From the IMG/VR virus record IMGVR_UViG_3300032322_001418, positions 1-63,541 of that record: DNA of 63,541 bases; one strand, given 5' to 3'. Below are positions 1 to 63,541 of the stretch, one piece after another; the first letter of the stretch is position 1, and each line of letters opens with the position of its first letter. Below the pieces are notes generated by a model. It was not told the origin of the DNA and searched no databases. It saw nothing but the letters and a program-made list of their open reading frames with translations. The translations under genes and the position numbers were made by a program. This stretch comes from a virus. Taxonomy: Duplodnaviria; Caudoviricetes.

Positions 1-123
1 CGCGGCGTATTCAGCCTCTACTCGCAGTTTGTTCCCCCACCATGAAAGGGGGTCTTGATGGTATTCGCATGCTGTGCCTGCTAGGTATCCGTCAACAGCC
101 ATCTTTGCCAACTTCTTCAGCGC
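1..123. repeat. Terminal direct repeat (copy 1), most likely the assembly overlap of a circular contig
   Basis: Bases 1-123 are identical to 63419-63541. Confidence 0.95.
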
Positions 124-465
124 ATCGCGCTCGGCCCGCAGCGCCTCGACCTCGGCGCGCAGTTTTCCAATCTGCTCCTCTTGCGACAGCACAACAGACA
201 TTGCGTCGGCCTCGGCATGACTCAGGCGCAGGCACTCGGCGCGCAGCGCCTCGACCTCGGCGCGCAGTTCGTCCTCGTTTCTGTCACGGGCCGTGGCGGC
301 GTCCTTGTACGCCTCGACCTCGGCGCGCAGAGTCATCAACTCAGTACGCAATGACAGGTTGTGGTTTGCCTCCTCGTTGTGCAAACGACGCAGGTGCTCT
401 ACCTGTATACGCAGGTCGGTGTTTTCAGCCAGAGCAGCTACCAGCTCTTTCTCAATAAGGCTCAC
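1..465 (-). CDS. Coiled-coil protein with three LRAEVEA repeats (~164 aa); crosses the origin and ends at 63389
   Basis: GTG at 465, open frame through base 1 continuing into 63418-63389 (TGA); a 21-bp repeat at 142-162, 247-267 and 310-330 encodes LRAEVEA; absent from the ORF track because it is split. Confidence 0.8.
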   Translation of the reverse strand, partial: MSLIEKELVAALAENTDLRIQVEHLRRLHNEEANHNLSLRTELMTLRAEVEAYKDAATARDRNEDELRAEVEALRAECLRLSHAEADAMSVVLSQEEQIGKLRAEVEALRAERDALKKLAKMAVDGYLAGTACEYHQDPLSWWGNKLRVEAEYAA

Positions 466-469
466 GGCT

Positions 470-655
470 TCACCTTTTGATGTGAAGTCCAACGATCCCG
501 TAGTCGGTGTCCTGCGCCTCCAGAACCATGAAGCGCAATATCGAGCCGTCATCAAGCTCAATACCGATGATCTCGGTGGCCATTCCGGAATTAAACTTTC
601 GCCGCTTCTGCACGACGCGGGTTATCTTTTTCCCAATCACTTTGCGCGCGTTCAT
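470..655 (-). CDS. Small hypothetical protein (MNARKVIGKKITRV...)
   Basis: ORF packed into the leftward operon, GGGAG upstream of the ATG. Confidence 0.65.
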   Translation of the reverse strand: MNARKVIGKKITRVVQKRRKFNSGMATEIIGIELDDGSILRFMVLEAQDTDYGIVGLHIKR

Positions 656-659
656 CGTG

Positions 660-758
660 TCACTCCCGCCAATCTGAGTACATGTCGGCAACGATTGCTG
701 CCGACACGACAACAAGGCCGATGATGATCGAGACCCATATCAGGTCACTCGTATTCAT
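660..758 (-). CDS. 32-aa single-TM membrane peptide (MNTSDLIWVSIIIGLVVVSAAIVADMYSDWRE)
   Basis: Hand-translated; fills the gap between neighbours; hydrophobic stretch. Confidence 0.55.
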   Translation of the reverse strand: MNTSDLIWVSIIIGLVVVSAAIVADMYSDWRE

Positions 759-762
759 GGCG

Positions 763-1083
763 TCACCCATTCAGAGAGGAGAACAGCTGGCGCAGCTTGG
801 CAACACGCTCGCGGCCGTCTTTGGCATCGAGCTGTTCTTCTGTAGCTATTCCATCAACCCAGCCAAGCAGTGAATCGCTGGCCTGAAGCAGCTGGTGCAG
901 CCGTGCCTTCAGACTGGCGTTGACCTGAAGCGCGGCAGCCAGTGTCTGTGCCGTGTGTGACACAGCCTCGCGCAACTCTGCGACCTCCATCTCAAGCAAG
1001 CGCCTGCGGGTTTCATCTATGGCTGCAGCTGCTCGCATGCGGGCCAGCTCGCTTTCCAGCTGTGCAATGTTCGTGTTTTCCAT
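763..1083 (-). CDS. Coiled-coil hypothetical protein
   Basis: ORF with AAGGGAG RBS; rich in Leu/Glu/Ala heptads. Confidence 0.7.
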   Translation of the reverse strand: MENTNIAQLESELARMRAAAAIDETRRRLLEMEVAELREAVSHTAQTLAAALQVNASLKARLHQLLQASDSLLGWVDGIATEEQLDAKDGRERVAKLRQLFSSLNG

Positions 1084-1143
1084 GTGTGCTCCCTTCATCC
1101 GTATTTTCTAAAGCATGTTTTTAACGTGGTGCCCATGCTCCAC

Positions 1144-1575
1144 TCAATCAAAAGGGATGTCGTCCTCGTCGCCGGTGTTATCGCCGGCAGCCCTTGCCGC
1201 GTGATCATCTTTCTTGGCATGGCGCGTGCCTGACTTGTCGCCGCCGCCCAGCATCTGCAGGCTGTCCACCCTGATCTTGGTGGTATATCTGTCGATGCCG
1301 GCCTTGTCGGTCCACTTCTCGGTCCGCAGCGAGCCCTCGACAAACACCTGTGAGCCCTTGCCGAGGTATTCTGCCGCGACCTCAGCAAGACGCCCCCAGA
1401 CCTCGCACCGATGCCACTCTGTGCGTTCCTTGGCCTCGCCAGTCTGCTTGTCCTTCCAGCGCTCGCTGGTGGCGACGCTGAAGCTGGCAATCTGGATCCC
1501 GCTTGGCGTTGAGCGAACCTCAGGATCTCCGCCGAGGTGGCCTAGCAGCATTACCTTGTTGACTCCGCGCGACAT
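1144..1575 (-). CDS. ssb: Single-stranded DNA-binding protein
   Basis: [39 protein letters not shown] and an acidic C-terminal DDIPFD tail. Confidence 0.97.
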
Positions 1576-1577
1576 GA

Positions 1578-2453
1578 TTACTTCTCCTCGACGCTTGTCA
1601 GCGCTTCACGCTTGGTGGTGTAGGCGATCCGGGCCGCCTTGATGTGTTCATCGTCGGTCAGCGACTTGGCCAGATCACCGGCCTTCAGTAGCTCAGCCAG
1701 ATTGCTGGCCGTGCTGATCGCCTCGATCACCCGCTGCAGCGGCGCGGCAGATCCATTGCCAAGATCAAAGCTGACAGGCGTGGGCCTCGGCATGTCGTAG
1801 GAGCGCACCGGCGCAGGCTCGTTGCTGTAGTCCATCAGCTCCTCGGCAACGCCAAGGCCCTTCAGGACATCCGGATATGCGTCACGCAGGCAGAAGGCGC
1901 GGGCGCGCAACTGCAGCATACGGCGCATGTACTTGCGCCAAACGGTCTTTACCGTCAGGCCAGCCATGTCGGCATCGGCCTTGGAGAACGACGCCTTGAT
2001 GGTGTCCACGTCTCCACGACGCTTGGTCTCGCACCATGCCGTGGCAGTGGCCTCGTCGTACCACTCGCGGATCCACAGGCACAGCGGGCTTGCGCGGACG
2101 ATTCCGATCAGGCCATCGCCCCACAGCGACGGGCGTCCGTCGATCACGGCGATCGACTGGATCGACTGGAATGGACCCATGCCAAGCTCGCTGCCCATCT
2201 GGATGGCCACGAAACAGTCGGCGGGCTTGCCGCGATAGTTTTCTGGGACCATGGACGATGACGCCAGCACGCGCGAGATGCGCTTGGCAATCTCGTACTT
2301 GGTGAATTCCGGAGACGCCTCGATGTTCGCCGGGATCGTCTCGGCATAGGAATCGGGCTGCTGCACGGGCACGTCCACCTTCGCCGGCTCGGCCGCCTGC
2401 TCTATGCTGGCTGGCTCCGGGGTTTCACTCACGACCTTGTTGACCTTAGCCAT
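1578..2453 (-). CDS. RecT/Redbeta-like single-strand annealing protein
   Basis: [26 protein letters not shown]...[13 protein letters not shown] and [23 protein letters not shown]; sits between YqaJ and ssb. Confidence 0.85.
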
Positions 2454-3390
2454 TGCTGTTCTCCAGTGTGATGACAGCGTTCTTCTCAATGGCATCGGTG
2501 ACCAGCTTCGGCAGCTTGGTCACGCGACGCATGTCCATGTAGCTCGACGCAGCTACCGTGTACTGCTCGCGGCTGACTTCCTTACGGGTGAAGCAGGAGC
2601 CGTCCGGCAACAGGCCAGCAGACGCCTCGCCCATCAGCATCGCGATGCGGTTCTTGCAGCCCTCGATCACCTTGTCGTACAGCGCACGCTGCTCGCTGGC
2701 ATCGGCCCATACGTCTGCGTACTGCTGGGCGACATCAGGCAGCTTGATGACGCTGCCGTTGGTGCCCGGGTACAGGCGCTTGATCAGCTCGGTGGTCGAG
2801 CGGTGCTCGTAGTGCGGGGTCGGCGGGACGCCGGCCTGCACGCGATCCCAGAATTCGGACTCCGCCTCGATCAGCCGATCGATGATTTCCTGTATCGGGT
2901 GGATCTTGTAGACGCGGAAGTCGCGGTTGCCGATCAGCACGCCGAGGTCAAACTCGTCCCAGCCGGTCACGGCCAGATAGTGCTGAACCTGCGCCATGAC
3001 ATGGGGCGGAACCTCGTTACTGCCGGCCGGACCCCAGCCAAAGCCAAAGGCATCCGACTTCGCCTCGAAGCCCAGCTTGCGGTCAACGCCAACGACTCGC
3101 CGGTCGATGTTGGCGAGCATGAACGGGTACTTGCTTGAGCGGAACGTCTGGTTCTGGCGGATGACCTTGAAGCCGGTCTGGTCGGCGTATGCCTCGCAGA
3201 TCGGATCTTCCAGATACGTGCCCCAACGCAGCGACGCATTGTCAGCGCCGTCGTCTGGCTCGATCTCGCCACGCTTCTCGTGGTACAGGGACAGGATGTC
3301 CCGGTATGGGTTGACGCCGATGATGATGCCGGCATCAGAGCCGCCGATGCCGCTGCGACGCTCGGCGCGCTGTTCTTTGGTGATTGCCAT
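2446..3390 (-). CDS. YqaJ-like (lambda exonuclease family) recombination nuclease
   Basis: RRSGIGGSDAG..GVNPY, WGTYLE, ANIDRR, FEAKS, QVQHYLAVTG motifs. Confidence 0.93.
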   Translation of the reverse strand: MAITKEQRAERRSGIGGSDAGIIIGVNPYRDILSLYHEKRGEIEPDDGADNASLRWGTYLEDPICEAYADQTGFKVIRQNQTFRSSKYPFMLANIDRRVVGVDRKLGFEAKSDAFGFGWGPAGSNEVPPHVMAQVQHYLAVTGWDEFDLGVLIGNRDFRVYKIHPIQEIIDRLIEAESEFWDRVQAGVPPTPHYEHRSTTELIKRLYPGTNGSVIKLPDVAQQYADVWADASEQRALYDKVIEGCKNRIAMLMGEASAGLLPDGSCFTRKEVSREQYTVAASSYMDMRRVTKLPKLVTDAIEKNAVITLENSNG

Positions 3391-3435
3391 TCTCTGCGCT
3401 CCATTGCATGGCCGCCAACCGGCCAGTTGAAAAGA

Positions 3436-3547
3436 TGCCTCAGGGCAGGAGTCGAACCTGCTTCGTGTGGTGACCACCGACCAGATAAGTGAGCCTTTCC
3501 TCCCACCTTCCAGACCAGCCGTTCCGCCGGCCAACATCACCGAGGCA
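3436..3547 (-). ncRNA. Non-canonical tRNA-like cloverleaf RNA (~111 nt)
   Basis: Acceptor-like helix GCCUCGG/CUGAGGC, canonical T-arm GCAGG-UUCGACU-CCUGC, three internal hairpins; begins ~6 nt after a -10 box. Confidence 0.6.
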
Positions 3548-3552
3548 GGTCA

Positions 3553-3618
3553 ATCCTACACGTTTGTCACTGGATGTCAAGCGTTGACATAGACGCTGAG
3601 TGAGTGCGGGTGTATTAT
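3553..3618. promoter_or_regulatory. Divergent sigma70-type promoters with palindromic operator ATGTCAA-GCG-TTGACAT (3574-3590)
   Basis: Minus strand TTGACA-16-TAGGAT (3580-3553); plus strand TAGACG-17-TATTAT (3590-3618); perfect 7-bp inverted repeat covering the leftward -35. Confidence 0.65.
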
Positions 3619-3654
3619 CCTGACTGATCTTTTTTATACCAAAGTGGAGCGATC

Positions 3655-3984
3655 ATGGCATCGAAAAAGAACGGCAAGGCGCGGGTCAGGGTTGCGGCGA
3701 AGGGTGAAGATATTACATATCCAGCCGAGATGATCCCGATCGTGGTCAGGCCGGATTCAAATCCGCCCCACCAGAATCCGATCCGCGCATTCCGCGAGGA
3801 GCTGCGGCTCACGCGCGAGGAGTTTTCCAAGCTGCTTGGCGTGACGGTGATGACCGTCAGGACGTGGGAAACGCCGAACCTCAGCCGCCCCAAGGGCAGC
3901 AAGGCCATCGAGCTGGTCGATCTGGCGCGGCGCAACGCCTATCCACTGACGCTGGACGACATCTATCGCAACCGCGCACTGTGA
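3655..3984 (+). CDS. XRE/Cro-family HTH transcriptional regulator
   Basis: IRAFREELRLTREEFSKLLGVTVMTVRTWE...P helix-turn-helix pattern. Confidence 0.9.
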   Translation: MASKKNGKARVRVAAKGEDITYPAEMIPIVVRPDSNPPHQNPIRAFREELRLTREEFSKLLGVTVMTVRTWETPNLSRPKGSKAIELVDLARRNAYPLTLDDIYRNRAL

Positions 3985-3987
3985 TAC

Positions 3988-4016
3988 TTGACGCGGGCGA
4001 TTCCCGGGAGTACAAA
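3988..4016 (+). promoter_or_regulatory. Sigma70-type promoter of the replication operon/leader RNA
   Basis: TTGACG-17 nt-TACAAA. Confidence 0.6.
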
Positions 4017-4020
4017 AACA

Positions 4021-4411
4021 ACGCCCCTCGCGAGTTTCCTCGGAGGGGCGTGGTGCTTGACAACCCGCCAAGGTTTCAAGCGCGGTCCGGACGCGGCGGA
4101 CATGGCAATCATGCCACGTCCATCCTTCCCACCGCAAGCTGCGCCCCGCCAGACGCTCCGAAAGGGTCGTCAAGACGCACGTAGTCATGCCCGTCCAATG
4201 TCGGGGCTCGTCAGGAAAGCATTGGTAAGTCGCCGGGAGGTAGCCACCCGGTAGGCGAAAACCCGGGCGCTGTCCGACCCCCTGACAACCCGGTCTCCCA
4301 AGCGGAGAGGCTCATCGAGTATCCCCGGCCAGTGGCCGACAGGCGAGGGTCGAGAGGGCAGCAGGCCCCTCCAGACCCCGACCGGAGGGAGAAAGAGGGG
4401 GCATTATGCCC
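4021..4411 (+). ncRNA. Large structured leader/ncRNA upstream of the helicase
   Basis: Dense run of hairpins with pseudoknot-compatible pairings; no convincing ORF; ends in a purine tract. Confidence 0.55.
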
Positions 4412-4431
4412 AGTGGATTTGCGAGGTTGGC

Positions 4432-5979
4432 GTGGACATCAGACCGTATCAGCTTGAGGCTATCGACCAGTGCCGCCGGGCATTCGCGTCCGGGTCGCGG
4501 CGCATCCTGCTGCAGGCACCCACTGGCGCGGGCAAGACTGTCATCGCCGCCCAGATCGTGGAAAGCGCTGCGCGCAAGGGCCGGCGGATCCTGTTCCTCG
4601 CTCACCGCAGGGAGCTGGTCAACCAGTGCGCGGACAAGCTGCGCAGGTTTGGCGTCGATTACGGGATCCTGATGGCTGGCGAGGATCCCAGCTACGAATA
4701 CGAGGTGCAGGTCGCCAGCATCGATACCTTGCGTGTGCGCTGCATGAAGAACCAGCGGCAGCCCATGCCGAAGGCTGACGTGGTGATCATCGATGAAGCG
4801 CACCGCGCGATGTCGCGCACCTATCAGCAGGTCATCGAGTACTACGTCAAGGAACACAACGCTGCGGTGCTTGGCATGACTGCCACCCCGATCCGCAGTG
4901 ATGGTCGAGGGCTGGGCTCGACCTTCGAGAGCATGGTGCGGTGCCCGTCCATCCGCGAGTTGACCAAGGCTGGATACCTAGTCCCGGTGCAGTACTACGC
5001 GCCGACGATCCCTGACCTGACCGGGATCAAGATCGTGCGCGGCGACTACGACGAGCGCGAGCTTGAGAAGGCCATGGATCAGCGCAAGGCTGTGGGCGAC
5101 ATCGTGGAGAACTGGGTACGCGTTGCGAGTGATCGGCCTACCATCGTGTTCGCGACCAGCGTCAAGCACTCGATGCACATCCGTGACGAGTTTGTCAGGG
5201 CTGGCTTCAGGGCTGCGCACATCGATGGCACGATGGGGCTGGCGGATCGTGATGAGGTGCTGCGCGGCTTGGCCAGCGACAAGTACCAGATCGTGACCAA
5301 CTGCATGGTGCTGACAGAGGGCTTCGATGACCCGAAGCTCAGCTGCTGCGTGCTGGCGCGGCCGACCAAGAACCCCGGGCTGTACCTGCAGATGGCTGGA
5401 AGGACGCTGCGTCCTAGCCCCGGCAAGAGCGACTGCATCCTGCTGGATCACAGCGGCAACGTGTACGAGCACGGCTTCGTGGCAGACGATCGAAGCTGGG
5501 AGCTGTCGGAGGGCAAGGCTGCGAATAACGGCAAGGCCAAGCAGCGCCCGGCTGAGCGCAGGCCGATCACTTGCGTCAAGTGCGCGCACGTGTACGAGGG
5601 ACAGCTGCGTTGCCCGAGGTGCAGGCACCTTCCGGAGCGCAAGGGCAAGTACGTCGATACCCGGCATGCGGACCTGAACAGGATCGCCGAGGAGGAGCGG
5701 CGGAGCGCCAAGAAAAAGGTGTTCACTCAGGAGGACAAGCAGCGCTGGTATAGCATGCTCACCGACTACGCACTAAGGTACAATAAAAAGCAGGGCTGGG
5801 TTGCCCACGCTTACCGTGACAAGTTTGGCGTATGGCCGCGCGACATGCTGCCATGGCCAGTCGAGGCTGACGCGGAAGTGAAGGCATTCATCCGGCACAA
5901 GCAGATAAGGTTTGCAAAATCACAGAGGAGGCACACACATGCGGCACCAGACGGCAACGCGCCAGTCGGCGCAGGGTAA
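4432..5979 (+). CDS. Superfamily 2 (DEAH-box) helicase with C-terminal Zn ribbon
   Basis: Walker A APTGAGKT, DEAH, TATP, LTEGFD, QMAGRTLR; CxxC...CxxC. Confidence 0.95.
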   Translation: MDIRPYQLEAIDQCRRAFASGSRRILLQAPTGAGKTVIAAQIVESAARKGRRILFLAHRRELVNQCADKLRRFGVDYGILMAGEDPSYEYEVQVASIDTLRVRCMKNQRQPMPKADVVIIDEAHRAMSRTYQQVIEYYVKEHNAAVLGMTATPIRSDGRGLGSTFESMVRCPSIRELTKAGYLVPVQYYAPTIPDLTGIKIVRGDYDERELEKAMDQRKAVGDIVENWVRVASDRPTIVFATSVKHSMHIRDEFVRAGFRAAHIDGTMGLADRDEVLRGLASDKYQIVTNCMVLTEGFDDPKLSCCVLARPTKNPGLYLQMAGRTLRPSPGKSDCILLDHSGNVYEHGFVADDRSWELSEGKAANNGKAKQRPAERRPITCVKCAHVYEGQLRCPRCRHLPERKGKYVDTRHADLNRIAEEERRSAKKKVFTQEDKQRWYSMLTDYALRYNKKQGWVAHAYRDKFGVWPRDMLPWPVEADAEVKAFIRHKQIRFAKSQRRHTHAAPDGNAPVGAG

Positions 5980-6916
5980 ATGGGACTGGATCCTGACCAC
6001 GTTGTGCGGCCCGGAGATCGTACGCAGGAAGCACGGGCCGTGCCCAATGTGCGGCGGCAAGGATCGGTATCGCTACGACAACAAGAACAATGGCGGCGAG
6101 TACTACTGTGCCCAGTGCGGGCACGGTGACGGCTTTGACTTGCTGTGCAAGCTGAACGGATGGGACTTCAAGACAGCGGCCAATGCGGTGGATGACCTGC
6201 TGGGCAACACCACGAAAGAAAAGCTGCTGGAGGTCGAGCAGAAAGAGCAGAAGCCGTTTCTGCCAATCGACCCTGACAAGCGGCGCAGCGCACTGAACGC
6301 GGTGTGGGCAGACGCAGACCAGCCGCAGGTCGCCATCGATTACTTGGCCGGGCGTGGGCTCGATGTCGAGAAGGCCAAGAGCATGGGCCTGCTGGGCGAC
6401 ATCCGTGGCAGTGGCAGTCTGCTTGATTCAGACACTCGCCAGCGTGTCCCGGGCATGGTGGCGATGATCAGGAACGGCAGCGGAAGGCCCATCGGAATTC
6501 ACCGCACGCTGTTGCCGCCGCAGGGCGTGCGGACGAAAAAGATGATGCCGCCGATAGAGCCGATCGCCGGAGCCGGCATCAGGCTTGGCAAGATCACTGA
6601 CAAGGTGGTGATCGGCGAGGGCATCGAAACGACGCTGGCTGCATGCATGCTGTACAACATGCCCGGCCTGTGCGCCATGTTCGCCAACAACATGGAACGC
6701 ATTCAGATCCCAGAGCATGTCCGCAAGGTGGTGATCTGCGTGGACAACGACAGGTCGTTCACCGGGCAGGCCGCATCGTTCGCGCTGGCCAAGCGTCTGG
6801 TCACCGGGCCGGACAAGCGTGGCGTTACTGTGGTGATGCCGCTCAACGCCAATGACGACATGGCCGACTACGCACTGCGTGGTGGCGAGTTGCTGGAGCA
6901 GGGGGACGAGCCATGA
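5939..6916 (+). CDS. DNA primase (P4-alpha-type Zn ribbon + TOPRIM)
   Basis: HGPCPMCGGKDRY...CAQCGHGDG; IGEGIETTL; ICVDND; DDMAD. Confidence 0.92.
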   Translation: MRHQTATRQSAQGKWDWILTTLCGPEIVRRKHGPCPMCGGKDRYRYDNKNNGGEYYCAQCGHGDGFDLLCKLNGWDFKTAANAVDDLLGNTTKEKLLEVEQKEQKPFLPIDPDKRRSALNAVWADADQPQVAIDYLAGRGLDVEKAKSMGLLGDIRGSGSLLDSDTRQRVPGMVAMIRNGSGRPIGIHRTLLPPQGVRTKKMMPPIEPIAGAGIRLGKITDKVVIGEGIETTLAACMLYNMPGLCAMFANNMERIQIPEHVRKVVICVDNDRSFTGQAASFALAKRLVTGPDKRGVTVVMPLNANDDMADYALRGGELLEQGDEP

Positions 6917-7590
6917 CATCGGATCTGGTTGCGTGGCAGGGGCCATGCGAGCTGCTGGAGGCGAAGTGGAACGACCGTGATGGCACCATGGTCAAGTTTC
7001 GGCTGGTCGAGGTTGACGAGGCGAGCCGCAATCCATTCGTGACGTTCACCAAGCGGCGCAAGGGCAGGGCAGGAACCCGGTTCTCTGCCAAGATGGTTCC
7101 GACCGAGCGCCCGGACCTGCTGGTCTACAACGACGAGGCCATGCTGGCCGGCTGGGGCGACTCGCAGAATGGCGGCATGACGGTGACGTTCTGGCTGGCC
7201 GAGGATAGGCTTGGCCATCCGTTCACTGGCTGGGCAAGGCACACTGAGTTTGTGGTGGTGCTGGTAGAGCTTGACGAAGCCGAGGAGCCGGTCAACCAGA
7301 AGGTCAGGGCAAAGGTCGAGGCTGCCTCTGAGAAGCCGTCTGCGCGCCTGTCGTACAGCGCAGCCATGCTCTGCCGGCAGCCGCAGTTCTGGCAGTGGCT
7401 CAACGAGGAGCTGTCGATCGAGCCCATCGAGGGCGAGGTTGATGCTGCTGAGTTTGTCCGCAACTCGCTCAAGATCAACAGCCGTGGTGTTCTGGACACC
7501 GATCAGCGTGCGGCCGAGCTGTACCGTCGCAGGATCCTAGTGCCCTACGAGGAATGGCTGGAGGGCAAGAATGGCAGGAGGTACCAGTGA
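6913..7590 (+). CDS. Hypothetical protein
   Basis: ATGA-coupled to the primase; C-terminal AAMLCRQPQFWQWL...SRGVLDTD segment. Confidence 0.75.
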   Translation: MTSDLVAWQGPCELLEAKWNDRDGTMVKFRLVEVDEASRNPFVTFTKRRKGRAGTRFSAKMVPTERPDLLVYNDEAMLAGWGDSQNGGMTVTFWLAEDRLGHPFTGWARHTEFVVVLVELDEAEEPVNQKVRAKVEAASEKPSARLSYSAAMLCRQPQFWQWLNEELSIEPIEGEVDAAEFVRNSLKINSRGVLDTDQRAAELYRRRILVPYEEWLEGKNGRRYQ

Positions 7591-7720
7591 CCAAGGGGAT
7601 CGAGATGACCAATCCGGCGCTGCGACGCAAGCCGAAGCCCAGCCACCCATGGGCGAAGTGGCGGCCGGGCTGGCTGAAGATTCAGCAGCGGGCGTTCAAC
7701 CCGCACCGGGCAAGGCAGAA

Positions 7721-8077
7721 ATGATCGCGGTCAGTGCGCACGAGCGTCGGCTGAGGTCGATGCGGTGCGTGCTGACAGGCCTGCCCTACGTCACCCTGCA
7801 CCACTGCAGGGGAGGGTCGGTTGCCCAGCTTGGCTGGGGTGTTGGGGTTGGTCAGAAGCAGAACCCGTTCTTGCAGATCCCGCTGAACGGCGAGTATCAC
7901 GTTGGCAGCAACGGCATCGATTATGGCTATGGAGTTGAGTCATGGGAGCAGGCATTCGGTACTCAGGTACAGCTGCTGGAGCGGGTAAACGCAGAGCTTC
8001 CCTACGACATCTGGGAGCAGGCGCTGCTGTGGCACGCAGAGCATCGCCGAAATACAAGGCCCGGAAGACGACCGTAG
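7721..8077 (+). CDS. Ref/DUF968-like His-Me finger nuclease (partly degenerate Cys ligands)
   Basis: CVLTG...TLHHCR...G.GQK...IPL..EYH.G..GI...G...WEQAFGTQ. Confidence 0.65.
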   Translation: MIAVSAHERRLRSMRCVLTGLPYVTLHHCRGGSVAQLGWGVGVGQKQNPFLQIPLNGEYHVGSNGIDYGYGVESWEQAFGTQVQLLERVNAELPYDIWEQALLWHAEHRRNTRPGRRP

Positions 8078-8394
8078 CTGGCATTACCTTCGACTCAGCC
8101 AAGGAAGCGGCGCGCTACCTGCAGCTGGCCATGATGGCGGAGGCTGGCGCAATCGTGGAACTGAAGGTGCATCCCGTGTTCAAGCTGACGGCTGGCGGCA
8201 GGCCGGTCATGTACAGCCCACGGACCAAGCTGGGCAAGCGGCGTCAGGCCAGCTACGAGGCTGACTTCTCCTACAGGTACGCCGGCAGCTGGGAGCGGAT
8301 TGTCGAGGACGTGAAGGGGTTTGACACCCAGCTGTCGAGGCTCAAGCGGGCGATGCTTGAGGCGGAGTTTGGAATCACTGTCCAGATTGTGTAA
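8029..8394 (+). CDS. DUF1064-family PD-(D/E)xK endonuclease
   Basis: KYKARKTTVAGITFDSAKEAARY...YEADFSY...IVEDVKG. Confidence 0.88.
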   Translation: MARRASPKYKARKTTVAGITFDSAKEAARYLQLAMMAEAGAIVELKVHPVFKLTAGGRPVMYSPRTKLGKRRQASYEADFSYRYAGSWERIVEDVKGFDTQLSRLKRAMLEAEFGITVQIV

Positions 8395-8465
8395 GAATGT
8401 CGGTGCCGGCATCCGCCTCCCTGTGAGTGCCGGCACCTTGTGTGCATTCTCTGTGAGAGAATCTT

Positions 8466-8502
8466 GGGCCGGCAACACCACCCCGTTGCCGGCCCTTTTT
8501 TT
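8466..8502 (+). terminator. Rho-independent terminator where the replication and accessory operons converge
   Basis: GGGCCGGCAAC/GTTGCCGGCCC stem followed by T7. Confidence 0.85.
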
Positions 8503-8933
8503 CAGTCCACGTAGCGCAGGAACTTGCCCTCGATCAGTCGGGTGATGATCGGCTGGACCTGATTCTTGCCCATGCCAGTGTCGTTCACGACAGAGGCAAC
8601 GATCTTGCCGCGCTCAAGCCCGGCCTTCAGGTCGTCCTTCATGAATTTGCGGATGCTGCTGAACACCTTCGCCTGATACATGGACTGGATCTCCTGCCCG
8701 GTGCCGACCCCGAGGGCCAGCTTGCGGTTCTGGAGGCCAGCCCCGCGCTGGATCCCGAAGTCAACGCGCCGCTTGTACTTGCGATTCGCGTCCTCGATCT
8801 CCTCTGCGGCCCGGCGTGATGCGCCAACTTCCTTGAGGTTGATGAAGTAGCGAATCTCGCTGGGGTGGTACTTGGACAGTACGTCGAATTCTTCCTTGCT
8901 TACAGCTTTCCATCCGTCACGCATGTGATGCAC
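8502..8933 (-). CDS. Hypothetical protein, possible C-terminal winged helix
   Basis: ORF with GAGGAG RBS; C-terminal TGMGKNQVQPIITRLIEGKFLRY. Confidence 0.7.
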   Translation of the reverse strand: MHHMRDGWKAVSKEEFDVLSKYHPSEIRYFINLKEVGASRRAAEEIEDANRKYKRRVDFGIQRGAGLQNRKLALGVGTGQEIQSMYQAKVFSSIRKFMKDDLKAGLERGKIVASVVNDTGMGKNQVQPIITRLIEGKFLRYVD

Positions 8934-8950
8934 TCCTCTTGTTGGAATGA

Positions 8951-8970
8951 CCCCGGCCTTGCGGCCGGGG
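8951..8970 (-). terminator. GC-rich hairpin (GCAA loop on minus strand), terminator or processing site
   Basis: CCCCGGCC-TTGC-GGCCGGGG between two minus-strand genes; no clear U tract. Confidence 0.5.
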
Positions 8971-8983
8971 CCTTGTTGTTGCC

Positions 8984-10132
8984 TTAGGCGGCGACCTTCT
9001 CAGCCTGCGAGATCCGCTTCCACTGCGAAGCCGGCAGGGTGATGATGTTCGAGCCGATCTCCTCCAGCTCGAATGCGCGCTCCTGCGTCACCTTGTCCTC
9101 GTTTGCGAGGGCGGTGATGGCATTGAGCATGCCCCAGCGCGACAGGTCGCCATCGGTCAGCAGGTTCTTCAGCACGTCGTCCAGCTCGTTCTCGCGCAGG
9201 CCGAGATCCTTGCCGAGAACCTGCACGCCCTTGACGGGGTTCTGCATGGTCTCGCCATCGCGGAGCGAGCGCAGCGTGTCACCCATCTTCTGCACGAAGT
9301 CACGCGAGCCCATCGAGCGCATGATGTCAGTCATGACCGACAGGATTGCCTCGTCGTCCTTCTGGCGCGTCGCATCGCTGAGGATGTCGAGGCCGGCGGT
9401 GGCCAGCTTGCCGCCGATGTGAGTGCGGCGGAATTCGATGGCGTTGTCGCCAACCCCGAACACGCAGCCGTTCTTGCAGTAGGTCCGGTAGAAGAACCCG
9501 CGCACGAACAGTGAGCCGCGACCAGTCTCGCTGTTGCCGATCTCGAAGCCCGGGTACACGATGTCGCGACCAGTGCCGTGCGGAGCCGGGCCGATGTCCT
9601 GCGCCAGAGACGGGTCAGTCCAGACCACGCGCAGGCGCATGTCGTTCTCGTCAATGTGCGAGGCGAGGATCTGGTGGTCGGGCAGCCCGGAGTCGGAGCC
9701 GATCAGGGCGGGCAGCGACTTGGCCAGCACCGTGTCGTTGTCCAGACGCTTGTAGCGGTTGGACAGGAAGGCGCGGGCCTTGCCATCGAGGGTGCGGACC
9801 ATGCGCATGCCGGGCTCGCGCTCGAACAGGGCATTGACCTGACCAGTCACGAGATCGCGGTGGTCCTTGACCAGACGCGAGTAGTACGTCCACGGGATGT
9901 TCAGCCAGCTGGCAATCTGCCGGTGAGCGTTGTCCGTGATCTCGTACTTGCTGGTGACCTCGCGCTCGCCATCGGGGCGGACGTTGAGGGTAACCAGCGC
10001 GGTGCCGGTCGGCGCGTTGTCGTCCTGCACCATGCGCAGGTTGTTGCGGGTATCGGCAACCAGATCAACCTTGGTTGCGGTCTGGCGCTGCACTTCGGTG
10101 GCCAGCTCAATCAGCGTCTTGCCAGTCTTCAT
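8984..10132 (-). CDS. DUF932-like early protein
   Basis: MKTGKTLIELATE..., RTLDGKARAFLSNRYKRLDN, GFEIGNSETGRGSL...CKNG, WGMLNAIT; has its own promoter. Confidence 0.75.
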   Translation of the reverse strand: MKTGKTLIELATEVQRQTATKVDLVADTRNNLRMVQDDNAPTGTALVTLNVRPDGEREVTSKYEITDNAHRQIASWLNIPWTYYSRLVKDHRDLVTGQVNALFEREPGMRMVRTLDGKARAFLSNRYKRLDNDTVLAKSLPALIGSDSGLPDHQILASHIDENDMRLRVVWTDPSLAQDIGPAPHGTGRDIVYPGFEIGNSETGRGSLFVRGFFYRTYCKNGCVFGVGDNAIEFRRTHIGGKLATAGLDILSDATRQKDDEAILSVMTDIMRSMGSRDFVQKMGDTLRSLRDGETMQNPVKGVQVLGKDLGLRENELDDVLKNLLTDGDLSRWGMLNAITALANEDKVTQERAFELEEIGSNIITLPASQWKRISQAEKVAA

Positions 10133-10178
10133 GTGTGATCTCCGTTTGGTCCCTGCCCCATCGGCTGGGAGTGTGGTA

Positions 10179-10207
10179 ACTGTATATCGGCTTCCAGAGG
10201 AAGTCAA
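10179..10207 (-). promoter_or_regulatory. Sigma70-type early promoter
   Basis: TTGACT-17-TACAGT. Confidence 0.75.
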
Positions 10208-10227
10208 TACCCATATCAAAAAAAATA

Positions 10228-10449
10228 TCACCTGATGTTCAGGACCATCATCAGCATGCGCATGCGCGAGTCGGGCATGGAGCGAAACGTCGTGTTTGGC
10301 TTGCGCCCGATGGTCGGCTTGACTAGCCAGCGATCGACGGTGCTGTCATTGACGTACAGCAGGCGCGCGACCTCAGAGCGTGTCAGGCCATGCTCTTTGA
10401 TGATGGTCCGAAGGGTCTCGTTGTTGTTCGAGCTTCTGGTGGCTTTCAT
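10228..10449 (-). CDS. Small HTH DNA-binding protein
   Basis: LRTIIKEHGLTRSEVARLLYVNDSTVDRWL. Confidence 0.8.
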   Translation of the reverse strand: MKATRSSNNNETLRTIIKEHGLTRSEVARLLYVNDSTVDRWLVKPTIGRKPNTTFRSMPDSRMRMLMMVLNIR

Positions 10450-10468
10450 GGTCGTGTACTCAGGTAGT

Positions 10469-10497
10469 GGGACGGGAGGGCTTTCGCCCTCCCGCCC
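10469..10497 (-). terminator. Hairpin with GAAA loop, probable terminator
   Basis: CGGGAGGGC/GCCCTCCCG 9-bp stem just after a stop codon. Confidence 0.55.
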
Positions 10498-10503
10498 GTG
10501 GCA

Positions 10504-10749
10504 TTACGACGGCAGGCCGATGCTGCGGATGGCCTCGCGGACGCTGGCCAGCAGACGGCTGTCGTTCTGCAGGGCAAGCAGCTCGTCCCTGCTGATCACA
10601 GCAGAGCCATCGTCCGCATAGGCAGTCTTGACGCCGAGCTTGTCGGCGAGCGCCTTGACGGCCTGTTCGCGGGTCATGCCAAGCTCGCTCAGGATGGCCT
10701 GAGTAAGCGCCTCCTCGGAAATACCGAGCTTCGACAGGTTGATCAACAT
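10504..10749 (-). CDS. Hypothetical protein
   Basis: ORF with GGAG RBS, packed in the operon. Confidence 0.7.
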   Translation of the reverse strand: MLINLSKLGISEEALTQAILSELGMTREQAVKALADKLGVKTAYADDGSAVISRDELLALQNDSRLLASVREAIRSIGLPS

Positions 10750-10755
10750 GTGCAG

Positions 10756-11034
10756 TTACTCCGTGGTTTCAGTTTCAGTCAACGCGGCATCCTTGATGAA
10801 TGACTTAGCCGCTTCAGTCATCCCATGAATCCGGCCAAAGCGCCGGAACATCTTTAGATCCTTTGGCTGTGCTACGTCCTTCAGCGTAGTCATGTAGCGA
10901 GCCTCGCGAGGGTCTGCCTTCGTAACACGCAGAGGTGAATCCATCACCAGCACGTGCAGGTACTTCCTGCCTTCCCTCACCAATGCGACGCGCGATCCCT
11001 CGTCCGTCCTGTAGCGCATCAGTCTTGCCGCCAT
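10756..11034 (-). CDS. Hypothetical basic protein (MAARLMRYRTDEGSRVAL...)
   Basis: GGAG RBS; first gene after promoter 11069-11097. Confidence 0.7.
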   Translation of the reverse strand: MAARLMRYRTDEGSRVALVREGRKYLHVLVMDSPLRVTKADPREARYMTTLKDVAQPKDLKMFRRFGRIHGMTEAAKSFIKDAALTETETTE

Positions 11035-11365
11035 CTGTGCAGTCTCCGTTGTTATCTCTAACACTGACAGTATAGCTGACTGAGGAATCCAAGTCAACTC
11101 TGCCAGTCGGGACGCGCCACAGGCGACCGACGCATTCTCGCGTGTCAGCATCGAGTACCTCGGTGCTGGCCCATGCGAACATGCCGTCAACCTCGATGGC
11201 CGCGCCTTCACGCAGGCACAGGCCAAGCGTGGCGATGGTCTTGAGGATCGAGCGCGAGCCGCTGGCTGACGCTGGCGGGATCGCTGAGTCATCGAAACTC
11301 AGGACGTAGGTCAGCTCAACGGTCGGCTCAGACCTGAAAAGGTTGAGCAACCAACGCATGTTCAC
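10814..11365 (-). CDS. Hypothetical protein; the 3' half runs through the promoter and overlaps the next gene (true extent uncertain)
   Basis: GTGA-coupled to the upstream gene; the N-terminal ~90 aa look protein-like. Confidence 0.4.
   Translation of the reverse strand: MNMRWLLNLFRSEPTVELTYVLSFDDSAIPPASASGSRSILKTIATLGLCLREGAAIEVDGMFAWASTEVLDADTRECVGRLWRVPTGRVDLDSSVSYTVSVRDNNGDCTDGGKTDALQDGRGIARRIGEGRQEVPARAGDGFTSACYEGRPSRGSLHDYAEGRSTAKGSKDVPALWPDSWDD
11069..11097 (-). promoter_or_regulatory. Strong sigma70-type early promoter
   Basis: TTGACT-17-TATACT. Confidence 0.8.
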
Positions 11366-11601
11366 GACAAGTCCTCCGAGTCGCGCACCTCTGCCACGAG
11401 CTTTTCAAGCACGCGCGGCGGCAGCTGGGTTGCTGGGATGGTGATGCCAAACAGCACGACCTTGGTGATGGTCACTGATGGCACGTAGTTGTCGCTCGCC
11501 TCCGAGATTTCGTAGGTAAGGTCGTAGTACACCTCGGCTTCGGTTGTCAGGTCTAAGACCTCGGTGCCCAAGTACATTGAATCTGACTTGATGTAAGACA
11601 T
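11362..11601 (-). CDS. Acidic hypothetical protein
   Basis: AAGGGGA RBS immediately after the tRNA CCA end. Confidence 0.65.
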   Translation of the reverse strand: MSYIKSDSMYLGTEVLDLTTEAEVYYDLTYEISEASDNYVPSVTITKVVLFGITIPATQLPPRVLEKLVAEVRDSEDLS

Positions 11602-11619
11602 GATCATTCCCCTTGTGGA

Positions 11620-11693
11620 TGGTTCTCCGGGCAGGACTCGAACCTGCATAAACGGATTCAAAGTCCGCTGTCCTACCGTTAGACGACCGGAGA
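11620..11693 (-). tRNA. tRNA-Gln (UUG)
   Basis: TCTCCGG/CCGGAGA acceptor, D arm GTCT-AACGGT-AGGAC, anticodon loop CT-TTG-AA, T arm GCAGG-TTCGAGT-CCTGC, encoded ACCA. Confidence 0.93.
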
Positions 11694-12044
11694 GTGCAGC
11701 AGCTTGACGCCCTTGCGCACGTTGACGATCTTGCCAACCGGAGTGTTCTCGCCAATCTCGATTGCCGAGACAAAGCCGCGCGTCAAGAACACCGGGTCAC
11801 CAAGGCCGACCATGCCGTTGTAGCCGATGACTCCATGCGGCAGTGGATTGGTGCCACGCTTGGCGAATGCTCGCTGAGCTGGGGCGACAATGCGCTGGTG
11901 CAGCACGTAATCGTCCCGGTGAACCTTGTACGCATACTCGTAGACCTGCACCGTCATGGGTCGAATGCAGCCATCGTCCGTCTTGACGATGACCTCTGCG
12001 GTCGCGGTCGGCTTGGTCTTGTAGACATAGACGCCCATGGTCAT
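11679..12044 (-). CDS. Hypothetical protein (stop codon lies inside the tRNA 5' end)
   Basis: ATGA-coupled ORF. Confidence 0.65.
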   Translation of the reverse strand: MTMGVYVYKTKPTATAEVIVKTDDGCIRPMTVQVYEYAYKVHRDDYVLHQRIVAPAQRAFAKRGTNPLPHGVIGYNGMVGLGDPVFLTRGFVSAIEIGENTPVGKIVNVRKGVKLLHSPVV

Positions 12045-12331
12045 GCTCCCGTGATTTCGTAGTTGGCGGTCATCGTGACGCGCGTGTTCTTGGCGAAGTA
12101 CTGCGAGATCCTGCGGCCCCTGCAGTACAGAGTGGCGATCGATTCTTCCTTGAGGCCAAGCTCGCTCAGCGCAATCACAGCGCGCTGGTGGGCGTCCTCG
12201 TTGTCAGGAGCGTAGATCGTCAACTCCCATGACACCGGCGAATTGGAGCCGCTTGGCCAGAGAAACAGGCTGTACTTTTTGGTCGGCACGTATGGCTTCG
12301 ACGGCTTGGCACGCTTTGCTTTGCGGTCCAT
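12041..12331 (-). CDS. Hypothetical protein
   Basis: AAGGA RBS; first gene after promoter 12382-12410. Confidence 0.7.
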   Translation of the reverse strand: MDRKAKRAKPSKPYVPTKKYSLFLWPSGSNSPVSWELTIYAPDNEDAHQRAVIALSELGLKEESIATLYCRGRRISQYFAKNTRVTMTANYEITGA

Positions 12332-12381
12332 TGCTTGTTCCTTGTGTGATCTTTGTGGTAAAAACTTAACTCGACGGTGCT

Positions 12382-12410
12382 AGATTAACTGACTCAGGAA
12401 GCCATGTCAA
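12382..12410 (-). promoter_or_regulatory. Sigma70-type promoter whose -35 overlaps the terS start codon
   Basis: TTGACA-17-TAATCT; spacer 14/17 identical to promoter 11069-11097. Confidence 0.7.
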
Positions 12411-13054
12411 CACTGACTGATAGAGAGGAGAAGTTCTGCCAGAACTACGTGCGCCATGGCGTCGCCTACAAGGCGGCCCTTGAGGCCGGCTATACGGAGG
12501 CAGTGGCGAATGCCAAGTCGTGCAAGATGCTGCGCAGGCCGCATGTCGCCAAGCGCATTGCTGAGTTGCGCGACAAGGTTGACCGCATGGCGGTGCGCTC
12601 GTCAGTGGATGTGATCAACGAGCTGTCGCGACTGGCGTTCAGCGACACGATCAGCTTCATGAAGCCAGACCCGGACGTGGAGGGTAACTGGATCTTCAAG
12701 TCTCCAGACGAGCTGACCGCAGACCAGCGCGCGGCTGTGTCAGGCGTTCATGTGGACGAGGTGCAGATCGGCAGGGATGCGGACGACAAGCCGATCATGG
12801 CGCAGCGTTACAGCTACACGTTCCACGACAAGCTGTCAGCGCTGGTGCAGATGGGCAGGCACTATGGCCTGTTCGATGACCGGCTCAGGGTGGTGTCCAA
12901 GTCGTCCCAGAACAGGTTCTCGAACCTCAGCACCGAGCAGCTAAACGAGTTGCGTTCCAAGATCGTCAAGTTCATTGTATCCAACCAGTCCAGCAAGCTT
13001 CCGCTGGAGGGGCAGTACATTGCAAAAGCCAAGACGGGTTTACCTGATGATTGA
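12404..13054 (+). CDS. terS: Terminase small subunit
   Basis: LTDREEKFCQNYV...AYKAALEAGY...MLRRPHVAKRIAEL; VINELSRLAFS; HDKLSALVQMGRHYGLF. Confidence 0.9.
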   Translation: MSTLTDREEKFCQNYVRHGVAYKAALEAGYTEAVANAKSCKMLRRPHVAKRIAELRDKVDRMAVRSSVDVINELSRLAFSDTISFMKPDPDVEGNWIFKSPDELTADQRAAVSGVHVDEVQIGRDADDKPIMAQRYSYTFHDKLSALVQMGRHYGLFDDRLRVVSKSSQNRFSNLSTEQLNELRSKIVKFIVSNQSSKLPLEGQYIAKAKTGLPDD

Positions 13055-13271
13055 GGACGCGCCTGACCTGTCTGGCGTGTCGTTTGCTGGCGATTTCGGC
13101 CTTGGGGAAGGCGAGTCTTTGCCGGAAGACCACGAGGATCTGACTGAGGCGCAGTACGCCCTGTTCAGGTTCTTGCGTGTCCTGCAGGGCTGCGCTGACG
13201 ACTCAGAGGCCGCCAAGATTGCCGAGCAGGCGGCCGACGCTCCGAGCAAGCTGATCACTCCGCGTCACTGA
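13047..13271 (+). CDS. Small acidic hypothetical protein
   Basis: Overlaps the terS stop; MIEDAPDLSGVSF... Confidence 0.55.
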   Translation: MIEDAPDLSGVSFAGDFGLGEGESLPEDHEDLTEAQYALFRFLRVLQGCADDSEAAKIAEQAADAPSKLITPRH

Positions 13272-13301
13272 TGGAACGGTGGAACCTATCGGGGTATAGT
13301 C

Positions 13302-13721
13302 GTGATATCACTCCAGCAGGTATCTACGCCAATGAAGCTCGCAGCTTCAGCCATCGCATCAGTGGCCGGCATCATGACTGGCTACTTCGCAGTTGATGCT
13401 TGGGCACAAGCCAAGGTTGATGCTGCCGCCAAGAGTCTGATGCAGCAGCAAGCCTTGGCTGAGGCCAAGGACAGCCTGATTCACGACCGGCTATTCCAGA
13501 TCATGCGCGTCCAGTCCGCTGAGACTGGCATCAAGGTAGCCGAGATTGAGCTGCGCCAGATCGAGGCGCAGATCCAAGAAAAGCGCAGCGCGAGAGTCCA
13601 GCCGCATCCGAGCGAGCTGCGCACCCAGCAGCGTCTGCTGCAAGCCATCGAGTTCCACGAGTCGCAGCTCAAGGATGCACGTGCTGCGCTTGAGTCCATC
13701 GATACAGCCAAACGGGAGTGA
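13302..13721 (+). CDS. Membrane-anchored coiled-coil protein
   Basis: N-terminal hydrophobic segment followed by Gln/Glu heptads. Confidence 0.65.
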   Translation: MISLQQVSTPMKLAASAIASVAGIMTGYFAVDAWAQAKVDAAAKSLMQQQALAEAKDSLIHDRLFQIMRVQSAETGIKVAEIELRQIEAQIQEKRSARVQPHPSELRTQQRLLQAIEFHESQLKDARAALESIDTAKRE

Positions 13722-14316
13722 GTGACATGCCGAAGGGTCAGAAGCCGTATCCGAAGGGAACGATGAAGCGTGAGGACTTCAAGGAACCGATGAAGCCGAA
13801 AAAGCGCGACAAGGCCGAGCCAGACATGGACGACCTGACGCCGCGCAGCAACCTGCCGCGTTACGCTGGCAGCCGTCCCACCAAGGCACGGGGGCGCTGA
13901 CCATGGGCTACATCCCGACCAAGCTGCTGAAGGCAGCAACGGCAAAGGCCAAGGCGGCGACGCCCGTCGCTCCGGCTGGCCCGGCCAAGGGTCCAGCACT
14001 GGCCGCCAATCGCGCGGCCGTTGCGGCGACGCCGGTGGCCAATCCCGGCAAGGCCCGGTTCATGCAGAAGGTGCAGGCGCTGGCTGCGTCCAAGATGTCG
14101 GCCAAGCCCAAGGCTGGCGCGCTAGGGAAGGCTGCGGTCGTCCGTCAGAAGCTCAAGTGAGGCTCTATGCCGCTCGAAAAGGGAAAGTCGCAGAAGGTCA
14201 TCAGCAGGAACATCTCCGAGCTGGTGAGGTCTGGCAAGCCGCAGAAGCAGGCAGTGGCAATCGCATTGAACACCGCTGGCAAGGCCAAGGCTCGTGGCAA
14301 AATCAAGGGAAGGTGA
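13718..14316 (+). CDS. Three small basic proteins (13718-13900, 13903-14160, 14167-14316 [34 protein letters not shown]...)
   Basis: Tightly packed Lys/Ala-rich ORFs; the third was hand-translated and resembles small proteins common near phage packaging genes. Confidence 0.6.
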
Positions 14317-14681
14317 TTCCCATGATGAAGGCAGCTCCAAAGTCGAGGGCCGGCACGATGGAGAAGGTTCTGGGGGCGTCGATCTTGGCGTGGCTGGTCT
14401 TGGTGGTGACGGCTTTGCTGATCATGCTGGCGCTGAAGGTCTCGGACCCGGTGGCCTTTCTCGATTTGGTTATCAGATCCTGATAGAGCCGTTGCGCCGT
14501 CGCGGGAGGATTGGCCAGAACGATGTCGTGTCGCGGGCGAGGATGGTGAAGCCTGTCGGGTCGATTCCAGAGGTCAAGCTGCTGTGGGTTGAGGTTTCGT
14601 TCAGTGGTCGAAATGACCGCCAGCTGGTGGCGATCCCGCTGGAAGATTTCCACGAGTACGTAGATCTGCCGATGGTGAATC

Positions 14682-14909
14682 TTGGCGAGCAGACGCCCGA
14701 AGCATGAGCGCTGCGTAAGCTGCTGGCAGCTTGTCAGCGCATCGGAGTTTGTGGCCAAGGGTGGCTGGAAGTCGAACAGGTGCAGGGCGTGCCGCAAGGC
14801 TGACGCGGAGCATAGGGCGCGATACGAGGCGATTCATCATGACCCGGATTGTGATTGCCGTCTGTGCCGCCATTGGCGTGCTGTTGTCGAGCGCAGCGAA
14901 TGCTGGTGA
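14682..14909 (+). CDS. Cys/His-rich zinc-finger-like protein
   Basis: CVSC, CRAC, HHDPDCDCRLC. Confidence 0.5.
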   Translation: MASRRPKHERCVSCWQLVSASEFVAKGGWKSNRCRACRKADAEHRARYEAIHHDPDCDCRLCRHWRAVVERSECW

Positions 14910-15432
14910 CGCGAGACTGACGTGGGTGAATGCGACCCAGCGGGTTGATGGGTCTAGCCTGACGGCCAGCTCGCTGCGTGGAACCAAGATCGAATGGTCG
15001 CGCTGCCAGTCGCAGGATCCGGCGACGGCCCCGGTGTTCGGCGCCGTGGCCGGGCAGTTCACGGTAGCTGCCGGCCTCACAACCCATTCGATCACCGGCC
15101 TGCCATCGGGGCGCTGGTGCTTCCGCGCTTACACCCTTGCCGTCGATACAGATGGAGTGACCCAGCAGGAGAGCGACCCGTCCAGCGTGGTGGCCAAGGT
15201 CATCATGGACGCCAAGCCTGCGCCGCCCTCGCTGCTGACGGTACAGGAGCTGGTGGTCTACAACGTTCTGAAGCAGCGCGACCGATTCGTGCTGCTGCCT
15301 GTTGGAACGGTTCCGGCTGACACAGCGTGTGACGCAACCAACGAGGTGAACGGCTATTATGCGGTGCCAAGGGCTGCCGTCACTTGGTATGGCTCTAGTC
15401 GCTCCGAGGTGGTGGTTGCCCGGTGTGGCTGA
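14839..15432 (+). CDS. Secreted fibronectin type III-like protein
   Basis: Signal peptide ending ANA; ARLTWVNATQRVDGSSL...ITGLPSGRWCFRAYT...ESDPS. Confidence 0.75.
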   Translation: MTRIVIAVCAAIGVLLSSAANAGDARLTWVNATQRVDGSSLTASSLRGTKIEWSRCQSQDPATAPVFGAVAGQFTVAAGLTTHSITGLPSGRWCFRAYTLAVDTDGVTQQESDPSSVVAKVIMDAKPAPPSLLTVQELVVYNVLKQRDRFVLLPVGTVPADTACDATNEVNGYYAVPRAAVTWYGSSRSEVVVARCG

Positions 15433-15515
15433 TCAGGATCTGGTGGTGGCTGCGCGGGCTGTTCACGGACGAGTTGCCGCCGCCATCTGCTGCTTCTGAC
15501 CTCAGAGGTGATGCA

Positions 15516-15830
15516 ATGAAGAACGTGCTGCTGAGCTGGACCCTGCCGACCACCCGCGTGGATGGCAGCCCCCTCGCCCCGGCGGAGATCGCCGGCACCG
15601 AGGTGTTCATCCGTGTGGAGGGGGCTCCTGACTTCGTGCTGCTGGCCACGGTCCCGGCTCCCCAGACCTCGCTGCGCCAGACCGAGCTGGACTCCGGTAC
15701 CTACGAGTTTAGGGTGGTCGTGGTGGACAAGCAGCGCCCGCCCAAGCGGTCCGCCGCTGTCACCAGCAGCGTCTCCGTGGAACTGGCCGAGCCCAGCCCG
15801 GCGCTGGGCTTCGTGGTCAGCGTCGAGTGA
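15516..15830 (+). CDS. Stand-alone fibronectin type III-like protein
   Basis: VLLSWTLPTTRVDGSPL...LDSGTYEFRVVVVD; GAGGTG RBS. Confidence 0.75.
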   Translation: MKNVLLSWTLPTTRVDGSPLAPAEIAGTEVFIRVEGAPDFVLLATVPAPQTSLRQTELDSGTYEFRVVVVDKQRPPKRSAAVTSSVSVELAEPSPALGFVVSVE

Positions 15831-15833
15831 GCC

Positions 15834-16031
15834 ATGGCCGGCGTCCTGCAGCAGCTCCAGAGCGAGCTGGAGCCCGGCATGAAGGTCTCCGCCGGCTGGG
15901 TCTCCAGACGCTACGGCGTGTCCCTACGGACCGCCCGGCGCGTCCTGCGTAGGCTCTGGCTGGGGCAGGTCGCCACCCGGGAATGGTCAGGACGCTGGCT
16001 GTACGAGGCACGCCAGCTGAGGCTGCTGTGA
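15834..16031 (+). CDS. Small winged-HTH protein
   Basis: VSAGWVSRRYGVSLRTARRVLRRL...G. Confidence 0.55.
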   Translation: MAGVLQQLQSELEPGMKVSAGWVSRRYGVSLRTARRVLRRLWLGQVATREWSGRWLYEARQLRLL

Positions 16032-16038
16032 TCAGCCA

Positions 16039-16054
16039 TGTTTCACGGGGAACA
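16039..16054. promoter_or_regulatory. parS-like site
   Basis: TGTTTCACGGGGAACA, 15/16 match to the common parS variant TGTTTCACGTGGAACA; intergenic. Confidence 0.55.
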
Positions 16055-16225
16055 TTCCAGCCCGGGTCGGAACCCACCCAGAAACCCAACCGCAAGTCGC
16101 CAGTAACGGTCTCCCAAGCACCCATTCCTCAACCAGAACATACCGCCAAGGCCCTCTCCTCCTCCCAGAGCAGTCGGTCAAGGCTCGTCTAGGGGTCAGT
16201 CAAACCAAAGAGAAGGATTGCCCCA

Positions 16226-16417
16226 GTGATAGAGCCGGGAGATGACGACACCACAGCCCCAGACAAAGGTAGCCCAAAGTCAGGCAAGCGCCTCTGTTCC
16301 CGCTGCCAGAAAGAACCCCGCCGCAATGGACAACGCTACTGCCAAAGCTGCCACGCCGGCTGGATGCGGAAACACCGCGCCAAACGACGCAGTGACAGCC
16401 CTCAGGGAGTCCAATAG
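16226..16417 (+). CDS. Small zinc-finger protein
   Basis: CSRC...YCQSCHAGWMRKHR; AAAGGA RBS. Confidence 0.6.
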   Translation: MIEPGDDDTTAPDKGSPKSGKRLCSRCQKEPRRNGQRYCQSCHAGWMRKHRAKRRSDSPQGVQ

Positions 16418-16476
16418 CATGGCCCGGGGCTACCTGCCGATCGGTGGCGAGCTACCGTCCCTTCTAGGAGGCTGAC

Positions 16477-19400
16477 GTGGCACACACCGGACTCGACGCA
16501 ATCGCCTATCGCGCAGGCTACAACGACGGACGCCTGCAGCGCGGCAACCGCAATCCCTACGATCAGGCAACCCTGCTGTCCACGTGGTCGGCCTACGAGG
16601 AAGGCTACGCAGACGGCAGCCTGACCGCCCAAGGCGGCACGACCCTGATCCCCGGACCGCAAGGCCCCGCCGGCCCGCCCGGACCGCAAGGCCCGCCGGG
16701 AGCCGCCGATGCCGATGGCGTGAACATCATCGCCGCCGGCACCCAGACCGCAGGCAATACCCAGACGGTGCTGTTCCAGAACTCGAACGGGGTCTCGTTC
16801 GGGATGTCCGGCAGCAACGTGGTCACCGCATCGGTGGCCGGCATCAAGAGCGTGTCGGCCGGCACTACGCGCCTGACCAATGGCGAGCTGGTGCTGAGCA
16901 ACGCCAATGGCGTCTCGTTCGGGGTCAACGGCAACACGGTTACCGCGTCCGTAGGCGTGGGCGGAGTCGGCTCGCTGTCGGCTGGCACGACCCGGGCGAC
17001 GCTGGGCGAGGTGGTGCTGTCCAACTCCAACGGCGTGTCGTTCGGCATGGCGGGGCAGACCCTGACGGGCAGCGTCGCCGCACAGGTGCCGTTTGGGGTC
17101 AGCGCCGGCACCCAGAGCGTTTCGACCGGGACGCTGGTGTTCTCGAATTCCAACGGGATCACCTTCGGCATGTCCGGGTCGAGCCGGATCACTGCGTCGC
17201 ACAATGGCCTGACCACGGCTGCGCTGTCTGATCACAGCCACGGCAACCCGCAGCTCAACCTGACCAACCTCAGTGGAACGACCGCGAGCAATTCCGCAGG
17301 CTTCACGCTGTCGCTGTCGGCGGCGGCTGGCGGCGGCGGTGGAGTCGGCCTGTCTGCTGGTACGCAGAGCGTATCCACGGGCACGGTCGTCTTCTCGAAC
17401 TCGAATGGCATCACGTTCGGGATGTCGGGCTCCAGCCGCATCACGGCATCACACAATGGCCTGACGACTGCGGCACAGAGCGATCACTCGCACGGCAACC
17501 CCACGCTGGCGTTGACCAACCTGAGTGGCACGACGGCCAGCAACTCTGCTGGTCTCACGCTGTCGCTATCGGCGGCACCGCCAAGTAACACCATCGGCAT
17601 GTCGGCTGGCACGCAAAGCGTGGGCACCGGCACCGTGGTGTTCTCGAACTCGAACGGCATCAGCTTCGGGATGTCCGACTCGTCGCGCATCACTGCGTCG
17701 TACACGGTGCCGACGATCACCTCGCTGAGCCTGAGCGATCAGGCCACGTCGATCACGGCAGCCCGCCTTGCCTTCACGAATCTGAACGGGGTCACGCTGT
17801 CGCTGTCCACGACCACGGGCGGCAGCGCCACGCTGGTGGGGTCGCACAATGCCCTCACCTCGCAGAGCAACCAAGCGCTGTCAGGCAGCAACGGCAGCTT
17901 CGCCTTCCAGACGGCCACCTTCGGCAACCTGAACGGGCTGTCGTTCTACACCTCGAACGGCTCGATGGTCGGCTCCTACACAGTGCCCACCCAGTCGGCC
18001 CAGACGCTTGGCCTGTACGGGTCATCGAACACCACGGGGCAGTCCAGCAGCAGCACGTTCGATGCCCGCTCCGTGACCTTCCGTGGCGCTGGCGTGGCCT
18101 CGGTCGGCATGTCCGGCGGCGAGGTCGTCATCAGCGTGCCCTCTGGCGGCGGCGCTGGCGATGGCGGCAACGTGCTGGCTGCCGGCACCCAGACCGGCAC
18201 CTCGCTGGGCACGATCCGCTTCGAGGACAGCAACGGCATCAGCTTCGGCATGAGCGGCAGCACGCGGATCACGGCGAGCTATACCGTGCCGAGCACCGCT
18301 GGCCTGCTGTCAAACATCAGGGTATCGGCCGGCACGACCAGCAACCTGCTGTCGGCCGTGACCCTCGGCGACGCCAACAACGTCAGCTTTGGGCTCAATG
18401 CCTCGACCCTGACGGCCAGCATCCCGGCCGGCGCGACGGCCACGGGCAACCTCGGAGCTGTTGGTGGGGGCACGCAGACCGCGACCTCTGGGACGGTCGT
18501 GTTCGCAGACTCGAACGGCATCTCGTTCGGCCTGTCTGGCAGCACGCGCATGACCGCGACCGTGCGCACGGACTACGCGAACAGCACCCATTCGCATGGC
18601 AACCCGACGCTGAACCTGACCAACCTGTCGGGGACGACTGCCAGCAATAGCGCGGGGCTCACCCTGTCGCTGAGCGCAGCGGCCCAGTCGGTGCAGCCCG
18701 GGGTGGGCTCGATCAGCGCTGGCACAACCCGAGTGACGACCGGCGAAGCCGTGTTCGCAGATGGCAACGGCATCTCGTTCGGTGTGAACGGGCAGACCAT
18801 CACGGCCAGCCACAATGGCCTGACCAGCCAGTCCAACCAGAACGTGACGGCCGCCAACGGTGGCTTCGCGTTCCAGACGCTGAGCTTCAGCAACGCCAAC
18901 GGGGTCAGCTTCGGCACGTCCGCAGGTAGCGCGATCACCGGCTCAGTGGCGGCAGGAGCCACGGCAACTGGCAACGTCGGGGCGATCTCGGCAGCGGGTG
19001 CCTCTGCCAGCGCCGGCACGATCGTGTTCTCGAACTCGAACAACGTCAGCTTCGGCATGGCGGGCAGCACGGTTACCGCCACCATCACGGTGCCCGCCCA
19101 GACCGTGGACACTGCCGGCCTGTATGCGGTTGGCCAGACGACTGGGCAAAGCTCGTCCACGACCCGCGACATCCGGTCGCTGTCCGTGCAGGGCGCTGGC
19201 GGAGTGTCGGTGGGCTACTCGGCCGGCTCGCTGGTCATCAGCGGCGCAGCCGGCGGCGGGGCGGGCTACTCCGCCGGTCTGTCGAACATCGGCAACACCC
19301 TCGGCAACACCGGCACGGTCTCGCAGCAGCTCGTGCTGGCGGGCGGCAACAACATCACCCTGTCGGGCTCCGTCAATGGCGGCTCCGCCACGATCACGAT

Positions 19401-20400
19401 CAGCGCAGGGGCTGGCGGCGGCGGCAACTTCTCGGCAGGCGTGTCTACCGCCGGCAACACGGCTGGGTCCACCGGGGTCACCGGCACGCGGCTGGTGCTG
19501 GCCGGTGTCGGTGCGGTGTCGCTGTCGCAATCGACCGATGCCAACGGTGGCACGGTGTCGATCACGTCGCCCGCTACGTCCAGCCTCGCGGCAACCGGGG
19601 CACTGTCGTTCAGCAGCAACGGCTCGACCATCAGCTTGGGTGTCGGGCAGCTCACTGCCTATGCTGCCGGCAACACCTCCGGCAGCAGCTCTGGGACGCT
19701 CGATGCCCGCAGCCTGTCGTTCCATGGGTCGAACGGCATCACGGTCAACGTCAGCAATGGCTCAGTGGTGTTCTCCGGCGGAGGCGGCGGCGGAGGCGGC
19801 GGCACGACCTACGGCTCGACGCAAGTGCTCAACAACGACAACCTCGTCACGCATGCCATCCAGAACGCGTCCCTGCAGCTGTTCCCGATCTATGGCGTGC
19901 CCAACCTGACGTTCAATCGCTGCGAGCAACAGGTGCTGTTGAGTTGTGCGACCAACTCGACCTGCAGTCTCACGCTGAGCGCCTTGGTTGGGTTCTACAC
20001 CAGAAACGGGACTGCGTTCTCGCTGCTCAGCAGCTCGTCCACGAGTTTCGCGCTGACGCTCAGTGGAACCGCAAACAGCACGCTGTACTCAGGACAGAGG
20101 ATCTTCGGGTTCAACTGGAATTGCACGCTGCCGCCCGGGGATTACGTGGTTGGCCAGATTCTCAGGTCAACGACCGGAGGCAACAACGCCACGGTCAGCG
20201 TGCTGGCGGGTAGCGCGGTGGCCAGCAACTTCTCCGGCTATCTGGGGTCGGCGACCAACAACACTTATCTGCGCCGGCCGGGGCTTGGTTTCTTCTCGAA
20301 CACCACGACCGCGCTGCCGAGCAGCATCGCCTTTTCGCACATCACTGGCACTGCCTCTCAGGCAATACGCCTGCCTTCGTTGACGTTCTTTGGCAGCTAA
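16477..20400 (+). CDS. 1307-aa Gly/Ser/Thr-rich repetitive fibre-like protein with a short collagen segment
   Basis: GPQGPAGPPGPQGPPG; many copies of SAGT...GT(V/L)VF.N/DSNG(I/V)SFG; three HSHGNP.L.LTNLSGTTASNSAG units; AGGAGG RBS. Confidence 0.8.
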   Translation: MAHTGLDAIAYRAGYNDGRLQRGNRNPYDQATLLSTWSAYEEGYADGSLTAQGGTTLIPGPQGPAGPPGPQGPPGAADADGVNIIAAGTQTAGNTQTVLFQNSNGVSFGMSGSNVVTASVAGIKSVSAGTTRLTNGELVLSNANGVSFGVNGNTVTASVGVGGVGSLSAGTTRATLGEVVLSNSNGVSFGMAGQTLTGSVAAQVPFGVSAGTQSVSTGTLVFSNSNGITFGMSGSSRITASHNGLTTAALSDHSHGNPQLNLTNLSGTTASNSAGFTLSLSAAAGGGGGVGLSAGTQSVSTGTVVFSNSNGITFGMSGSSRITASHNGLTTAAQSDHSHGNPTLALTNLSGTTASNSAGLTLSLSAAPPSNTIGMSAGTQSVGTGTVVFSNSNGISFGMSDSSRITASYTVPTITSLSLSDQATSITAARLAFTNLNGVTLSLSTTTGGSATLVGSHNALTSQSNQALSGSNGSFAFQTATFGNLNGLSFYTSNGSMVGSYTVPTQSAQTLGLYGSSNTTGQSSSSTFDARSVTFRGAGVASVGMSGGEVVISVPSGGGAGDGGNVLAAGTQTGTSLGTIRFEDSNGISFGMSGSTRITASYTVPSTAGLLSNIRVSAGTTSNLLSAVTLGDANNVSFGLNASTLTASIPAGATATGNLGAVGGGTQTATSGTVVFADSNGISFGLSGSTRMTATVRTDYANSTHSHGNPTLNLTNLSGTTASNSAGLTLSLSAAAQSVQPGVGSISAGTTRVTTGEAVFADGNGISFGVNGQTITASHNGLTSQSNQNVTAANGGFAFQTLSFSNANGVSFGTSAGSAITGSVAAGATATGNVGAISAAGASASAGTIVFSNSNNVSFGMAGSTVTATITVPAQTVDTAGLYAVGQTTGQSSSTTRDIRSLSVQGAGGVSVGYSAGSLVISGAAGGGAGYSAGLSNIGNTLGNTGTVSQQLVLAGGNNITLSGSVNGGSATITISAGAGGGGNFSAGVSTAGNTAGSTGVTGTRLVLAGVGAVSLSQSTDANGGTVSITSPATSSLAATGALSFSSNGSTISLGVGQLTAYAAGNTSGSSSGTLDARSLSFHGSNGITVNVSNGSVVFSGGGGGGGGGTTYGSTQVLNNDNLVTHAIQNASLQLFPIYGVPNLTFNRCEQQVLLSCATNSTCSLTLSALVGFYTRNGTAFSLLSSSSTSFALTLSGTANSTLYSGQRIFGFNWNCTLPPGDYVVGQILRSTTGGNNATVSVLAGSAVASNFSGYLGSATNNTYLRRPGLGFFSNTTTALPSSIAFSHITGTASQAIRLPSLTFFGS

Positions 20401-20411
20401 AGGATGCCCTT

Positions 20412-21146
20412 GTGAGCAAGCCCTCGTTGATCGTTCAGGATTTCGCTGGAGCGCACAATGCGGACGTGGGCAAGACGGCCGCTCGCCTGATCAAGGGAGG
20501 CTCGTGGAAAAAGCAGCGCACGGTGGTGATCCTGCCGTCTGCGGCGCTGATCCCGGCCAAGGTAGCGCTGTCGCACTGGAACCTCGCGTTCTCGCCCAAC
20601 AATGGCGTGGTGCGGATCCTTGCGCAGGGCATGGAGGTTGGGGATGCGTACTCGACCGCGATCCAGCAGGTCATCGAGCATCCAGAGCTGGGCGACTGGG
20701 AGTACATCCTGACCATCGAGGCGGACAACTGCCCGCCCTCGGATGGGTTCCTCAAGCTGGTCGAGCGGATGGAGGCGCACCCGGAATTCGCCTGCATCGG
20801 TGGCCTGTACTTCACCAAGGGCGAGGGCGGCGTGGCGCAGATCTGGGGTGATCCCAAGGATCCGGTGCTCAACTTCAGGCCGCAGCCGCCGGATCCGAAT
20901 GGCGGGCTGGTCGAGTGCTGCGGCACCGGCATGGGCTTCAACCTGTTCCGCATGTCGATGTTCAAGGACTCGCGGCTGCGCCGCCCATGGTTTGTCACCC
21001 AGACCGCTGGCGGGATGTCCACGCAGGACTTGTACTTCTGGGGTGACGCGCGCAAGTACGGCTACCGCTGCGCGATCGACTGCAGCGTCAAGGTAGGGCA
21101 CTACGACATGGAGGGGAAGTTCGGCCCGCCGGACTTCATGTGGTAG
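20412..21146 (+). CDS. GT-A fold (GT2-like) glycosyltransferase
   Basis: YILTIEAD (DxD-like), ECCGTGMGFNLFR, PWF, QDLYF...D...KVGH. Confidence 0.82.
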   Translation: MSKPSLIVQDFAGAHNADVGKTAARLIKGGSWKKQRTVVILPSAALIPAKVALSHWNLAFSPNNGVVRILAQGMEVGDAYSTAIQQVIEHPELGDWEYILTIEADNCPPSDGFLKLVERMEAHPEFACIGGLYFTKGEGGVAQIWGDPKDPVLNFRPQPPDPNGGLVECCGTGMGFNLFRMSMFKDSRLRRPWFVTQTAGGMSTQDLYFWGDARKYGYRCAIDCSVKVGHYDMEGKFGPPDFMW

Positions 21147-21149
21147 CCA

Positions 21150-21860
21150 ATGGCGCTTGAGCTGCTTGCCACCAACAGGTCTAGTGGCGTTCCGCATGGA
21201 ACGTCCAACTATACGACCAGCTCCATCACTGGAAACGGCAAGCAGCGGACTCTGTTCTTTGCTGGATCCATGGCAGTCCATGCGTCGAGGGCTGGTCTTG
21301 CTGCTACTGACCTGACCATCTCCGATTCGCTGGGCATGTCGTGGACATCGCGACGCGAGCTGACCGTTGGCTCTGGCGCTGCGGCAATCCGTGTCTGGTC
21401 AGCGCTGCATCTGCCGGCTTTGGCTGATTTCACCATCACGCTGGGCTCTGGCGGCAAGGATATTCAGGCTTACCGACTTGGTTTGTGGGCTGTGTATGGC
21501 GCTGCAGACTCGCCAATTGGTGGGGTTGGGTCAAACTCGAATTCTGGAGATGGCAGCCTGTCGGTCACTCTCGACCAGACTCCATTCAACAACTCGCGCG
21601 CCCTGCACTGGATAGTGAATGCGCTGAGTGCTGGATCGCCAATCATCGTAGCTGGCTCGGATACTGCGCTATCCGCCACGTCAGTTGTTGCCGACTACAT
21701 GATCCACGGATTCGGTGATAAAACAGACAACAACCATATCAATGGTTTGTTTTATAGTGATGTACTCAGTGGCACCGGAACGTCACTTGGATGCGGTGCC
21801 GTTGGGATTGAGGTACGTGAGTTGATGGCTGGATACGCACCCGTCTGGCTGCGTCAGTGA
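21150..21860 (+). CDS. Ser/Gly-rich beta-sandwich-like hypothetical protein (lower GC)
   Basis: Operon-packed ORF with more A/T-ending codons than its neighbours. Confidence 0.65.
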   Translation: MALELLATNRSSGVPHGTSNYTTSSITGNGKQRTLFFAGSMAVHASRAGLAATDLTISDSLGMSWTSRRELTVGSGAAAIRVWSALHLPALADFTITLGSGGKDIQAYRLGLWAVYGAADSPIGGVGSNSNSGDGSLSVTLDQTPFNNSRALHWIVNALSAGSPIIVAGSDTALSATSVVADYMIHGFGDKTDNNHINGLFYSDVLSGTGTSLGCGAVGIEVRELMAGYAPVWLRQ

Positions 21861-21876
21861 CAAGGGGGAATCAGAG

Positions 21877-22923
21877 ATGTCCAATCACCGATTGAGTAAC
21901 GTCAAGCGGATCCTGCTGACTGGCGGGGCCGGCTTCATTGGCAGCCACGTGCTGCAGCAGATGGTCGAGACCTGCCCGCAGTGGCACTTTGTGGTGATCG
22001 ACCGGCTTGATTCGTCGGGCAACCTCAACAGGCTGGCTGAGCTGAACCTGCCGATGGACCGGGTGAAGTTCATCTACCACGACCTAAAGTCGCCGATCAC
22101 TGGGCAGCTGGCTTACCAGATCGGCCATATCGACAGCATCATGCACCTAGCTGCTGCGACGCACGTCGATCGGTCCATCGAGGATCCGATGTCGTTCGTC
22201 ATGGACAACGTGGTGGCGACGTGCAGCCTGCTGAATTACGCGCGCACGCTGCCGTACCTCCAGTCGTTCCTGTACTTCAGCACTGACGAGGTGTTCGGTC
22301 CTGCGCCTGAGGGTGTGGCTTACCGTGAGTGGGATCGCTACAAGTCTGGCAATCCGTATGCCGCGACCAAGGCTGGCGGCGAGGAGCTGGCGCTGGCATT
22401 CCACAACACCTACAAGCTGCCGGTGATCATCACGCACACCATGAACGTGGTTGGCACGATGCAGCACCCGGAGAAGTTCGTGCCGATGACGATCTCCAAG
22501 GTCCGCGACTCGCGGACGGTGACGATCCATTCTGACAAGACCCGGACAAAGGCTGGCAGCCGGCACTACATCTCGGTCAGGGATGTGGCCGGTGCGCTGA
22601 TCTTCCTGATGTCGGCCAGCGATGGCTTCAGGGAATTCGGCGGCAAGTACAACATTGTCGGCGTCAAGGAAATCAACAACCTGCAGATGGCGCGGATGAT
22701 CGCGACGGCGATGAACAAGCCGCTGGACTACGAGATGGTGGACTTCCATTCGAGCCGCCCCGGCCATGACCTGCGCTATGCGCTGGACGGGTCGCTGATG
22801 GCGAGCCTTGGCTGGCGTCCGTCGATCGACATCTACGACGAGATCAAGCACATCGTGGACTGGAGCCTGAAGAACGACCACTGGCTGTCGCCGCCGCAGC
22901 CGCGCCTGAGGGTGACCGCATGA
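21877..22923 (+). CDS. NDP-glucose 4,6-dehydratase (RmlB/RfbB-like extended SDR)
   Basis: TGGAGFIG, HLAAATHVDRSI, STDEVFG, PYAATK, QHPEKFVP, RPGHDLRYA. Confidence 0.93.
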   Translation: MSNHRLSNVKRILLTGGAGFIGSHVLQQMVETCPQWHFVVIDRLDSSGNLNRLAELNLPMDRVKFIYHDLKSPITGQLAYQIGHIDSIMHLAAATHVDRSIEDPMSFVMDNVVATCSLLNYARTLPYLQSFLYFSTDEVFGPAPEGVAYREWDRYKSGNPYAATKAGGEELALAFHNTYKLPVIITHTMNVVGTMQHPEKFVPMTISKVRDSRTVTIHSDKTRTKAGSRHYISVRDVAGALIFLMSASDGFREFGGKYNIVGVKEINNLQMARMIATAMNKPLDYEMVDFHSSRPGHDLRYALDGSLMASLGWRPSIDIYDEIKHIVDWSLKNDHWLSPPQPRLRVTA

Positions 22924-23462
22924 ACGACGTGGTTCAGCAGCCGCTGCGGATCGACCTTGGTGCCGGCCCCAACAAGCGAGAAGGCTTCGTCGGCGTGGAC
23001 ATCAGGCCTGCCACCGGCGTGGACATCGTGACCGACCTGCGCGAGCGGTGGCCCTTCGATGACGACTCCGTGGACGAGGCCAATGCGCACCACGTGATCG
23101 AGCACTTCGACGCCGCTGGCAGGATTCACTTCGTCAACGAGCTGTACCGGGTATTGAAGCCCGGGGCCAGCTGCCAGATCGTAGCGCCGCACTGGGCGTC
23201 GTGCCGTGCCTATGGTGACCTGACTCACCAGTGGCCTCCGGTGAGTGAGTTCTGGTTCTACTACCTGTCTGCTGATTGGCGCAAGGCCAATGCGCCGCAC
23301 AACGACGGCTATCGGTGCAACTTCGCGGCGACGTGGGGCTATGCAATGCACCCGTCGCTCAACGCGCGGAATCAGGAATACCAGCAGCACGCCCTGCAAT
23401 TCTGGAAGGAAGCAGCTCAAGACATCATCGCCAACCTCAAGAAAGAGCCCATGCCACCGTGA
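22920..23462 (+). CDS. Class I SAM-dependent methyltransferase (type 11-like)
   Basis: IDLGAG, WPFDDDSVDE...HVIEH, ELYRVLKPG, DLTH. Confidence 0.88.
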   Translation: MNDVVQQPLRIDLGAGPNKREGFVGVDIRPATGVDIVTDLRERWPFDDDSVDEANAHHVIEHFDAAGRIHFVNELYRVLKPGASCQIVAPHWASCRAYGDLTHQWPPVSEFWFYYLSADWRKANAPHNDGYRCNFAATWGYAMHPSLNARNQEYQQHALQFWKEAAQDIIANLKKEPMPP

Positions 23463-25111
23463 GCGCAGTCGTCCAAGAGGATGTCACCAAGCTCTGGACA
23501 GAGATCGAGGCGGAGGCGATGCGCCGCTCGCTACGCGCCTTCGTCCGTGGCGCGTGGCATGTCGTGGAGCCGGGCAAGCAGTTCGTCCCGGGGTGGCACA
23601 TCGATGCGATATGCGACCATCTGACCTATGTCTCGCTGGGCGACATCGATGACCTGCTGATCAATATCCCGCCGCGCCACAGCAAGTCGTCCATCGTGGC
23701 GGTAATGTGGCTTGCTTGGGAGTGGACGTGGGCACCGTCCTCGCAGTGGCTGTTCGCTACCTATGCCCAAGATCTGACGATCCGTGACTCGGTGAAGTGC
23801 CGCCGGCTGATCCAGTCACCGTGGTATCAAGAGCATTACGGGTCGGTGTTCAGCCTGTCGAGCGACCTTAACCAGAAAAAGCGCTTCGACAACGACCACA
23901 GCGGCTACCGGCTGGCCACGTCGGTGGGCGGCGCAGCCACTGGCGAGGGCGGCGACCGCATCGTGGTTGACGACGCGCACAACATGAAGGAAATCCACTC
24001 GGACACGATCCGCGAGGGCGTGATCGACTGGTGGAAGAACGTCATGAGCACCCGCGCCAACAACCCCAAGCGGGTAGGCCGCGTGATCATCGCTCAGCGC
24101 GGACACCATGCAGACCTGTGCGGCCACGTGCTTGGGCAGGGCAACTGGGTGCATCTGAACCTGCCGGGGTACTTCAGGCCGGCAACCCGCTGCGTGACTC
24201 GTGCCGTAAAGGCGTCGTTCAGGGCGCAGCTGAACGCTCGCCGCAGGCCGGGCGAGTTCAGGGTCGGCGACGATGTGAAGCCGCTCAAGAAAGGCGAAGT
24301 GATCTTCGTTGATCCACGCACCCAGAAAGACGAGCTGCTGTGCCCAGACAGATTCGGTCCAGACGAGATGGCTAAGCTGGCCGTCGAGATGACCGAGCGC
24401 GCCTTCGAGGCGCAGATCCAGCAGAACCCCTCGGCCGAGGGCGGCAACATCCTGAAGAAGCACCACTGGCGTAGGTGGGAGGATGTGGACCTGCCGCCGG
24501 TGAGCATGGTGCTGCAGGTCTACGACACCGCGTTTGAGCCGGAGGAGGAGAACGACTACTCGGCCCGGACGACGTGGGGCGTGTTCGAGCATACCGAGCG
24601 GCTGGACCCAAACCTGCCGTGGACGGCCAACTACAAGGGCCAGACGCGGCTGTGTGTCATCATGCTGGAGCGGCTGAAGAAACGACTGACGTTCCCAGAC
24701 CTGCGCGACGAGGCGCTACGCTCTGCGGCGACGTGGCGGCCCGACAAGATCCTGATCGAGAAGAAAGCCAGTGGCCACTCGCTGGCGCAGGAGCTGAAGC
24801 GCGCCGGCCTGCCAGTCGCTGCGGTGAAGGTGACAGACTCGAAGTTCATGCGCGCACATGCCGCATCGCTGGTGCTGGAGCGCGGCTGCGTGTTCTACGT
24901 TCCACGCAAGTGGGCTGATGAAGTGATCGAGGAGTGCGCCCAGTTCCCAGCCGGCCAGAATGACGACATCACCGACACGGTGACCATGGCGTTGATGTGG
25001 CTGCGCAAGCGGTGGAACACGGGATTCCTTGACGACGACGACGACATCAGTCTGAATCGGAGCCAATCGACACCAGTCCGCACCTATGGCGGGCTGCAGA
25101 CCGGGAGCTGA
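23459..25111 (+). CDS. terL: Terminase large subunit
   Basis: INIPPRHSKS, TGEGGDRIVVDD, QIQQNP, YDTA, IEKKASG, QFPAGQNDDITD; GTGA-coupled start. Confidence 0.96.
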   Translation: MSAVVQEDVTKLWTEIEAEAMRRSLRAFVRGAWHVVEPGKQFVPGWHIDAICDHLTYVSLGDIDDLLINIPPRHSKSSIVAVMWLAWEWTWAPSSQWLFATYAQDLTIRDSVKCRRLIQSPWYQEHYGSVFSLSSDLNQKKRFDNDHSGYRLATSVGGAATGEGGDRIVVDDAHNMKEIHSDTIREGVIDWWKNVMSTRANNPKRVGRVIIAQRGHHADLCGHVLGQGNWVHLNLPGYFRPATRCVTRAVKASFRAQLNARRRPGEFRVGDDVKPLKKGEVIFVDPRTQKDELLCPDRFGPDEMAKLAVEMTERAFEAQIQQNPSAEGGNILKKHHWRRWEDVDLPPVSMVLQVYDTAFEPEEENDYSARTTWGVFEHTERLDPNLPWTANYKGQTRLCVIMLERLKKRLTFPDLRDEALRSAATWRPDKILIEKKASGHSLAQELKRAGLPVAAVKVTDSKFMRAHAASLVLERGCVFYVPRKWADEVIEECAQFPAGQNDDITDTVTMALMWLRKRWNTGFLDDDDDISLNRSQSTPVRTYGGLQTGS

Positions 25112-25113
25112 AC

Positions 25114-27552
25114 ATGGCTGCGCTGAATGGTGTGCTGACCGATGCGCCACGCATCAACGAGATGCCGGCCGACGATACTGGCGACTTCGAGACCGAGATC
25201 GATGGCGTCCTGATCAGTCGGCGCGGCGAGAATGTCGTGGTGGACTTCGCCCCCGGCGCTGACCGCGCTGGCCGGGATGACTCCGAGGGCCATTCCGGCA
25301 ACCTGTGCAGCCAGCTGCCGGAAAGTGAGCTGGCCAACCTTGCCAGCAAGATCATCGAGTACGTCGATGTGGACATCGAATCGCGCAAGGACTGGCAGCG
25401 GCGCATCGATCAGGCCATGGAGCTGATGGGTCTGAACAACATCCCGATGGACTCCCTGCCATTCGACGGCGCGTCTGCGGTGACCTATCCGCTGATCGGC
25501 GAAGCCGTGGTGCAGTTCCAAGCGAGGGCCATCGAGGAGATCTTCCCGTCTGATGGTCCGGCCAAGGTCAAGATCGTTGGCGAGCGGACGCCGGATCGCG
25601 AGGCGCAGGCGGAGCGTGTCCGTGAGCATATGAACTACCAGATGCTCGACCAAGACAGGTCGTACTTCTGGCAGACGGACATGATGCTGTTCTACCTGCC
25701 GCTGGGTGGGTCGGCCTTCAAGAAAACCTACTTCGACCCGATCCAGCAGATGACGGTCAGTCGATTCGTGCGCAGCAGCGACTTCATCGTGCCCTATGTG
25801 GCGACCGATCTTGCCTCAGCGCCGCGCTACACGCATCGCATGATCAAGACCGACAGCGAGATGAAAAAGCTGTTCGCGTCAGGGTTCTACCGTGAAGTGC
25901 CGCTGATGCAGGGCGGCTGGCTCACAGACACCGACAGCAACGAGCAGGCGGCGATCGACAAGGCGGACAGCAGGACTGCCTCGACCCACTACGATGACAA
26001 CAAGAACACGCTGCTGGAATGTCACATCGATCTGAGCCTGTCGTGTGACGAGGGGATGGCTGAGCATCCGCTGCCGTACATCGTCACGGTTCTCAAGGAA
26101 ACGCAGCAGGTCATTGGCGTCAGGCGCAACTGGAAGGAAGGCGACCAGACCTTCCGCAAGCGCATCTACTTCACCCACTATCGCTACCTGCCCGGCTTCG
26201 GGTTCTACGGATTCGGCCTGCTGCATCTGATCGGGTCGGTGGCCGAGGCCACGTCGTCATCGATTCGTGCGCTGCTGGACTCGGCGGCATTCGCCAACAT
26301 GCAGGGCGGCTACGCGTCCAGCGACGCCAAGTTCAAGCCGGGCGACGAGCGCATCGCCCCGGGCGTGTACAAGCAGGTCAACATGACCGCCGAGGAGCTG
26401 GCGAGGGCGTTCTATACGCCACCGTTCCGCGAGCCCTCGGCTGCCTTGGCCCGCCTCTTTGAGGCGCTGGTGCAGGCCGGCAAGTCGTTCACCTCGACCA
26501 CCGAGGCGATGACCGGAGAGGCCCCGACCACCGCTCCGGTCGGCACGACGATCGCCATGATCGAGCAGGGCAGCAAGGTATTCAGCGGCATTCACCGCCG
26601 GCTGCACATGGCGGCGGCCGAGGAATTCTCGCTGCGTGCCGAGCTGAACCACGAGTTCCTGCCAGACGAGTACCCCTACGAGGTAGAGGGCGGGGCCAAG
26701 ATGGTCCTGCGGCAGGACTATGACGGTCGCGTGGACGTGATCCCGGTCTCCGACCCGAATATCTTCTCGACCGCCCAGCGGATCGCGCAGGGGCAGGCGT
26801 TGATCGAGCTGTCGGCTGGGTCGCCTGACCTGTACGACCGGCGCAAGGTCCACATCAGGTTCCTCAAGAGCATCCGCGTGGCCGATCCGGAGGACTTGCT
26901 GCTGCCGGAGCAGGAGGTCAAGCGCTGCGACGCGATCACCGAGAACGCCAAGATGCTGACTGGTCGCCCGGCCAAGGCGTTTGTCGAGCAGGACCACGAC
27001 GCCCACATTGCGGCGCACATGAACTTCATGGCTGGCCTTAACAAGGATGCGCTGCAGATCGTCGGTATGCCGATGCAGGCGCACCTCGCTGAGCATTACG
27101 CCATGAAGTACTACGTGCAGATGAACCGCATGGCCAACGGCCAGCTGCCGCCGCTACAGCTTGACGCTGCCGGCGAGGAAGCAGAGCTTCCGCCTGAGGC
27201 TGATGCGATGATGTCGCAGTTTGCCGCGCAGGCTGGGCCGATCCAACTGATGCCTCCGGACGAGGAGGGGCCTGACGCAGAGCAGCAGGCGGCCATGGCC
27301 GAGGAGCAGCGCAAGCAGATGGCCTTCGAGGCCGAGCAGGCGCGCAAGCAGCAGGAGCACGAGCTGGAGCTGCAGCGGTCGCAGGAGAAGTTCGAGGCCG
27401 AGCTAGAGCGCGACAACCTGCGCGTCATGATGAACATCGACCGCGAGGACCAGAGCGCCGCAGCCAAGCAACGTCGCGAGGATGCGATGGCGCAGGTCAA
27501 GGCAAAGACAGCGCGAGGGAAGACAGGTGGAAAGGGTACTCAAGCCAAGTGA
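25114..27552 (+). CDS. Portal protein
   Basis: Follows terL; YPLIGEAVVQFQARA, LPLGGSAFKKTYFD, YLPGFGFYGFGLLHL, APVGTTIAMIEQG, VIPVSDPN; acidic coiled-coil tail. Confidence 0.92.
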   Translation: MAALNGVLTDAPRINEMPADDTGDFETEIDGVLISRRGENVVVDFAPGADRAGRDDSEGHSGNLCSQLPESELANLASKIIEYVDVDIESRKDWQRRIDQAMELMGLNNIPMDSLPFDGASAVTYPLIGEAVVQFQARAIEEIFPSDGPAKVKIVGERTPDREAQAERVREHMNYQMLDQDRSYFWQTDMMLFYLPLGGSAFKKTYFDPIQQMTVSRFVRSSDFIVPYVATDLASAPRYTHRMIKTDSEMKKLFASGFYREVPLMQGGWLTDTDSNEQAAIDKADSRTASTHYDDNKNTLLECHIDLSLSCDEGMAEHPLPYIVTVLKETQQVIGVRRNWKEGDQTFRKRIYFTHYRYLPGFGFYGFGLLHLIGSVAEATSSSIRALLDSAAFANMQGGYASSDAKFKPGDERIAPGVYKQVNMTAEELARAFYTPPFREPSAALARLFEALVQAGKSFTSTTEAMTGEAPTTAPVGTTIAMIEQGSKVFSGIHRRLHMAAAEEFSLRAELNHEFLPDEYPYEVEGGAKMVLRQDYDGRVDVIPVSDPNIFSTAQRIAQGQALIELSAGSPDLYDRRKVHIRFLKSIRVADPEDLLLPEQEVKRCDAITENAKMLTGRPAKAFVEQDHDAHIAAHMNFMAGLNKDALQIVGMPMQAHLAEHYAMKYYVQMNRMANGQLPPLQLDAAGEEAELPPEADAMMSQFAAQAGPIQLMPPDEEGPDAEQQAAMAEEQRKQMAFEAEQARKQQEHELELQRSQEKFEAELERDNLRVMMNIDREDQSAAAKQRREDAMAQVKAKTARGKTGGKGTQAK

Positions 27553-27966
27553 GGTGCGGGCGGCACGTGAGTTTCTGCGCAAGCGTGGCGTGCGCGGCGT
27601 GTCCCCCCGTAAGTTTGCCGGTGCCAGCGCTGAGACCGGCTTGTCGTTTCAGACCCTGCTTGCAAGTCTGGCGGGGGTAGCAAGGAAGATTCAATCATGA
27701 GCATCACAGTCCGTCGTTTCGTGACCGACTTCGAGAAGATCGTGTCTCAGAATGTCGTGGAGGAATCCATGAAGCTGAGCAGGGGGATTGCGCCCGACTA
27801 TGCCATCTACAAGCAGTCGTGCGGCTACCGTGCGGGTCTGGAGGCGGCCGTCGCCATCGCCCGGGAGATGCTGAAGCAGATCGAGGATCTGCAGGACCGC
27901 GACGAGGGTGGCGAGCTGCCCGAGATCAAGCCTGCCCGACAGCCCAAGCAGAGGGTTCAGGCATGA
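27527..27966 (+). CDS. Two small head-operon proteins (27527-27700, 27697-27966)
   Basis: Coupled ORFs; the second has DYAIYKQSCGYRAGLE. Confidence 0.65.
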
Positions 27967-28361
27967 CGGTCAAGCAGTGTACGTTCGAGGCTCCGGTGCG
28001 TGACCTGAACGCCTGCCCGATCAAGCCACTTGGCTGGCGGCTGGTGATCGCGCCATACGAGCCCGAGAACACCTCGCAGGGTGGCATCCTGATTGCCGAG
28101 CAGGCGCTCGAATCGGAGCGGCTGCTGACCTTCTGCGGCAAGGTGGTCGCTGTCGGAGAGGCGTGCTACAAGGCCGTGACCCGTTCCGGCCTTGACATGT
28201 CGCTATGGGAGCGGACCCCGAAGGTGGGCGACTGGGTGATTTACGGAACCTATGGTGGTCAGCGTGTCGTGACCAAGGGCGGTGCCCGTTTCGTGATCAC
28301 CAATGACGATGCGGTGCTGGCCATCGTGGATGGTCCGCAGGACTTCAAGTACTACCTGTGA
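27963..28361 (+). CDS. GroES-like co-chaperonin
   Basis: IKPLGWRLVI...TSQGGILI...GKVVAVG...KVGDWVIYGTYGG...ITNDDAVLAIV. Confidence 0.9.
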   Translation: MTVKQCTFEAPVRDLNACPIKPLGWRLVIAPYEPENTSQGGILIAEQALESERLLTFCGKVVAVGEACYKAVTRSGLDMSLWERTPKVGDWVIYGTYGGQRVVTKGGARFVITNDDAVLAIVDGPQDFKYYL

Positions 28362-28371
28362 GGTGATCGCC

Positions 28372-29412
28372 ATGCCCAAGCATGAGATCGTGTTCGAGGA
28401 CTTGCGCGGATCCCCTGATGAAGGCGTCGTGCAGGTTGACCTCGACAAGGAAGACGAGCGTTTCGGAATCAAGCGTCTGGAACAGGACGACCCGAAGGGC
28501 AAGGCCGAGCCCGATGGCCGGGCTGGCGATGGCGAGGAGGCCGACGAGGCTGACGCTGCCAAGGCCAAGCCGATGATCGGCCGGGACGATGACGAGGAGC
28601 AGGGCTCTGACGAGAGCGATGACGACTACTCCGAGCGTGTCCGTAAGCGCATCGACCGTGAGCGCAAAGCCAAGCAGAAGGCGGCCGAGGAGCGCGACTA
28701 CTGGAAGCAGAAAGCCGACGAGATGTCGCAGCAGCTGGCAGAGTCGCGGCGCGTCACCAGCGAGCGGACGGTCAAGGCAATCGATGACCAGATCTCGGCT
28801 ACTGAGAAGGCGCTTGAGGATGCCATCGAGTCAGGCAAGACCTCAGATCAGGTGCGGCTGACCTCCAAGCTCACCGATCTCAAGGCTGAGCGCATCACCA
28901 CCCTGCTGAACAAGGAAGACGATAGTTCCACGGAAACCGTTGAACGGAACGGCGAAGCTGGTAAAGTCGCCGATAAGCGGTCGGAGACCAATCCCTTGGT
29001 CACCAAGTGGGTAAAGTCGAACGCCGATTGGTATGGAAAGAGAGGTTTTGAGAGGCAGACTCGCCTTGCCAATCGGATCGATCGCGAGGTGTACGAGGAT
29101 GGGTTCTCGCCGACAGACCCCGATTATTTCGAGGAGCTGGACCGGCGACTGAAGGACAAGGTGCCCGAGCTGTTCGACAGTGACCAGCCACGGGAGCGTC
29201 GTCCGATCAGGTCACCAGTTGCCCCGCTTGGAGGGGCAGAGGATGAGCGCCCGATCCGTCGTTCAGGGAACAAGGTTGAGATCACCGGCGAAGATCGCGA
29301 GACCATGATCCGATTCGGACTTGATCCCAACGACCCTGAGGCGCTTCGTGAATTCGCGCGCAACAAGCGCGAGGCCGAGGCAGATCAGCGTCGTTACGCG
29401 AGGAGCCGTTGA
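28372..29412 (+). CDS. Capsid scaffolding protein
   Basis: Acidic coiled coil (YSERVRKRI), WVKSNADWYG, YFEELDRRL; upstream of the capsid genes. Confidence 0.8.
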   Translation: MPKHEIVFEDLRGSPDEGVVQVDLDKEDERFGIKRLEQDDPKGKAEPDGRAGDGEEADEADAAKAKPMIGRDDDEEQGSDESDDDYSERVRKRIDRERKAKQKAAEERDYWKQKADEMSQQLAESRRVTSERTVKAIDDQISATEKALEDAIESGKTSDQVRLTSKLTDLKAERITTLLNKEDDSSTETVERNGEAGKVADKRSETNPLVTKWVKSNADWYGKRGFERQTRLANRIDREVYEDGFSPTDPDYFEELDRRLKDKVPELFDSDQPRERRPIRSPVAPLGGAEDERPIRRSGNKVEITGEDRETMIRFGLDPNDPEALREFARNKREAEADQRRYARSR

Positions 29413-29948
29413 TGAACAGGAAAACTGCCGCTGAGCAAGCCGTAGTGACCGAGCATGGCGTCGTCCATGCCCACGAGACTCGTGTGGACGAGACCTCGGA
29501 TGTAAATGCCACCCACCCGAGCGGGAGCGCTCCATGGGTCCGCCCGACCAGCCTAGACGCGCCGCCGGCGCGACCGGGGATGGTGCAACGGTGGATCCGT
29601 CGAACGGTCCGGGGTGAGGCCGATCCCAAGAACTTGAATCGTGTGTGGCGAGAGGGCTGGCGTCCGCGCAGCCCGGATTCGTTGCCAGATGAGTGGCGCG
29701 TATTCGCCAACTTCGCGAACAAGAACGAGGGAATGATCGTGGTGGATGACCTGATCCTGATGGAAATCCCAGAGTCAGTCCTCGCTGAAAAGCGTCGGCA
29801 CATTGCCGACCAGACCAAGATGCAGATGGTCGGCGTGGAGCATGACTTGACGAATTCGCAGGTGAAAGGCCATCCGATCTTCAAGGATCACAAAACGTCG
29901 GTAAGCCACCCTTCCCGCAGACGCGTGGAAGTCGCTGACGACGAATGA
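29412..29948 (+). CDS. Conserved head-operon protein
   Basis: WVRPTSLDAPPARPGMVQRWIR...REGWRP...LILMEIP. Confidence 0.75.
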   Translation: MNRKTAAEQAVVTEHGVVHAHETRVDETSDVNATHPSGSAPWVRPTSLDAPPARPGMVQRWIRRTVRGEADPKNLNRVWREGWRPRSPDSLPDEWRVFANFANKNEGMIVVDDLILMEIPESVLAEKRRHIADQTKMQMVGVEHDLTNSQVKGHPIFKDHKTSVSHPSRRRVEVADDE

Positions 29949-29956
29949 GGTAACGT

Positions 29957-30526
29957 ATGGCCAATGTCAATGCTCCGCGCGGCCTGTGGCCGGTGCGTCA
30001 TGGCACTGGTGGCGTGATCCGTCTGGAGGAGTTCACGATTGCTTCCGGCCTTACGGCTGACATTTTCCTCGGAGATGTCGTCCGCTCGACCGGCACTGGC
30101 AAGAACATCCAGCGCGCCACCAATGCCGCCGATATCCTCGGCGTGTTCGCCGGCTGTCAGTACATCGATGCCAATGGCGACGTTCAGTTCGCCAAGCAGT
30201 GGAAGTCTGGCACCGCAACTCTGGGTACGCAGAAGGCGACTGCTTGGGTCTACGCAGACCCAAACATCATCTTCGGCGCTCAGATCGCCACCATCGCTGA
30301 GGCTGATGTCAACCTGTTTGCCGACCTCGTGGTTGGCACCGGCAACGCACTGACCGGCGTTTCCGGCGACACGGTGACCATCACCACGGGTGACCAGTTC
30401 CGCGTCATCGGGCTGCTGCCTGATGCTGTGGCTGGGGCTCTTTCGGAGTATGGCGCTTACGCCAAGGTCGAACTCCAGTGTGTCCGTCACGAGCGCTTCG
30501 CGGCGACTCTGGCGACGGCAGTCTAA
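29957..30526 (+). CDS. Putative capsid decoration/minor capsid protein
   Basis: MANVNAPRGLWPV...IFLGDVV...LGVFAGCQY; directly upstream of the MCP. Confidence 0.7.
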   Translation: MANVNAPRGLWPVRHGTGGVIRLEEFTIASGLTADIFLGDVVRSTGTGKNIQRATNAADILGVFAGCQYIDANGDVQFAKQWKSGTATLGTQKATAWVYADPNIIFGAQIATIAEADVNLFADLVVGTGNALTGVSGDTVTITTGDQFRVIGLLPDAVAGALSEYGAYAKVELQCVRHERFAATLATAV

Positions 30527-30540
30527 GGAGGTAACTGACC

Positions 30541-31455
30541 ATGAGCGTCATGAATCGCGCACGGTTCCGCAAGCAGCTTCAGGAAGGCCTCAACACGGTC
30601 TTCGGTCTGGAGTATCGCCGGTACGAGCAGGAGTGGCGGCCGATCTTCGATGTCGCCAACTCCAGCAAGGCATACGAGGAGGATGTCCTCCTCGCGGGTC
30701 TGGCTGGTGCCCCTGTCAAGCCGGAGGGTGCCCCGGTCGCCTACGACATGGGCGGCGAGGCATTCGTGTCCCGCTACGTCCACGAGACGATCGCGCTGGC
30801 GTTCGCCATCACCGAGGAGGCCGAGGAGGACAACCTCTATGGCAGCGTCGGCCAGAAGTACGCCCGCGCTCTCGCTCGCTCGATGCAGCACACCAAGGAA
30901 GTGAAGGGTGCGGCCATCCTCAACAATGGCTTCAGCGCTTCGTTCCCGGGTGGTGACGGTGTTGCCCTGTTCAGCACCTCGCATCCGCTGTTCGGTGGTG
31001 GCACGCAGTCCAACACCTTCGCGACGCAGGCCGATCTCAGCGAGACCTCGCTGGAGGAGGCGCTGATCGCGATCAGCAAGTTCGTGGACGAGCGTGGCAT
31101 TCCGGTCGCTGTTCGCGGCCAGCGTCTGATCGTGCCCCCGGACCTGATCTTCGTTGCCGAGCGCCTGCTCGCCTCGACGGGTCGCCCGGGCACGGCTGAC
31201 AACGACGTGAATGCGATCCGGTCGATGGGCATGCTGCCCGGTGGCATGGCCCAGAACCATCGCCTGACCGACTCCAACGCATGGTTCATCAAGACCGACT
31301 GCCCGGATGGTCTGAAGCACATGGTGCGCAAGAACATCCAGCGCGGCCTCGAAGGCGACTTCGAGACGGGGAACATGCGTTACAAGGCGCGTGAGCGCTA
31401 CAGCTTCGGCTGGAGCGACTACCGTGGCGTGTTCGGTTCGAGCGGTGTGAACTGA
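30541..31455 (+). CDS. Major capsid protein
   Basis: LQEGLNTVFG, HETIALAFAITEEAEEDNLY, GDGVALFSTSHP, DFETGNMRYKARERYSFGWSD; TAAGGAGG RBS. Confidence 0.93.
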   Translation: MSVMNRARFRKQLQEGLNTVFGLEYRRYEQEWRPIFDVANSSKAYEEDVLLAGLAGAPVKPEGAPVAYDMGGEAFVSRYVHETIALAFAITEEAEEDNLYGSVGQKYARALARSMQHTKEVKGAAILNNGFSASFPGGDGVALFSTSHPLFGGGTQSNTFATQADLSETSLEEALIAISKFVDERGIPVAVRGQRLIVPPDLIFVAERLLASTGRPGTADNDVNAIRSMGMLPGGMAQNHRLTDSNAWFIKTDCPDGLKHMVRKNIQRGLEGDFETGNMRYKARERYSFGWSDYRGVFGSSGVN

Positions 31456-31462
31456 GCGACCT

Positions 31463-31486
31463 GAGGGGGGCCGAGAGGCCCCCCTC
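31463..31486 (+). terminator. Hairpin after the MCP (terminator/stabiliser)
   Basis: GAGGGGGGCC-GAGA-GGCCCCCCTC; weak U tract. Confidence 0.65.
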
Positions 31487-31528
31487 TCCCTTAAGCCCTG
31501 ACGACCCGCAAGGGACAGGAGACGACAG

Positions 31529-32321
31529 ATGGGCAAGAGAGTGACTTTCGCCGGCTACATTCGGCAGCGCGGCAACTCCGATTCCAAGACCCCGGCCTCG
31601 CCGGGCGTTACCATGAACTACCTGCGCTGTCAGGTGACCCCGACGCAGGCCATGGGCTCGATGACGCCCAAGCGCATCCTGCCGAAGGGTGCGATTCCGC
31701 TGCACTTGATCACCCTTGGCGGGGCGACCGGCGGCACCAACCCGACCATCGACGTTCAGCTGGCTGGCGGCGCCGCTGCCGGTCTGGCGAATGAGCTTGA
31801 CGCCGACACCCTCTCGACTGCGCTGGTCACGTCCGGCGCGTCGCTTGGCGCTGCGCTCACGGCTGACACCGAGGTGCAGGCTGGTGTTGGTGCGTCTGCT
31901 GCGACGGGCGGCACCACGACGTTCCTGATCGGCTACCTGATGCAGGACGACCTCAAGCTCAACGACTGATAGGGGGTGAGTCATGCGTCCTATCAGGCTG
32001 GCTGTAGCTGCAGCCGGAACGTACTACATCCCGGTCAACCGGGAAGTGGTCAATACGGTCTGCGAGATCGAGCTGTCGGGGCTGACGATCACGTCAGTGT
32101 CGTGGACGAATGCCAACATCCGGATGGGTGCGTCGCCGGCAAATGGCGGGCCGATCAACGCCCCTGACAACGGGGTGGCTGCGGCAAGCGCGCCGTGGCA
32201 GGCGATCACCGCAGCGACTGATGGCAGCTACCGGGTCGATTTCCCGATCGACAGCCTGCGTGTTGTCCTCGCCGGTGCAGGCTCTGCCAACATCTACGTC
32301 AATCAGGAAGCGGATGGCTGA
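31529..32321 (+). CDS. Two putative virion proteins (31529-31969, 31983-32321)
   Basis: Beta-rich Gly/Ala/Thr ORFs with good RBSs immediately after the MCP. Confidence 0.7.
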
Positions 32322-33034
32322 TGGCAACCTCCGGGCGCTACCTGTTCAACCCCGTCATCGCCGAGATGGTGGATGAGGCGTTCGAGCGCTGCCGGATCGA
32401 TGCTGCACTGCTGACGGCAAGGCACATCGAATCCGCGCGGCGCTCGATGCGCTTCATGGTGGCTGACTGGGCGACCGAGGAGCATCACGAGTTCCGCATT
32501 CGTCAGGTGTCATTCACGCTGACGACCGGGCAGAGTGTCTATACCGGCGGCGATGACATTGGCGACCCGTTCGGCAGCAACGTCATCGATGTCCTTGGCG
32601 TGGTCCTGCGGCGAGACAATAGCGACACGCCGCTGTCGCTGATCTCCCGCTCCGACTACCTGAACATCCCGAGCAAGGACATCACTGGGCGTCCTGACCA
32701 GTACTTCGTGGACAAGCAGCGCGACGAGCTGTCGATCACGGTGTGGCCGGTGCCAGAGAACTCGACCGACGAGCTGGTCATGGACCTGCTGGTCCAGTTC
32801 GAGGACAGCGACACTGCGTCGCTCAACGCCGACATCCCATACTACCTGTACGACGCCTTCGCCAGCGGGCTGGCCGCGCGTCTGGCCGAGAAGTTTGCCA
32901 CGCCAGAGCTGGAGGAAAAACTGTGGCTCAAGGCTGGCAGGGCCTTGAAGCGTGCCACGGTAGCCCAGCGTGAGCCCGGCGACATCCGGCTGGTGCCGAC
33001 CCATCGCGGCAGGGGTGGCGCAAGGATCCGCTAA
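32321..33034 (+). CDS. Head-tail adaptor-like protein
   Basis: MATSG.Y.F...EAFER, ARRS, ISRSDYLNIPSK...GRPDQYFVDKQ, VWPVP. Confidence 0.75.
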   Translation: MATSGRYLFNPVIAEMVDEAFERCRIDAALLTARHIESARRSMRFMVADWATEEHHEFRIRQVSFTLTTGQSVYTGGDDIGDPFGSNVIDVLGVVLRRDNSDTPLSLISRSDYLNIPSKDITGRPDQYFVDKQRDELSITVWPVPENSTDELVMDLLVQFEDSDTASLNADIPYYLYDAFASGLAARLAEKFATPELEEKLWLKAGRALKRATVAQREPGDIRLVPTHRGRGGARIR

Positions 33035-33564
33035 TGGCCAGCCGCCGCTACGCGCGAGGTGATCGCGCCCTCGCAGAATGTCAGCGGTCTGGCAAGCGGG
33101 TTCCGTACCGGGATCTGGTCGAGGACGGCCACGTCAAGGGGCTGATGGTGGCCCCTGACTGGTACGAGCCGAAGCACCCGCAGGAGTCGCCCGTCGTGGC
33201 GACCGACAGCAGCTCGCTGCACCGTCCATCCCCTGAGTTTTCTGCGCCGCCGACCGAAGGCGTGCTTGGCGACGCAACGCCAAACCTGCTGTATCAGGCG
33301 ACCACGACCTTGGCTGTCGATCTGCAGGACGGCATGCACCGGCTGCTGGTCAACGACGCAGTGGTCGCGACCTACGGCACGCCCATCTGGGTTGGCATCT
33401 TGGAGGACGAGGCAGTCATTGGCTGGGTGCTGCTGTTCGTCGGCGCTGAGCTGACCGAGCCCACCTACGCGGTTCCACTGCAATCCTGCCCTCACTTGGA
33501 GGCCCCAGCGCCTGCTGGCGGGCCGGTTTATATTGGCCCCAACGGCAACGGCATCTTGAATTGA
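33034..33564 (+). CDS. Conserved virion-operon protein with C-terminal extension
   Basis: ALAECQRSG...GLMVAPDWYEPKHPQ. Confidence 0.65.
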   Translation: MASRRYARGDRALAECQRSGKRVPYRDLVEDGHVKGLMVAPDWYEPKHPQESPVVATDSSSLHRPSPEFSAPPTEGVLGDATPNLLYQATTTLAVDLQDGMHRLLVNDAVVATYGTPIWVGILEDEAVIGWVLLFVGAELTEPTYAVPLQSCPHLEAPAPAGGPVYIGPNGNGILN

Positions 33565-33573
33565 GGGGCCACC

Positions 33574-34221
33574 ATGAACTACACGACGCTGGTTCAGAAC
33601 CTGCAGAACTGGATGGAGGACGACGGGCTTGAGTTTGCCGGCTCGATAGAGCAGCTGGTTGCTATCGCCCACCGTCGCGTCTGCCGCGACCTAGACTTGG
33701 CGCTGTTTGTCGGCAGCGGAAGCTCCAACACGGCCAATGGCAACCCGGTGCTGACCAAGCCCTCGGTTACCGGGATCATCGCCTTTTCCACGCTGCGCTA
33801 CACCAACGCAGGCAGGCAGACGATCCTTTCCCAGCGCTCGCTGGATTACGTGCTCGACTACGCCGGCAACTCGACCGGCGGCCCGCCGCTGTACTACGCC
33901 GACCTGTCTGAGACGCAGTGGACGCTGGCACCAGTGCCGGCCGCAACCCATGCGGTGACCTGCACTGGAAGCATCGATCCGCCGCCATTGTCCACCACGG
34001 TGGCAACCACGTGGCTTGGCGATGCCCTGCCAGACCTGCTGTTCAAGGCCTGCAAGCAGGAGGCCGAGGGTTTCCTGAAGGCGGACGACCGCATCCAGAT
34101 CTGGACGCAGCAGTACGCAGAGGCGCTGCCGATCGCCAAGCGCTACCTCTATGATCTGCTGCGAGCCCGTTACCAACTGACCCCCATGCAAGTGCCGGCA
34201 CAGCCGACCATTGCGAGGTAA
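33574..34221 (+). CDS. Head-tail adaptor/tail protein
   Basis: MNYTTLVQNLQNW, P.YYA...LAPVP, TTWLGD..PDLL..AC..EA..FLK. Confidence 0.75.
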   Translation: MNYTTLVQNLQNWMEDDGLEFAGSIEQLVAIAHRRVCRDLDLALFVGSGSSNTANGNPVLTKPSVTGIIAFSTLRYTNAGRQTILSQRSLDYVLDYAGNSTGGPPLYYADLSETQWTLAPVPAATHAVTCTGSIDPPPLSTTVATTWLGDALPDLLFKACKQEAEGFLKADDRIQIWTQQYAEALPIAKRYLYDLLRARYQLTPMQVPAQPTIAR

Positions 34222-34224
34222 GCC

Positions 34225-35067
34225 ATGCCGAGCTATTCAGACCTGTTGCGGTTGACGCTGCAGAACGCCGGTGAGAACGAATCGACGTGGGGCGATGTCG
34301 CCAATGCCGTGTTCGATCTGCTGGAAGATGCGATTGCCGGCCTGACTTCGGTGTCGGTGACCAGCGGCGACGCAACGCTGTCGGCCCTCAATGGCACCGC
34401 CGACCAGTCGCGCCGCGCGATCATCGAGGTCACCGGAAACCCCGGCGTGGCGCGCAACGTGAACGTGCCTGCGCTGACCAAGTGCTACGTGGTCAACAAC
34501 CGGACCACCGGCGGGCAGAACGTCACCATCAAGACTGCCGCTGGCACCGGCGTCCTGCTGCCGGCGAATGTGCCGTACATCGTCTACTGCGACGGCTCCA
34601 ACGTGTATGGTGTTGGCGCAGCGGTCGCCACCTTGGCGACATCAGCCACCAGCGCAGACACGGCTACCAATGCCCTGTCGCTGGGCGGATACGTTGCGGC
34701 AAGCTACCCGAGGCTGGCGGCGGCAAACACGTTCACGGCAGCCCAAAGCGTGCAGCGTGTTGCCCTGACCAGCGCCGCATCGATCACCATCAATGCTGCG
34801 TTGTCGAACTGCTACAGCCTGACAGCGTTGCAGAACTTCACGCTGGCCAATCCCACTGGCGGTACTGATGGCGAGACCCTGCGTGTCGTGATCAAGCAGG
34901 GTGCTGGCGGCCCATACACGATCACCTTCGGCTCGAAGTGGGTATTCCCAAGTGGTGCAGTGCCGGCGCTGACGGCTACTGTCGGAGCTAGAGATTATCT
35001 GGCTGCCGAATACTATGCGGCCGACGATGTGTGGCTGGCGGCGATGAATCGCGACATGAAGGTGTGA
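34225..35067 (+). CDS. Tail protein
   Basis: GENESTWG, LEDAIAG, YVVNNRT, VYCDGSNV. Confidence 0.7.
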   Translation: MPSYSDLLRLTLQNAGENESTWGDVANAVFDLLEDAIAGLTSVSVTSGDATLSALNGTADQSRRAIIEVTGNPGVARNVNVPALTKCYVVNNRTTGGQNVTIKTAAGTGVLLPANVPYIVYCDGSNVYGVGAAVATLATSATSADTATNALSLGGYVAASYPRLAAANTFTAAQSVQRVALTSAASITINAALSNCYSLTALQNFTLANPTGGTDGETLRVVIKQGAGGPYTITFGSKWVFPSGAVPALTATVGARDYLAAEYYAADDVWLAAMNRDMKV

Positions 35068-35069
35068 CC

Positions 35070-35873
35070 ATGTGGGACGTGCCATTCCCATTGATGGTCG
35101 GCGGTGGCGGAAGCAAGAATCTGGTCATCGATTCTGATCTTGTTACCGGCTACACCACGATTGTCGATGGTCGCTCGTATGTTGGCGCTTATGACCTGTA
35201 TCGCGAGTGCGGCTATCCAACAGAGCCTACTTCTGTCGTTCTAACGATCAATAGCGCGGCAAAGTGCGCGATGGTCATCGTCTCCAACGATTTTGCCTCT
35301 GGCAGTTCTGTCGGCATTGTCGTCAGCGGATCGGCGCAAGTCGTTGGCGCTGGCGGGCAAGGCGGCGATGGCGGCTATGCCGATGACGGCATTGCGATGG
35401 ACGGCGGCCCCGGGCAGGCAGGCGGCGCAGCCCTATTGCTCAGCCGCAACATCAGCCTGAACATCGATGACGGCTACCTGTATGGCGGTGGCGGTGGTGG
35501 CGGTGGTGGCGCTGGCGCAATCTCCAGCAACGGTGGCTCAGGCGGCGGCGGTGGTCGCGGCTTCAACAACGCCCCCGGCGGTGCTGGCGAATGGGTGAAT
35601 GGCACTGACGGCACAGCAGGCAGCATCACGGCCCCGGGTGTTGGTGGCACTGGGGCGGCAGATGGTGGAGCTGGCGGCAACTGGGGATCTGCTGGCACTG
35701 ATGGCGCGGACACTGGCAAGAATGGCGGCGCCGGCGGTGCTGCAGGCTATGCCATCTTGGGCAGAGTCAGTGGCGTTGTCGTCACCCTGACTGGAGCCAA
35801 GAACCTCTCCACCCTGACCAGCGAAGGCCGGCTGCTTGGCAGCTATTCAGTTCCGGGCGGGAGTATCAGCTAG
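35070..35873 (+). CDS. Glycine-rich (polyglycine) receptor-binding/adhesin-like protein
   Basis: GAGGQGGDGG, GGGGGGGGGAG, GGAGGNWG, GGAGGAAGYAI; gp38-adhesin-like composition. Confidence 0.65.
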   Translation: MWDVPFPLMVGGGGSKNLVIDSDLVTGYTTIVDGRSYVGAYDLYRECGYPTEPTSVVLTINSAAKCAMVIVSNDFASGSSVGIVVSGSAQVVGAGGQGGDGGYADDGIAMDGGPGQAGGAALLLSRNISLNIDDGYLYGGGGGGGGGAGAISSNGGSGGGGGRGFNNAPGGAGEWVNGTDGTAGSITAPGVGGTGAADGGAGGNWGSAGTDGADTGKNGGAGGAAGYAILGRVSGVVVTLTGAKNLSTLTSEGRLLGSYSVPGGSIS

Positions 35874-38395
35874 TGACGCAGCAGCAGATCTTCAACCTGC
35901 CTATCGCGGCTGGCGTTTATACCGAGGAGACCGAGCGCGGCGCACAGGGTCGCTGGCACAAGGTTGACAAGGTGCGCTTCCGCAAAGGCCTGCCTGAAAA
36001 GATCGGCGGATGGGTCAAGATCAACCCGGACGATCCGCTGCTTGGCACGGCGCGGAAGATCATCGATTGGGTGTCGCTGGACGGCAAGAAATGGTCCGCC
36101 ATCGCCACTGAGCAGAAGCTGTACCTGTATCAGGACGGCACGCTCTACAACATCACCCCGATTCGCCGCACGGCCACCCTTACCGGCCCGTTTGCCACGA
36201 CCATCAACCAGCCAACGGTGGTGGTCACTGATGCCGCGCATGGCGCGCAGATCGGCGATTACGTCACTTTCGACGGCGCAACGGCTGTCGGCGGCCTGAC
36301 CATCGATGGCGAATACCGCGTCACTGCGGTGCTGACGCAGGACACGTATTCGATCACGGCCAGCAGCAATGCCAGCTCCACGGCTACCGGCGGTGGAACG
36401 GTCGAGGCGCAGTACGAGATCACGGTAGGCAGCGAGTCGAACGTGACTGGCCGGGGCTGGGGCACTGGCCGCTGGAGCGTCGGCACGTGGGGCACGCCGA
36501 GAACGGTGTCTGCGACCGTCATCTCGCTGCGCACGTGGTCGCTGGACAACTGGGGCGAGGACTTGATTGCCTCCCCGAGCGGCGGCGCAATCTACTGGTG
36601 GGACAGGACGAATGGCCCAACGTCGCGTGCCGTCAGGCTCGAAGCTGCCGGGACTCCGCTGTTCAACAACTTCGTGCTGGTCTCGCAGCGCGATCGGCAG
36701 ATCATCTCGTTCGGCAGCTACGACTACTTCAACAACAGGTTCGATCCGCTGCTGATCAGGTATTGCTCGCAGGAGGATTTCAACGACTGGATCCCCAACA
36801 ACCTGAACACCGCAGACGACATCCGCCTCTACCGTGGCTCGAAGCTAATCACGGCCGTCCGCGCTCGTGGCGAGATCGTGTTCTGGACTGACGTGTCCAT
36901 GCACTCGCTGGTGGCTGTCGGGCCGCCAGACGTGTTTGCCCTCAACACCATCGGCGAGAACGTCTCGATCCTCGGACCCATGGCGGCAATTGCCGTTGAT
37001 TACCGTGTGTTCATGATGGGCGAGGCCAACTTCTACATGTACGACGGTGTGCTGCGGGTGCTGCCGTGCGACGTGCGCAACTACGTCTACAACAACCTGA
37101 CCGTCAGCCAGAAGGACAAGGTGTACTGTGGGCTGAACCGCGAGTTCAACGAGATCTGGTGGTTCTACCCTGCCAACGATCCGTCACTGTGGCTCACTGC
37201 TGATTTCTCGCTCGACGCGCAGACCGACTCGTGGGACACGCAGTCCATGATCGGCTCGCCAGACTACACGATCGCCTACAACACTGGCGGCTTTGTCGAG
37301 CTGAGCACCTACACCGCCAGCAATGTCGATGCGGCGTATCTGCTGAAAACCAGCGCGCCGCTGGACGACATGAGTGCTGCTGAGTTCGAGGTGATGTTCA
37401 CCGTCAACTCGATCACTGGCGATGGCGGCCTGTCGATCCTGCCCTATGTGTCCGACTTCGCGACGGTCAATGGCACGTCGGCCGAGAATTTCCTCGGCCT
37501 AGCAGTGGAGCTGCGTGGCCAGCAGAATCAGGTGCGCTGGTCAAAGCGTGGTGCGGATGGCGCGTTCGCGACCCTCGACAACAATGTCACGGTAACGCTG
37601 AGCACCCTGCCGACACCGATCACCATCACTGTCGGCAGAACCTATGGCCTGATCGTCAGGCGCAGCGCCAACGTGCTGACTGCGTGGCTGTACGACGAGG
37701 CCAGTGGCACGACCCAGCAGGTCGGCGCAGTCACGCTGAGCAGCACCGAGATTGCCGCATACTCGACCTATGGCAGCGGCAAGACGGTCGGCTTCTCGCT
37801 GGCAACCATCGGCTCTGCCGGCACTGCTGTGGGGGCGTTTTCGGTCGAGTCGTTCCGGGCTGGCCCGGTCGGGACGCTGGTGAGCCCGGCATTCCGTGGC
37901 GCTGCTGACGAGGTGAACAGCTACGTCGCCTTCAACTACGAGGAAGGTACGTGGACCTACGGCTCGATGACCCGGACGGCATGGCAGGATCGCTCGCCGG
38001 TGTTCGAGAAGCCGTATGCGGCCAGCACGGATGGCTACCTGTACAAGCACGAGGTAGGCGTCGATGCTGACGGGCAGCCGATGACTGCCTTCATCGAGTC
38101 GTTCATGATGGAACTCCCAGAGGCTGGCGAGGAGCTGATGCACGTCAGCCAGCTGATCCCTGACTTCCTAACGCTGGAAGGGACGGTCAACGTCAGCATG
38201 CGCGGCCGGAAGTACCCTCAGGATCCAGTGCTGGTCTCGAAGGGGCCGTATCCGGTGTCCTCTGGTACTCGCAAGATCAGCCTGCGCGTCATGGCCCGCC
38301 AGATTGCGCTGCGGCTTGAATCATCGGCCATCGGCGACCGCTGGCGCTCTGGTCGCTGGCGCGGCCGGGCCGGAGCGCACGGTAAGCGTGGATGA
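35873..38395 (+). CDS. Tail nozzle/DNA stabilisation protein with internal insertion
   Basis: DKVRFRKGLPEKIGGW, WSLDNWGEDLI, IRYCSQED..DW, NEIWWFYP, RTAWQD, ARQIALRLES. Confidence 0.8.
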   Translation: MTQQQIFNLPIAAGVYTEETERGAQGRWHKVDKVRFRKGLPEKIGGWVKINPDDPLLGTARKIIDWVSLDGKKWSAIATEQKLYLYQDGTLYNITPIRRTATLTGPFATTINQPTVVVTDAAHGAQIGDYVTFDGATAVGGLTIDGEYRVTAVLTQDTYSITASSNASSTATGGGTVEAQYEITVGSESNVTGRGWGTGRWSVGTWGTPRTVSATVISLRTWSLDNWGEDLIASPSGGAIYWWDRTNGPTSRAVRLEAAGTPLFNNFVLVSQRDRQIISFGSYDYFNNRFDPLLIRYCSQEDFNDWIPNNLNTADDIRLYRGSKLITAVRARGEIVFWTDVSMHSLVAVGPPDVFALNTIGENVSILGPMAAIAVDYRVFMMGEANFYMYDGVLRVLPCDVRNYVYNNLTVSQKDKVYCGLNREFNEIWWFYPANDPSLWLTADFSLDAQTDSWDTQSMIGSPDYTIAYNTGGFVELSTYTASNVDAAYLLKTSAPLDDMSAAEFEVMFTVNSITGDGGLSILPYVSDFATVNGTSAENFLGLAVELRGQQNQVRWSKRGADGAFATLDNNVTVTLSTLPTPITITVGRTYGLIVRRSANVLTAWLYDEASGTTQQVGAVTLSSTEIAAYSTYGSGKTVGFSLATIGSAGTAVGAFSVESFRAGPVGTLVSPAFRGAADEVNSYVAFNYEEGTWTYGSMTRTAWQDRSPVFEKPYAASTDGYLYKHEVGVDADGQPMTAFIESFMMELPEAGEELMHVSQLIPDFLTLEGTVNVSMRGRKYPQDPVLVSKGPYPVSSGTRKISLRVMARQIALRLESSAIGDRWRSGRWRGRAGAHGKRG

Positions 38396-41300
38396 CCAGA
38401 CAGCGCAACGCGGAAACCCTGCCGGCATTCCACGAGGAGACGTATGTCCCTTACAAGATGCGGCAGTTTTCATCGATCGTGGAGCGCCGCCTGCAGGCGC
38501 TGGAAACGATCGCCTATGCGGACGATGACCCCGAGGAGGAGTCACTGTCAGATCGGTATGCGCTGGTCGGGCATACCCACGACGCCAGTGAGATCTCCGG
38601 GCTAGGCTCGTACCTGACGAGCCTCAGTAGCGAGTCGATCTTTGGCCTCGGCGATGTAGACCCTTCCACGGGCGGCCCCAATCCGGGCGATACGCTGGTA
38701 TGGGATGGCACTCGCTTCGTCACTGGCGCAACTGGTGCGTCACTGACGGCATCCCAGCTGCTGTCGCTGCTGCTGACGGTTGATGGCTCCGGGTCTGGTC
38801 TGGATGCCGACCTGCTGGACGGCCAGAGTTCGGCCTATTACCGGAACGTCGCAAACCTGACTGGCGTGCTGTCCACGCCGCAGGGTGGAACTGGGCTTAG
38901 CGGCTATACCCTTGGGAATATCCTCTACGCCTCGGCCACGGACACCCTGTCGGCGCTGCCCGGCAACACCACGACCAGCCGTCGCTGGCTGAGGCAGACG
39001 GGCACTGGAACGGTCTCCGCTGCGCCTGCATGGGACGACATCGGCTACACGGATGTCGGCAGCGTGCCGACTTCGAGGATCGCTGGCCGAATCACCGCTG
39101 GCACGGGCGCTCTGGAGGCGCTGACGGGCACGCAGGCCACGACCCTGTTGGACACCTTCACCTCTGGGCTGAAGGGGCTAGCGCCGTCCTCCGGCGGCGG
39201 CACGACCAACTACCTCCGGGCTGATGGGACATGGGCGTCGCCGCCCGGGGTCACGGATCTCAGCTACACGGCTTCGACTCGCCTGCTGGCCAGCAGCACT
39301 GGGGCGGATGTCACCCTGCCGCTATTCAGCAGCGCTGACGCAGGCCTGTCTCCGGCCAGCGGCGGTGGAACCACCAACTACCTGCGCGCAGACGGAACGT
39401 GGGCTGCCCCTCCGGGCGTCACCGACCTCGGCTACACGGCATCGACCAGACTGTTGACGAGCAGCACCGGCGCGGACGTGACGCTCCCGCTGGTCTCCAG
39501 TTCAGATGCCGGCCTTGCCCCGGCCAGTGGTGGTGGCACGTCCAACTTCCTGCGCGCGGATGGCACTTGGGTGGCACCGCCGACCGGTGGTGTTACTGAT
39601 GGAGACAAGGGAGACATCACCGTCAGCGGTAGCGGCGCTACGTGGACTGTTGACAGTGGAGCGGTTTCTTACTCGAAGATCCAAGACGCTGCAGCAACGT
39701 CGGTGCTTGGTCGTAGCGCTGGCACGACTGGTGTTCTGGCTGACATTGTTGCTGCTAGTGACGGTCACGTTCTCCGCCGCGCATCTGGCGCTCTCGGTTT
39801 TGGGACGATCCCGTCCACTACTGTGACCGGCCTCGCGGCCATCGCAACGTCTGGCAGCGGTGCCGACCTGTCCAATTCGTCGGTGACCTACGGCAAGATC
39901 CAGAACGTCTCCGCGACCAATCGCCTGCTGGGCAGGTCCACGGCTGGCGCTGGGTCCGTCGAGGAAATCACGGTCGGCGGCGACATTTCTCAGTCTGGCA
40001 GCACGTTCACCATCGGCACCAATGTGGTGTCGCTGACAAAGATCCAGCAGATCGCTACTGCCTCGTTCCTTGGTCGCGTTACTGCCGGCACTGGCAACAC
40101 CGAGGTGTTGAGCGGTACGCAGGCAACCACGCTACTGGATACGTTCACGTCCGGCCTGAAGGGTCTCGTTCCGGCATCCGGAGGTGGCACCACCAACTTC
40201 CTGCGGGCTGATGGATCGTGGGCGGCTCCTCCGGTCGCTGGAAGTCCGGCGCTTGATGATCTGACAGACGTGACCATCACGTCGGCAGTGACCGGCAACG
40301 TGTTGCGCTATAACGGCACGGCATGGGTCAACTATGCCGACTCAAACTATGCCGCTGCATCGCACGTGCATTCTGGTGGAGACATCACTACTGGCACTGT
40401 TGCTGATGCCCGCCTGTCCTCGAATGTGGCGCTGCGGAACGCCGACAACAACTTTTCAGTAAGCCAGACGGTCGCTGCCCAGACGTTTACAGTGGCTCCG
40501 GCCAGCGGTGCGGCGCAGGTCCGCATCACTCCATCGTCAGGCAACCAAGCGCAGATTCTGTACGACCTCCCCGGCAGCGGTTCCTTCGTCATCAGGGACA
40601 TGACTGCATCTGCTGATCGCCTGCAGATCACGTCTGCCGGTGCGTTCATATTGGGCGGCAACGTCACTGTGACCGCTGCGACTCACCTGTTCAACAGTGG
40701 CGTTGACTCTACTGGCACGTTCACGCTGGGCTCTACGTCTGCGATCAGCCGCGAGCAGCGGTTCAGGCTGGTCAACTCAGTGCTGACGGCTGGTGTCGAT
40801 TTTGTGCTGGCTGGCCCCGGCGATAGATATGGCATCTACGACCGAAATGGCACTGCTGGCTGGGCGATGAATATCGAGGCGTCCACCAGAAACGTCATCT
40901 TCTCTGGCACTGTCACCGGGACGACGTTCTCTGGTAGCGGCGCATCGCTCACGAGCCTGAACGCCAGCAACCTGTCCACTGGCACAGTGGCGGATGCGCG
41001 GCTGTCCAGCAACGTGGCCTTGCGCGACGCGTCAAACACGTTCACCGCCACGTCAAATACTTGGAAGGCTACGTCTGGTTCTACGTATCTGCAGCTCCGC
41101 AAGAGCGTTGACACTGAGTACGCCGGCATCCTGTTCCAGAACGAGGGCAACGTCACCCGGTTCAACCTGTACGAGCGCAACTCTACTGACGACAACCTGA
41201 CGCTCTCGTACTACAACGACTCTGGCGTCTATCAGGGCGACGTTCTTGCGGTCGCCTCGTCCAATGGCGCAGTGACGATCACGCCGGCGACGACCATCAA

Positions 41301-43806
41301 CGGCGCGCTCACGGCACGTGGTGGAGCGACGTTCGCGCCGATTGGCACTTGGGATGTTCGTATCGAAGCCGCGACGGCTGACACTTCAGCCCCGCGCATC
41401 CAGTCGTACAACACCAAGCCTCTGTACCTGAACGAGCTTGGCAACGCAGTCATTGTCGGTTCTGGCGGTCTATCTACTTCCGGCACGCTTTCTGCTACTG
41501 GAGTCGTCAGTGGTGCCGGCTTCATCGTGGAAGGCACGACCACGGTCCCAAGGCTCGACATAGATAGCAATGGCTACTTTGTCACGACCAAAACCACCGT
41601 AACTGGTGGATGGGCGCGCGGATCGGTAGCACGCAATAGCAGCGGCACCAGAATGGGCGGTATCGGTTTCCTCGGAAATGCCGAAACGCTTACGTCGGTG
41701 CGTCTTGGTATTGGTGCTGACTGGTGGACGGACGGCACCAACGTGCTGGCCGGCTCTGCCTCTGCAATCAGCATTGGCAGCGCAACACTGAACCAGACGA
41801 TCACGTTCCCCGGAAGTGGCAATGTAACCATGAACGGAACGTCACTGACGCTGCAAACTGCAGCGCCAATACTTCAGTTCATTGAGTCAGACCAAAGCGC
41901 CGATAACCAGCGATGGGCTCTAGTTAGCAATGCCTCAATGTTTTCAGTGCGTGCTTATGACAGCACTGGCGCAAACAGCAAGTACGCCATTCAATTCAAT
42001 AGAAGCGGTTTCGCGCTGACCGGGTTTATTTTTGGTAATACGACCGACAACCCGACGTATACCTTTGACGGCTCTGGCACAGCCACGTTCAACGGCAACG
42101 TAAGCATTAGCCCCGACAGGAAACTGTCGTTTGGCAGCAATGCTCGTCAGATGCTGGAGCTATGGGGTACTTCCTATGCGCTAGGCGTGCAGGCTGGAAC
42201 GATCTATTTCAGATCTGGGCAGCGGTTTTCGTGGCATCTCAATGGTGTGCATAGCAGCACTGAGAATGACCCCGGCTCTGGCGGCACCAACTTGATGACG
42301 ATGATCTCCAGCGGCCTGACAGTCAATACTGGAGCGGCCACGCTGACTCGCCTTGATGCCGGCCAGTCGTTCCTCGACATTGGCGACGTAACAAACTCGA
42401 CAAGCTACCGACTGCGCATGCGTCGCAGCAACGGTGGCATTGCGGCAGAGCAGGACTGGTACGTCGTCTCTGGTAACGCGCCTGTTTATCAGTACATCGA
42501 AAACGGTGTTTACACTGGTGAACGTGCAGGTACGGTAACGTCCACGAATTCCTACCGGCCGTACTACGAAAGCTTTGTGTCGTCAGTCGGCACTCGTGAG
42601 TTTGGCTTTGTCAACCTGACGACCGGCAACTTTACTGCGACCAACATGATCCCTGCGATCACGCTGGTCGCATCTGATGGCAACGTCGTCATTGGCCCCG
42701 CCACTGGTGCTGCATCGTCGTACACAGTGCGGGCAACTAATGCCACTGGTACCGACGTGACCGGCTCGACGCTGAACATCAATGCCGGACGCGGCACTGG
42801 CACCGGCGCAAGTGGCAGCATCGTATTCAGCACTGGGCCGGGTGGCTCTACTGGGTCGTCTCTCAACAATCTGACTGAACGCCTGCTCCTTACGTCATCC
42901 GCGATCAATATGACCGCTGGTGCCGCGCAGCTGCTGAATTTGTACGCTGGATCGACTCAAGACCACGTGTACATTGCGTTCTACGCAGACTCCGGATCGC
43001 AAAGCACGCGGTCTGGATTCTTCGGGTACAGCAGCGGTGGCACTTCAGACATGACGCTGCAGAACGAGATGACCAATGGGTCTATCTTCATCAGGCCGAA
43101 TGGCACTGGCGTTGCGCGCGTCACTGGTTCCACCAATCCGTCGTTGTCCGTCCTAGATGGGACGGTCAACACCAAGGTCCAGTCAATCACTGGCGATGCA
43201 GGTTATCTTGGAACACAGTCCAACGACGCCCTCAAGATCGTCACCAACAACACTGCAAGGCTGACGATTGCGGCCACTGGCGAATCGACGTTTGCAGCGC
43301 AGATTCGTGGTGCTGACGGCAGTGCATCGGCTCCGTCCTATGGATTCTCAAGCAATACCGACGTTGGGTTCTACTACGCCAGTGGATACATCTATGCGTC
43401 GTATGACAACTCTGACGTGGCTCGTTTTTGCTCTAGGGCAAACGGCTCTCTGGAGGTCTACGACGAAGGCGGAGGCGGGCCGCATGATGTGGGCTGGCGC
43501 GACATCCCGCAGAACTCCCAGTCGTCATCGTACACGCTGGCTCTTTCGGATCGCGGCAAGCACATCAGCATCACGACTGGTGGCGTCACCATCCCCGCCA
43601 ACGGCACGGTGGCATTCCCTGTCGGATCTGCTGTCACCATCTACAACAACTCAGGATCCAACCAGACGATCTCGATCACGACGGACACCTTGCGGCTGGC
43701 TGGGTCTGCAACGACCGGATCGAGGACACTTGCCCAGTATGGCGTCGCAACCGTGCTGAAGGTGGCAAGCACGACGTGGGTCATCAGCGGTGCGGGCGTT
43801 ACCTGA
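38392..43806 (+). CDS. Long mosaic tail fibre (1804 aa)
   Basis: HTHDASEI, DGSGSGLDADLLDG, tandem NYLRADGTW repeats, C-terminal IPQNSQSSSYTLALSDRGK...WVISG. Confidence 0.88.
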   Translation: MTRQRNAETLPAFHEETYVPYKMRQFSSIVERRLQALETIAYADDDPEEESLSDRYALVGHTHDASEISGLGSYLTSLSSESIFGLGDVDPSTGGPNPGDTLVWDGTRFVTGATGASLTASQLLSLLLTVDGSGSGLDADLLDGQSSAYYRNVANLTGVLSTPQGGTGLSGYTLGNILYASATDTLSALPGNTTTSRRWLRQTGTGTVSAAPAWDDIGYTDVGSVPTSRIAGRITAGTGALEALTGTQATTLLDTFTSGLKGLAPSSGGGTTNYLRADGTWASPPGVTDLSYTASTRLLASSTGADVTLPLFSSADAGLSPASGGGTTNYLRADGTWAAPPGVTDLGYTASTRLLTSSTGADVTLPLVSSSDAGLAPASGGGTSNFLRADGTWVAPPTGGVTDGDKGDITVSGSGATWTVDSGAVSYSKIQDAAATSVLGRSAGTTGVLADIVAASDGHVLRRASGALGFGTIPSTTVTGLAAIATSGSGADLSNSSVTYGKIQNVSATNRLLGRSTAGAGSVEEITVGGDISQSGSTFTIGTNVVSLTKIQQIATASFLGRVTAGTGNTEVLSGTQATTLLDTFTSGLKGLVPASGGGTTNFLRADGSWAAPPVAGSPALDDLTDVTITSAVTGNVLRYNGTAWVNYADSNYAAASHVHSGGDITTGTVADARLSSNVALRNADNNFSVSQTVAAQTFTVAPASGAAQVRITPSSGNQAQILYDLPGSGSFVIRDMTASADRLQITSAGAFILGGNVTVTAATHLFNSGVDSTGTFTLGSTSAISREQRFRLVNSVLTAGVDFVLAGPGDRYGIYDRNGTAGWAMNIEASTRNVIFSGTVTGTTFSGSGASLTSLNASNLSTGTVADARLSSNVALRDASNTFTATSNTWKATSGSTYLQLRKSVDTEYAGILFQNEGNVTRFNLYERNSTDDNLTLSYYNDSGVYQGDVLAVASSNGAVTITPATTINGALTARGGATFAPIGTWDVRIEAATADTSAPRIQSYNTKPLYLNELGNAVIVGSGGLSTSGTLSATGVVSGAGFIVEGTTTVPRLDIDSNGYFVTTKTTVTGGWARGSVARNSSGTRMGGIGFLGNAETLTSVRLGIGADWWTDGTNVLAGSASAISIGSATLNQTITFPGSGNVTMNGTSLTLQTAAPILQFIESDQSADNQRWALVSNASMFSVRAYDSTGANSKYAIQFNRSGFALTGFIFGNTTDNPTYTFDGSGTATFNGNVSISPDRKLSFGSNARQMLELWGTSYALGVQAGTIYFRSGQRFSWHLNGVHSSTENDPGSGGTNLMTMISSGLTVNTGAATLTRLDAGQSFLDIGDVTNSTSYRLRMRRSNGGIAAEQDWYVVSGNAPVYQYIENGVYTGERAGTVTSTNSYRPYYESFVSSVGTREFGFVNLTTGNFTATNMIPAITLVASDGNVVIGPATGAASSYTVRATNATGTDVTGSTLNINAGRGTGTGASGSIVFSTGPGGSTGSSLNNLTERLLLTSSAINMTAGAAQLLNLYAGSTQDHVYIAFYADSGSQSTRSGFFGYSSGGTSDMTLQNEMTNGSIFIRPNGTGVARVTGSTNPSLSVLDGTVNTKVQSITGDAGYLGTQSNDALKIVTNNTARLTIAATGESTFAAQIRGADGSASAPSYGFSSNTDVGFYYASGYIYASYDNSDVARFCSRANGSLEVYDEGGGGPHDVGWRDIPQNSQSSSYTLALSDRGKHISITTGGVTIPANGTVAFPVGSAVTIYNNSGSNQTISITTDTLRLAGSATTGSRTLAQYGVATVLKVASTTWVISGAGVT
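39193..39590 (+). repeat. Tandem 168-bp (56-aa) repeat inside the tail fibre
   Basis: GGGT(T/S)N(Y/F)LRADGTW units start at 39193, 39361 and 39529. Confidence 0.8.
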
Positions 43807-44441
43807 TGGGCATTCAGCAAGCACTGCTGTTCGCCAACACCTCGTTCACGCCTGTTGAATTCGAGTACAGCGGCAGTGGCAGCGGCAACGTGACTGTGCC
43901 GAGCGGCGCGACGCAGGTCATCGTAGAGGTGTGGGGGCCGGGCGGCGGCGGTGGTGGTGGAACCAGCGTTGCCCCTGAGAATGGCGGCGGCGGTGGCGGC
44001 GGTGGCGGATACGTCAAGATCACCAAGTCGCTGACCAGCGGCGATGCCGGCAAGACGATCTCCTACTCGATCGGATCTGGCGGCAGCGCTGGCGGGGTGG
44101 ACACCACTGGCGGCAATGGCAGCGCGAACACCACGTCGAGTGCCAGCTCGTTCTCGTTCGGGTCGTTCACCCTGACCGCAGGTCTTGGTAACGGCGGATT
44201 GCGTGGCTCGCTGGGTGGCACCGGCGGCAACGGAGGTACGGCCAGCGGCGGAGACACCAACACGCCCGGCAATGCCGGCGACGCCGGCGACAATGTGTAT
44301 CCGCCGGCTGACGGCGGCGCGGGCGGGCAAGGCATTGTTGGTGACCTGTCGGAAAGTGCCGGTTCCGGCGGTACCGGTGGAGCTCACGGCAACGTCGGCA
44401 CGCCGGGATCTGGTGGCAAGGCGAAATTCAGGTTCACATGA
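43806..44441 (+). CDS. Glycine-rich tail-fibre-associated protein
   Basis: TVPSGATQVIVEVWGPGGGGG...GGGGGGGGY. Confidence 0.75.
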   Translation: MGIQQALLFANTSFTPVEFEYSGSGSGNVTVPSGATQVIVEVWGPGGGGGGGTSVAPENGGGGGGGGGYVKITKSLTSGDAGKTISYSIGSGGSAGGVDTTGGNGSANTTSSASSFSFGSFTLTAGLGNGGLRGSLGGTGGNGGTASGGDTNTPGNAGDAGDNVYPPADGGAGGQGIVGDLSESAGSGGTGGAHGNVGTPGSGGKAKFRFT

Positions 44442-44452
44442 GGAGGCGTTCC

Positions 44453-44938
44453 ATGACCGGCAATCTGCTGATCGACATCACGATCGCCATTGCGCTGATC
44501 GGCGCTCTGCTGTTCTACGTTTCAAGGAAGCTGCGGCGCGAGGTGGAACGGCGCAACACCCCAGTTGCAAAGGACAAGCCAGTTGTTGAAAAGCCGCAGG
44601 ACGTGAATCAGGTTGGTCCATAAGCAAAGGGGCATGCTGCCATGGCGACGTATCAAGAACTGCATGAATTGACGACGGACGTGACGCTGCTGCAACGTGT
44701 AACCATGGCTGTGGTTATTGCGTGCAACACCATTCGCTCTGAGCCCGCCGATACCGAGCACCATGCTGCCCGGCTCACGTGGGCGCTGAATGCGCTGACA
44801 AATCCTGACGGCATGGCTAGGCAGCTGCTGTGGATCCTGCTGGCTCAGTACAAGGATCTGACGGTGACGCAGATCATTGATTCGACTGATGAGGATCTGC
44901 AATCGGCCGTCCTTGGGGCTGTCGATCTTTACCGCTAA
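44453..44938 (+). CDS. Small TM protein (44453-44623) and hypothetical protein (44642-44938)
   Basis: GGAGG RBS, hydrophobic N-terminus; packed ORFs. Confidence 0.6.
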
Positions 44939-44958
44939 CTGAAGGGGGAGAAGGGGGA

Positions 44959-45447
44959 ATGGCGAAGATTTCAATCAGGGTTGCGAGGGCTGTCGATGCC
45001 TCCAACCTGTATCGGCTGCTGGAGGAGGTTCACTCAGAATCTCCGCAGTATCCGCCGGTGGACCCGGCCATGGGCCTGCGCTGGGTGACAGACACCTTGT
45101 GCGACGGGTACGTGATTGTTGCGGATTTGTCTGGCAGACTGATAGGGTCTCTGGCACTGACCAACTACCAGTTCCCGTGGTCGCGGCGCTGGTATCTGTA
45201 CCTCGAATGGCTCGCGGTGTACAAGCGGTTCAGGGCAGAGGGCGCGTTTGATGCACTGATGGCGGCGGCTCACGCATACGCTGATGAGCTGAAGGCTCCC
45301 ATCCTCGCTGGTGTCTCTGCGTCTGGGAAGGATGTGTTCATCAAGGACCGTCTGATCCAGACGCGTGGGTATACCTACATCGGGGGATCTTTCATCAGGA
45401 GTGCCGCCAATGGGCAGCAGCAAGAAAAAGACCAAGCAAGTCTATAA
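44959..45447 (+). CDS. GNAT-family acetyltransferase
   Basis: IRVARAVD, LIGSLAL, LEWLAVYKRFRAEGAFDALMAAAHAYA. Confidence 0.8.
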   Translation: MAKISIRVARAVDASNLYRLLEEVHSESPQYPPVDPAMGLRWVTDTLCDGYVIVADLSGRLIGSLALTNYQFPWSRRWYLYLEWLAVYKRFRAEGAFDALMAAAHAYADELKAPILAGVSASGKDVFIKDRLIQTRGYTYIGGSFIRSAANGQQQEKDQASL

Positions 45448-46321
45448 GCCGCCGGAGTGGGTCGAGGACGCGTCCAAGCAGGCCATTGGGCTTGGGCGTC
45501 AGATCGGCTCGCAGGCCTATGAATCCTACGGTGGCGACCGTGTGGCGGGGCTGTCTGAGAACGAGCAGCGCGCTTTGACGCTGGCCGGGCAGTCCGAAGG
45601 CCAGTGGAAGCGCTACCTCGACCAAGGTGAGGCAGCGCTGAGCCGCATGGGCGAGCGCTTCACCGATACGGACATTCAGGGCTACATGAACCCCTACATC
45701 AGGGGTGCGCTGGAACCTGCCGCCCGAGAGGTGCGCGAGTCTGGCGCGCGTCGTCTTGCCGACTTGCGCGCCACCCGAGCCCAGCGAGATGCCTTTGGTG
45801 GCTCGCGTGGTGCGCTTCTCGAATCAGAGGCGCAGCGTGGAACAGAGCAGACGCTGAGCGATCTGTACGCTCGCGGCTATGGCCAAGCCTTCGAGTCGGC
45901 TGCCGATCGCTGGGAGCGAGACCGGGCGGTCGGCATGCAGGAGGCACAGGGCTACAACGTGCTGGCGCAGCTCTATCAGGACGCCACCCAAGCCGACATC
46001 AACGCCCTAATGACGACGGGTGCCACGGATCGAACGATCCGGCAGTCGCTGGCCGACTTCGACTACCAGCAGTTCAGGGAGGGGCGTGACTGGGACGTGC
46101 GCAATCTGGCTGGCCTGCTGTCGGCCATCCAAGGCACGCAGGGTTCCTATTCCACCACGACCACGACCACTGAGAAGCAGAGTGGCGGGGCTGCCAGTCA
46201 GCTCCTCGGCTTGGCGGCCACGATCGGTGGCGCGGTCATGACGGGTGGTGCCAGTCTTGCCACGCTGGGTGGCGCACTGTCTACCGCTGGCCAGAGCGTG
46301 CTTGGCGGCAAGCAGACGTAA
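45410..46321 (+). CDS. Internal virion/ejection protein
   Basis: YESYGGDRVAGLS, YMNPY, AFGGSRGALLE, C-terminal Gly/Ala hydrophobic tail. Confidence 0.75.
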   Translation: MGSSKKKTKQVYKPPEWVEDASKQAIGLGRQIGSQAYESYGGDRVAGLSENEQRALTLAGQSEGQWKRYLDQGEAALSRMGERFTDTDIQGYMNPYIRGALEPAAREVRESGARRLADLRATRAQRDAFGGSRGALLESEAQRGTEQTLSDLYARGYGQAFESAADRWERDRAVGMQEAQGYNVLAQLYQDATQADINALMTTGATDRTIRQSLADFDYQQFREGRDWDVRNLAGLLSAIQGTQGSYSTTTTTTEKQSGGAASQLLGLAATIGGAVMTGGASLATLGGALSTAGQSVLGGKQT

Positions 46322-46336
46322 CCGGGGGTTCTAGCC

Positions 46337-47635
46337 ATGGCACGACTTCCAGAGCCGGACTACATGCAGGCAGAGCGCCAGAGGCTCGCTGGGGCGCTAC
46401 AGGCGGCCCCTGAGGGCTCCGCTGGCGGGCCTGCCCTGACCACCTACCCCATGGATGGGCCGGGCGCTGTGCCCGGCCCAGCGTTGCAGATGAGGCCTGT
46501 GCAGGTCCAAGAAGGTTCCATGGGGCAGCCGCCGCCAGCTCCGGCAGGGCAGGCTCCGGCTGGGGCTCCCCCTTCTCAGCCGGCTCTTGCCAACCCGCAG
46601 CAGGCGGCTGCCCCACCCCCGATGACGCCGATCCAGATGATCGAGGAGACGCCCCCGGAGGTGCTGCTGGAGACTGCCGAGCAGTCTGCCGATGTCACCA
46701 GCAGGACGGTCAAGAGCAACCCGGATGCCGCCCCGCAGGTCAATGCTGCGCTGCAGCAGGCCGGCGTCAATGTCGAGGAGGCAGTCACTGACCTGACTGA
46801 CCGGCTTCTCGACAAGGCCGCCAAGCGGGCCAAGGGTCGCGAGTCGCCCCAGTACAACGAGACTGAGTGGAAAAACCGCTGGAAGAACGTGTTCAACGTC
46901 ATCCCGCGAGACCAGATGGGCCTATTCCTGATGGACTTCGGCTTGCGCCTGATGGCCGCTGGTGGCAGCGGTCAGGGGAACCTAGCCAGCCATATCGGTC
47001 AGGCCGGTCACGGAGCCCTCGGCGGGGTGATGGAGCGCAAGGCAGCCTCCGAAAAGACGGCGCGCGAAGCTGAGGCTGAGGCTGGCAAGACTGCCGCAAC
47101 AATGGTCGGGGTGCAGTTGGAGGCAAACCGCGCCAAGCTGGAGGCTGCGAAGGACAAGCAGATCCTGCCTGACAAGATCGTCTATGACGAAAACGATGCC
47201 GCGTTTTTCGACTTTGGCGATGGCAAGGGCCTGACGCCGCTGACCATGAACGGCAAGCCGATCAAGCTCAGTCCTCGCGATCGTGGCAAGAATGGCAGCA
47301 AGTATGCGCAGGAAATCATGCTGGAGAACCTGCGCGCTGTTGGCTATAGCGACCGCGAGGCCATGGATCTGATTCAGGGCGCTCCTACCGCTGCAGAGAT
47401 GCGCTTCAAGTTCGCCCAGACGTTCGATGACCTTGCGTTCAATCAGAGCGCACGCGCGGCGCCCCCGGGCGGCAAGCAGCGCACGCGGATGTCAGAGTGG
47501 ACGCCAGCGCAACGCAAGGCTTGGATCGAGCAGCGGGTTGCCGAGGTGTCCGGCATTGCCGGCGGCAACCAGCAAAACGCGACTGGTGTTGGCGGGAACG
47601 GCCCGCGACGCCCGCCGGGGTTCAACGATTACTGA
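46337..47635 (+). CDS. Putative ejection protein
   Basis: Pro/Ala-rich N-terminus, FLMDFGLRLMAAG amphipathic segment; lies between ejection genes. Confidence 0.65.
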   Translation: MARLPEPDYMQAERQRLAGALQAAPEGSAGGPALTTYPMDGPGAVPGPALQMRPVQVQEGSMGQPPPAPAGQAPAGAPPSQPALANPQQAAAPPPMTPIQMIEETPPEVLLETAEQSADVTSRTVKSNPDAAPQVNAALQQAGVNVEEAVTDLTDRLLDKAAKRAKGRESPQYNETEWKNRWKNVFNVIPRDQMGLFLMDFGLRLMAAGGSGQGNLASHIGQAGHGALGGVMERKAASEKTAREAEAEAGKTAATMVGVQLEANRAKLEAAKDKQILPDKIVYDENDAAFFDFGDGKGLTPLTMNGKPIKLSPRDRGKNGSKYAQEIMLENLRAVGYSDREAMDLIQGAPTAAEMRFKFAQTFDDLAFNQSARAAPPGGKQRTRMSEWTPAQRKAWIEQRVAEVSGIAGGNQQNATGVGGNGPRRPPGFNDY

Positions 47636-47645
47636 GGGAGCATGA

Positions 47646-50600
47646 ATGGCCACCGACCCGAAGGCGCTTGAGCAGGAACTGGATCTCGCCTACCAGAAGT
47701 TCAGCAAGGCCCATGAAGCTGGAGATCGCGAGAACGCCAAGCGCTTCAGGGACTATGCCTTGGAACTGGAGAAGGCGATCGAGGAATCTCGACGCCAGCC
47801 TGCAGCGCCTCAGGAGTCCGGTATCGAGGTAGACGAGGCCGCGCCGAAGGCTGCGCCAAAGCCGTATACCCCGCCAAAGGCCGAGGCCCAGCAGCCTGCC
47901 GACACCGGCATTGACTGGGGCGAGGACATCCCCCCGCCGGCGCGGCGTGATGGCACGCCGATCCTGATTCCGCCCGGCTCCACCAAGCCGACCCAGAAAA
48001 CCGAGATCGAGGGCGGCGACCTGTGGACCGCCATCAAGTACTCGGCAACGTCCCGCGTCTCGAACTATCTGTCGGCTCGCGAGAACATTCGCCGCCGCCG
48101 CAACCTGACGACCTCGCTGGTGGCGCGCGAGCTGCCAGAGGAATGGCGCACTGAGATCGAGTCGTCTGCTGACAAGCCCATCAAGTCGATGACTTTCATG
48201 GAGCTTGATATTCGCGCTCGCCGCCGCTATGGCGACAAGTACGATGAAGTCCTCGGCAGGCTGAAGGAAAACCCCTCCGTAGCCTCGATGATTGACGAGG
48301 CCAAGACCGACTCCGGGGTCAACCTGTACGAGTCGATCATCAGGCCGGCATTCAGTCCGTCCGACGAGTTTTCTGTTGCCGATGTCTGGAAGGAAAAGCT
48401 GGACAGCACGGTCAAGCAGTACAGCGAGTCTGCGCAGCAAGGCAGGGAAAAGCCGTTCCTCAACCCAGAGGCGACCATTGAGCCCGGCACTTGGTTCGAG
48501 GGGACCAAGATGCCTTGGGAAGATCTCGACGCGTTTGTGCTATCTGCTGCTGAGAACTCGGTGCAGATCGGCGAGGGTATTGCTGCCGCTGCCGTTGGTG
48601 GCAAGGCTGCCGGGCCGATCGTGTCGCGTCTGGTTGGAAGGACTGCCACGCCTCAGGCCTTGAGGGCGGCCACCGACAAGGTTGCCGGCCGCCTCGGCAT
48701 GGCCGCCGGCGCGACCTCCGAAGCCTACTCGGTCAAGGATCAGGTCGAGGCAGAGACGTTCCAGCGCCTTCAGTCGCTGCCTGACGAAAAGTGGCAGACG
48801 GACGAGGAATACCACCGTCTCCGCGATGGCGGCCTCACTGATGAGGAGGCTCGCTTTGTGCGGTCGCAGGAGCTGTCTGCCACTGCCGGAAACGTCGCTG
48901 GTGTCGTGTCTGGCTTGGCCCTTGGCGCTCCCATGGGCTACCTGTACGGCAAGCTGGCTGGCCGGCAAAGCGCCGCTCTTGGCTCGCGGGAGATGGTATC
49001 TGCACTATCGCGCAGCACGCTTGGCGCTGCCAAGGGTTTCGCTGGAGAGGCCGCGCAGGAAGGCACTCAGGAATTCACGGAAAACACCATCGGCAATGTT
49101 GCCGTCAGGATGGTTGATCAGGAGCAGCAGATCTTTGCTGGCGGCTTGAACGCATTCCTTGGCGGTGCCGCCATGGGTGGTGCGTATGGCCTTGCTGGCG
49201 GCGCGCTGTCTGCCGCAACCGGCGTGCCCGGCATCGACAAGGAAACTCAGAAAATCCTCGACGCATCGCGCGCGTGGGAGTCTGCAGCCAAGGCGCGCTG
49301 GAAGTTGCAGGCGGAAATTGGCGACCCCAACTGGGGCACCGACATGCTGCCCGGCGAACGCCTGAGAAAGATGGTCGATCTGGAAAACCTCCAGATGGAG
49401 GAGGCCGAGGCATTCAATGGCGTTGAGCCGCTGCTGCGCAAGCAGATGACCGCCAACAACGCTGGCGAGGCTGAGTTTGCGGCACTTGACCGCATGGCAG
49501 CCAGCGCCAAGGCGACCATCGATAGGGTCAAGCAGTCGCGTGAGTCACGCGAGGAATCGCAGCGCGCCGCTGAGGAACAGCGGAAGGTTGATGCCGAGCG
49601 TGAGCAGATCCGCGTCAAGATCGAGCTTGACCAGATGAAGCTGGCGGATGTTGAGCGCATGGCCGACAACATCCACAAGGTTCGCTCCATGCAGGCGCTG
49701 GAGCAGGCAGATTACGAGGAGCTTCAGAGAGAAGGCTACGGTCGGTGGAACGTCAAGGGTGACAAGTTCATCATCACGCCAAAGGGTGTGCGTGCTGCCG
49801 GCGAGCTTGAGCGTCAGGCCGAGCTGCTGAACCAGCGTCTCCAGTCTGGCTACACCGGACCTGAGCGGCGCGCAAACCTGCAGCTGCGCGAGCGCATCAA
49901 GGCGATGAGCCCCGAGCAGCTTGAAGCTGCCGTCTATCTCACCGACAAGACAAACCTGCTGAACAGGCGCGCGTTTGACGAGGCTGAGAAGGACAATCCG
50001 TCTCCTGCTTATGCAGAGATCGACGCAGACTCGGTTGCGTGGGTCAATGACAACTGGGGTCACGAGTATGGCGACAAGCTGTTGTCTGCCATTGCTGATG
50101 CTGTTAGGGAAGAAACAAAAGACCTAGATGGAGTCGCCGCGTACCACAAGAGCGGAGATGAATTTGCCATCACTGGTACGTCGGAGGAGCAGCTTGAGGA
50201 GATCATGCAGCGTGTCAAGACACGCCTGCAGGGTAGCCCGATTGTCAACGGAAAAGAGTCCGTCCTGCCGACAGTAACGTGGGGCACAGGCCCCACCAGC
50301 GTCGATGCAGACAAGACGATGCTGGAACGCAAGAAGGAACGCACCGCTGCCGGAAAGAGGGCTGATCGCAAGGCGCGTCCTGCTACATGGCAATCATCTT
50401 CATTGCTGCTGATGACTGGCGGAGAGGATGTCGATGCCGAGCCTGCTGGTGAGCATGGCAAGGCACAGTTGTCCATGCTGGACGTTGGCTATGGGTATGG
50501 CTTCAGTGGCGGCGAAGGCATGCGTTTTGGGCCAGCGAGGGCAGATGCGCTGGCTATTCCTGCTGAGTTTGCCGAGCTTGTTGGCGATCCCAGCAACCTG

Positions 50601-53600
50601 TCGTTTGTCCGTGATGGCAATGGCCACGAGGCTATCAGCGGTGCTGATGCCAAGCGAATCATCGAGGCGATCGCAGAAAAGCACGGCATCGAAACGCCGT
50701 CGTCTGTAGCTACTGCTTTGTCTCGCTCTCAGGTTCCGTTGCTTGAGGCTGGAATTCGCGTGCTTGGCAGGGAGATTGACCTGTCTGCAGGAACGGTGCG
50801 CTCCATCATTGATGGTGACGCCAAGACGGTCGCCCTAGACACGATGAACAAGATCCTTGCTGGGTTCCGCGTTGCGGTCAGCAAGTCCAGCCCCGGAATG
50901 TACAACGCCGACAGTGAGCAGGCAGCACTGCCCGCTGCATGGGCGTCCAAGATCACGCTGGTAAAGCCGTCGCTGCCAAAGCAGAAGGCTATTCGAGAAA
51001 CCCCGAGGTTTGCCGCAGGCTCTCAGCAGCCGTTTGATTTCGACTTCAAGCCGCGCTACACGACAAGGGCCAAAAGGGCGTCGAGGAAGCACATGCGCCG
51101 GGCTGAGGCGGCCATGGCTGCTGTGTTTGGTCAGTACAAGAACCTTCCGACAGTCACCTTGGTAAACACGGTCGATGATCTGCCAAGCGGCGTGCTTGCA
51201 GACTTGCGCGCCATGGGCGGCAATCCCTATGGCGTGCGCGGCATGTTCGATGAAAAGAATCCTGCCAATGGCGTGTTCATCGTTGTCGCCAACAATCTCA
51301 ACGTCTTGTCTCGTGATCTGAAAAAGCCGGTGTCGTCAATCAAGCCGTCCGAGCTTGAGGGGGCGATCATCGAGACCGCGTTCCATGAAATCGTTGGTCA
51401 CTATGGCCTTCGTGGCTTGGTAGGCAGTCAGGAGAATCTTGATCGTCTTGCTGAGCTGATCGTCAAGTCGTTCCCGCGCGAGGCCACTGCTACTGCGTTG
51501 CGCATCGGTGCAAACATGGCCTTGCCACGCCATCGAGCGCTCGTTGGCGAGGAGACGTTCGCATATCTTGCCGGCGAGATTTTGGCCAAGCGAATCACGC
51601 TTGATCCGAAAGAGCGCACCTTGTTCAGGCGAGCCATCAACTGGGTCAAGACGCTGCTGCGCAAGCTCAAGTTTGATCGGTTCCTGAAGATGACCGATCG
51701 GGACATGATGGCGCTGATTGCCGAGGCGCAGATCTTCGTCAAGTCTGGGAACAAGTGGAAGTTCCAGACCATGAACGGAGAGACGTTGACGCCTTACATG
51801 CGCAACATGGAGATGTTCAAGAACGGAATGCTGAAGGCTGTCCAAGAGGGGACCAAGCCGCTCAACAAGAATGAGCGCGCGGCGCTGGCTGCCAAGGATC
51901 CGGCCATGGCCGGCGTTAAGGAAATGCCGCTGTTCCCAGAGACTGGCACCGTTTCCGCGTACATCGCCGCAGTCGAGTATGCGATGGCAAAACTCGGCTA
52001 TGTCAGCAAGACCGAGCTGACCGCATCTGGAATCATGGAAATGCTGCGTCCGCCGCTGCTGCGGAAGCTGGCATTTGATGTCCATCCTGAGACTCTAGAT
52101 GAAAATGGTCGCGGCCTTACCGATCAGCAATTCGCTGCGCATTTTGGCGTGCCGCTTGAAGATCTTGACGAGTTCTTGCTGTCAAATTCCTTGACAGAGG
52201 AGCAGGTTGCAAAGGCACAAGAGCTTGTCGAGCGGTTCGACCTAGATCGTGACATCTACTCGTCAGAAAGACTTGCGGCCAACAATGGTCTGAATGCCCA
52301 GCAGCTGCGCAGCTATGTCGATGGCGGCATCGATGAGCAAATCAAGCTGTTGCCTCCGCGCGTACGCCCAAAGGTTGAGGAGCTGCTTAATATCCGCTCG
52401 CAAGCGATGAGCAGCAGGGATGATCAGTACATCAATGCAACTCTTGAAATCGATAAACTTTTCAGGGCACCAGCTGACCCGAAGACGACGGTCATCAACA
52501 AAAAGATGATCTTGAAGTGGCTCACTGATGCCTTTGCGCACGTCGAAATTTTCCCGTGGTCTATCGCTGATGTAGACCCAACGGATGCTCAGGCTGTAAA
52601 GCTGGCCTACACAAGGATCACCGGGCAGCGCCCGTTGCTACCCGGCTATGCGCACGACCAGCTCAACGACAATGCGCCTTGGACTGCTGGCGATGCGCAG
52701 TCATTCCTGATGGGGCTTGATGAGGAATTGCGCGAGAGGGTCATCGCCGAGATGGCTGCCATCAAGGCAAAGGGATATGACTACGGATTTGATCCTCAGC
52801 TGAACCGCTGGTTTGATTGGGTGCAGCCAAACAAGCAGCACGAGCATAGCCGCTACACCCCTGCCGGGCTGTCCACCGAGGAATACATGACTGTCGCCTT
52901 GTACGACAAGTCAGCGATGAAAGTCCGCTCTGAAAGCATCAGGCATGGCCACTATTCTGGGTCTGCTTGGCCGCGCGGGAATGTAGGTGTGCTGTTCCAC
53001 ATCAGGCAGAGCGTGGTCAATGATGCGTCCAAGAATCCGCCTACCGCTCCAAACAGCAAGTATCAGGGTAAGGCGTGGTATCTGGTTGAGCTGCAAACCG
53101 ACTGGTTTGACAAGCATCGGTCGCTGAATAGCGAGGCTGCCCGCGTTGCTTTGACGGCTCGCACCAGAGAAAAAGGCGACGCCCTGTTCACGTCAATTGG
53201 TGCGTTCACAGACGTTGTTAGCAGGCAGGTATTTGATGCAATGGTCGAAAAGACCAAGAGCATCATTGAATCAGTCTTGCCTGATGCTGAGCAAGACGCT
53301 GATGCGTGGCTCAGCGCTGCGACTGAATCTGTAAAGCAGAACGAAAGCAAGCGTATTGGAGTGCAACCTGAAAACCTCAGGCAGGTGCTGATCGAGCGCA
53401 GGCTAAAGTCTAGGACCAGCGAGCGGCTTTCGATGCTCGCCGGCGAAATTGTCAATTTCATGGGCGATAGAAACACTCTGTTGCACAAGGCAACTTCGTC
53501 TCGCCGCCTGCGCATCACTGCGGACGCCAGAGAAATTGCCCGCGCCAACAACATGGCGGTCAAGGAATTTTTGTGGGGGATGAGCCGCAGGATCGTTACC

Positions 53601-56600
53601 ATCAGGGAGGCCGCGTCGAATGCCAATTGGTATACGTCATGGAATGGCACGGAGCCGGTCTTCAGCGACGAATTTAAGGACATCCTTACGTTTGGCGAGG
53701 TGACAAGGGCGTCTCTATACGACTCTCGCAGCAGCTATTCGAGTCTCAGCGTGCATCAGCATATCGCCAATGCGATTGGAACTAGCCAGCTATCTAGGCT
53801 TGGCTATGCCAAGAAGGAGCTTAGGCGGGAGCTTGAGCTGCTGTATGACAAGCTTGGCATTGATCTGAGCAAGCTCGATCACGCCATGTCTAGCCTGTCA
53901 GAGGCAAAGGTGTATCGCTGGTCAGTGCCACTTGACACGATCCCGGTCATTCTAGACGGCGAAAAGGCGATGCACGCTGGCGCTGATTCGTTCATCAGGT
54001 CAGCCATTGATTACGTACACAAGGTTGACCATCGCTATTCGTCAGAAAACTTCAGGGTGCAAAGCGACGTTGGCAACGCCGACTCAGACGTATCGATCAG
54101 CTATACGGGATTGGTCGCTGAAAGCCTAGATGAAGCCAAGGAAGTGCTGCTAAAGGCCATTGATCACTACGTGTCAAATGAGCTGCCCCAGCTTTTTGAC
54201 GCGTGGGCAGATGAAGTGGTCGTCAATACAACGAGGCAGCGTGAGCGCAATAGGCTCTCAAGCTCAGACGATCAGGAGCTGGCAAAGAAAACCATTCAAT
54301 GGCTTGGCCTTGAGGAAAAAGATACCGACGAATTCAGCAACGTAACCGAATACTCGCTTGGCCACTATGGAATTGTGACCAAGGAAGACTACGTATCAGA
54401 AAGACTCCCGGACGAGATCGACTTCTACCGCGAAAATGGGGAGAACTACATCGACTGGAGCGCAGAAGAATTCGACGATCATCCGCTTGACACCGATCAT
54501 CCGGAGTATCGGAGCCGTGTCGTTGTTGATGCAGATGAAAATGAAGATGCGACCCTAGCAGATGCGTGGCTTGAAGAACGCAGACGCGAGCGGGTCGAGG
54601 AGATGCTTGAGGGAGGCGGCTATCTGTATCAGATGGCAGAGGAAGCTGCTGCGTCAAATTATGAAGATCAGGTCATCTACCATGCGATCCTTCCATCTGG
54701 AATCGTCAACAGGGATCTTGATCCGATCCCGCAGGTAGAGATTGTTCAGGTCAAGAGTCACAGCGGTGACTGGAGCGTCTGGGTTGACGGAGAGTATGTT
54801 GCCGAGGGTTTGTCTCGCGAGCGAGATGCTGACATAAAATTGATGCAGGGTGTGATTGCCTATCTTGAGGACAATCGTGTAATTGCGTGGAAGCCTGAAT
54901 TCCCGTGGAGCCAGCAGGCCCCTGCGCAGCCAGATCCTGTTGATCGCCCTGAAAAGCCTGACTTTACGTCTTACGCAAAGGCCATCGCAGGGGAAATCGA
55001 AAAGAGCGGCGAGGCAACAGTCGTTGACGCTGGCGTCCTATACGAGCAGGTAATCGATGCCGCGAAAATCACCTCGTCCCCGGTGGTGCCAAAGTCTCAC
55101 CTAGCCAAAGACGAGGTGTGGCGGCTTATTGCCCTGCGCTACATCATTGCTGACGCTGTCAGGCGCGGCATTCCGAAAGTCATGTGGCATGGCGGCGAAG
55201 GAACCAGCAAGCGCGGCGGCGGCCTGAGCTTCACGACCGTTGAAAGAATCGTATGGCGCAAGGCGTCAATGGAAGTCAACGGCAAGACCAAGGACGTGGT
55301 TGTCATCGAGACACCGCGATACTCTGGCAATTCAATCATTCTTGAGTTGTCCGCAGACAGGATTGCCCCTGTCCTTGGCCAAGACGTTTATGAACTGATG
55401 ATGCGCCAGATTGCTGGCAAGGCCCCGCTGCGCGCTGGCGAGGCAGATATCAGCGGAACGCCGCAGCTTGATGATCTTGTTATTGGCCGGGCTGGAGAGT
55501 CTTGGGTTTTGCATCGTGTTGGTGATCCATCGATTCTCAGCATTGCCACCACCAGAGAGGAGATTGAGGGCATCCGCAGCCAAATGTTTGCAGATGCTCA
55601 GCGCAATGGCTCGTGGACTGCAGTCTTATCGCAGTCCCCGGTGCAGCGGTCGATCAGCAGTGGTTACGGTGAAAGCCACGAGGAGACCGCTAGGCTAATT
55701 GCGGATTTTGAGGCAAAAGTCCCAAATCTTGGCGTGTCTGAGGCAGACATCTCGATGTCTGGCGAGATCACTGGGGACATGCTTGGTGGTGGTTACATCT
55801 ACCTAGCAACTCACGAAACAGACTCGTTCATGCATACGCCAGCCGGAGCCGATAGCTATGGCGCTCGGCTGATGGGCGCACGAATCAACTATGACGGCAT
55901 GCTCAACAGGATCTGGTCAAAGGAACTGAAGAAGTACGGTGTGCAAATCACATCCGGAGCTGCTGTCGTTCCAAGCTCAATGACCGCTGACGAAGTTAGG
56001 GCTGAAGGCTTGCGAGTCACCAGCAGCTACAGCGATGCATTTGTGCAGCAGTATGGAACGCCAGTGATTGTCAAGATCAGCGGCGAGACATCCGGCTTCG
56101 CTGTTGTCAGTAATGCTGGCCCGATACTCAATAGGGTGTATTGGACCAAGGATGAGGCTGAGCGTGCGCTGAATGAATTCGTGCGCACCAAAAATGCAGA
56201 GTTGCTGTCAACCAAACTGTACGAGTTCACGATCAATGACGCTTTGAGGGAGGCGTTTTCTGGCCCTGTCGTGCCATTCAATTACGATCCGTACAAGGAT
56301 CCTGTACTGAAGGCTGCGGCAGAGCGCATTGGCAGCCGTAAGCCAAGCCTCAGGTCGCGCATCGATGCGTGGCGCAGGACGTGGAAGGACTCGTTCCTGC
56401 AGGGCACGTTCGATCGTTTCCATGGCATCAAGTCGGCAATGACGGACGCAGACCTGCTGAAGGTCGAGGCCGCCCAGAATCCGTACATCCAAGCACGGCT
56501 GTCCACCTCGCTTGATTCCGTGATGACTGCGGTCATGGACTATGGCCACCCGATCTGGAAGGACGGCATCGTCCAGACGGAGGGTCGTGGGCTTGCTGAA

Positions 56601-59090
56601 GTCCTCAGGCCAGTGTCTGGCCAGATCGAGTTGTGGGCCATGTACATGGCTGGCGTGCGCGCCAAGCGGCTGTTGTCAGAGGGTCGCGAGAACCTGTTCA
56701 AGCCTGAAGAAATTGATGCGATGGTCAAGCTTGGCGACGTGTACCCGATGTTCAAGGAAGTCGCCAAGGACTACGCAGCGTTTCACAAGCGTGTGCTGGA
56801 CTTTGCGCAGGAAGCCGGGGTCATCAATCCCGAGACCCGGCCAATGTGGGAGAACGCGGATTACGTCCCGTTCTACCGTGTCGAGGACGACCGTCTGGTC
56901 GGGCCGCTTGGCCCGGGTCGTGGCATCGCCAACGTCAGATCTCCGATCAAGCAGCTGAAGGGCGGCACCGAGAACGTCCAAGACATCATGCACAACATCA
57001 TGGTCAACCTCACCAATCTGGTAGACGGTGCCATGAAGAACCATGCTGCGTTGCTGGCGGTGGATTCACTGCGCCAGAGCGGCATCATTGCGCGTGAGCC
57101 GTTGGCGTTCTCGGCAGAGCTGATCCCGCTGGAGCAGGTCAAGAAACTGCTGATCGACAAGGGGATCAATCCGGCGACCATCCCGCCTGATGCCCTGAGC
57201 GGGTTCCAGAAGATGTTTGCCCTGCAGGCCCCGAAGGGCGACGGCATCATCAGCGTGCTGCGCAATGGCAAAAAGGAGTTCTACTACACTGACGACCCGA
57301 TCCTGTTCAGGGCGCTGTCGTCCATCAACCAGAAGTCGTGGGGCGCATGGATGAGCCTGCTGCGCGGGCCGAAGCGCCTGCTTACTTCATGGGTTACGCT
57401 GGACCCGGGCTTCATGATCGCCAACTTCATGCGCGACGCCTTGTCGGCATTCGTCATCAGCCGCGACAAGTTCATCCCGATGGCGGCCGGGCTCAAGGGT
57501 TTCGCCAAGGCGCTGGTCAAGGACGAGGACATGCGGACGCTGCTGTCGTCAGGCGCGTCATTCGAGTCAGGCTTCATCAGCCAAGGCGACCCGGAGACGA
57601 CCAAGCGGATGCTGAAGGCAAAGATGAAGGACAAGTCCTTTGCCAGAACCGTGCTTGACTCGCCGGTGAAGCTGTATGAGGCATGGAAGGCCATTGGGTC
57701 TGCGGCCGAGAATGCCAACCGTCTGGCCGTCTATCAGGCTGCCCTGCGTGCCGGCAAGTCCAAGGCGCAGGCTGCTTACGAGGCCAAGGATCTGATGGAC
57801 TTCTCCATGTCAGGCGACTGGCCAATGATCCAGTTCCTGATCCAGACGGTGCCGTTCATGAACGCCCGCCTGCAGGGTCTGTACAGGCTTGGTCGCGGCG
57901 CAGCAGAGCACCCGGTGGCCTTCACCATGAAGGGTGCGCTGGTCGGCATGGCTGGGCTGGCCTTGTGGTTCGCCTTCAAGGATGACGAGCGCTACAAGGA
58001 TCTGGAGGACTGGGACAAGGACACGTACTTCCACTTCTGGATTGACGACCAGCACTACCGGCTGCCGAAGCCGTTCGAGATCGGCGCGATCTTCAACACC
58101 ATTCCGGAGCGCATCTTCGAGTACATGTACTCGAACGAGACCGATGCCGGCAAGCTGCTGCTGAAGCGGTTCGGGTTCATGCTGACGGAGACGTTCTCCA
58201 TGAACCCGATCCCGCAGGCAGTGATGCCGATGGTGGAGAGCTGGTTCAACAAGAGTTTCTTCACCGGCAACCAGATCGTGTCGCCATTCGAGGAGCAGCG
58301 TCTGCCGCCAGAGCAGTACCGCTACTACACCGCGCCGACGTTCATCGAGCTTGGCAGGGCTCTGCCTGCGCCGCTCGACCTCGCCAGCGACAAGATCCGC
58401 AGCCCATTGCAGCTGCAGAACCTGTACTACGGCTACACCGGGACGCTTGGTCGGTATTTCGTGATGGGCTCTGACGCCCTGCTCAGGCACTACGCAGAGA
58501 TGCCCATGCCGCCTGAGAAGACGATCGCTGAGTACCCGGTGATCGGCAGGTTCGCTCGCGGCGACGATCCGCGACGCACCCGCTACGAGGAGGAGTTCTA
58601 CAACATGCTGCGCAAGACGCTGCAGGTTCAGAACTCGGTCAGGTTCCTCGATAAGGTCGGCGAGGATGAGCGCATCGACTACATCGAGGGCAAGTACGAC
58701 CCGTACATCGTCGTGGCCAAGGAGCTGGAGAACGCCCGCCAGCAGGTCCAGAAGCTGGATCAGCAGATGCGCGAGATCTATCTGGACCCGGCCATGACCC
58801 CGCAGGAAAAGCGGCGGGAGGTGGATCAGCTGCAGACCGAGAAGAACGCCATCTTCAAGGAAGCCTACCTGCTGCGTCCGGGTGGCCCGGAAAACAGGCA
58901 GCGTCCGGCCACGCAGGAGGAGGTCAAGTTCCTGATCGAGCGGTTCAACTTCAGCCAGCCTGAATCCAACAAGCTGCGCGAGGTTGCCCCGATCACGGCT
59001 GACCTGCTGCAGGAGATCAAGATCCTAGAGCCCAAGTCTTTGGCATCGATCGCCAAGCTCGCGCCAATCGAGGAGAGCCCGAATGAGTAG
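47646..59090 (+). CDS. 3814-aa large polyvalent (internal virion) protein: GGDEF-like, zincin metallopeptidase-like and C-terminal LPD38-like domains
   Basis: NRRAF...IDAD...VND.WGH..GD...SGDEF; HEIVGHYGL...EE; WDKDTYFHF...RLPKPFEIG; last gene of the ejection block. Confidence 0.85.
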   Translation: MATDPKALEQELDLAYQKFSKAHEAGDRENAKRFRDYALELEKAIEESRRQPAAPQESGIEVDEAAPKAAPKPYTPPKAEAQQPADTGIDWGEDIPPPARRDGTPILIPPGSTKPTQKTEIEGGDLWTAIKYSATSRVSNYLSARENIRRRRNLTTSLVARELPEEWRTEIESSADKPIKSMTFMELDIRARRRYGDKYDEVLGRLKENPSVASMIDEAKTDSGVNLYESIIRPAFSPSDEFSVADVWKEKLDSTVKQYSESAQQGREKPFLNPEATIEPGTWFEGTKMPWEDLDAFVLSAAENSVQIGEGIAAAAVGGKAAGPIVSRLVGRTATPQALRAATDKVAGRLGMAAGATSEAYSVKDQVEAETFQRLQSLPDEKWQTDEEYHRLRDGGLTDEEARFVRSQELSATAGNVAGVVSGLALGAPMGYLYGKLAGRQSAALGSREMVSALSRSTLGAAKGFAGEAAQEGTQEFTENTIGNVAVRMVDQEQQIFAGGLNAFLGGAAMGGAYGLAGGALSAATGVPGIDKETQKILDASRAWESAAKARWKLQAEIGDPNWGTDMLPGERLRKMVDLENLQMEEAEAFNGVEPLLRKQMTANNAGEAEFAALDRMAASAKATIDRVKQSRESREESQRAAEEQRKVDAEREQIRVKIELDQMKLADVERMADNIHKVRSMQALEQADYEELQREGYGRWNVKGDKFIITPKGVRAAGELERQAELLNQRLQSGYTGPERRANLQLRERIKAMSPEQLEAAVYLTDKTNLLNRRAFDEAEKDNPSPAYAEIDADSVAWVNDNWGHEYGDKLLSAIADAVREETKDLDGVAAYHKSGDEFAITGTSEEQLEEIMQRVKTRLQGSPIVNGKESVLPTVTWGTGPTSVDADKTMLERKKERTAAGKRADRKARPATWQSSSLLLMTGGEDVDAEPAGEHGKAQLSMLDVGYGYGFSGGEGMRFGPARADALAIPAEFAELVGDPSNLSFVRDGNGHEAISGADAKRIIEAIAEKHGIETPSSVATALSRSQVPLLEAGIRVLGREIDLSAGTVRSIIDGDAKTVALDTMNKILAGFRVAVSKSSPGMYNADSEQAALPAAWASKITLVKPSLPKQKAIRETPRFAAGSQQPFDFDFKPRYTTRAKRASRKHMRRAEAAMAAVFGQYKNLPTVTLVNTVDDLPSGVLADLRAMGGNPYGVRGMFDEKNPANGVFIVVANNLNVLSRDLKKPVSSIKPSELEGAIIETAFHEIVGHYGLRGLVGSQENLDRLAELIVKSFPREATATALRIGANMALPRHRALVGEETFAYLAGEILAKRITLDPKERTLFRRAINWVKTLLRKLKFDRFLKMTDRDMMALIAEAQIFVKSGNKWKFQTMNGETLTPYMRNMEMFKNGMLKAVQEGTKPLNKNERAALAAKDPAMAGVKEMPLFPETGTVSAYIAAVEYAMAKLGYVSKTELTASGIMEMLRPPLLRKLAFDVHPETLDENGRGLTDQQFAAHFGVPLEDLDEFLLSNSLTEEQVAKAQELVERFDLDRDIYSSERLAANNGLNAQQLRSYVDGGIDEQIKLLPPRVRPKVEELLNIRSQAMSSRDDQYINATLEIDKLFRAPADPKTTVINKKMILKWLTDAFAHVEIFPWSIADVDPTDAQAVKLAYTRITGQRPLLPGYAHDQLNDNAPWTAGDAQSFLMGLDEELRERVIAEMAAIKAKGYDYGFDPQLNRWFDWVQPNKQHEHSRYTPAGLSTEEYMTVALYDKSAMKVRSESIRHGHYSGSAWPRGNVGVLFHIRQSVVNDASKNPPTAPNSKYQGKAWYLVELQTDWFDKHRSLNSEAARVALTARTREKGDALFTSIGAFTDVVSRQVFDAMVEKTKSIIESVLPDAEQDADAWLSAATESVKQNESKRIGVQPENLRQVLIERRLKSRTSERLSMLAGEIVNFMGDRNTLLHKATSSRRLRITADAREIARANNMAVKEFLWGMSRRIVTIREAASNANWYTSWNGTEPVFSDEFKDILTFGEVTRASLYDSRSSYSSLSVHQHIANAIGTSQLSRLGYAKKELRRELELLYDKLGIDLSKLDHAMSSLSEAKVYRWSVPLDTIPVILDGEKAMHAGADSFIRSAIDYVHKVDHRYSSENFRVQSDVGNADSDVSISYTGLVAESLDEAKEVLLKAIDHYVSNELPQLFDAWADEVVVNTTRQRERNRLSSSDDQELAKKTIQWLGLEEKDTDEFSNVTEYSLGHYGIVTKEDYVSERLPDEIDFYRENGENYIDWSAEEFDDHPLDTDHPEYRSRVVVDADENEDATLADAWLEERRRERVEEMLEGGGYLYQMAEEAAASNYEDQVIYHAILPSGIVNRDLDPIPQVEIVQVKSHSGDWSVWVDGEYVAEGLSRERDADIKLMQGVIAYLEDNRVIAWKPEFPWSQQAPAQPDPVDRPEKPDFTSYAKAIAGEIEKSGEATVVDAGVLYEQVIDAAKITSSPVVPKSHLAKDEVWRLIALRYIIADAVRRGIPKVMWHGGEGTSKRGGGLSFTTVERIVWRKASMEVNGKTKDVVVIETPRYSGNSIILELSADRIAPVLGQDVYELMMRQIAGKAPLRAGEADISGTPQLDDLVIGRAGESWVLHRVGDPSILSIATTREEIEGIRSQMFADAQRNGSWTAVLSQSPVQRSISSGYGESHEETARLIADFEAKVPNLGVSEADISMSGEITGDMLGGGYIYLATHETDSFMHTPAGADSYGARLMGARINYDGMLNRIWSKELKKYGVQITSGAAVVPSSMTADEVRAEGLRVTSSYSDAFVQQYGTPVIVKISGETSGFAVVSNAGPILNRVYWTKDEAERALNEFVRTKNAELLSTKLYEFTINDALREAFSGPVVPFNYDPYKDPVLKAAAERIGSRKPSLRSRIDAWRRTWKDSFLQGTFDRFHGIKSAMTDADLLKVEAAQNPYIQARLSTSLDSVMTAVMDYGHPIWKDGIVQTEGRGLAEVLRPVSGQIELWAMYMAGVRAKRLLSEGRENLFKPEEIDAMVKLGDVYPMFKEVAKDYAAFHKRVLDFAQEAGVINPETRPMWENADYVPFYRVEDDRLVGPLGPGRGIANVRSPIKQLKGGTENVQDIMHNIMVNLTNLVDGAMKNHAALLAVDSLRQSGIIAREPLAFSAELIPLEQVKKLLIDKGINPATIPPDALSGFQKMFALQAPKGDGIISVLRNGKKEFYYTDDPILFRALSSINQKSWGAWMSLLRGPKRLLTSWVTLDPGFMIANFMRDALSAFVISRDKFIPMAAGLKGFAKALVKDEDMRTLLSSGASFESGFISQGDPETTKRMLKAKMKDKSFARTVLDSPVKLYEAWKAIGSAAENANRLAVYQAALRAGKSKAQAAYEAKDLMDFSMSGDWPMIQFLIQTVPFMNARLQGLYRLGRGAAEHPVAFTMKGALVGMAGLALWFAFKDDERYKDLEDWDKDTYFHFWIDDQHYRLPKPFEIGAIFNTIPERIFEYMYSNETDAGKLLLKRFGFMLTETFSMNPIPQAVMPMVESWFNKSFFTGNQIVSPFEEQRLPPEQYRYYTAPTFIELGRALPAPLDLASDKIRSPLQLQNLYYGYTGTLGRYFVMGSDALLRHYAEMPMPPEKTIAEYPVIGRFARGDDPRRTRYEEEFYNMLRKTLQVQNSVRFLDKVGEDERIDYIEGKYDPYIVVAKELENARQQVQKLDQQMREIYLDPAMTPQEKRREVDQLQTEKNAIFKEAYLLRPGGPENRQRPATQEEVKFLIERFNFSQPESNKLREVAPITADLLQEIKILEPKSLASIAKLAPIEESPNE

Positions 59091-59517
59091 CCCGTTCAAG
59101 TTTGGCAAGGCGTCCAACGACAAGCTGAAGACCTGCCATCCTGATCTTGTGAGGGTGGCAGAGCTTGCCCTGTCCAGATCTCCGGTTGACTTCACCATCG
59201 TCTGGGGCTGGCGGGATGCGGCCCAGCAGAATGCCATGGTTGCCGCCGGCGCCAGCAAAACCCCGTGGCCGAAGTCCAAGCACAACGCGACGAACCAAGC
59301 CGGGGAGCCTGCGTCGAACGCCATAGACTTCGCCCCGGTGGTCGGTGGAACAATCCCGTGGAAGGACACGCACCTGTTTGCCGTCGTGGCCGGCGTGCTG
59401 ATGTCTGCTGCGGTGGAACTTGGCGTCAGGCTAAGATGGGGCGGAGATTGGAACATGAATGGCCTGACCACCGATCAGACGTTCATGGACTGGGGCCACG
59501 TAGAGAGACTTGAATGA
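59083..59517 (+). CDS. Endolysin, M15-family (L-Ala-D-Glu) peptidase
   Basis: HPDL, G.R...QQ, SKH...AIDF, RWGGDW, DWGHVE. Confidence 0.92.
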   Translation: MSSPFKFGKASNDKLKTCHPDLVRVAELALSRSPVDFTIVWGWRDAAQQNAMVAAGASKTPWPKSKHNATNQAGEPASNAIDFAPVVGGTIPWKDTHLFAVVAGVLMSAAVELGVRLRWGGDWNMNGLTTDQTFMDWGHVERLE

Positions 59518-59774
59518 TGGAGCAGGGTGATATTGCCAATCTGCAGATTCCGCTGAAGTGGCTGATCACCACGATCCTCACGCTTGGCAGCGCCATCATC
59601 ATGGGTATCGGCTGGTGGATTGTCCGCGAGCTGCGCCGCAATGACGATGAGCATGTTCAGTTCGAGCGGAACCTGCGGTCAGGCAATGACCAGCTGCATA
59701 CCAAGATCGACGCCCTCGACATGAAGATCGAGCGGCTGACGCTGCATTTGATGCCGCGTGGAAACGAGAGGTGA
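59514..59774 (+). CDS. Single-TM coiled-coil lysis-cassette protein (holin/antiholin candidate)
   Basis: One TM helix then a coiled coil; coupled to the endolysin. Confidence 0.55.
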   Translation: MMEQGDIANLQIPLKWLITTILTLGSAIIMGIGWWIVRELRRNDDEHVQFERNLRSGNDQLHTKIDALDMKIERLTLHLMPRGNER

Positions 59775-60118
59775 CACCCATGTCTGACTGGTTCAATTCG
59801 TACCCGGTGCTGGCTGTGCTCTGCGTTCTGGGGGCCATGGTCAGCATCCTCAAGCACTGGCACGCGGCCTCCCAGCGCGGGGCGAAGATCAACAGGGCCT
59901 TCATCTCCGCCTACTTCGTTGACCACTGGGTCGAAACCGCGCTGGCCATGATCGGCGCGGCAGCCATGTTCATCATTGCCGCCTCGACTGGGCAGCTCAA
60001 CGTCATGGCCGCCCTGACCGCCGGCTACACCGGCAACTCGCTGGCCGACCTGCTGTCCGGCAACCGGGGTACCCGTAACGTCCTGACGGCTGGCCCGCCG
60101 GGCAGGGATGGACCGTGA
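59771..60118 (+). CDS. Putative holin
   Basis: Two or three hydrophobic segments; between endolysin and spanins. Confidence 0.65.
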   Translation: MTPMSDWFNSYPVLAVLCVLGAMVSILKHWHAASQRGAKINRAFISAYFVDHWVETALAMIGAAAMFIIAASTGQLNVMAALTAGYTGNSLADLLSGNRGTRNVLTAGPPGRDGP

Positions 60119-60561
60119 GCCCGCTTGCCCTGTTGTCCAGCCGGTGGGTGCAGCTCGCCCTGATGGCCTTGGTGGCGGCCTTTCTGGGCTGGCTTCTGCT
60201 GGGTGCCCGTGAGGAGATCGGCCGGCTGGAGGCCTCTCTGGAGGCCCAGCGGGGGCTGGTCGCCCAGTGCGCTGACGCGAATGGTGATAACCTGAAGGTC
60301 ATCGACGCCCTGCGCCGGGACATCGACGCCCTGCGCCTGAAGCGCGCCGAGGAGGCTGCCGAGCGCGAGGCGGCGCTGGCCGAGCGGGATCGCCGGCTGG
60401 CGCAGGCTGAGGCAGCGGCGGCTGCCGAGAGGAGGAAGCGCCGTGAGCTATTCCGGAGTAGCCCAGACTGCGAGGCCTTTGGTGGCCTCCGGGTTGATCT
60501 GGCTTGCCCTGCTGTCGCTGACCGGCTGCGCCAGCGAACAGAGGGTCATCGTCCGGACTGA
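60115..60561 (+). CDS. Inner-membrane spanin (Rz-like)
   Basis: N-terminal TM, long coiled coil, C-terminal Cys pair. Confidence 0.8.
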   Translation: MSPLALLSSRWVQLALMALVAAFLGWLLLGAREEIGRLEASLEAQRGLVAQCADANGDNLKVIDALRRDIDALRLKRAEEAAEREAALAERDRRLAQAEAAAAAERRKRRELFRSSPDCEAFGGLRVDLACPAVADRLRQRTEGHRPD

Positions 60562-60760
60562 GCGGGTAGAGGTTCCGGTGGAGGTGGTGAAGCCCCTCCC
60601 AGAGGGACTGACCCAGCCGATCCCGCGTCCGGAACCCCTACCCGCCCAGTACACCGTCGAGGACGTGTTCGACCTGATCGACACGCTCTACGACCTGCTG
60701 GACCGCGCCAACGCAGACCGCGAGGCGGCCGGCAAGCTCACCCGGCCGTCGCCGCCTTGA
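60443..60760 (+). CDS. Outer-membrane lipoprotein spanin (Rz1-like)
   Basis: Lipobox LSLTG-C, Pro-rich; overlaps the i-spanin 3' end in another frame. Confidence 0.82.
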   Translation: MSYSGVAQTARPLVASGLIWLALLSLTGCASEQRVIVRTERVEVPVEVVKPLPEGLTQPIPRPEPLPAQYTVEDVFDLIDTLYDLLDRANADREAAGKLTRPSPP

Positions 60761-60938
60761 TCACCCTGATCGCGCGCGGCCGGATTTCCTCGACCATCGA
60801 CATGATCTGCTCGCCGTGACGCTGGCACTGGGCGGCCCATGCCTCGTTCTTGTGGAACGTGGACACGCAGCCGCAGCGGAAGGCAACGTGCGTCACCTTC
60901 TCTGTTGCACAAAAGCTGTTGCGTGGAACGGCACCCAT
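60738..60938 (-). CDS. Small Cys/His hypothetical protein
   Basis: FRCGC...CQRHG; start uncertain. Confidence 0.4.
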   Translation of the reverse strand: MGAVPRNSFCATEKVTHVAFRCGCVSTFHKNEAWAAQCQRHGEQIMSMVEEIRPRAIRVIKAATAG

Positions 60939-60975
60939 ATATGTCAATGATGCACAAAGACATAGGCACGCGCAA

Positions 60976-61164
60976 GTGATCGCATTCCTGCTGCTGGTTT
61001 TCAGCCTGTTCTGCTTCCCTGACTGGCCAGTGTTTGGCGCGCTGGGAATCGCCGCAGCCTTTACCATAGCCTCGCGCACTAGGCTGTACCCCAGCCCATA
61101 TTTCGAGGCTGTGGCAGCCTGTAGCGCCTTGGCTGGGGCCATCGTCTGGGTGGTGCTAGCTTAG
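60976..61164 (+). CDS. Small hydrophobic membrane protein
   Basis: Almost entirely hydrophobic 62-aa ORF convergent with the PagL-like gene. Confidence 0.45.
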   Translation: MIAFLLLVFSLFCFPDWPVFGALGIAAAFTIASRTRLYPSPYFEAVAACSALAGAIVWVVLA

Positions 61165-61724
61165 AAGCGCCACGAGATGGCGGCCAAGTCGCGGCCCAGA
61201 TTCGACTTGCCCACGCAGCCGGGCTCGCCATTGCACACCTTGCGCGAGGTGCCGGCATTCGAGAAATGCCGGGCAATGACCAGCGCCAGACGGTCGGTGA
61301 ACCTGTAGCGCAGCATCGGCATGAACTGGATCGTTCCGGAGTTGTAGGCGTCCTCGTTCTGCAGGACGGCCAGCCCAAGGCCAATGTCCAGCTTGCCGAA
61401 GCCGTCAACGATCGCGCCATGCACAGCGATCTGGTTGCTTTGGAACTGCCCGTTGTACGTGCTTGACCCGATGAGGTGGAACCCAGCCTCTAGGCTGGTG
61501 TCCAGCGGACCCGGGGTGGCAACGACAAAGCCCAGCACCGGGGTCGGCCCGCGCGCATAGGTGCTGCCAGCCTCGATCATCAGGTCGGCAGCCTCGGCCC
61601 GCCTGCAAGTCGTTGCGAAGGCGACGATCAGCAGGATCAGGAAGATGACGAGTGTCCACCTGACCGGCTTGTCATGCGGCAGCAGCGGCGCGATCAGCGC
61701 ATTCAGCTTGTCCCAGAGTTTCAA
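61161..61724 (-). CDS. PagL-like outer-membrane beta-barrel (lipid A 3-O-deacylase family)
   Basis: Signal peptide ending AEA; alternating amphipathic strands; HFSNAG...NLGRD motif; terminal WRF. Confidence 0.78.
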   Translation of the reverse strand: MKLWDKLNALIAPLLPHDKPVRWTLVIFLILLIVAFATTCRRAEAADLMIEAGSTYARGPTPVLGFVVATPGPLDTSLEAGFHLIGSSTYNGQFQSNQIAVHGAIVDGFGKLDIGLGLAVLQNEDAYNSGTIQFMPMLRYRFTDRLALVIARHFSNAGTSRKVCNGEPGCVGKSNLGRDLAAISWRF

Positions 61725-62113
61725 TTGCCAGCCCTCCGCTCAAGCCTGACGGTATCGCCAAGCACGATGATCCCCTTCTCGCGCATCCACTGCCGCGCCT
61801 TTTCGCGGCGTTCCTCAAGGTCAGTTTTCTCCTGCCCGACAGCGATGCGCGGCTCAAGCAGTAGAAATTCAGAGCTGGGTGGTTCCAGCATGATGCTCAG
61901 CTTGTTCACGATAGTCATAGGTCACCTCTGGACAACACGGTCCAGCCACATCCGCACTTCAGCCTCGGTGATGGGACGGCCAATGCCGTCCCTCACCGCA
62001 GCGTTCTTGGCTGCCGTCAGCACACTGACGGTCTCTGGGTCGAACGGCCCATTGCGCAGCAGGTATTCGCTGAGCGCATAGTTGGCCGTGAATTCGTTGT
62101 TGCAGTCGGTCAT
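61721..62113 (-). CDS. Two small hypothetical proteins (61721-61918, 61922-62113)
   Basis: Coupled ORFs with GAGGTG / GAGGG RBS. Confidence 0.6.
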
Positions 62114-62718
62114 TACTTCGGACCCTCGCCGCTGACCTGCTTTTTCTGGTCCTCGACGCTGATCTTGCGCTCCTCGGCCTTGGGCTCGACAACCGGGGTC
62201 ACCACCGGCGGCACCGCAGCCGGGCAAGACTCCAGCACCTTGGCCGCCTCGGTGGAACACAGGATGATCAGCGCCTCTCTGGTGTAGCCGATGGCGGCGA
62301 AGCTGCGTGCAGTCTCACGCTTGTCGCACTCAAGATCGCGATACGACTTGCCAGCACCCACGCCAAAGCCAGCGGCGCTGACGCCACCATTGGCGACACC
62401 CATGCAGACAGCTGACGGGAACAGCCCGCCAAGCGCTACATCCGGGGTGTTGTCGCGGGTTTTCGCAGCCTCGAACGTGATCGAGTTGTCGGCGCTGGAG
62501 TTGCTGTTGGCATTGGAGTCGCTGAACGAGCTGGACTTGCTGCCGCTGAACGATGCGCTCTTGCTGCTGCTGATCGCCAGCTGCCCCTGAGACTGCGCCT
62601 GCGCCTGCTGCTGGTGCTGAGCCTGCTGCTGATCGTGCTTTGGCGGGGTCGGCTTGGTAGCCGCAGCCGGAAACGCCAGCGTTGCGCCGATGATCGTCGT
62701 GATGATGAAACGGTTCAT
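62113..62718 (-). CDS. Secreted Gln/Ser-rich protein with Cys-containing core
   Basis: Signal peptide ending AAA; CMG..NGGVSAAGFG.G.G...D.EC..RE. Confidence 0.75.
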   Translation of the reverse strand: MNRFIITTIIGATLAFPAAATKPTPPKHDQQQAQHQQQAQAQSQGQLAISSSKSASFSGSKSSSFSDSNANSNSSADNSITFEAAKTRDNTPDVALGGLFPSAVCMGVANGGVSAAGFGVGAGKSYRDLECDKRETARSFAAIGYTREALIILCSTEAAKVLESCPAAVPPVVTPVVEPKAEERKISVEDQKKQVSGEGPK

Positions 62719-62722
62719 GGTA

Positions 62723-63166
62723 TTACCCTCTGCTGATGATCTTGAATTCGGTGTTAGGAATCATGATGACTGGCTCCTCGTCTCCAGTCTGCCCACGGTC
62801 TGTCCTGCCTCCCCATCGTATGTCGTAGCCCATGCCAGTGTTCGGTGGCCACTTGCCATAGACAATCTGGTCGCCCCACTCGAACACGAGAAAGAATGGC
62901 TTGTTGGTCTGCTGTGCAAGCTGCTTCATATAGACCCACTTCGAGACCGACAGCAAGACCGTGTTGTACTCGCCCCATGCTGTCGGCCCGCGATATTTGT
63001 ACTCGCCCCAGCCCAGCAAGCCGTTGTTCCTGATCAGCGCCCAGTCGCAGCGGTACAGCGAGTCATCCAGCTTCATGAGCTTGCACTGCCACTTGTCGCA
63101 TAGCAGCACGCGCGCGGCATCCTCGCGGGCCAGATCTTCCGGTGTTTCGTTGCGCGGCCTAGACAT
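62723..63166 (-). CDS. PD-(D/E)xK-like nuclease-fold protein
   Basis: YRCDWAL...WGEYKYR...LSVSKW...PFFLVFEW.D. Confidence 0.6.
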   Translation of the reverse strand: MSRPRNETPEDLAREDAARVLLCDKWQCKLMKLDDSLYRCDWALIRNNGLLGWGEYKYRGPTAWGEYNTVLLSVSKWVYMKQLAQQTNKPFFLVFEWGDQIVYGKWPPNTGMGYDIRWGGRTDRGQTGDEEPVIMIPNTEFKIISRG

Positions 63167-63168
63167 GG

Positions 63169-63396
63169 TTACAGCACATCCCCCATCAAATCGCTGACCA
63201 GACACATGTCATTGTTGTCAGCGTCCTCTTTATCGCCCGGATCAGTCCACTGCAGGCTGATGATGGTGTAGCACTTCACACACTCGATCTGCCCGTTCTC
63301 GCGTATCCAAAACTGCTGTCCACCACAATTGTGTTCCCAGACCCTGACGATGCGCCGTTCCTTGAACGAGCCAAAATCAGCGACCTTATCATTCAT
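63169..63396 (-). CDS. Small Zn-ribbon protein
   Basis: HNCGGQQF...IECVKC. Confidence 0.6.
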   Translation of the reverse strand: MNDKVADFGSFKERRIVRVWEHNCGGQQFWIRENGQIECVKCYTIISLQWTDPGDKEDADNNDMCLVSDLMGDVL

Positions 63397-63541
63397 ACTT
63401 CACCTCGCACGCCGCCAGCGCGGCGTATTCAGCCTCTACTCGCAGTTTGTTCCCCCACCATGAAAGGGGGTCTTGATGGTATTCGCATGCTGTGCCTGCT
63501 AGGTATCCGTCAACAGCCATCTTTGCCAACTTCTTCAGCGC
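63389..63541 (-). CDS. 3' part of the origin-spanning LRAEVEA-repeat gene
   Basis: In frame with 465-1; ends ...LAACEVKYE* overlapping the next ATG. Confidence 0.75.
   Translation of the reverse strand, partial: ALKKLAKMAVDGYLAGTACEYHQDPLSWWGNKLRVEAEYAALAACEVKYE
63419..63541. repeat. Terminal direct repeat (copy 2)
   Basis: Identical to 1-123. Confidence 0.95.

Follow-up and report, generated by a model that had tools for sequence, protein, structure and literature searches.

Polyvalent proteins and the giant gene of the window

GGDEF domains were reported in polyvalent proteins by Iyer, Burroughs, Anand, de Souza and Aravind in 2017 (PMC5512222), where the relevant passages give a protein of an Acetonema longum prophage as the example and propose interference with, or use of, the cyclic nucleotide signals of the host. 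A GGDEF domain within a polyvalent protein has thus been known since 2017 and the domain combination is already described in those passages, so that what the preliminary description of this DNA had stated on this point is indeed in print. The published case resembles ours in that the GGDEF domain stands among unrelated domains of a giant protein, from a phage or prophage, whose delivery during invasion is predicted. The same passages call the domain 'not very widespread' in polyvalent proteins, whereas we find 664 clusters of relatives and 129 IMG/VR contigs encoding them. The SGDEF signature, the His ahead of it, the missing I-site, the ERR..R motif and the adjacent pyrophosphatase described below are absent from these passages, although the supplementary lists of that paper may hold more.

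The window, meaning the whole stretch of 63,541 nucleotides analysed, is a 63.5-kb viral record (IMGVR_UViG_3300032322_001418) that is complete, with terminal repeats; its source phage is uncultivated. Its genes run in the order terminase, portal, capsid, tail fibres, ejection protein, giant gene and endolysin. The giant open reading frame (ORF; 47646-59090, plus strand), characterised through the ORF list, its translation, Pfam matches to LPD38 and GGDEF, and PHROGs, encodes 3814 amino acids. It lies after the tail and ejection genes, with a gene of the DNA ejection protein family upstream (45365-46321, plus strand; phrog_4287, E 2.5e-20), and before an endolysin gene (59083-59517, plus strand; phrog_465, E 5.4e-44) that marks the end of the structural block. 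The giant gene is therefore the last of the structural and ejection block, as had been proposed, and has 0 matches to GenBank phages by megablast.

The C-terminal module of the protein (57240-58865, plus strand), delimited by Pfam, PHROGs, tblastn and a hydropathy scan, contains the LPD38 domain (aa 3447-3633, positions 57984-58544; E 1.5e-39); the hydropathy scan adds a hydrophobic stretch (aa 3424-3442), and the C-terminal 540 aa are matched by phrog_18222 and phrog_9854. LPD38 is confined to phage-type polyvalent proteins according to passages of the 2017 survey (PMC5512222). LPD38, the giant multidomain size and encoding alongside virion genes identify the 3814-aa product, at the level of its sequence, as such a protein. 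The module recurs in 52 phage records by tblastn, 51 of which cover at least 80 % of it. Giant proteins of phi24B (gp47), phiARM81mr, PTXU04 and Pag-Yong1 share it with ours at 27-37 % identity over ~540 aa, and in phiARM81mr, PTXU04 and Pag-Yong1 the giant gene also stands towards the end of the structural block. The cargo of these cultured-phage proteins differs, comprising a methylase, RelA/SpoT and MuF-C. The GGDEF region matches 68 GenBank phage records by tblastn, and these include neither the four phages nor any cultured phage with a giant GGDEF form. Virion proteomics of phi24B revealed gp47, a protein with LPD5, LPD1, LPD38 and MuF-C, and JC1 gp69, another giant last-gene protein, was also found in virions, an analogue for which homology to our protein is not implied.

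By analogy with these phages, ours would be podovirus-like and the 3814-aa protein is probably an internal component of its virion or an ejection protein; we judge it somewhat more probable that it is delivered from the virion than that it is not; this delivery reading rests on gene order and on the proteomics of phi24B gp47, the LPD38 protein of another phage. Our main reading, to which we assign a probability of roughly 55 %, is that the protein carries into the host a GGDEF cyclase that would make c-di-GMP without feedback control.

Outside the GGDEF and LPD38 domains, Pfam searches at E-values up to 10 of aa 1-599, 911-1180 and 1181-1480 gave no credible match. Residues 1181-1480, which are matched by 29 of 153 relatives, fall nearest to LPD23, LPD1 and MuF_C clusters in a language-model look-up, itself a weak lead. 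This region includes a HExxH-type motif read directly from the sequence, HEIVGH (aa 1247-1252; 51384-51401, plus strand), with HELVGH at the equivalent place in the relatives P0003 and P0004. It could possibly be a zincin processing peptidase cutting the polyvalent protein into units, an assignment that is unconfirmed because it has no Pfam family match. A Pfam-recognisable processing peptidase was not found in the 3814-aa protein, and this counts against the main reading.

Fold and active-site residues of the GGDEF domain

The GGDEF domain occupies aa 740-909 (49863-50372, plus strand; bounds from the alignment of the phage subfamily) and was recognised with Pfam, TIGR00254, AF2 and Foldseek. 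Its Pfam core (PF00990; aa 769-884, 49950-50297, plus strand) scores 38.0 bits against a curated cut-off of 23.8, with an E-value of 1.9e-9 when the whole protein is searched and 1.8e-11 when the fragment is, and the match stops at position 132 of the 161 in the model. TIGR00254 gives 42.4 bits (cut-off 37.4), a six-frame GGDEF search of the record 43.7 bits at 49950-50300, and phmmer against the PDB retrieves SadC (4wxo, 1.4e-10) and PleD (5.9e-6). The AF2 model of the domain has a pLDDT of 92.6 and a pTM of 0.81, and Foldseek aligns it with 103 PDB matches at E ≤ 1e-3, SiaD first (4.1e-11) and DgcZ, WspR and PleD among the leaders; all the top PDB matches that Foldseek listed are diguanylate cyclase or GGDEF-domain entries. 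The profile search and structure prediction that the preliminary description had put forward as checks thus both return a GGDEF domain, and that aa 740-909 adopt this fold we regard as virtually certain. A Cas10/mCpol-like palm or a class III cyclase, which have related folds, is ruled out by the best sequence and structure matches, all to GGDEF cyclases. A chance or shadow ORF as the source of the match is ruled out by the E-values and the open frame of 3814 aa; minus-strand ORFs over the region (49545-50063 and 50060-50476) were taken for shadow frames in DNA of 60 % G+C. In NCBIfam the domain matches generic cyclase models only, all far under the equivalog cut-offs, and is therefore no orthologue of any named bacterial cyclase.

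Ahead of the domain lies a helical stalk (49455-49844, plus strand) in the AF2 model of aa 600-930 (pLDDT 92.7). In this monomer model a 77-residue helix (aa 604-680) is followed by a small helix and a beta-hairpin and then by a 22-residue helix (aa 712-733), after which comes a lower-confidence loop with GYTGPERR; E, K, R, D or Q make up 47 % of residues 616-740. A coiled coil ending in YTGPERR had been proposed here, and the check, which extends to part of that claim, finds the long helices and the loop after them. Prediction of a homodimer (two copies of aa 726-910 with alignment, two GTP and two Mg) gave a median score of 0.40 against a mark of 0.42 and is neutral on pairing, at which the long stalk and the tandem copies described below hint.

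Translation of 49851-50345 reads YTGPERR...LTDKTNLLNRRAF...EIDADSVAWVNDNWGHEYGDKLL...AYHKSGDEFAI...ADKTMLERK, exactly the peptide from which the GGDEF motif set within the 3814-aa protein was originally described. With the canonical cyclases PleD, WspR, SadC, SiaD and DgcZ the domain has in common the fold, the preceding helical stalk, the metal-binding Asp, the guanine-reading Asn/Asp pair and the acids of GDEF, and the retention of these residues, as noted earlier from alignment by eye to PleD, holds throughout. By alignment, the block DADSVAWVND (50022-50051, plus strand) contains the metal-binding Asp793 (PleD D327), Ala798 at the position of PleD K332 and the guanine-reading Asn801 (PleD N335), whose partner Asp810 (PleD D344) is also present. 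The signature itself, SGDEF (aa 836-840; 50151-50165, plus strand), supplies the acidic pair Asp838 and Glu839.

The departures from the canonical pattern that had been pointed out earlier are each found in the sequence. The residue five past Asp793 is Ala798, and the Lys of SadC pairs with this Ala in alignment. Tyr833-His834 precede the signature, placing His834, two residues ahead of SGDEF, where the usual Arg stands (PleD R366), and an RxxD I-site is absent from the 14 residues upstream of the signature (EETKDLDGVAAYHK). Compared with canonical bacterial cyclases the domain lacks a sensory or receiver domain and the RxxD feedback site, has Ser for the first Gly of the signature and His for Arg, is shorter, bears an extra N-terminal Arg motif and is placed inside a 3814-aa phage protein. 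That motif, RRANLQLR (E740 R741 R742 ... R748; 49866-49889, plus strand), is kept across the subfamily and falls in the lower-confidence loop of the AF2 models. A five-residue insertion, TKDLD (50115-50129, plus strand), is nearly private to the window's copy, 143-147 of 153 rows being gapped there, and its site is the loop that holds the RxxD I-site in canonical cyclases, just ahead of the signature strand. The last helix and the loop after it carry conserved basic residues (KKERTAAGKRADR; 50331-50369, plus strand) in the region of PleD K442/R446. The mapping is ambiguous, since the SadC alignment pairs the canonical Lys and Arg with K904 and R908, unlike the spacing of the motif, and the missing one-to-one correspondence for these phosphate-binding residues weighs against the main reading.

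A phage GGDEF subfamily and its conservation

An exhaustive profile-free search found 664 clusters (50 % identity) matching the domain at E ≤ 1e-10; 129 IMG/VR contigs encode a relative, and 68 GenBank phage records match by tblastn. Word-indexed searches had low reach: among proteins of 2097-6675 aa they recovered just three relatives, a large underestimate relative to the exhaustive search, and among stand-alone proteins of 101-324 aa a single match, where tblastn and the exhaustive search turned up numerous relatives. Conservation was assessed in an alignment of 153 rows, consisting of the 150 best cluster representatives together with the relatives P0004 and P0005 and gp43 of phage MP1412.

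The catalytic core is close to invariant in this alignment, a mark of selection: D793 (152/153), N801 (153/153), G809 (153/153), G837 (152/153), D838 (152/153), E839 (153/153) and F840 (145/153), and all eight scored residues are kept in 113 of 152 rows. The signature reads SGDEF in 89 of 152 rows, GGDEF in 32, KGDEF in 13 and HGDEF in 5; position 834 is His in 118 and Arg in 34; and RxxD occurs near the signature in only 3 of 152 rows. The N-terminal motif is strongly kept (R741 144/153, R742 150/153, R748 146/153), as is the C-terminal basic region (K896 148/153, R899 140/153, G903 147/153, R905 133/153, R908 139/153). On this alignment the relatives form what appears to be a phage-specific subfamily with the pattern [YF]-[HR]-x-[SGK]-G-D-E-F, without the RxxD site and with an N-terminal ERR..R motif. 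SGDEF and His, listed as variant features in the preliminary description, prove by the same comparison to be the family norm, and of the features so listed it is Ala798 that stands as a peculiarity of the window's copy. Position 798 is Lys in 134 of 152 rows, Ala in 10 and Gly in 7, and is Lys in the closest relatives P0003 and P0004.

The Ala at position 798 and the His in place of the canonical Arg both speak against the main reading, and the former bears on an alternative we hold to be improbable, that of a non-catalytic module that binds GTP or c-di-GMP, acts as a scaffold or pairs with host cyclases as a dominant-negative partner. The loss of the Lys, together with the private insertion just ahead of the signature strand, would suit such a module, and degenerate GGDEF domains are known as sensors from passages of PMC7288161 and PMC3974145. 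However, the residues described as essential (PleD D327, N335 and D344 and the GDEF acids) are intact, and PleD K332 touches the GTP phosphates via its main chain according to the review (PMC7288161, in the passages concerned), while the absence of an I-site leaves the domain without that means of binding c-di-GMP. Nor does the profile fit favour it: the window's domain, left out of the family HMM against which it was scored, obtains 208.8 bits (rank 107 of 153; median 226.7), an ordinary fit for a sequence that does not appear to be decaying. We regard the nucleotide sink and the dominant-negative partner, offered earlier as alternatives, as possible but speculative. Ser as the first signature residue is compatible with activity because ECA3270 of Pectobacterium atrosepticum, a bacterial regulator resembling our domain at the level of this motif only, has SGDEF and is active (as cited in passages of PMC3974145). 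Given these residues we consider enzymatic activity likely for the subfamily as a whole, and with less assurance, though still on balance, for the window's copy.

The main reading specifies c-di-GMP as the product, and the subfamily provides some grounds for thinking of another. An active cyclase yielding cGAMP, c-di-AMP, a linear pppGpG-type molecule or a decoy, which would jam or mimic nucleotide-based immunity, could account for the His that replaces the phosphate-side Arg in most rows and for the added conserved ERR..R motif. The guanine-reading Asp at position 810 is replaced in 26 of 152 rows (Asn in 18, Thr in 4, Ser in 3, Glu in 1), and Ser at this position marks the cGAMP-making Hypr GGDEFs in passages of the review (PMC7288161). 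A 2H/Acb1-like cyclic-nucleotide phosphoesterase adjoins the domain, 24-87 residues away, in 5 of 153 carriers, and interference with host nucleotide signals was suggested in the passages of the 2017 survey cited above (PMC5512222). The window's copy, however, keeps the canonical GTP-specific pair N801 and D810, as do most rows (Asn 153/153, Asp 126/152), and for this protein we assign another product a low probability.

This phosphoesterase and other neighbours of the domain suggest nucleotide chemistry and so also accord with a cyclase as proposed in the main reading. A polyvalent-type inorganic pyrophosphatase is present in 21 of 153 carriers, lying within 160 residues of the GGDEF domain in 18 of the 21 and within 60 in 13, an arrangement that fits removal of the PPi by-product. 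In seven carriers the GGDEF domain is duplicated in tandem, which is what one would expect if it functions as a pair, and 11 of 15 carriers hand-picked for a Pfam scan contain polyvalent-specific families.

Members of the same subfamily also occur as stand-alone genes in cultured phages, namely YuA-like Pseudomonas phages and Bordetella Vojvodinavirus, at 31-37 % identity (tblastn). MP1412 gp43 (156 aa) shares with the window's domain SGDEF, the missing I-site, a DxDSLKWxNDNxGH block and the C-terminal basic tail. It differs in having Lys where ours has Ala798 and in carrying Arg ahead of SGDEF instead of His, and ranks 152 of 153 in profile fit. The stand-alone form has its own small gene (~156 aa) in siphoviruses, next to the antirestriction gene klcA and amid others that are non-structural, whereas ours is part of a giant. 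Lysogens of Bordetella phage LK3 are hyper-biofilm formers, a phenotype not tied to the GGDEF gene. In the literature outside subscription journals we found no biochemically characterised phage GGDEF domain and no measured activity or product for the subfamily.

The stand-alone genes indicate that the domain works when expressed from the genome, and so bear on whether the protein stays undelivered, or the domain has a late effect in the cell that makes it, through a surface change or phage exclusion, its link with the virion being incidental. We think this unlikely. The parent protein has at least 1000 aa in 122 of the 152 best rows, the domain-bearing ORF runs beyond the ±3 kb locus in 74 of 80 IMG/VR loci, and virions of other phages contain an LPD38 protein (phi24B gp47) and, as an analogue, a giant last-gene protein (JC1 gp69).

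A possible role for the proposed injected cyclase

Under the main reading, delivery followed by unregulated synthesis of c-di-GMP, the carrier protein would be packed in the capsid and enter the cell along with the DNA; there two copies of the domain, still attached or released by a peptidase, would pair. In each copy Asn801 and Asp810 would bind GTP, and Asp793, Asp838 and Glu839 would coordinate Mg2+; the paired copies would condense two GTP into c-di-GMP and two PPi with no feedback by the product. Catalysis, the c-di-GMP product, packaging and delivery by the virion, and any gain for the phage, be it counter-defence or a reprogrammed cell surface and motility, are what we infer from the comparisons above.

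A wider proposal, which we hold tentatively and consider rather doubtful, is that the large feedback-free GGDEF clade is standard cargo of virion-delivered polyvalent proteins and acts within seconds of infection, before the phage transcribes any gene, in counter-defence or in takeover of the cell. The means could be a flood of c-di-GMP or of a decoy dinucleotide, or a local drain on GTP; the fused pyrophosphatase or 2H phosphoesterase would often cooperate and the ERR..R motif would stand in for the usual regulatory inputs. If this wider proposal is true, the clade would provide the first case of a bacterial virus injecting a second-messenger synthase.

The window's domain is a clean, typical example and not a surprise, and the arrangement is common in phage metagenomes. 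Second-messenger warfare between phages and bacteria has so far mostly set host synthases against phage nucleases and sponges. If the main reading is true, a phage that brings an unregulated cyclase inside its virion would represent the reverse move in this warfare. The cultured stand-alone relatives in Pseudomonas and Bordetella phages make the idea directly testable, and the fused pyrophosphatase and 2H domains supply concrete biochemical hypotheses.

A variant GGDEF domain and its phage subfamily

The giant ORF of the window (47646-59090, +), a phage-type polyvalent protein of 3814 aa, contains a GGDEF match that is far beyond chance. The peptide quoted in the preliminary description is identical to the translation of 49851-50345 and every residue it had read by eye holds, namely D793, A798 (the K332 position of PleD), N801, D810, H834, SGDEF at 836-840 and the absence of RxxD. 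The Pfam and AlphaFold checks it had proposed bore out the assignment, with aa 769-884 scoring 38.0 bits (E 1.9e-9) against Pfam GGDEF, above its cut-off of 23.8, and an AF2 model of aa 726-910 (28 sequences) giving a mean pLDDT of 92.6. The domain fragment alone reaches 44.5 bits against the Pfam family, and TIGR00254 matches the domain at 42.4 bits (cut-off 37.4). Phmmer against PDB sequences returned 49 matches at E ≤ 1, almost exclusively to GGDEF proteins, SadC ranking first (1.4e-10), and Foldseek against the PDB returned 103 matches at E ≤ 1e-3, the listed top matches all being diguanylate cyclases or GGDEF-domain entries. Only 8 entries of the viral structure library match at E ≤ 1e-3, among them a protein from Bordetella phage CN1 and a fragment that comes from a larger viral protein. 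An AF2 monomer of aa 600-930 (36 sequences, pLDDT 92.7) consists of a 77-residue helix, a small helix plus hairpin and a 22-residue helix, with GYTGPERR in a less confident loop between these stalk helices and the GGDEF domain; the stalked solved cyclases SiaD, DgcB and GCN4-WspR are among the best Foldseek matches.

When aa 726-910 were run by exhaustive phmmer against 1.84 billion cluster representatives, 12,189 matched at E ≤ 1e-3, the number falling to 664 at E ≤ 1e-10 and to 11 at E ≤ 1e-30. For an alignment we took the best domain from each of 153 proteins, comprising the best 150 of the 12,189 matches together with P0004 (a close relative of the window's domain), P0005 and MP1412 gp43. 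By sequence, the window's domain is a member of a phage subfamily and not a one-off. Against an HMM of the family from which it had been left out, it scores 208.8 bits and ranks 107th of 153 (median 226.7); it is an ordinary member rather than a decaying one. A five-residue insertion, TKDLD, is a peculiarity of the window's copy and is missing from 143-147 aligned rows. Conservation across the 153 rows extends from D793 (152), D795 (147), L797 (148), N801 (153), D802 (149) and G809 (153) through G837 (152), D838 (152), E839 (153) and F840 (145) to K896 (148), R899 (140), G903 (147) and R908 (139). Among 152 rows the signature is SGDEF in 89, GGDEF in 32, KGDEF in 13, HGDEF in 5 and other in 13, the position two before it is His in 118 and Arg in 34, and an RxxD within the 14 residues upstream occurs in three. 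N-terminal of the GGDEF core lies an arginine motif, E740-R741-R742 plus R748 (ERR..x5..R; aa 741-748 at 49866-49889), whose three arginines are kept in 144-150 of the 153 rows (same columns, P0003-P0154). This motif is absent from canonical GGDEF descriptions and falls in a lower-confidence loop of the AF2 models; substrate phosphate binding, product binding and pairing are candidate roles.

Carriers and neighbouring domains

Most aligned domains reside in large proteins, 122 of 152 rows deriving from proteins of ≥1000 aa, 84 from ≥2000 aa, 47 from ≥3000 aa and 11 from <400 aa. The C-terminal LPD38 module of the window's protein recurs in 37 of the 153 proteins, and 25 of these are among the 47 giants of ≥3000 aa. 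In a Pfam scan of 15 carriers, hand-picked and not random, PF00990 was found at E ≤ 1e-5 in 12 and polyvalent-specific families (LPD1, 3, 5, 22, 23, 38, 39, ART-PolyVal, InPase, ddrB-ParB) in 11. Among the others were carriers of SNF2 or Strawberry-notch helicases, of methylases, of RadC and of a 2H/Acb1-like domain. Relatives are encoded on 129 IMG/VR contigs; at 74 of 80 kept loci the domain-bearing ORF extends past the ±3 kb locus, and in the 62 of these 74 with the ORF 5′ end inside, the domain lies a few hundred to ~1100 residues past the nearest upstream stop. A tblastn search of GenBank phages gave 68 records, all below 60 % identity, of which 39 are Pseudomonas (YuA-like in every listed row), 9 Bordetella and 11 unannotated faecal contigs, the remainder being a few weak matches resembling ordinary cyclases. 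The giant-embedded form was found in no cultured phage among these 68 records. In contrast to the window's domain, the MP1412 gene is stand-alone (156 aa), keeps the Lys and has Arg before its SGDEF signature. In YuA-like phages this gene is immediately 5′ of the antirestriction gene klcA (4007-4968 in the MP1412 locus; also BL8); in BL8 the end of the GGDEF match is overlapped by the CDS annotated 'anti-restriction protein', although on translation the two occupy different reading frames.

GGDEF within polyvalent proteins is already in print (accessible text of Iyer et al., PMC5512222) and the stand-alone YuA-like and Vojvodinavirus genes are already annotated as cyclases, so the window's domain is a further example of a described kind. 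The subfamily scale, signature and preferred neighbours are new here as far as the available portions of the literature extend, and Iyer et al. may already list many carriers. Outside subscription journals, the literature yielded no biochemical study of a polyvalent-protein GGDEF or of the stand-alone genes.

Of the 153 carriers, 21 (P0030, P0033, P0045-P0047, P0049 and 15 others) also have a polyvalent-type inorganic pyrophosphatase, which may stand on either side of the GGDEF; in 18 of the 21 the distance between them is at most 160 residues, and in 13 at most 60. Such closeness in proteins of thousands of residues is, informally judged, unlikely by chance. An adjoining pyrophosphatase would fit clearance of the PPi released by a cyclase, a role raised for nucleotidyltransferases generally in the sections of Iyer et al. 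(PMC5512222) available, and suggests a cyclase-plus-PPi-removal module. Five carriers (P0044, P0076, P0079, P0104, P0122) have a 2H/Acb1-like phosphoesterase at a distance of 24-87 residues from the GGDEF, so that a possible maker of cyclic nucleotides adjoins a possible breaker. Seven (P0009, P0017, P0058, P0063, P0070, P0091, P0114) carry two tandem subfamily copies, as might be expected of a domain obliged to pair. The window's protein has no pyrophosphatase, 2H/Acb1-like domain or tandem GGDEF copy.

Gene order and the probable link to the virion

With 63,541 bp and direct terminal repeats, the window represents a complete viral record; its G+C is ~60 % and it encodes a single tRNA-Gln. 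The structural block on its plus strand encodes the large terminase (23276-25111), a portal protein (25114-27552) and the major capsid protein (30541-31455), followed by tail-fibre-like proteins, two of them from ORFs of 840 and 1804 aa. Next come a GNAT acetyltransferase (44959-45447), a member of a DNA-ejection-protein family (45365-46321) and the giant ORF, which is preceded by a 432-aa ORF (+) of no assigned function and followed by an endolysin (59083-59517, +). Tape-measure, tube and sheath families had no match among the window ORFs scanned. The closest portal relatives (33-41 % identity) are from roseophages CRP-901/902, pelagiphages HTVC027P/023P, Caulobacter phages and Planktothrix phage Pag-Yong1, all of which we take to be podoviruses. 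Between the portal and capsid genes, an ORF (27819-28361, +) matches a GroES-like co-chaperonin (phrog_3188, E 3.8e-16), and a sugar-modification-type run of a glycosyltransferase-like gene, a nucleotide-sugar epimerase and a methyltransferase (20412-23462, +) is immediately 5′ of the large terminase. A 1307-aa ORF (16477-20400, +) matching neither Pfam nor PHROGs falls within the part of the genome that is richest in G+C (0.66). The small terminase gene (12404-13054, +) is ~10 kb upstream of the large-subunit gene, a split shared with Bcep22-like podoviruses according to the available text of the JC1 paper.

LPD38 is found in the giant ORF (E 1.5e-39) and, in the part of Iyer et al. (PMC5512222) consulted, is restricted to phage-type polyvalent proteins. 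The C-terminal 542 aa have matches in 52 phage records; in both records inspected, phiARM81mr and PTXU04, the match falls inside a giant gene (3190 aa in the former, with the annotation of a virion structural protein, and 2197 aa in the latter) located towards the end of the structural genes. Phi24B gp47 (LPD5, LPD1, LPD38, MuF-C) is present in virions by proteomics and proposed as an ejection protein in the accessible part of a 2026 preprint, and the giant DarB-like gp69 of the Bcep22-like phage JC1, an analogue, is likewise virion-associated by mass spectrometry in the available text of the JC1 paper. We infer that the window's giant protein would be packaged and delivered. With these likenesses on one side and the stand-alone GGDEF genes on the other, we consider it improbable that the domain acts without virion delivery. 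HEIVGH at 51384-51401 (aa 1247-1252; HELVGH in the closest relatives, P0003 and P0004), which no Pfam family covers, may mark the processing metallopeptidase of the polyvalent protein. Within the giant gene, G+C falls to 0.54 at 52001-56000 versus about 0.60-0.63 elsewhere, consistent with mosaic acquisition of cargo domains.

Predicted activity

The D327, N335, D344 and signature Glu positions, called essential in the available text of a review (PMC7288161), are near-invariant in the subfamily, which supports cyclase activity, as do the known activity of one SGDEF enzyme (ECA3270, cited in the accessible text of PMC3974145) and the pyrophosphatase neighbourhood. The guanine-reading Asp810 position is D in 126 of 152 rows, N in 18, T in 4, S in 3 and E in 1; a cyclase making a different nucleotide product appears unlikely. 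Counting against cyclase activity are Ala at 798 in the window's copy (Lys in 134 of 152 rows, Ala in 10, Gly in 7), His in place of Arg before the signature, and the ambiguous mapping of the basic residues of the last helix, where the SadC alignment pairs the canonical Lys/Arg with K904/R908 and the Ala-Asp motif spacing points to K896. Weighing these against the conserved residues, we regard a non-catalytic binder in the window as a doubtful reading. We favour, at slightly better than even odds (about 0.55), an unregulated GGDEF cyclase that would be carried into the cell as cargo of a polyvalent virion protein and whose most likely product would be c-di-GMP.
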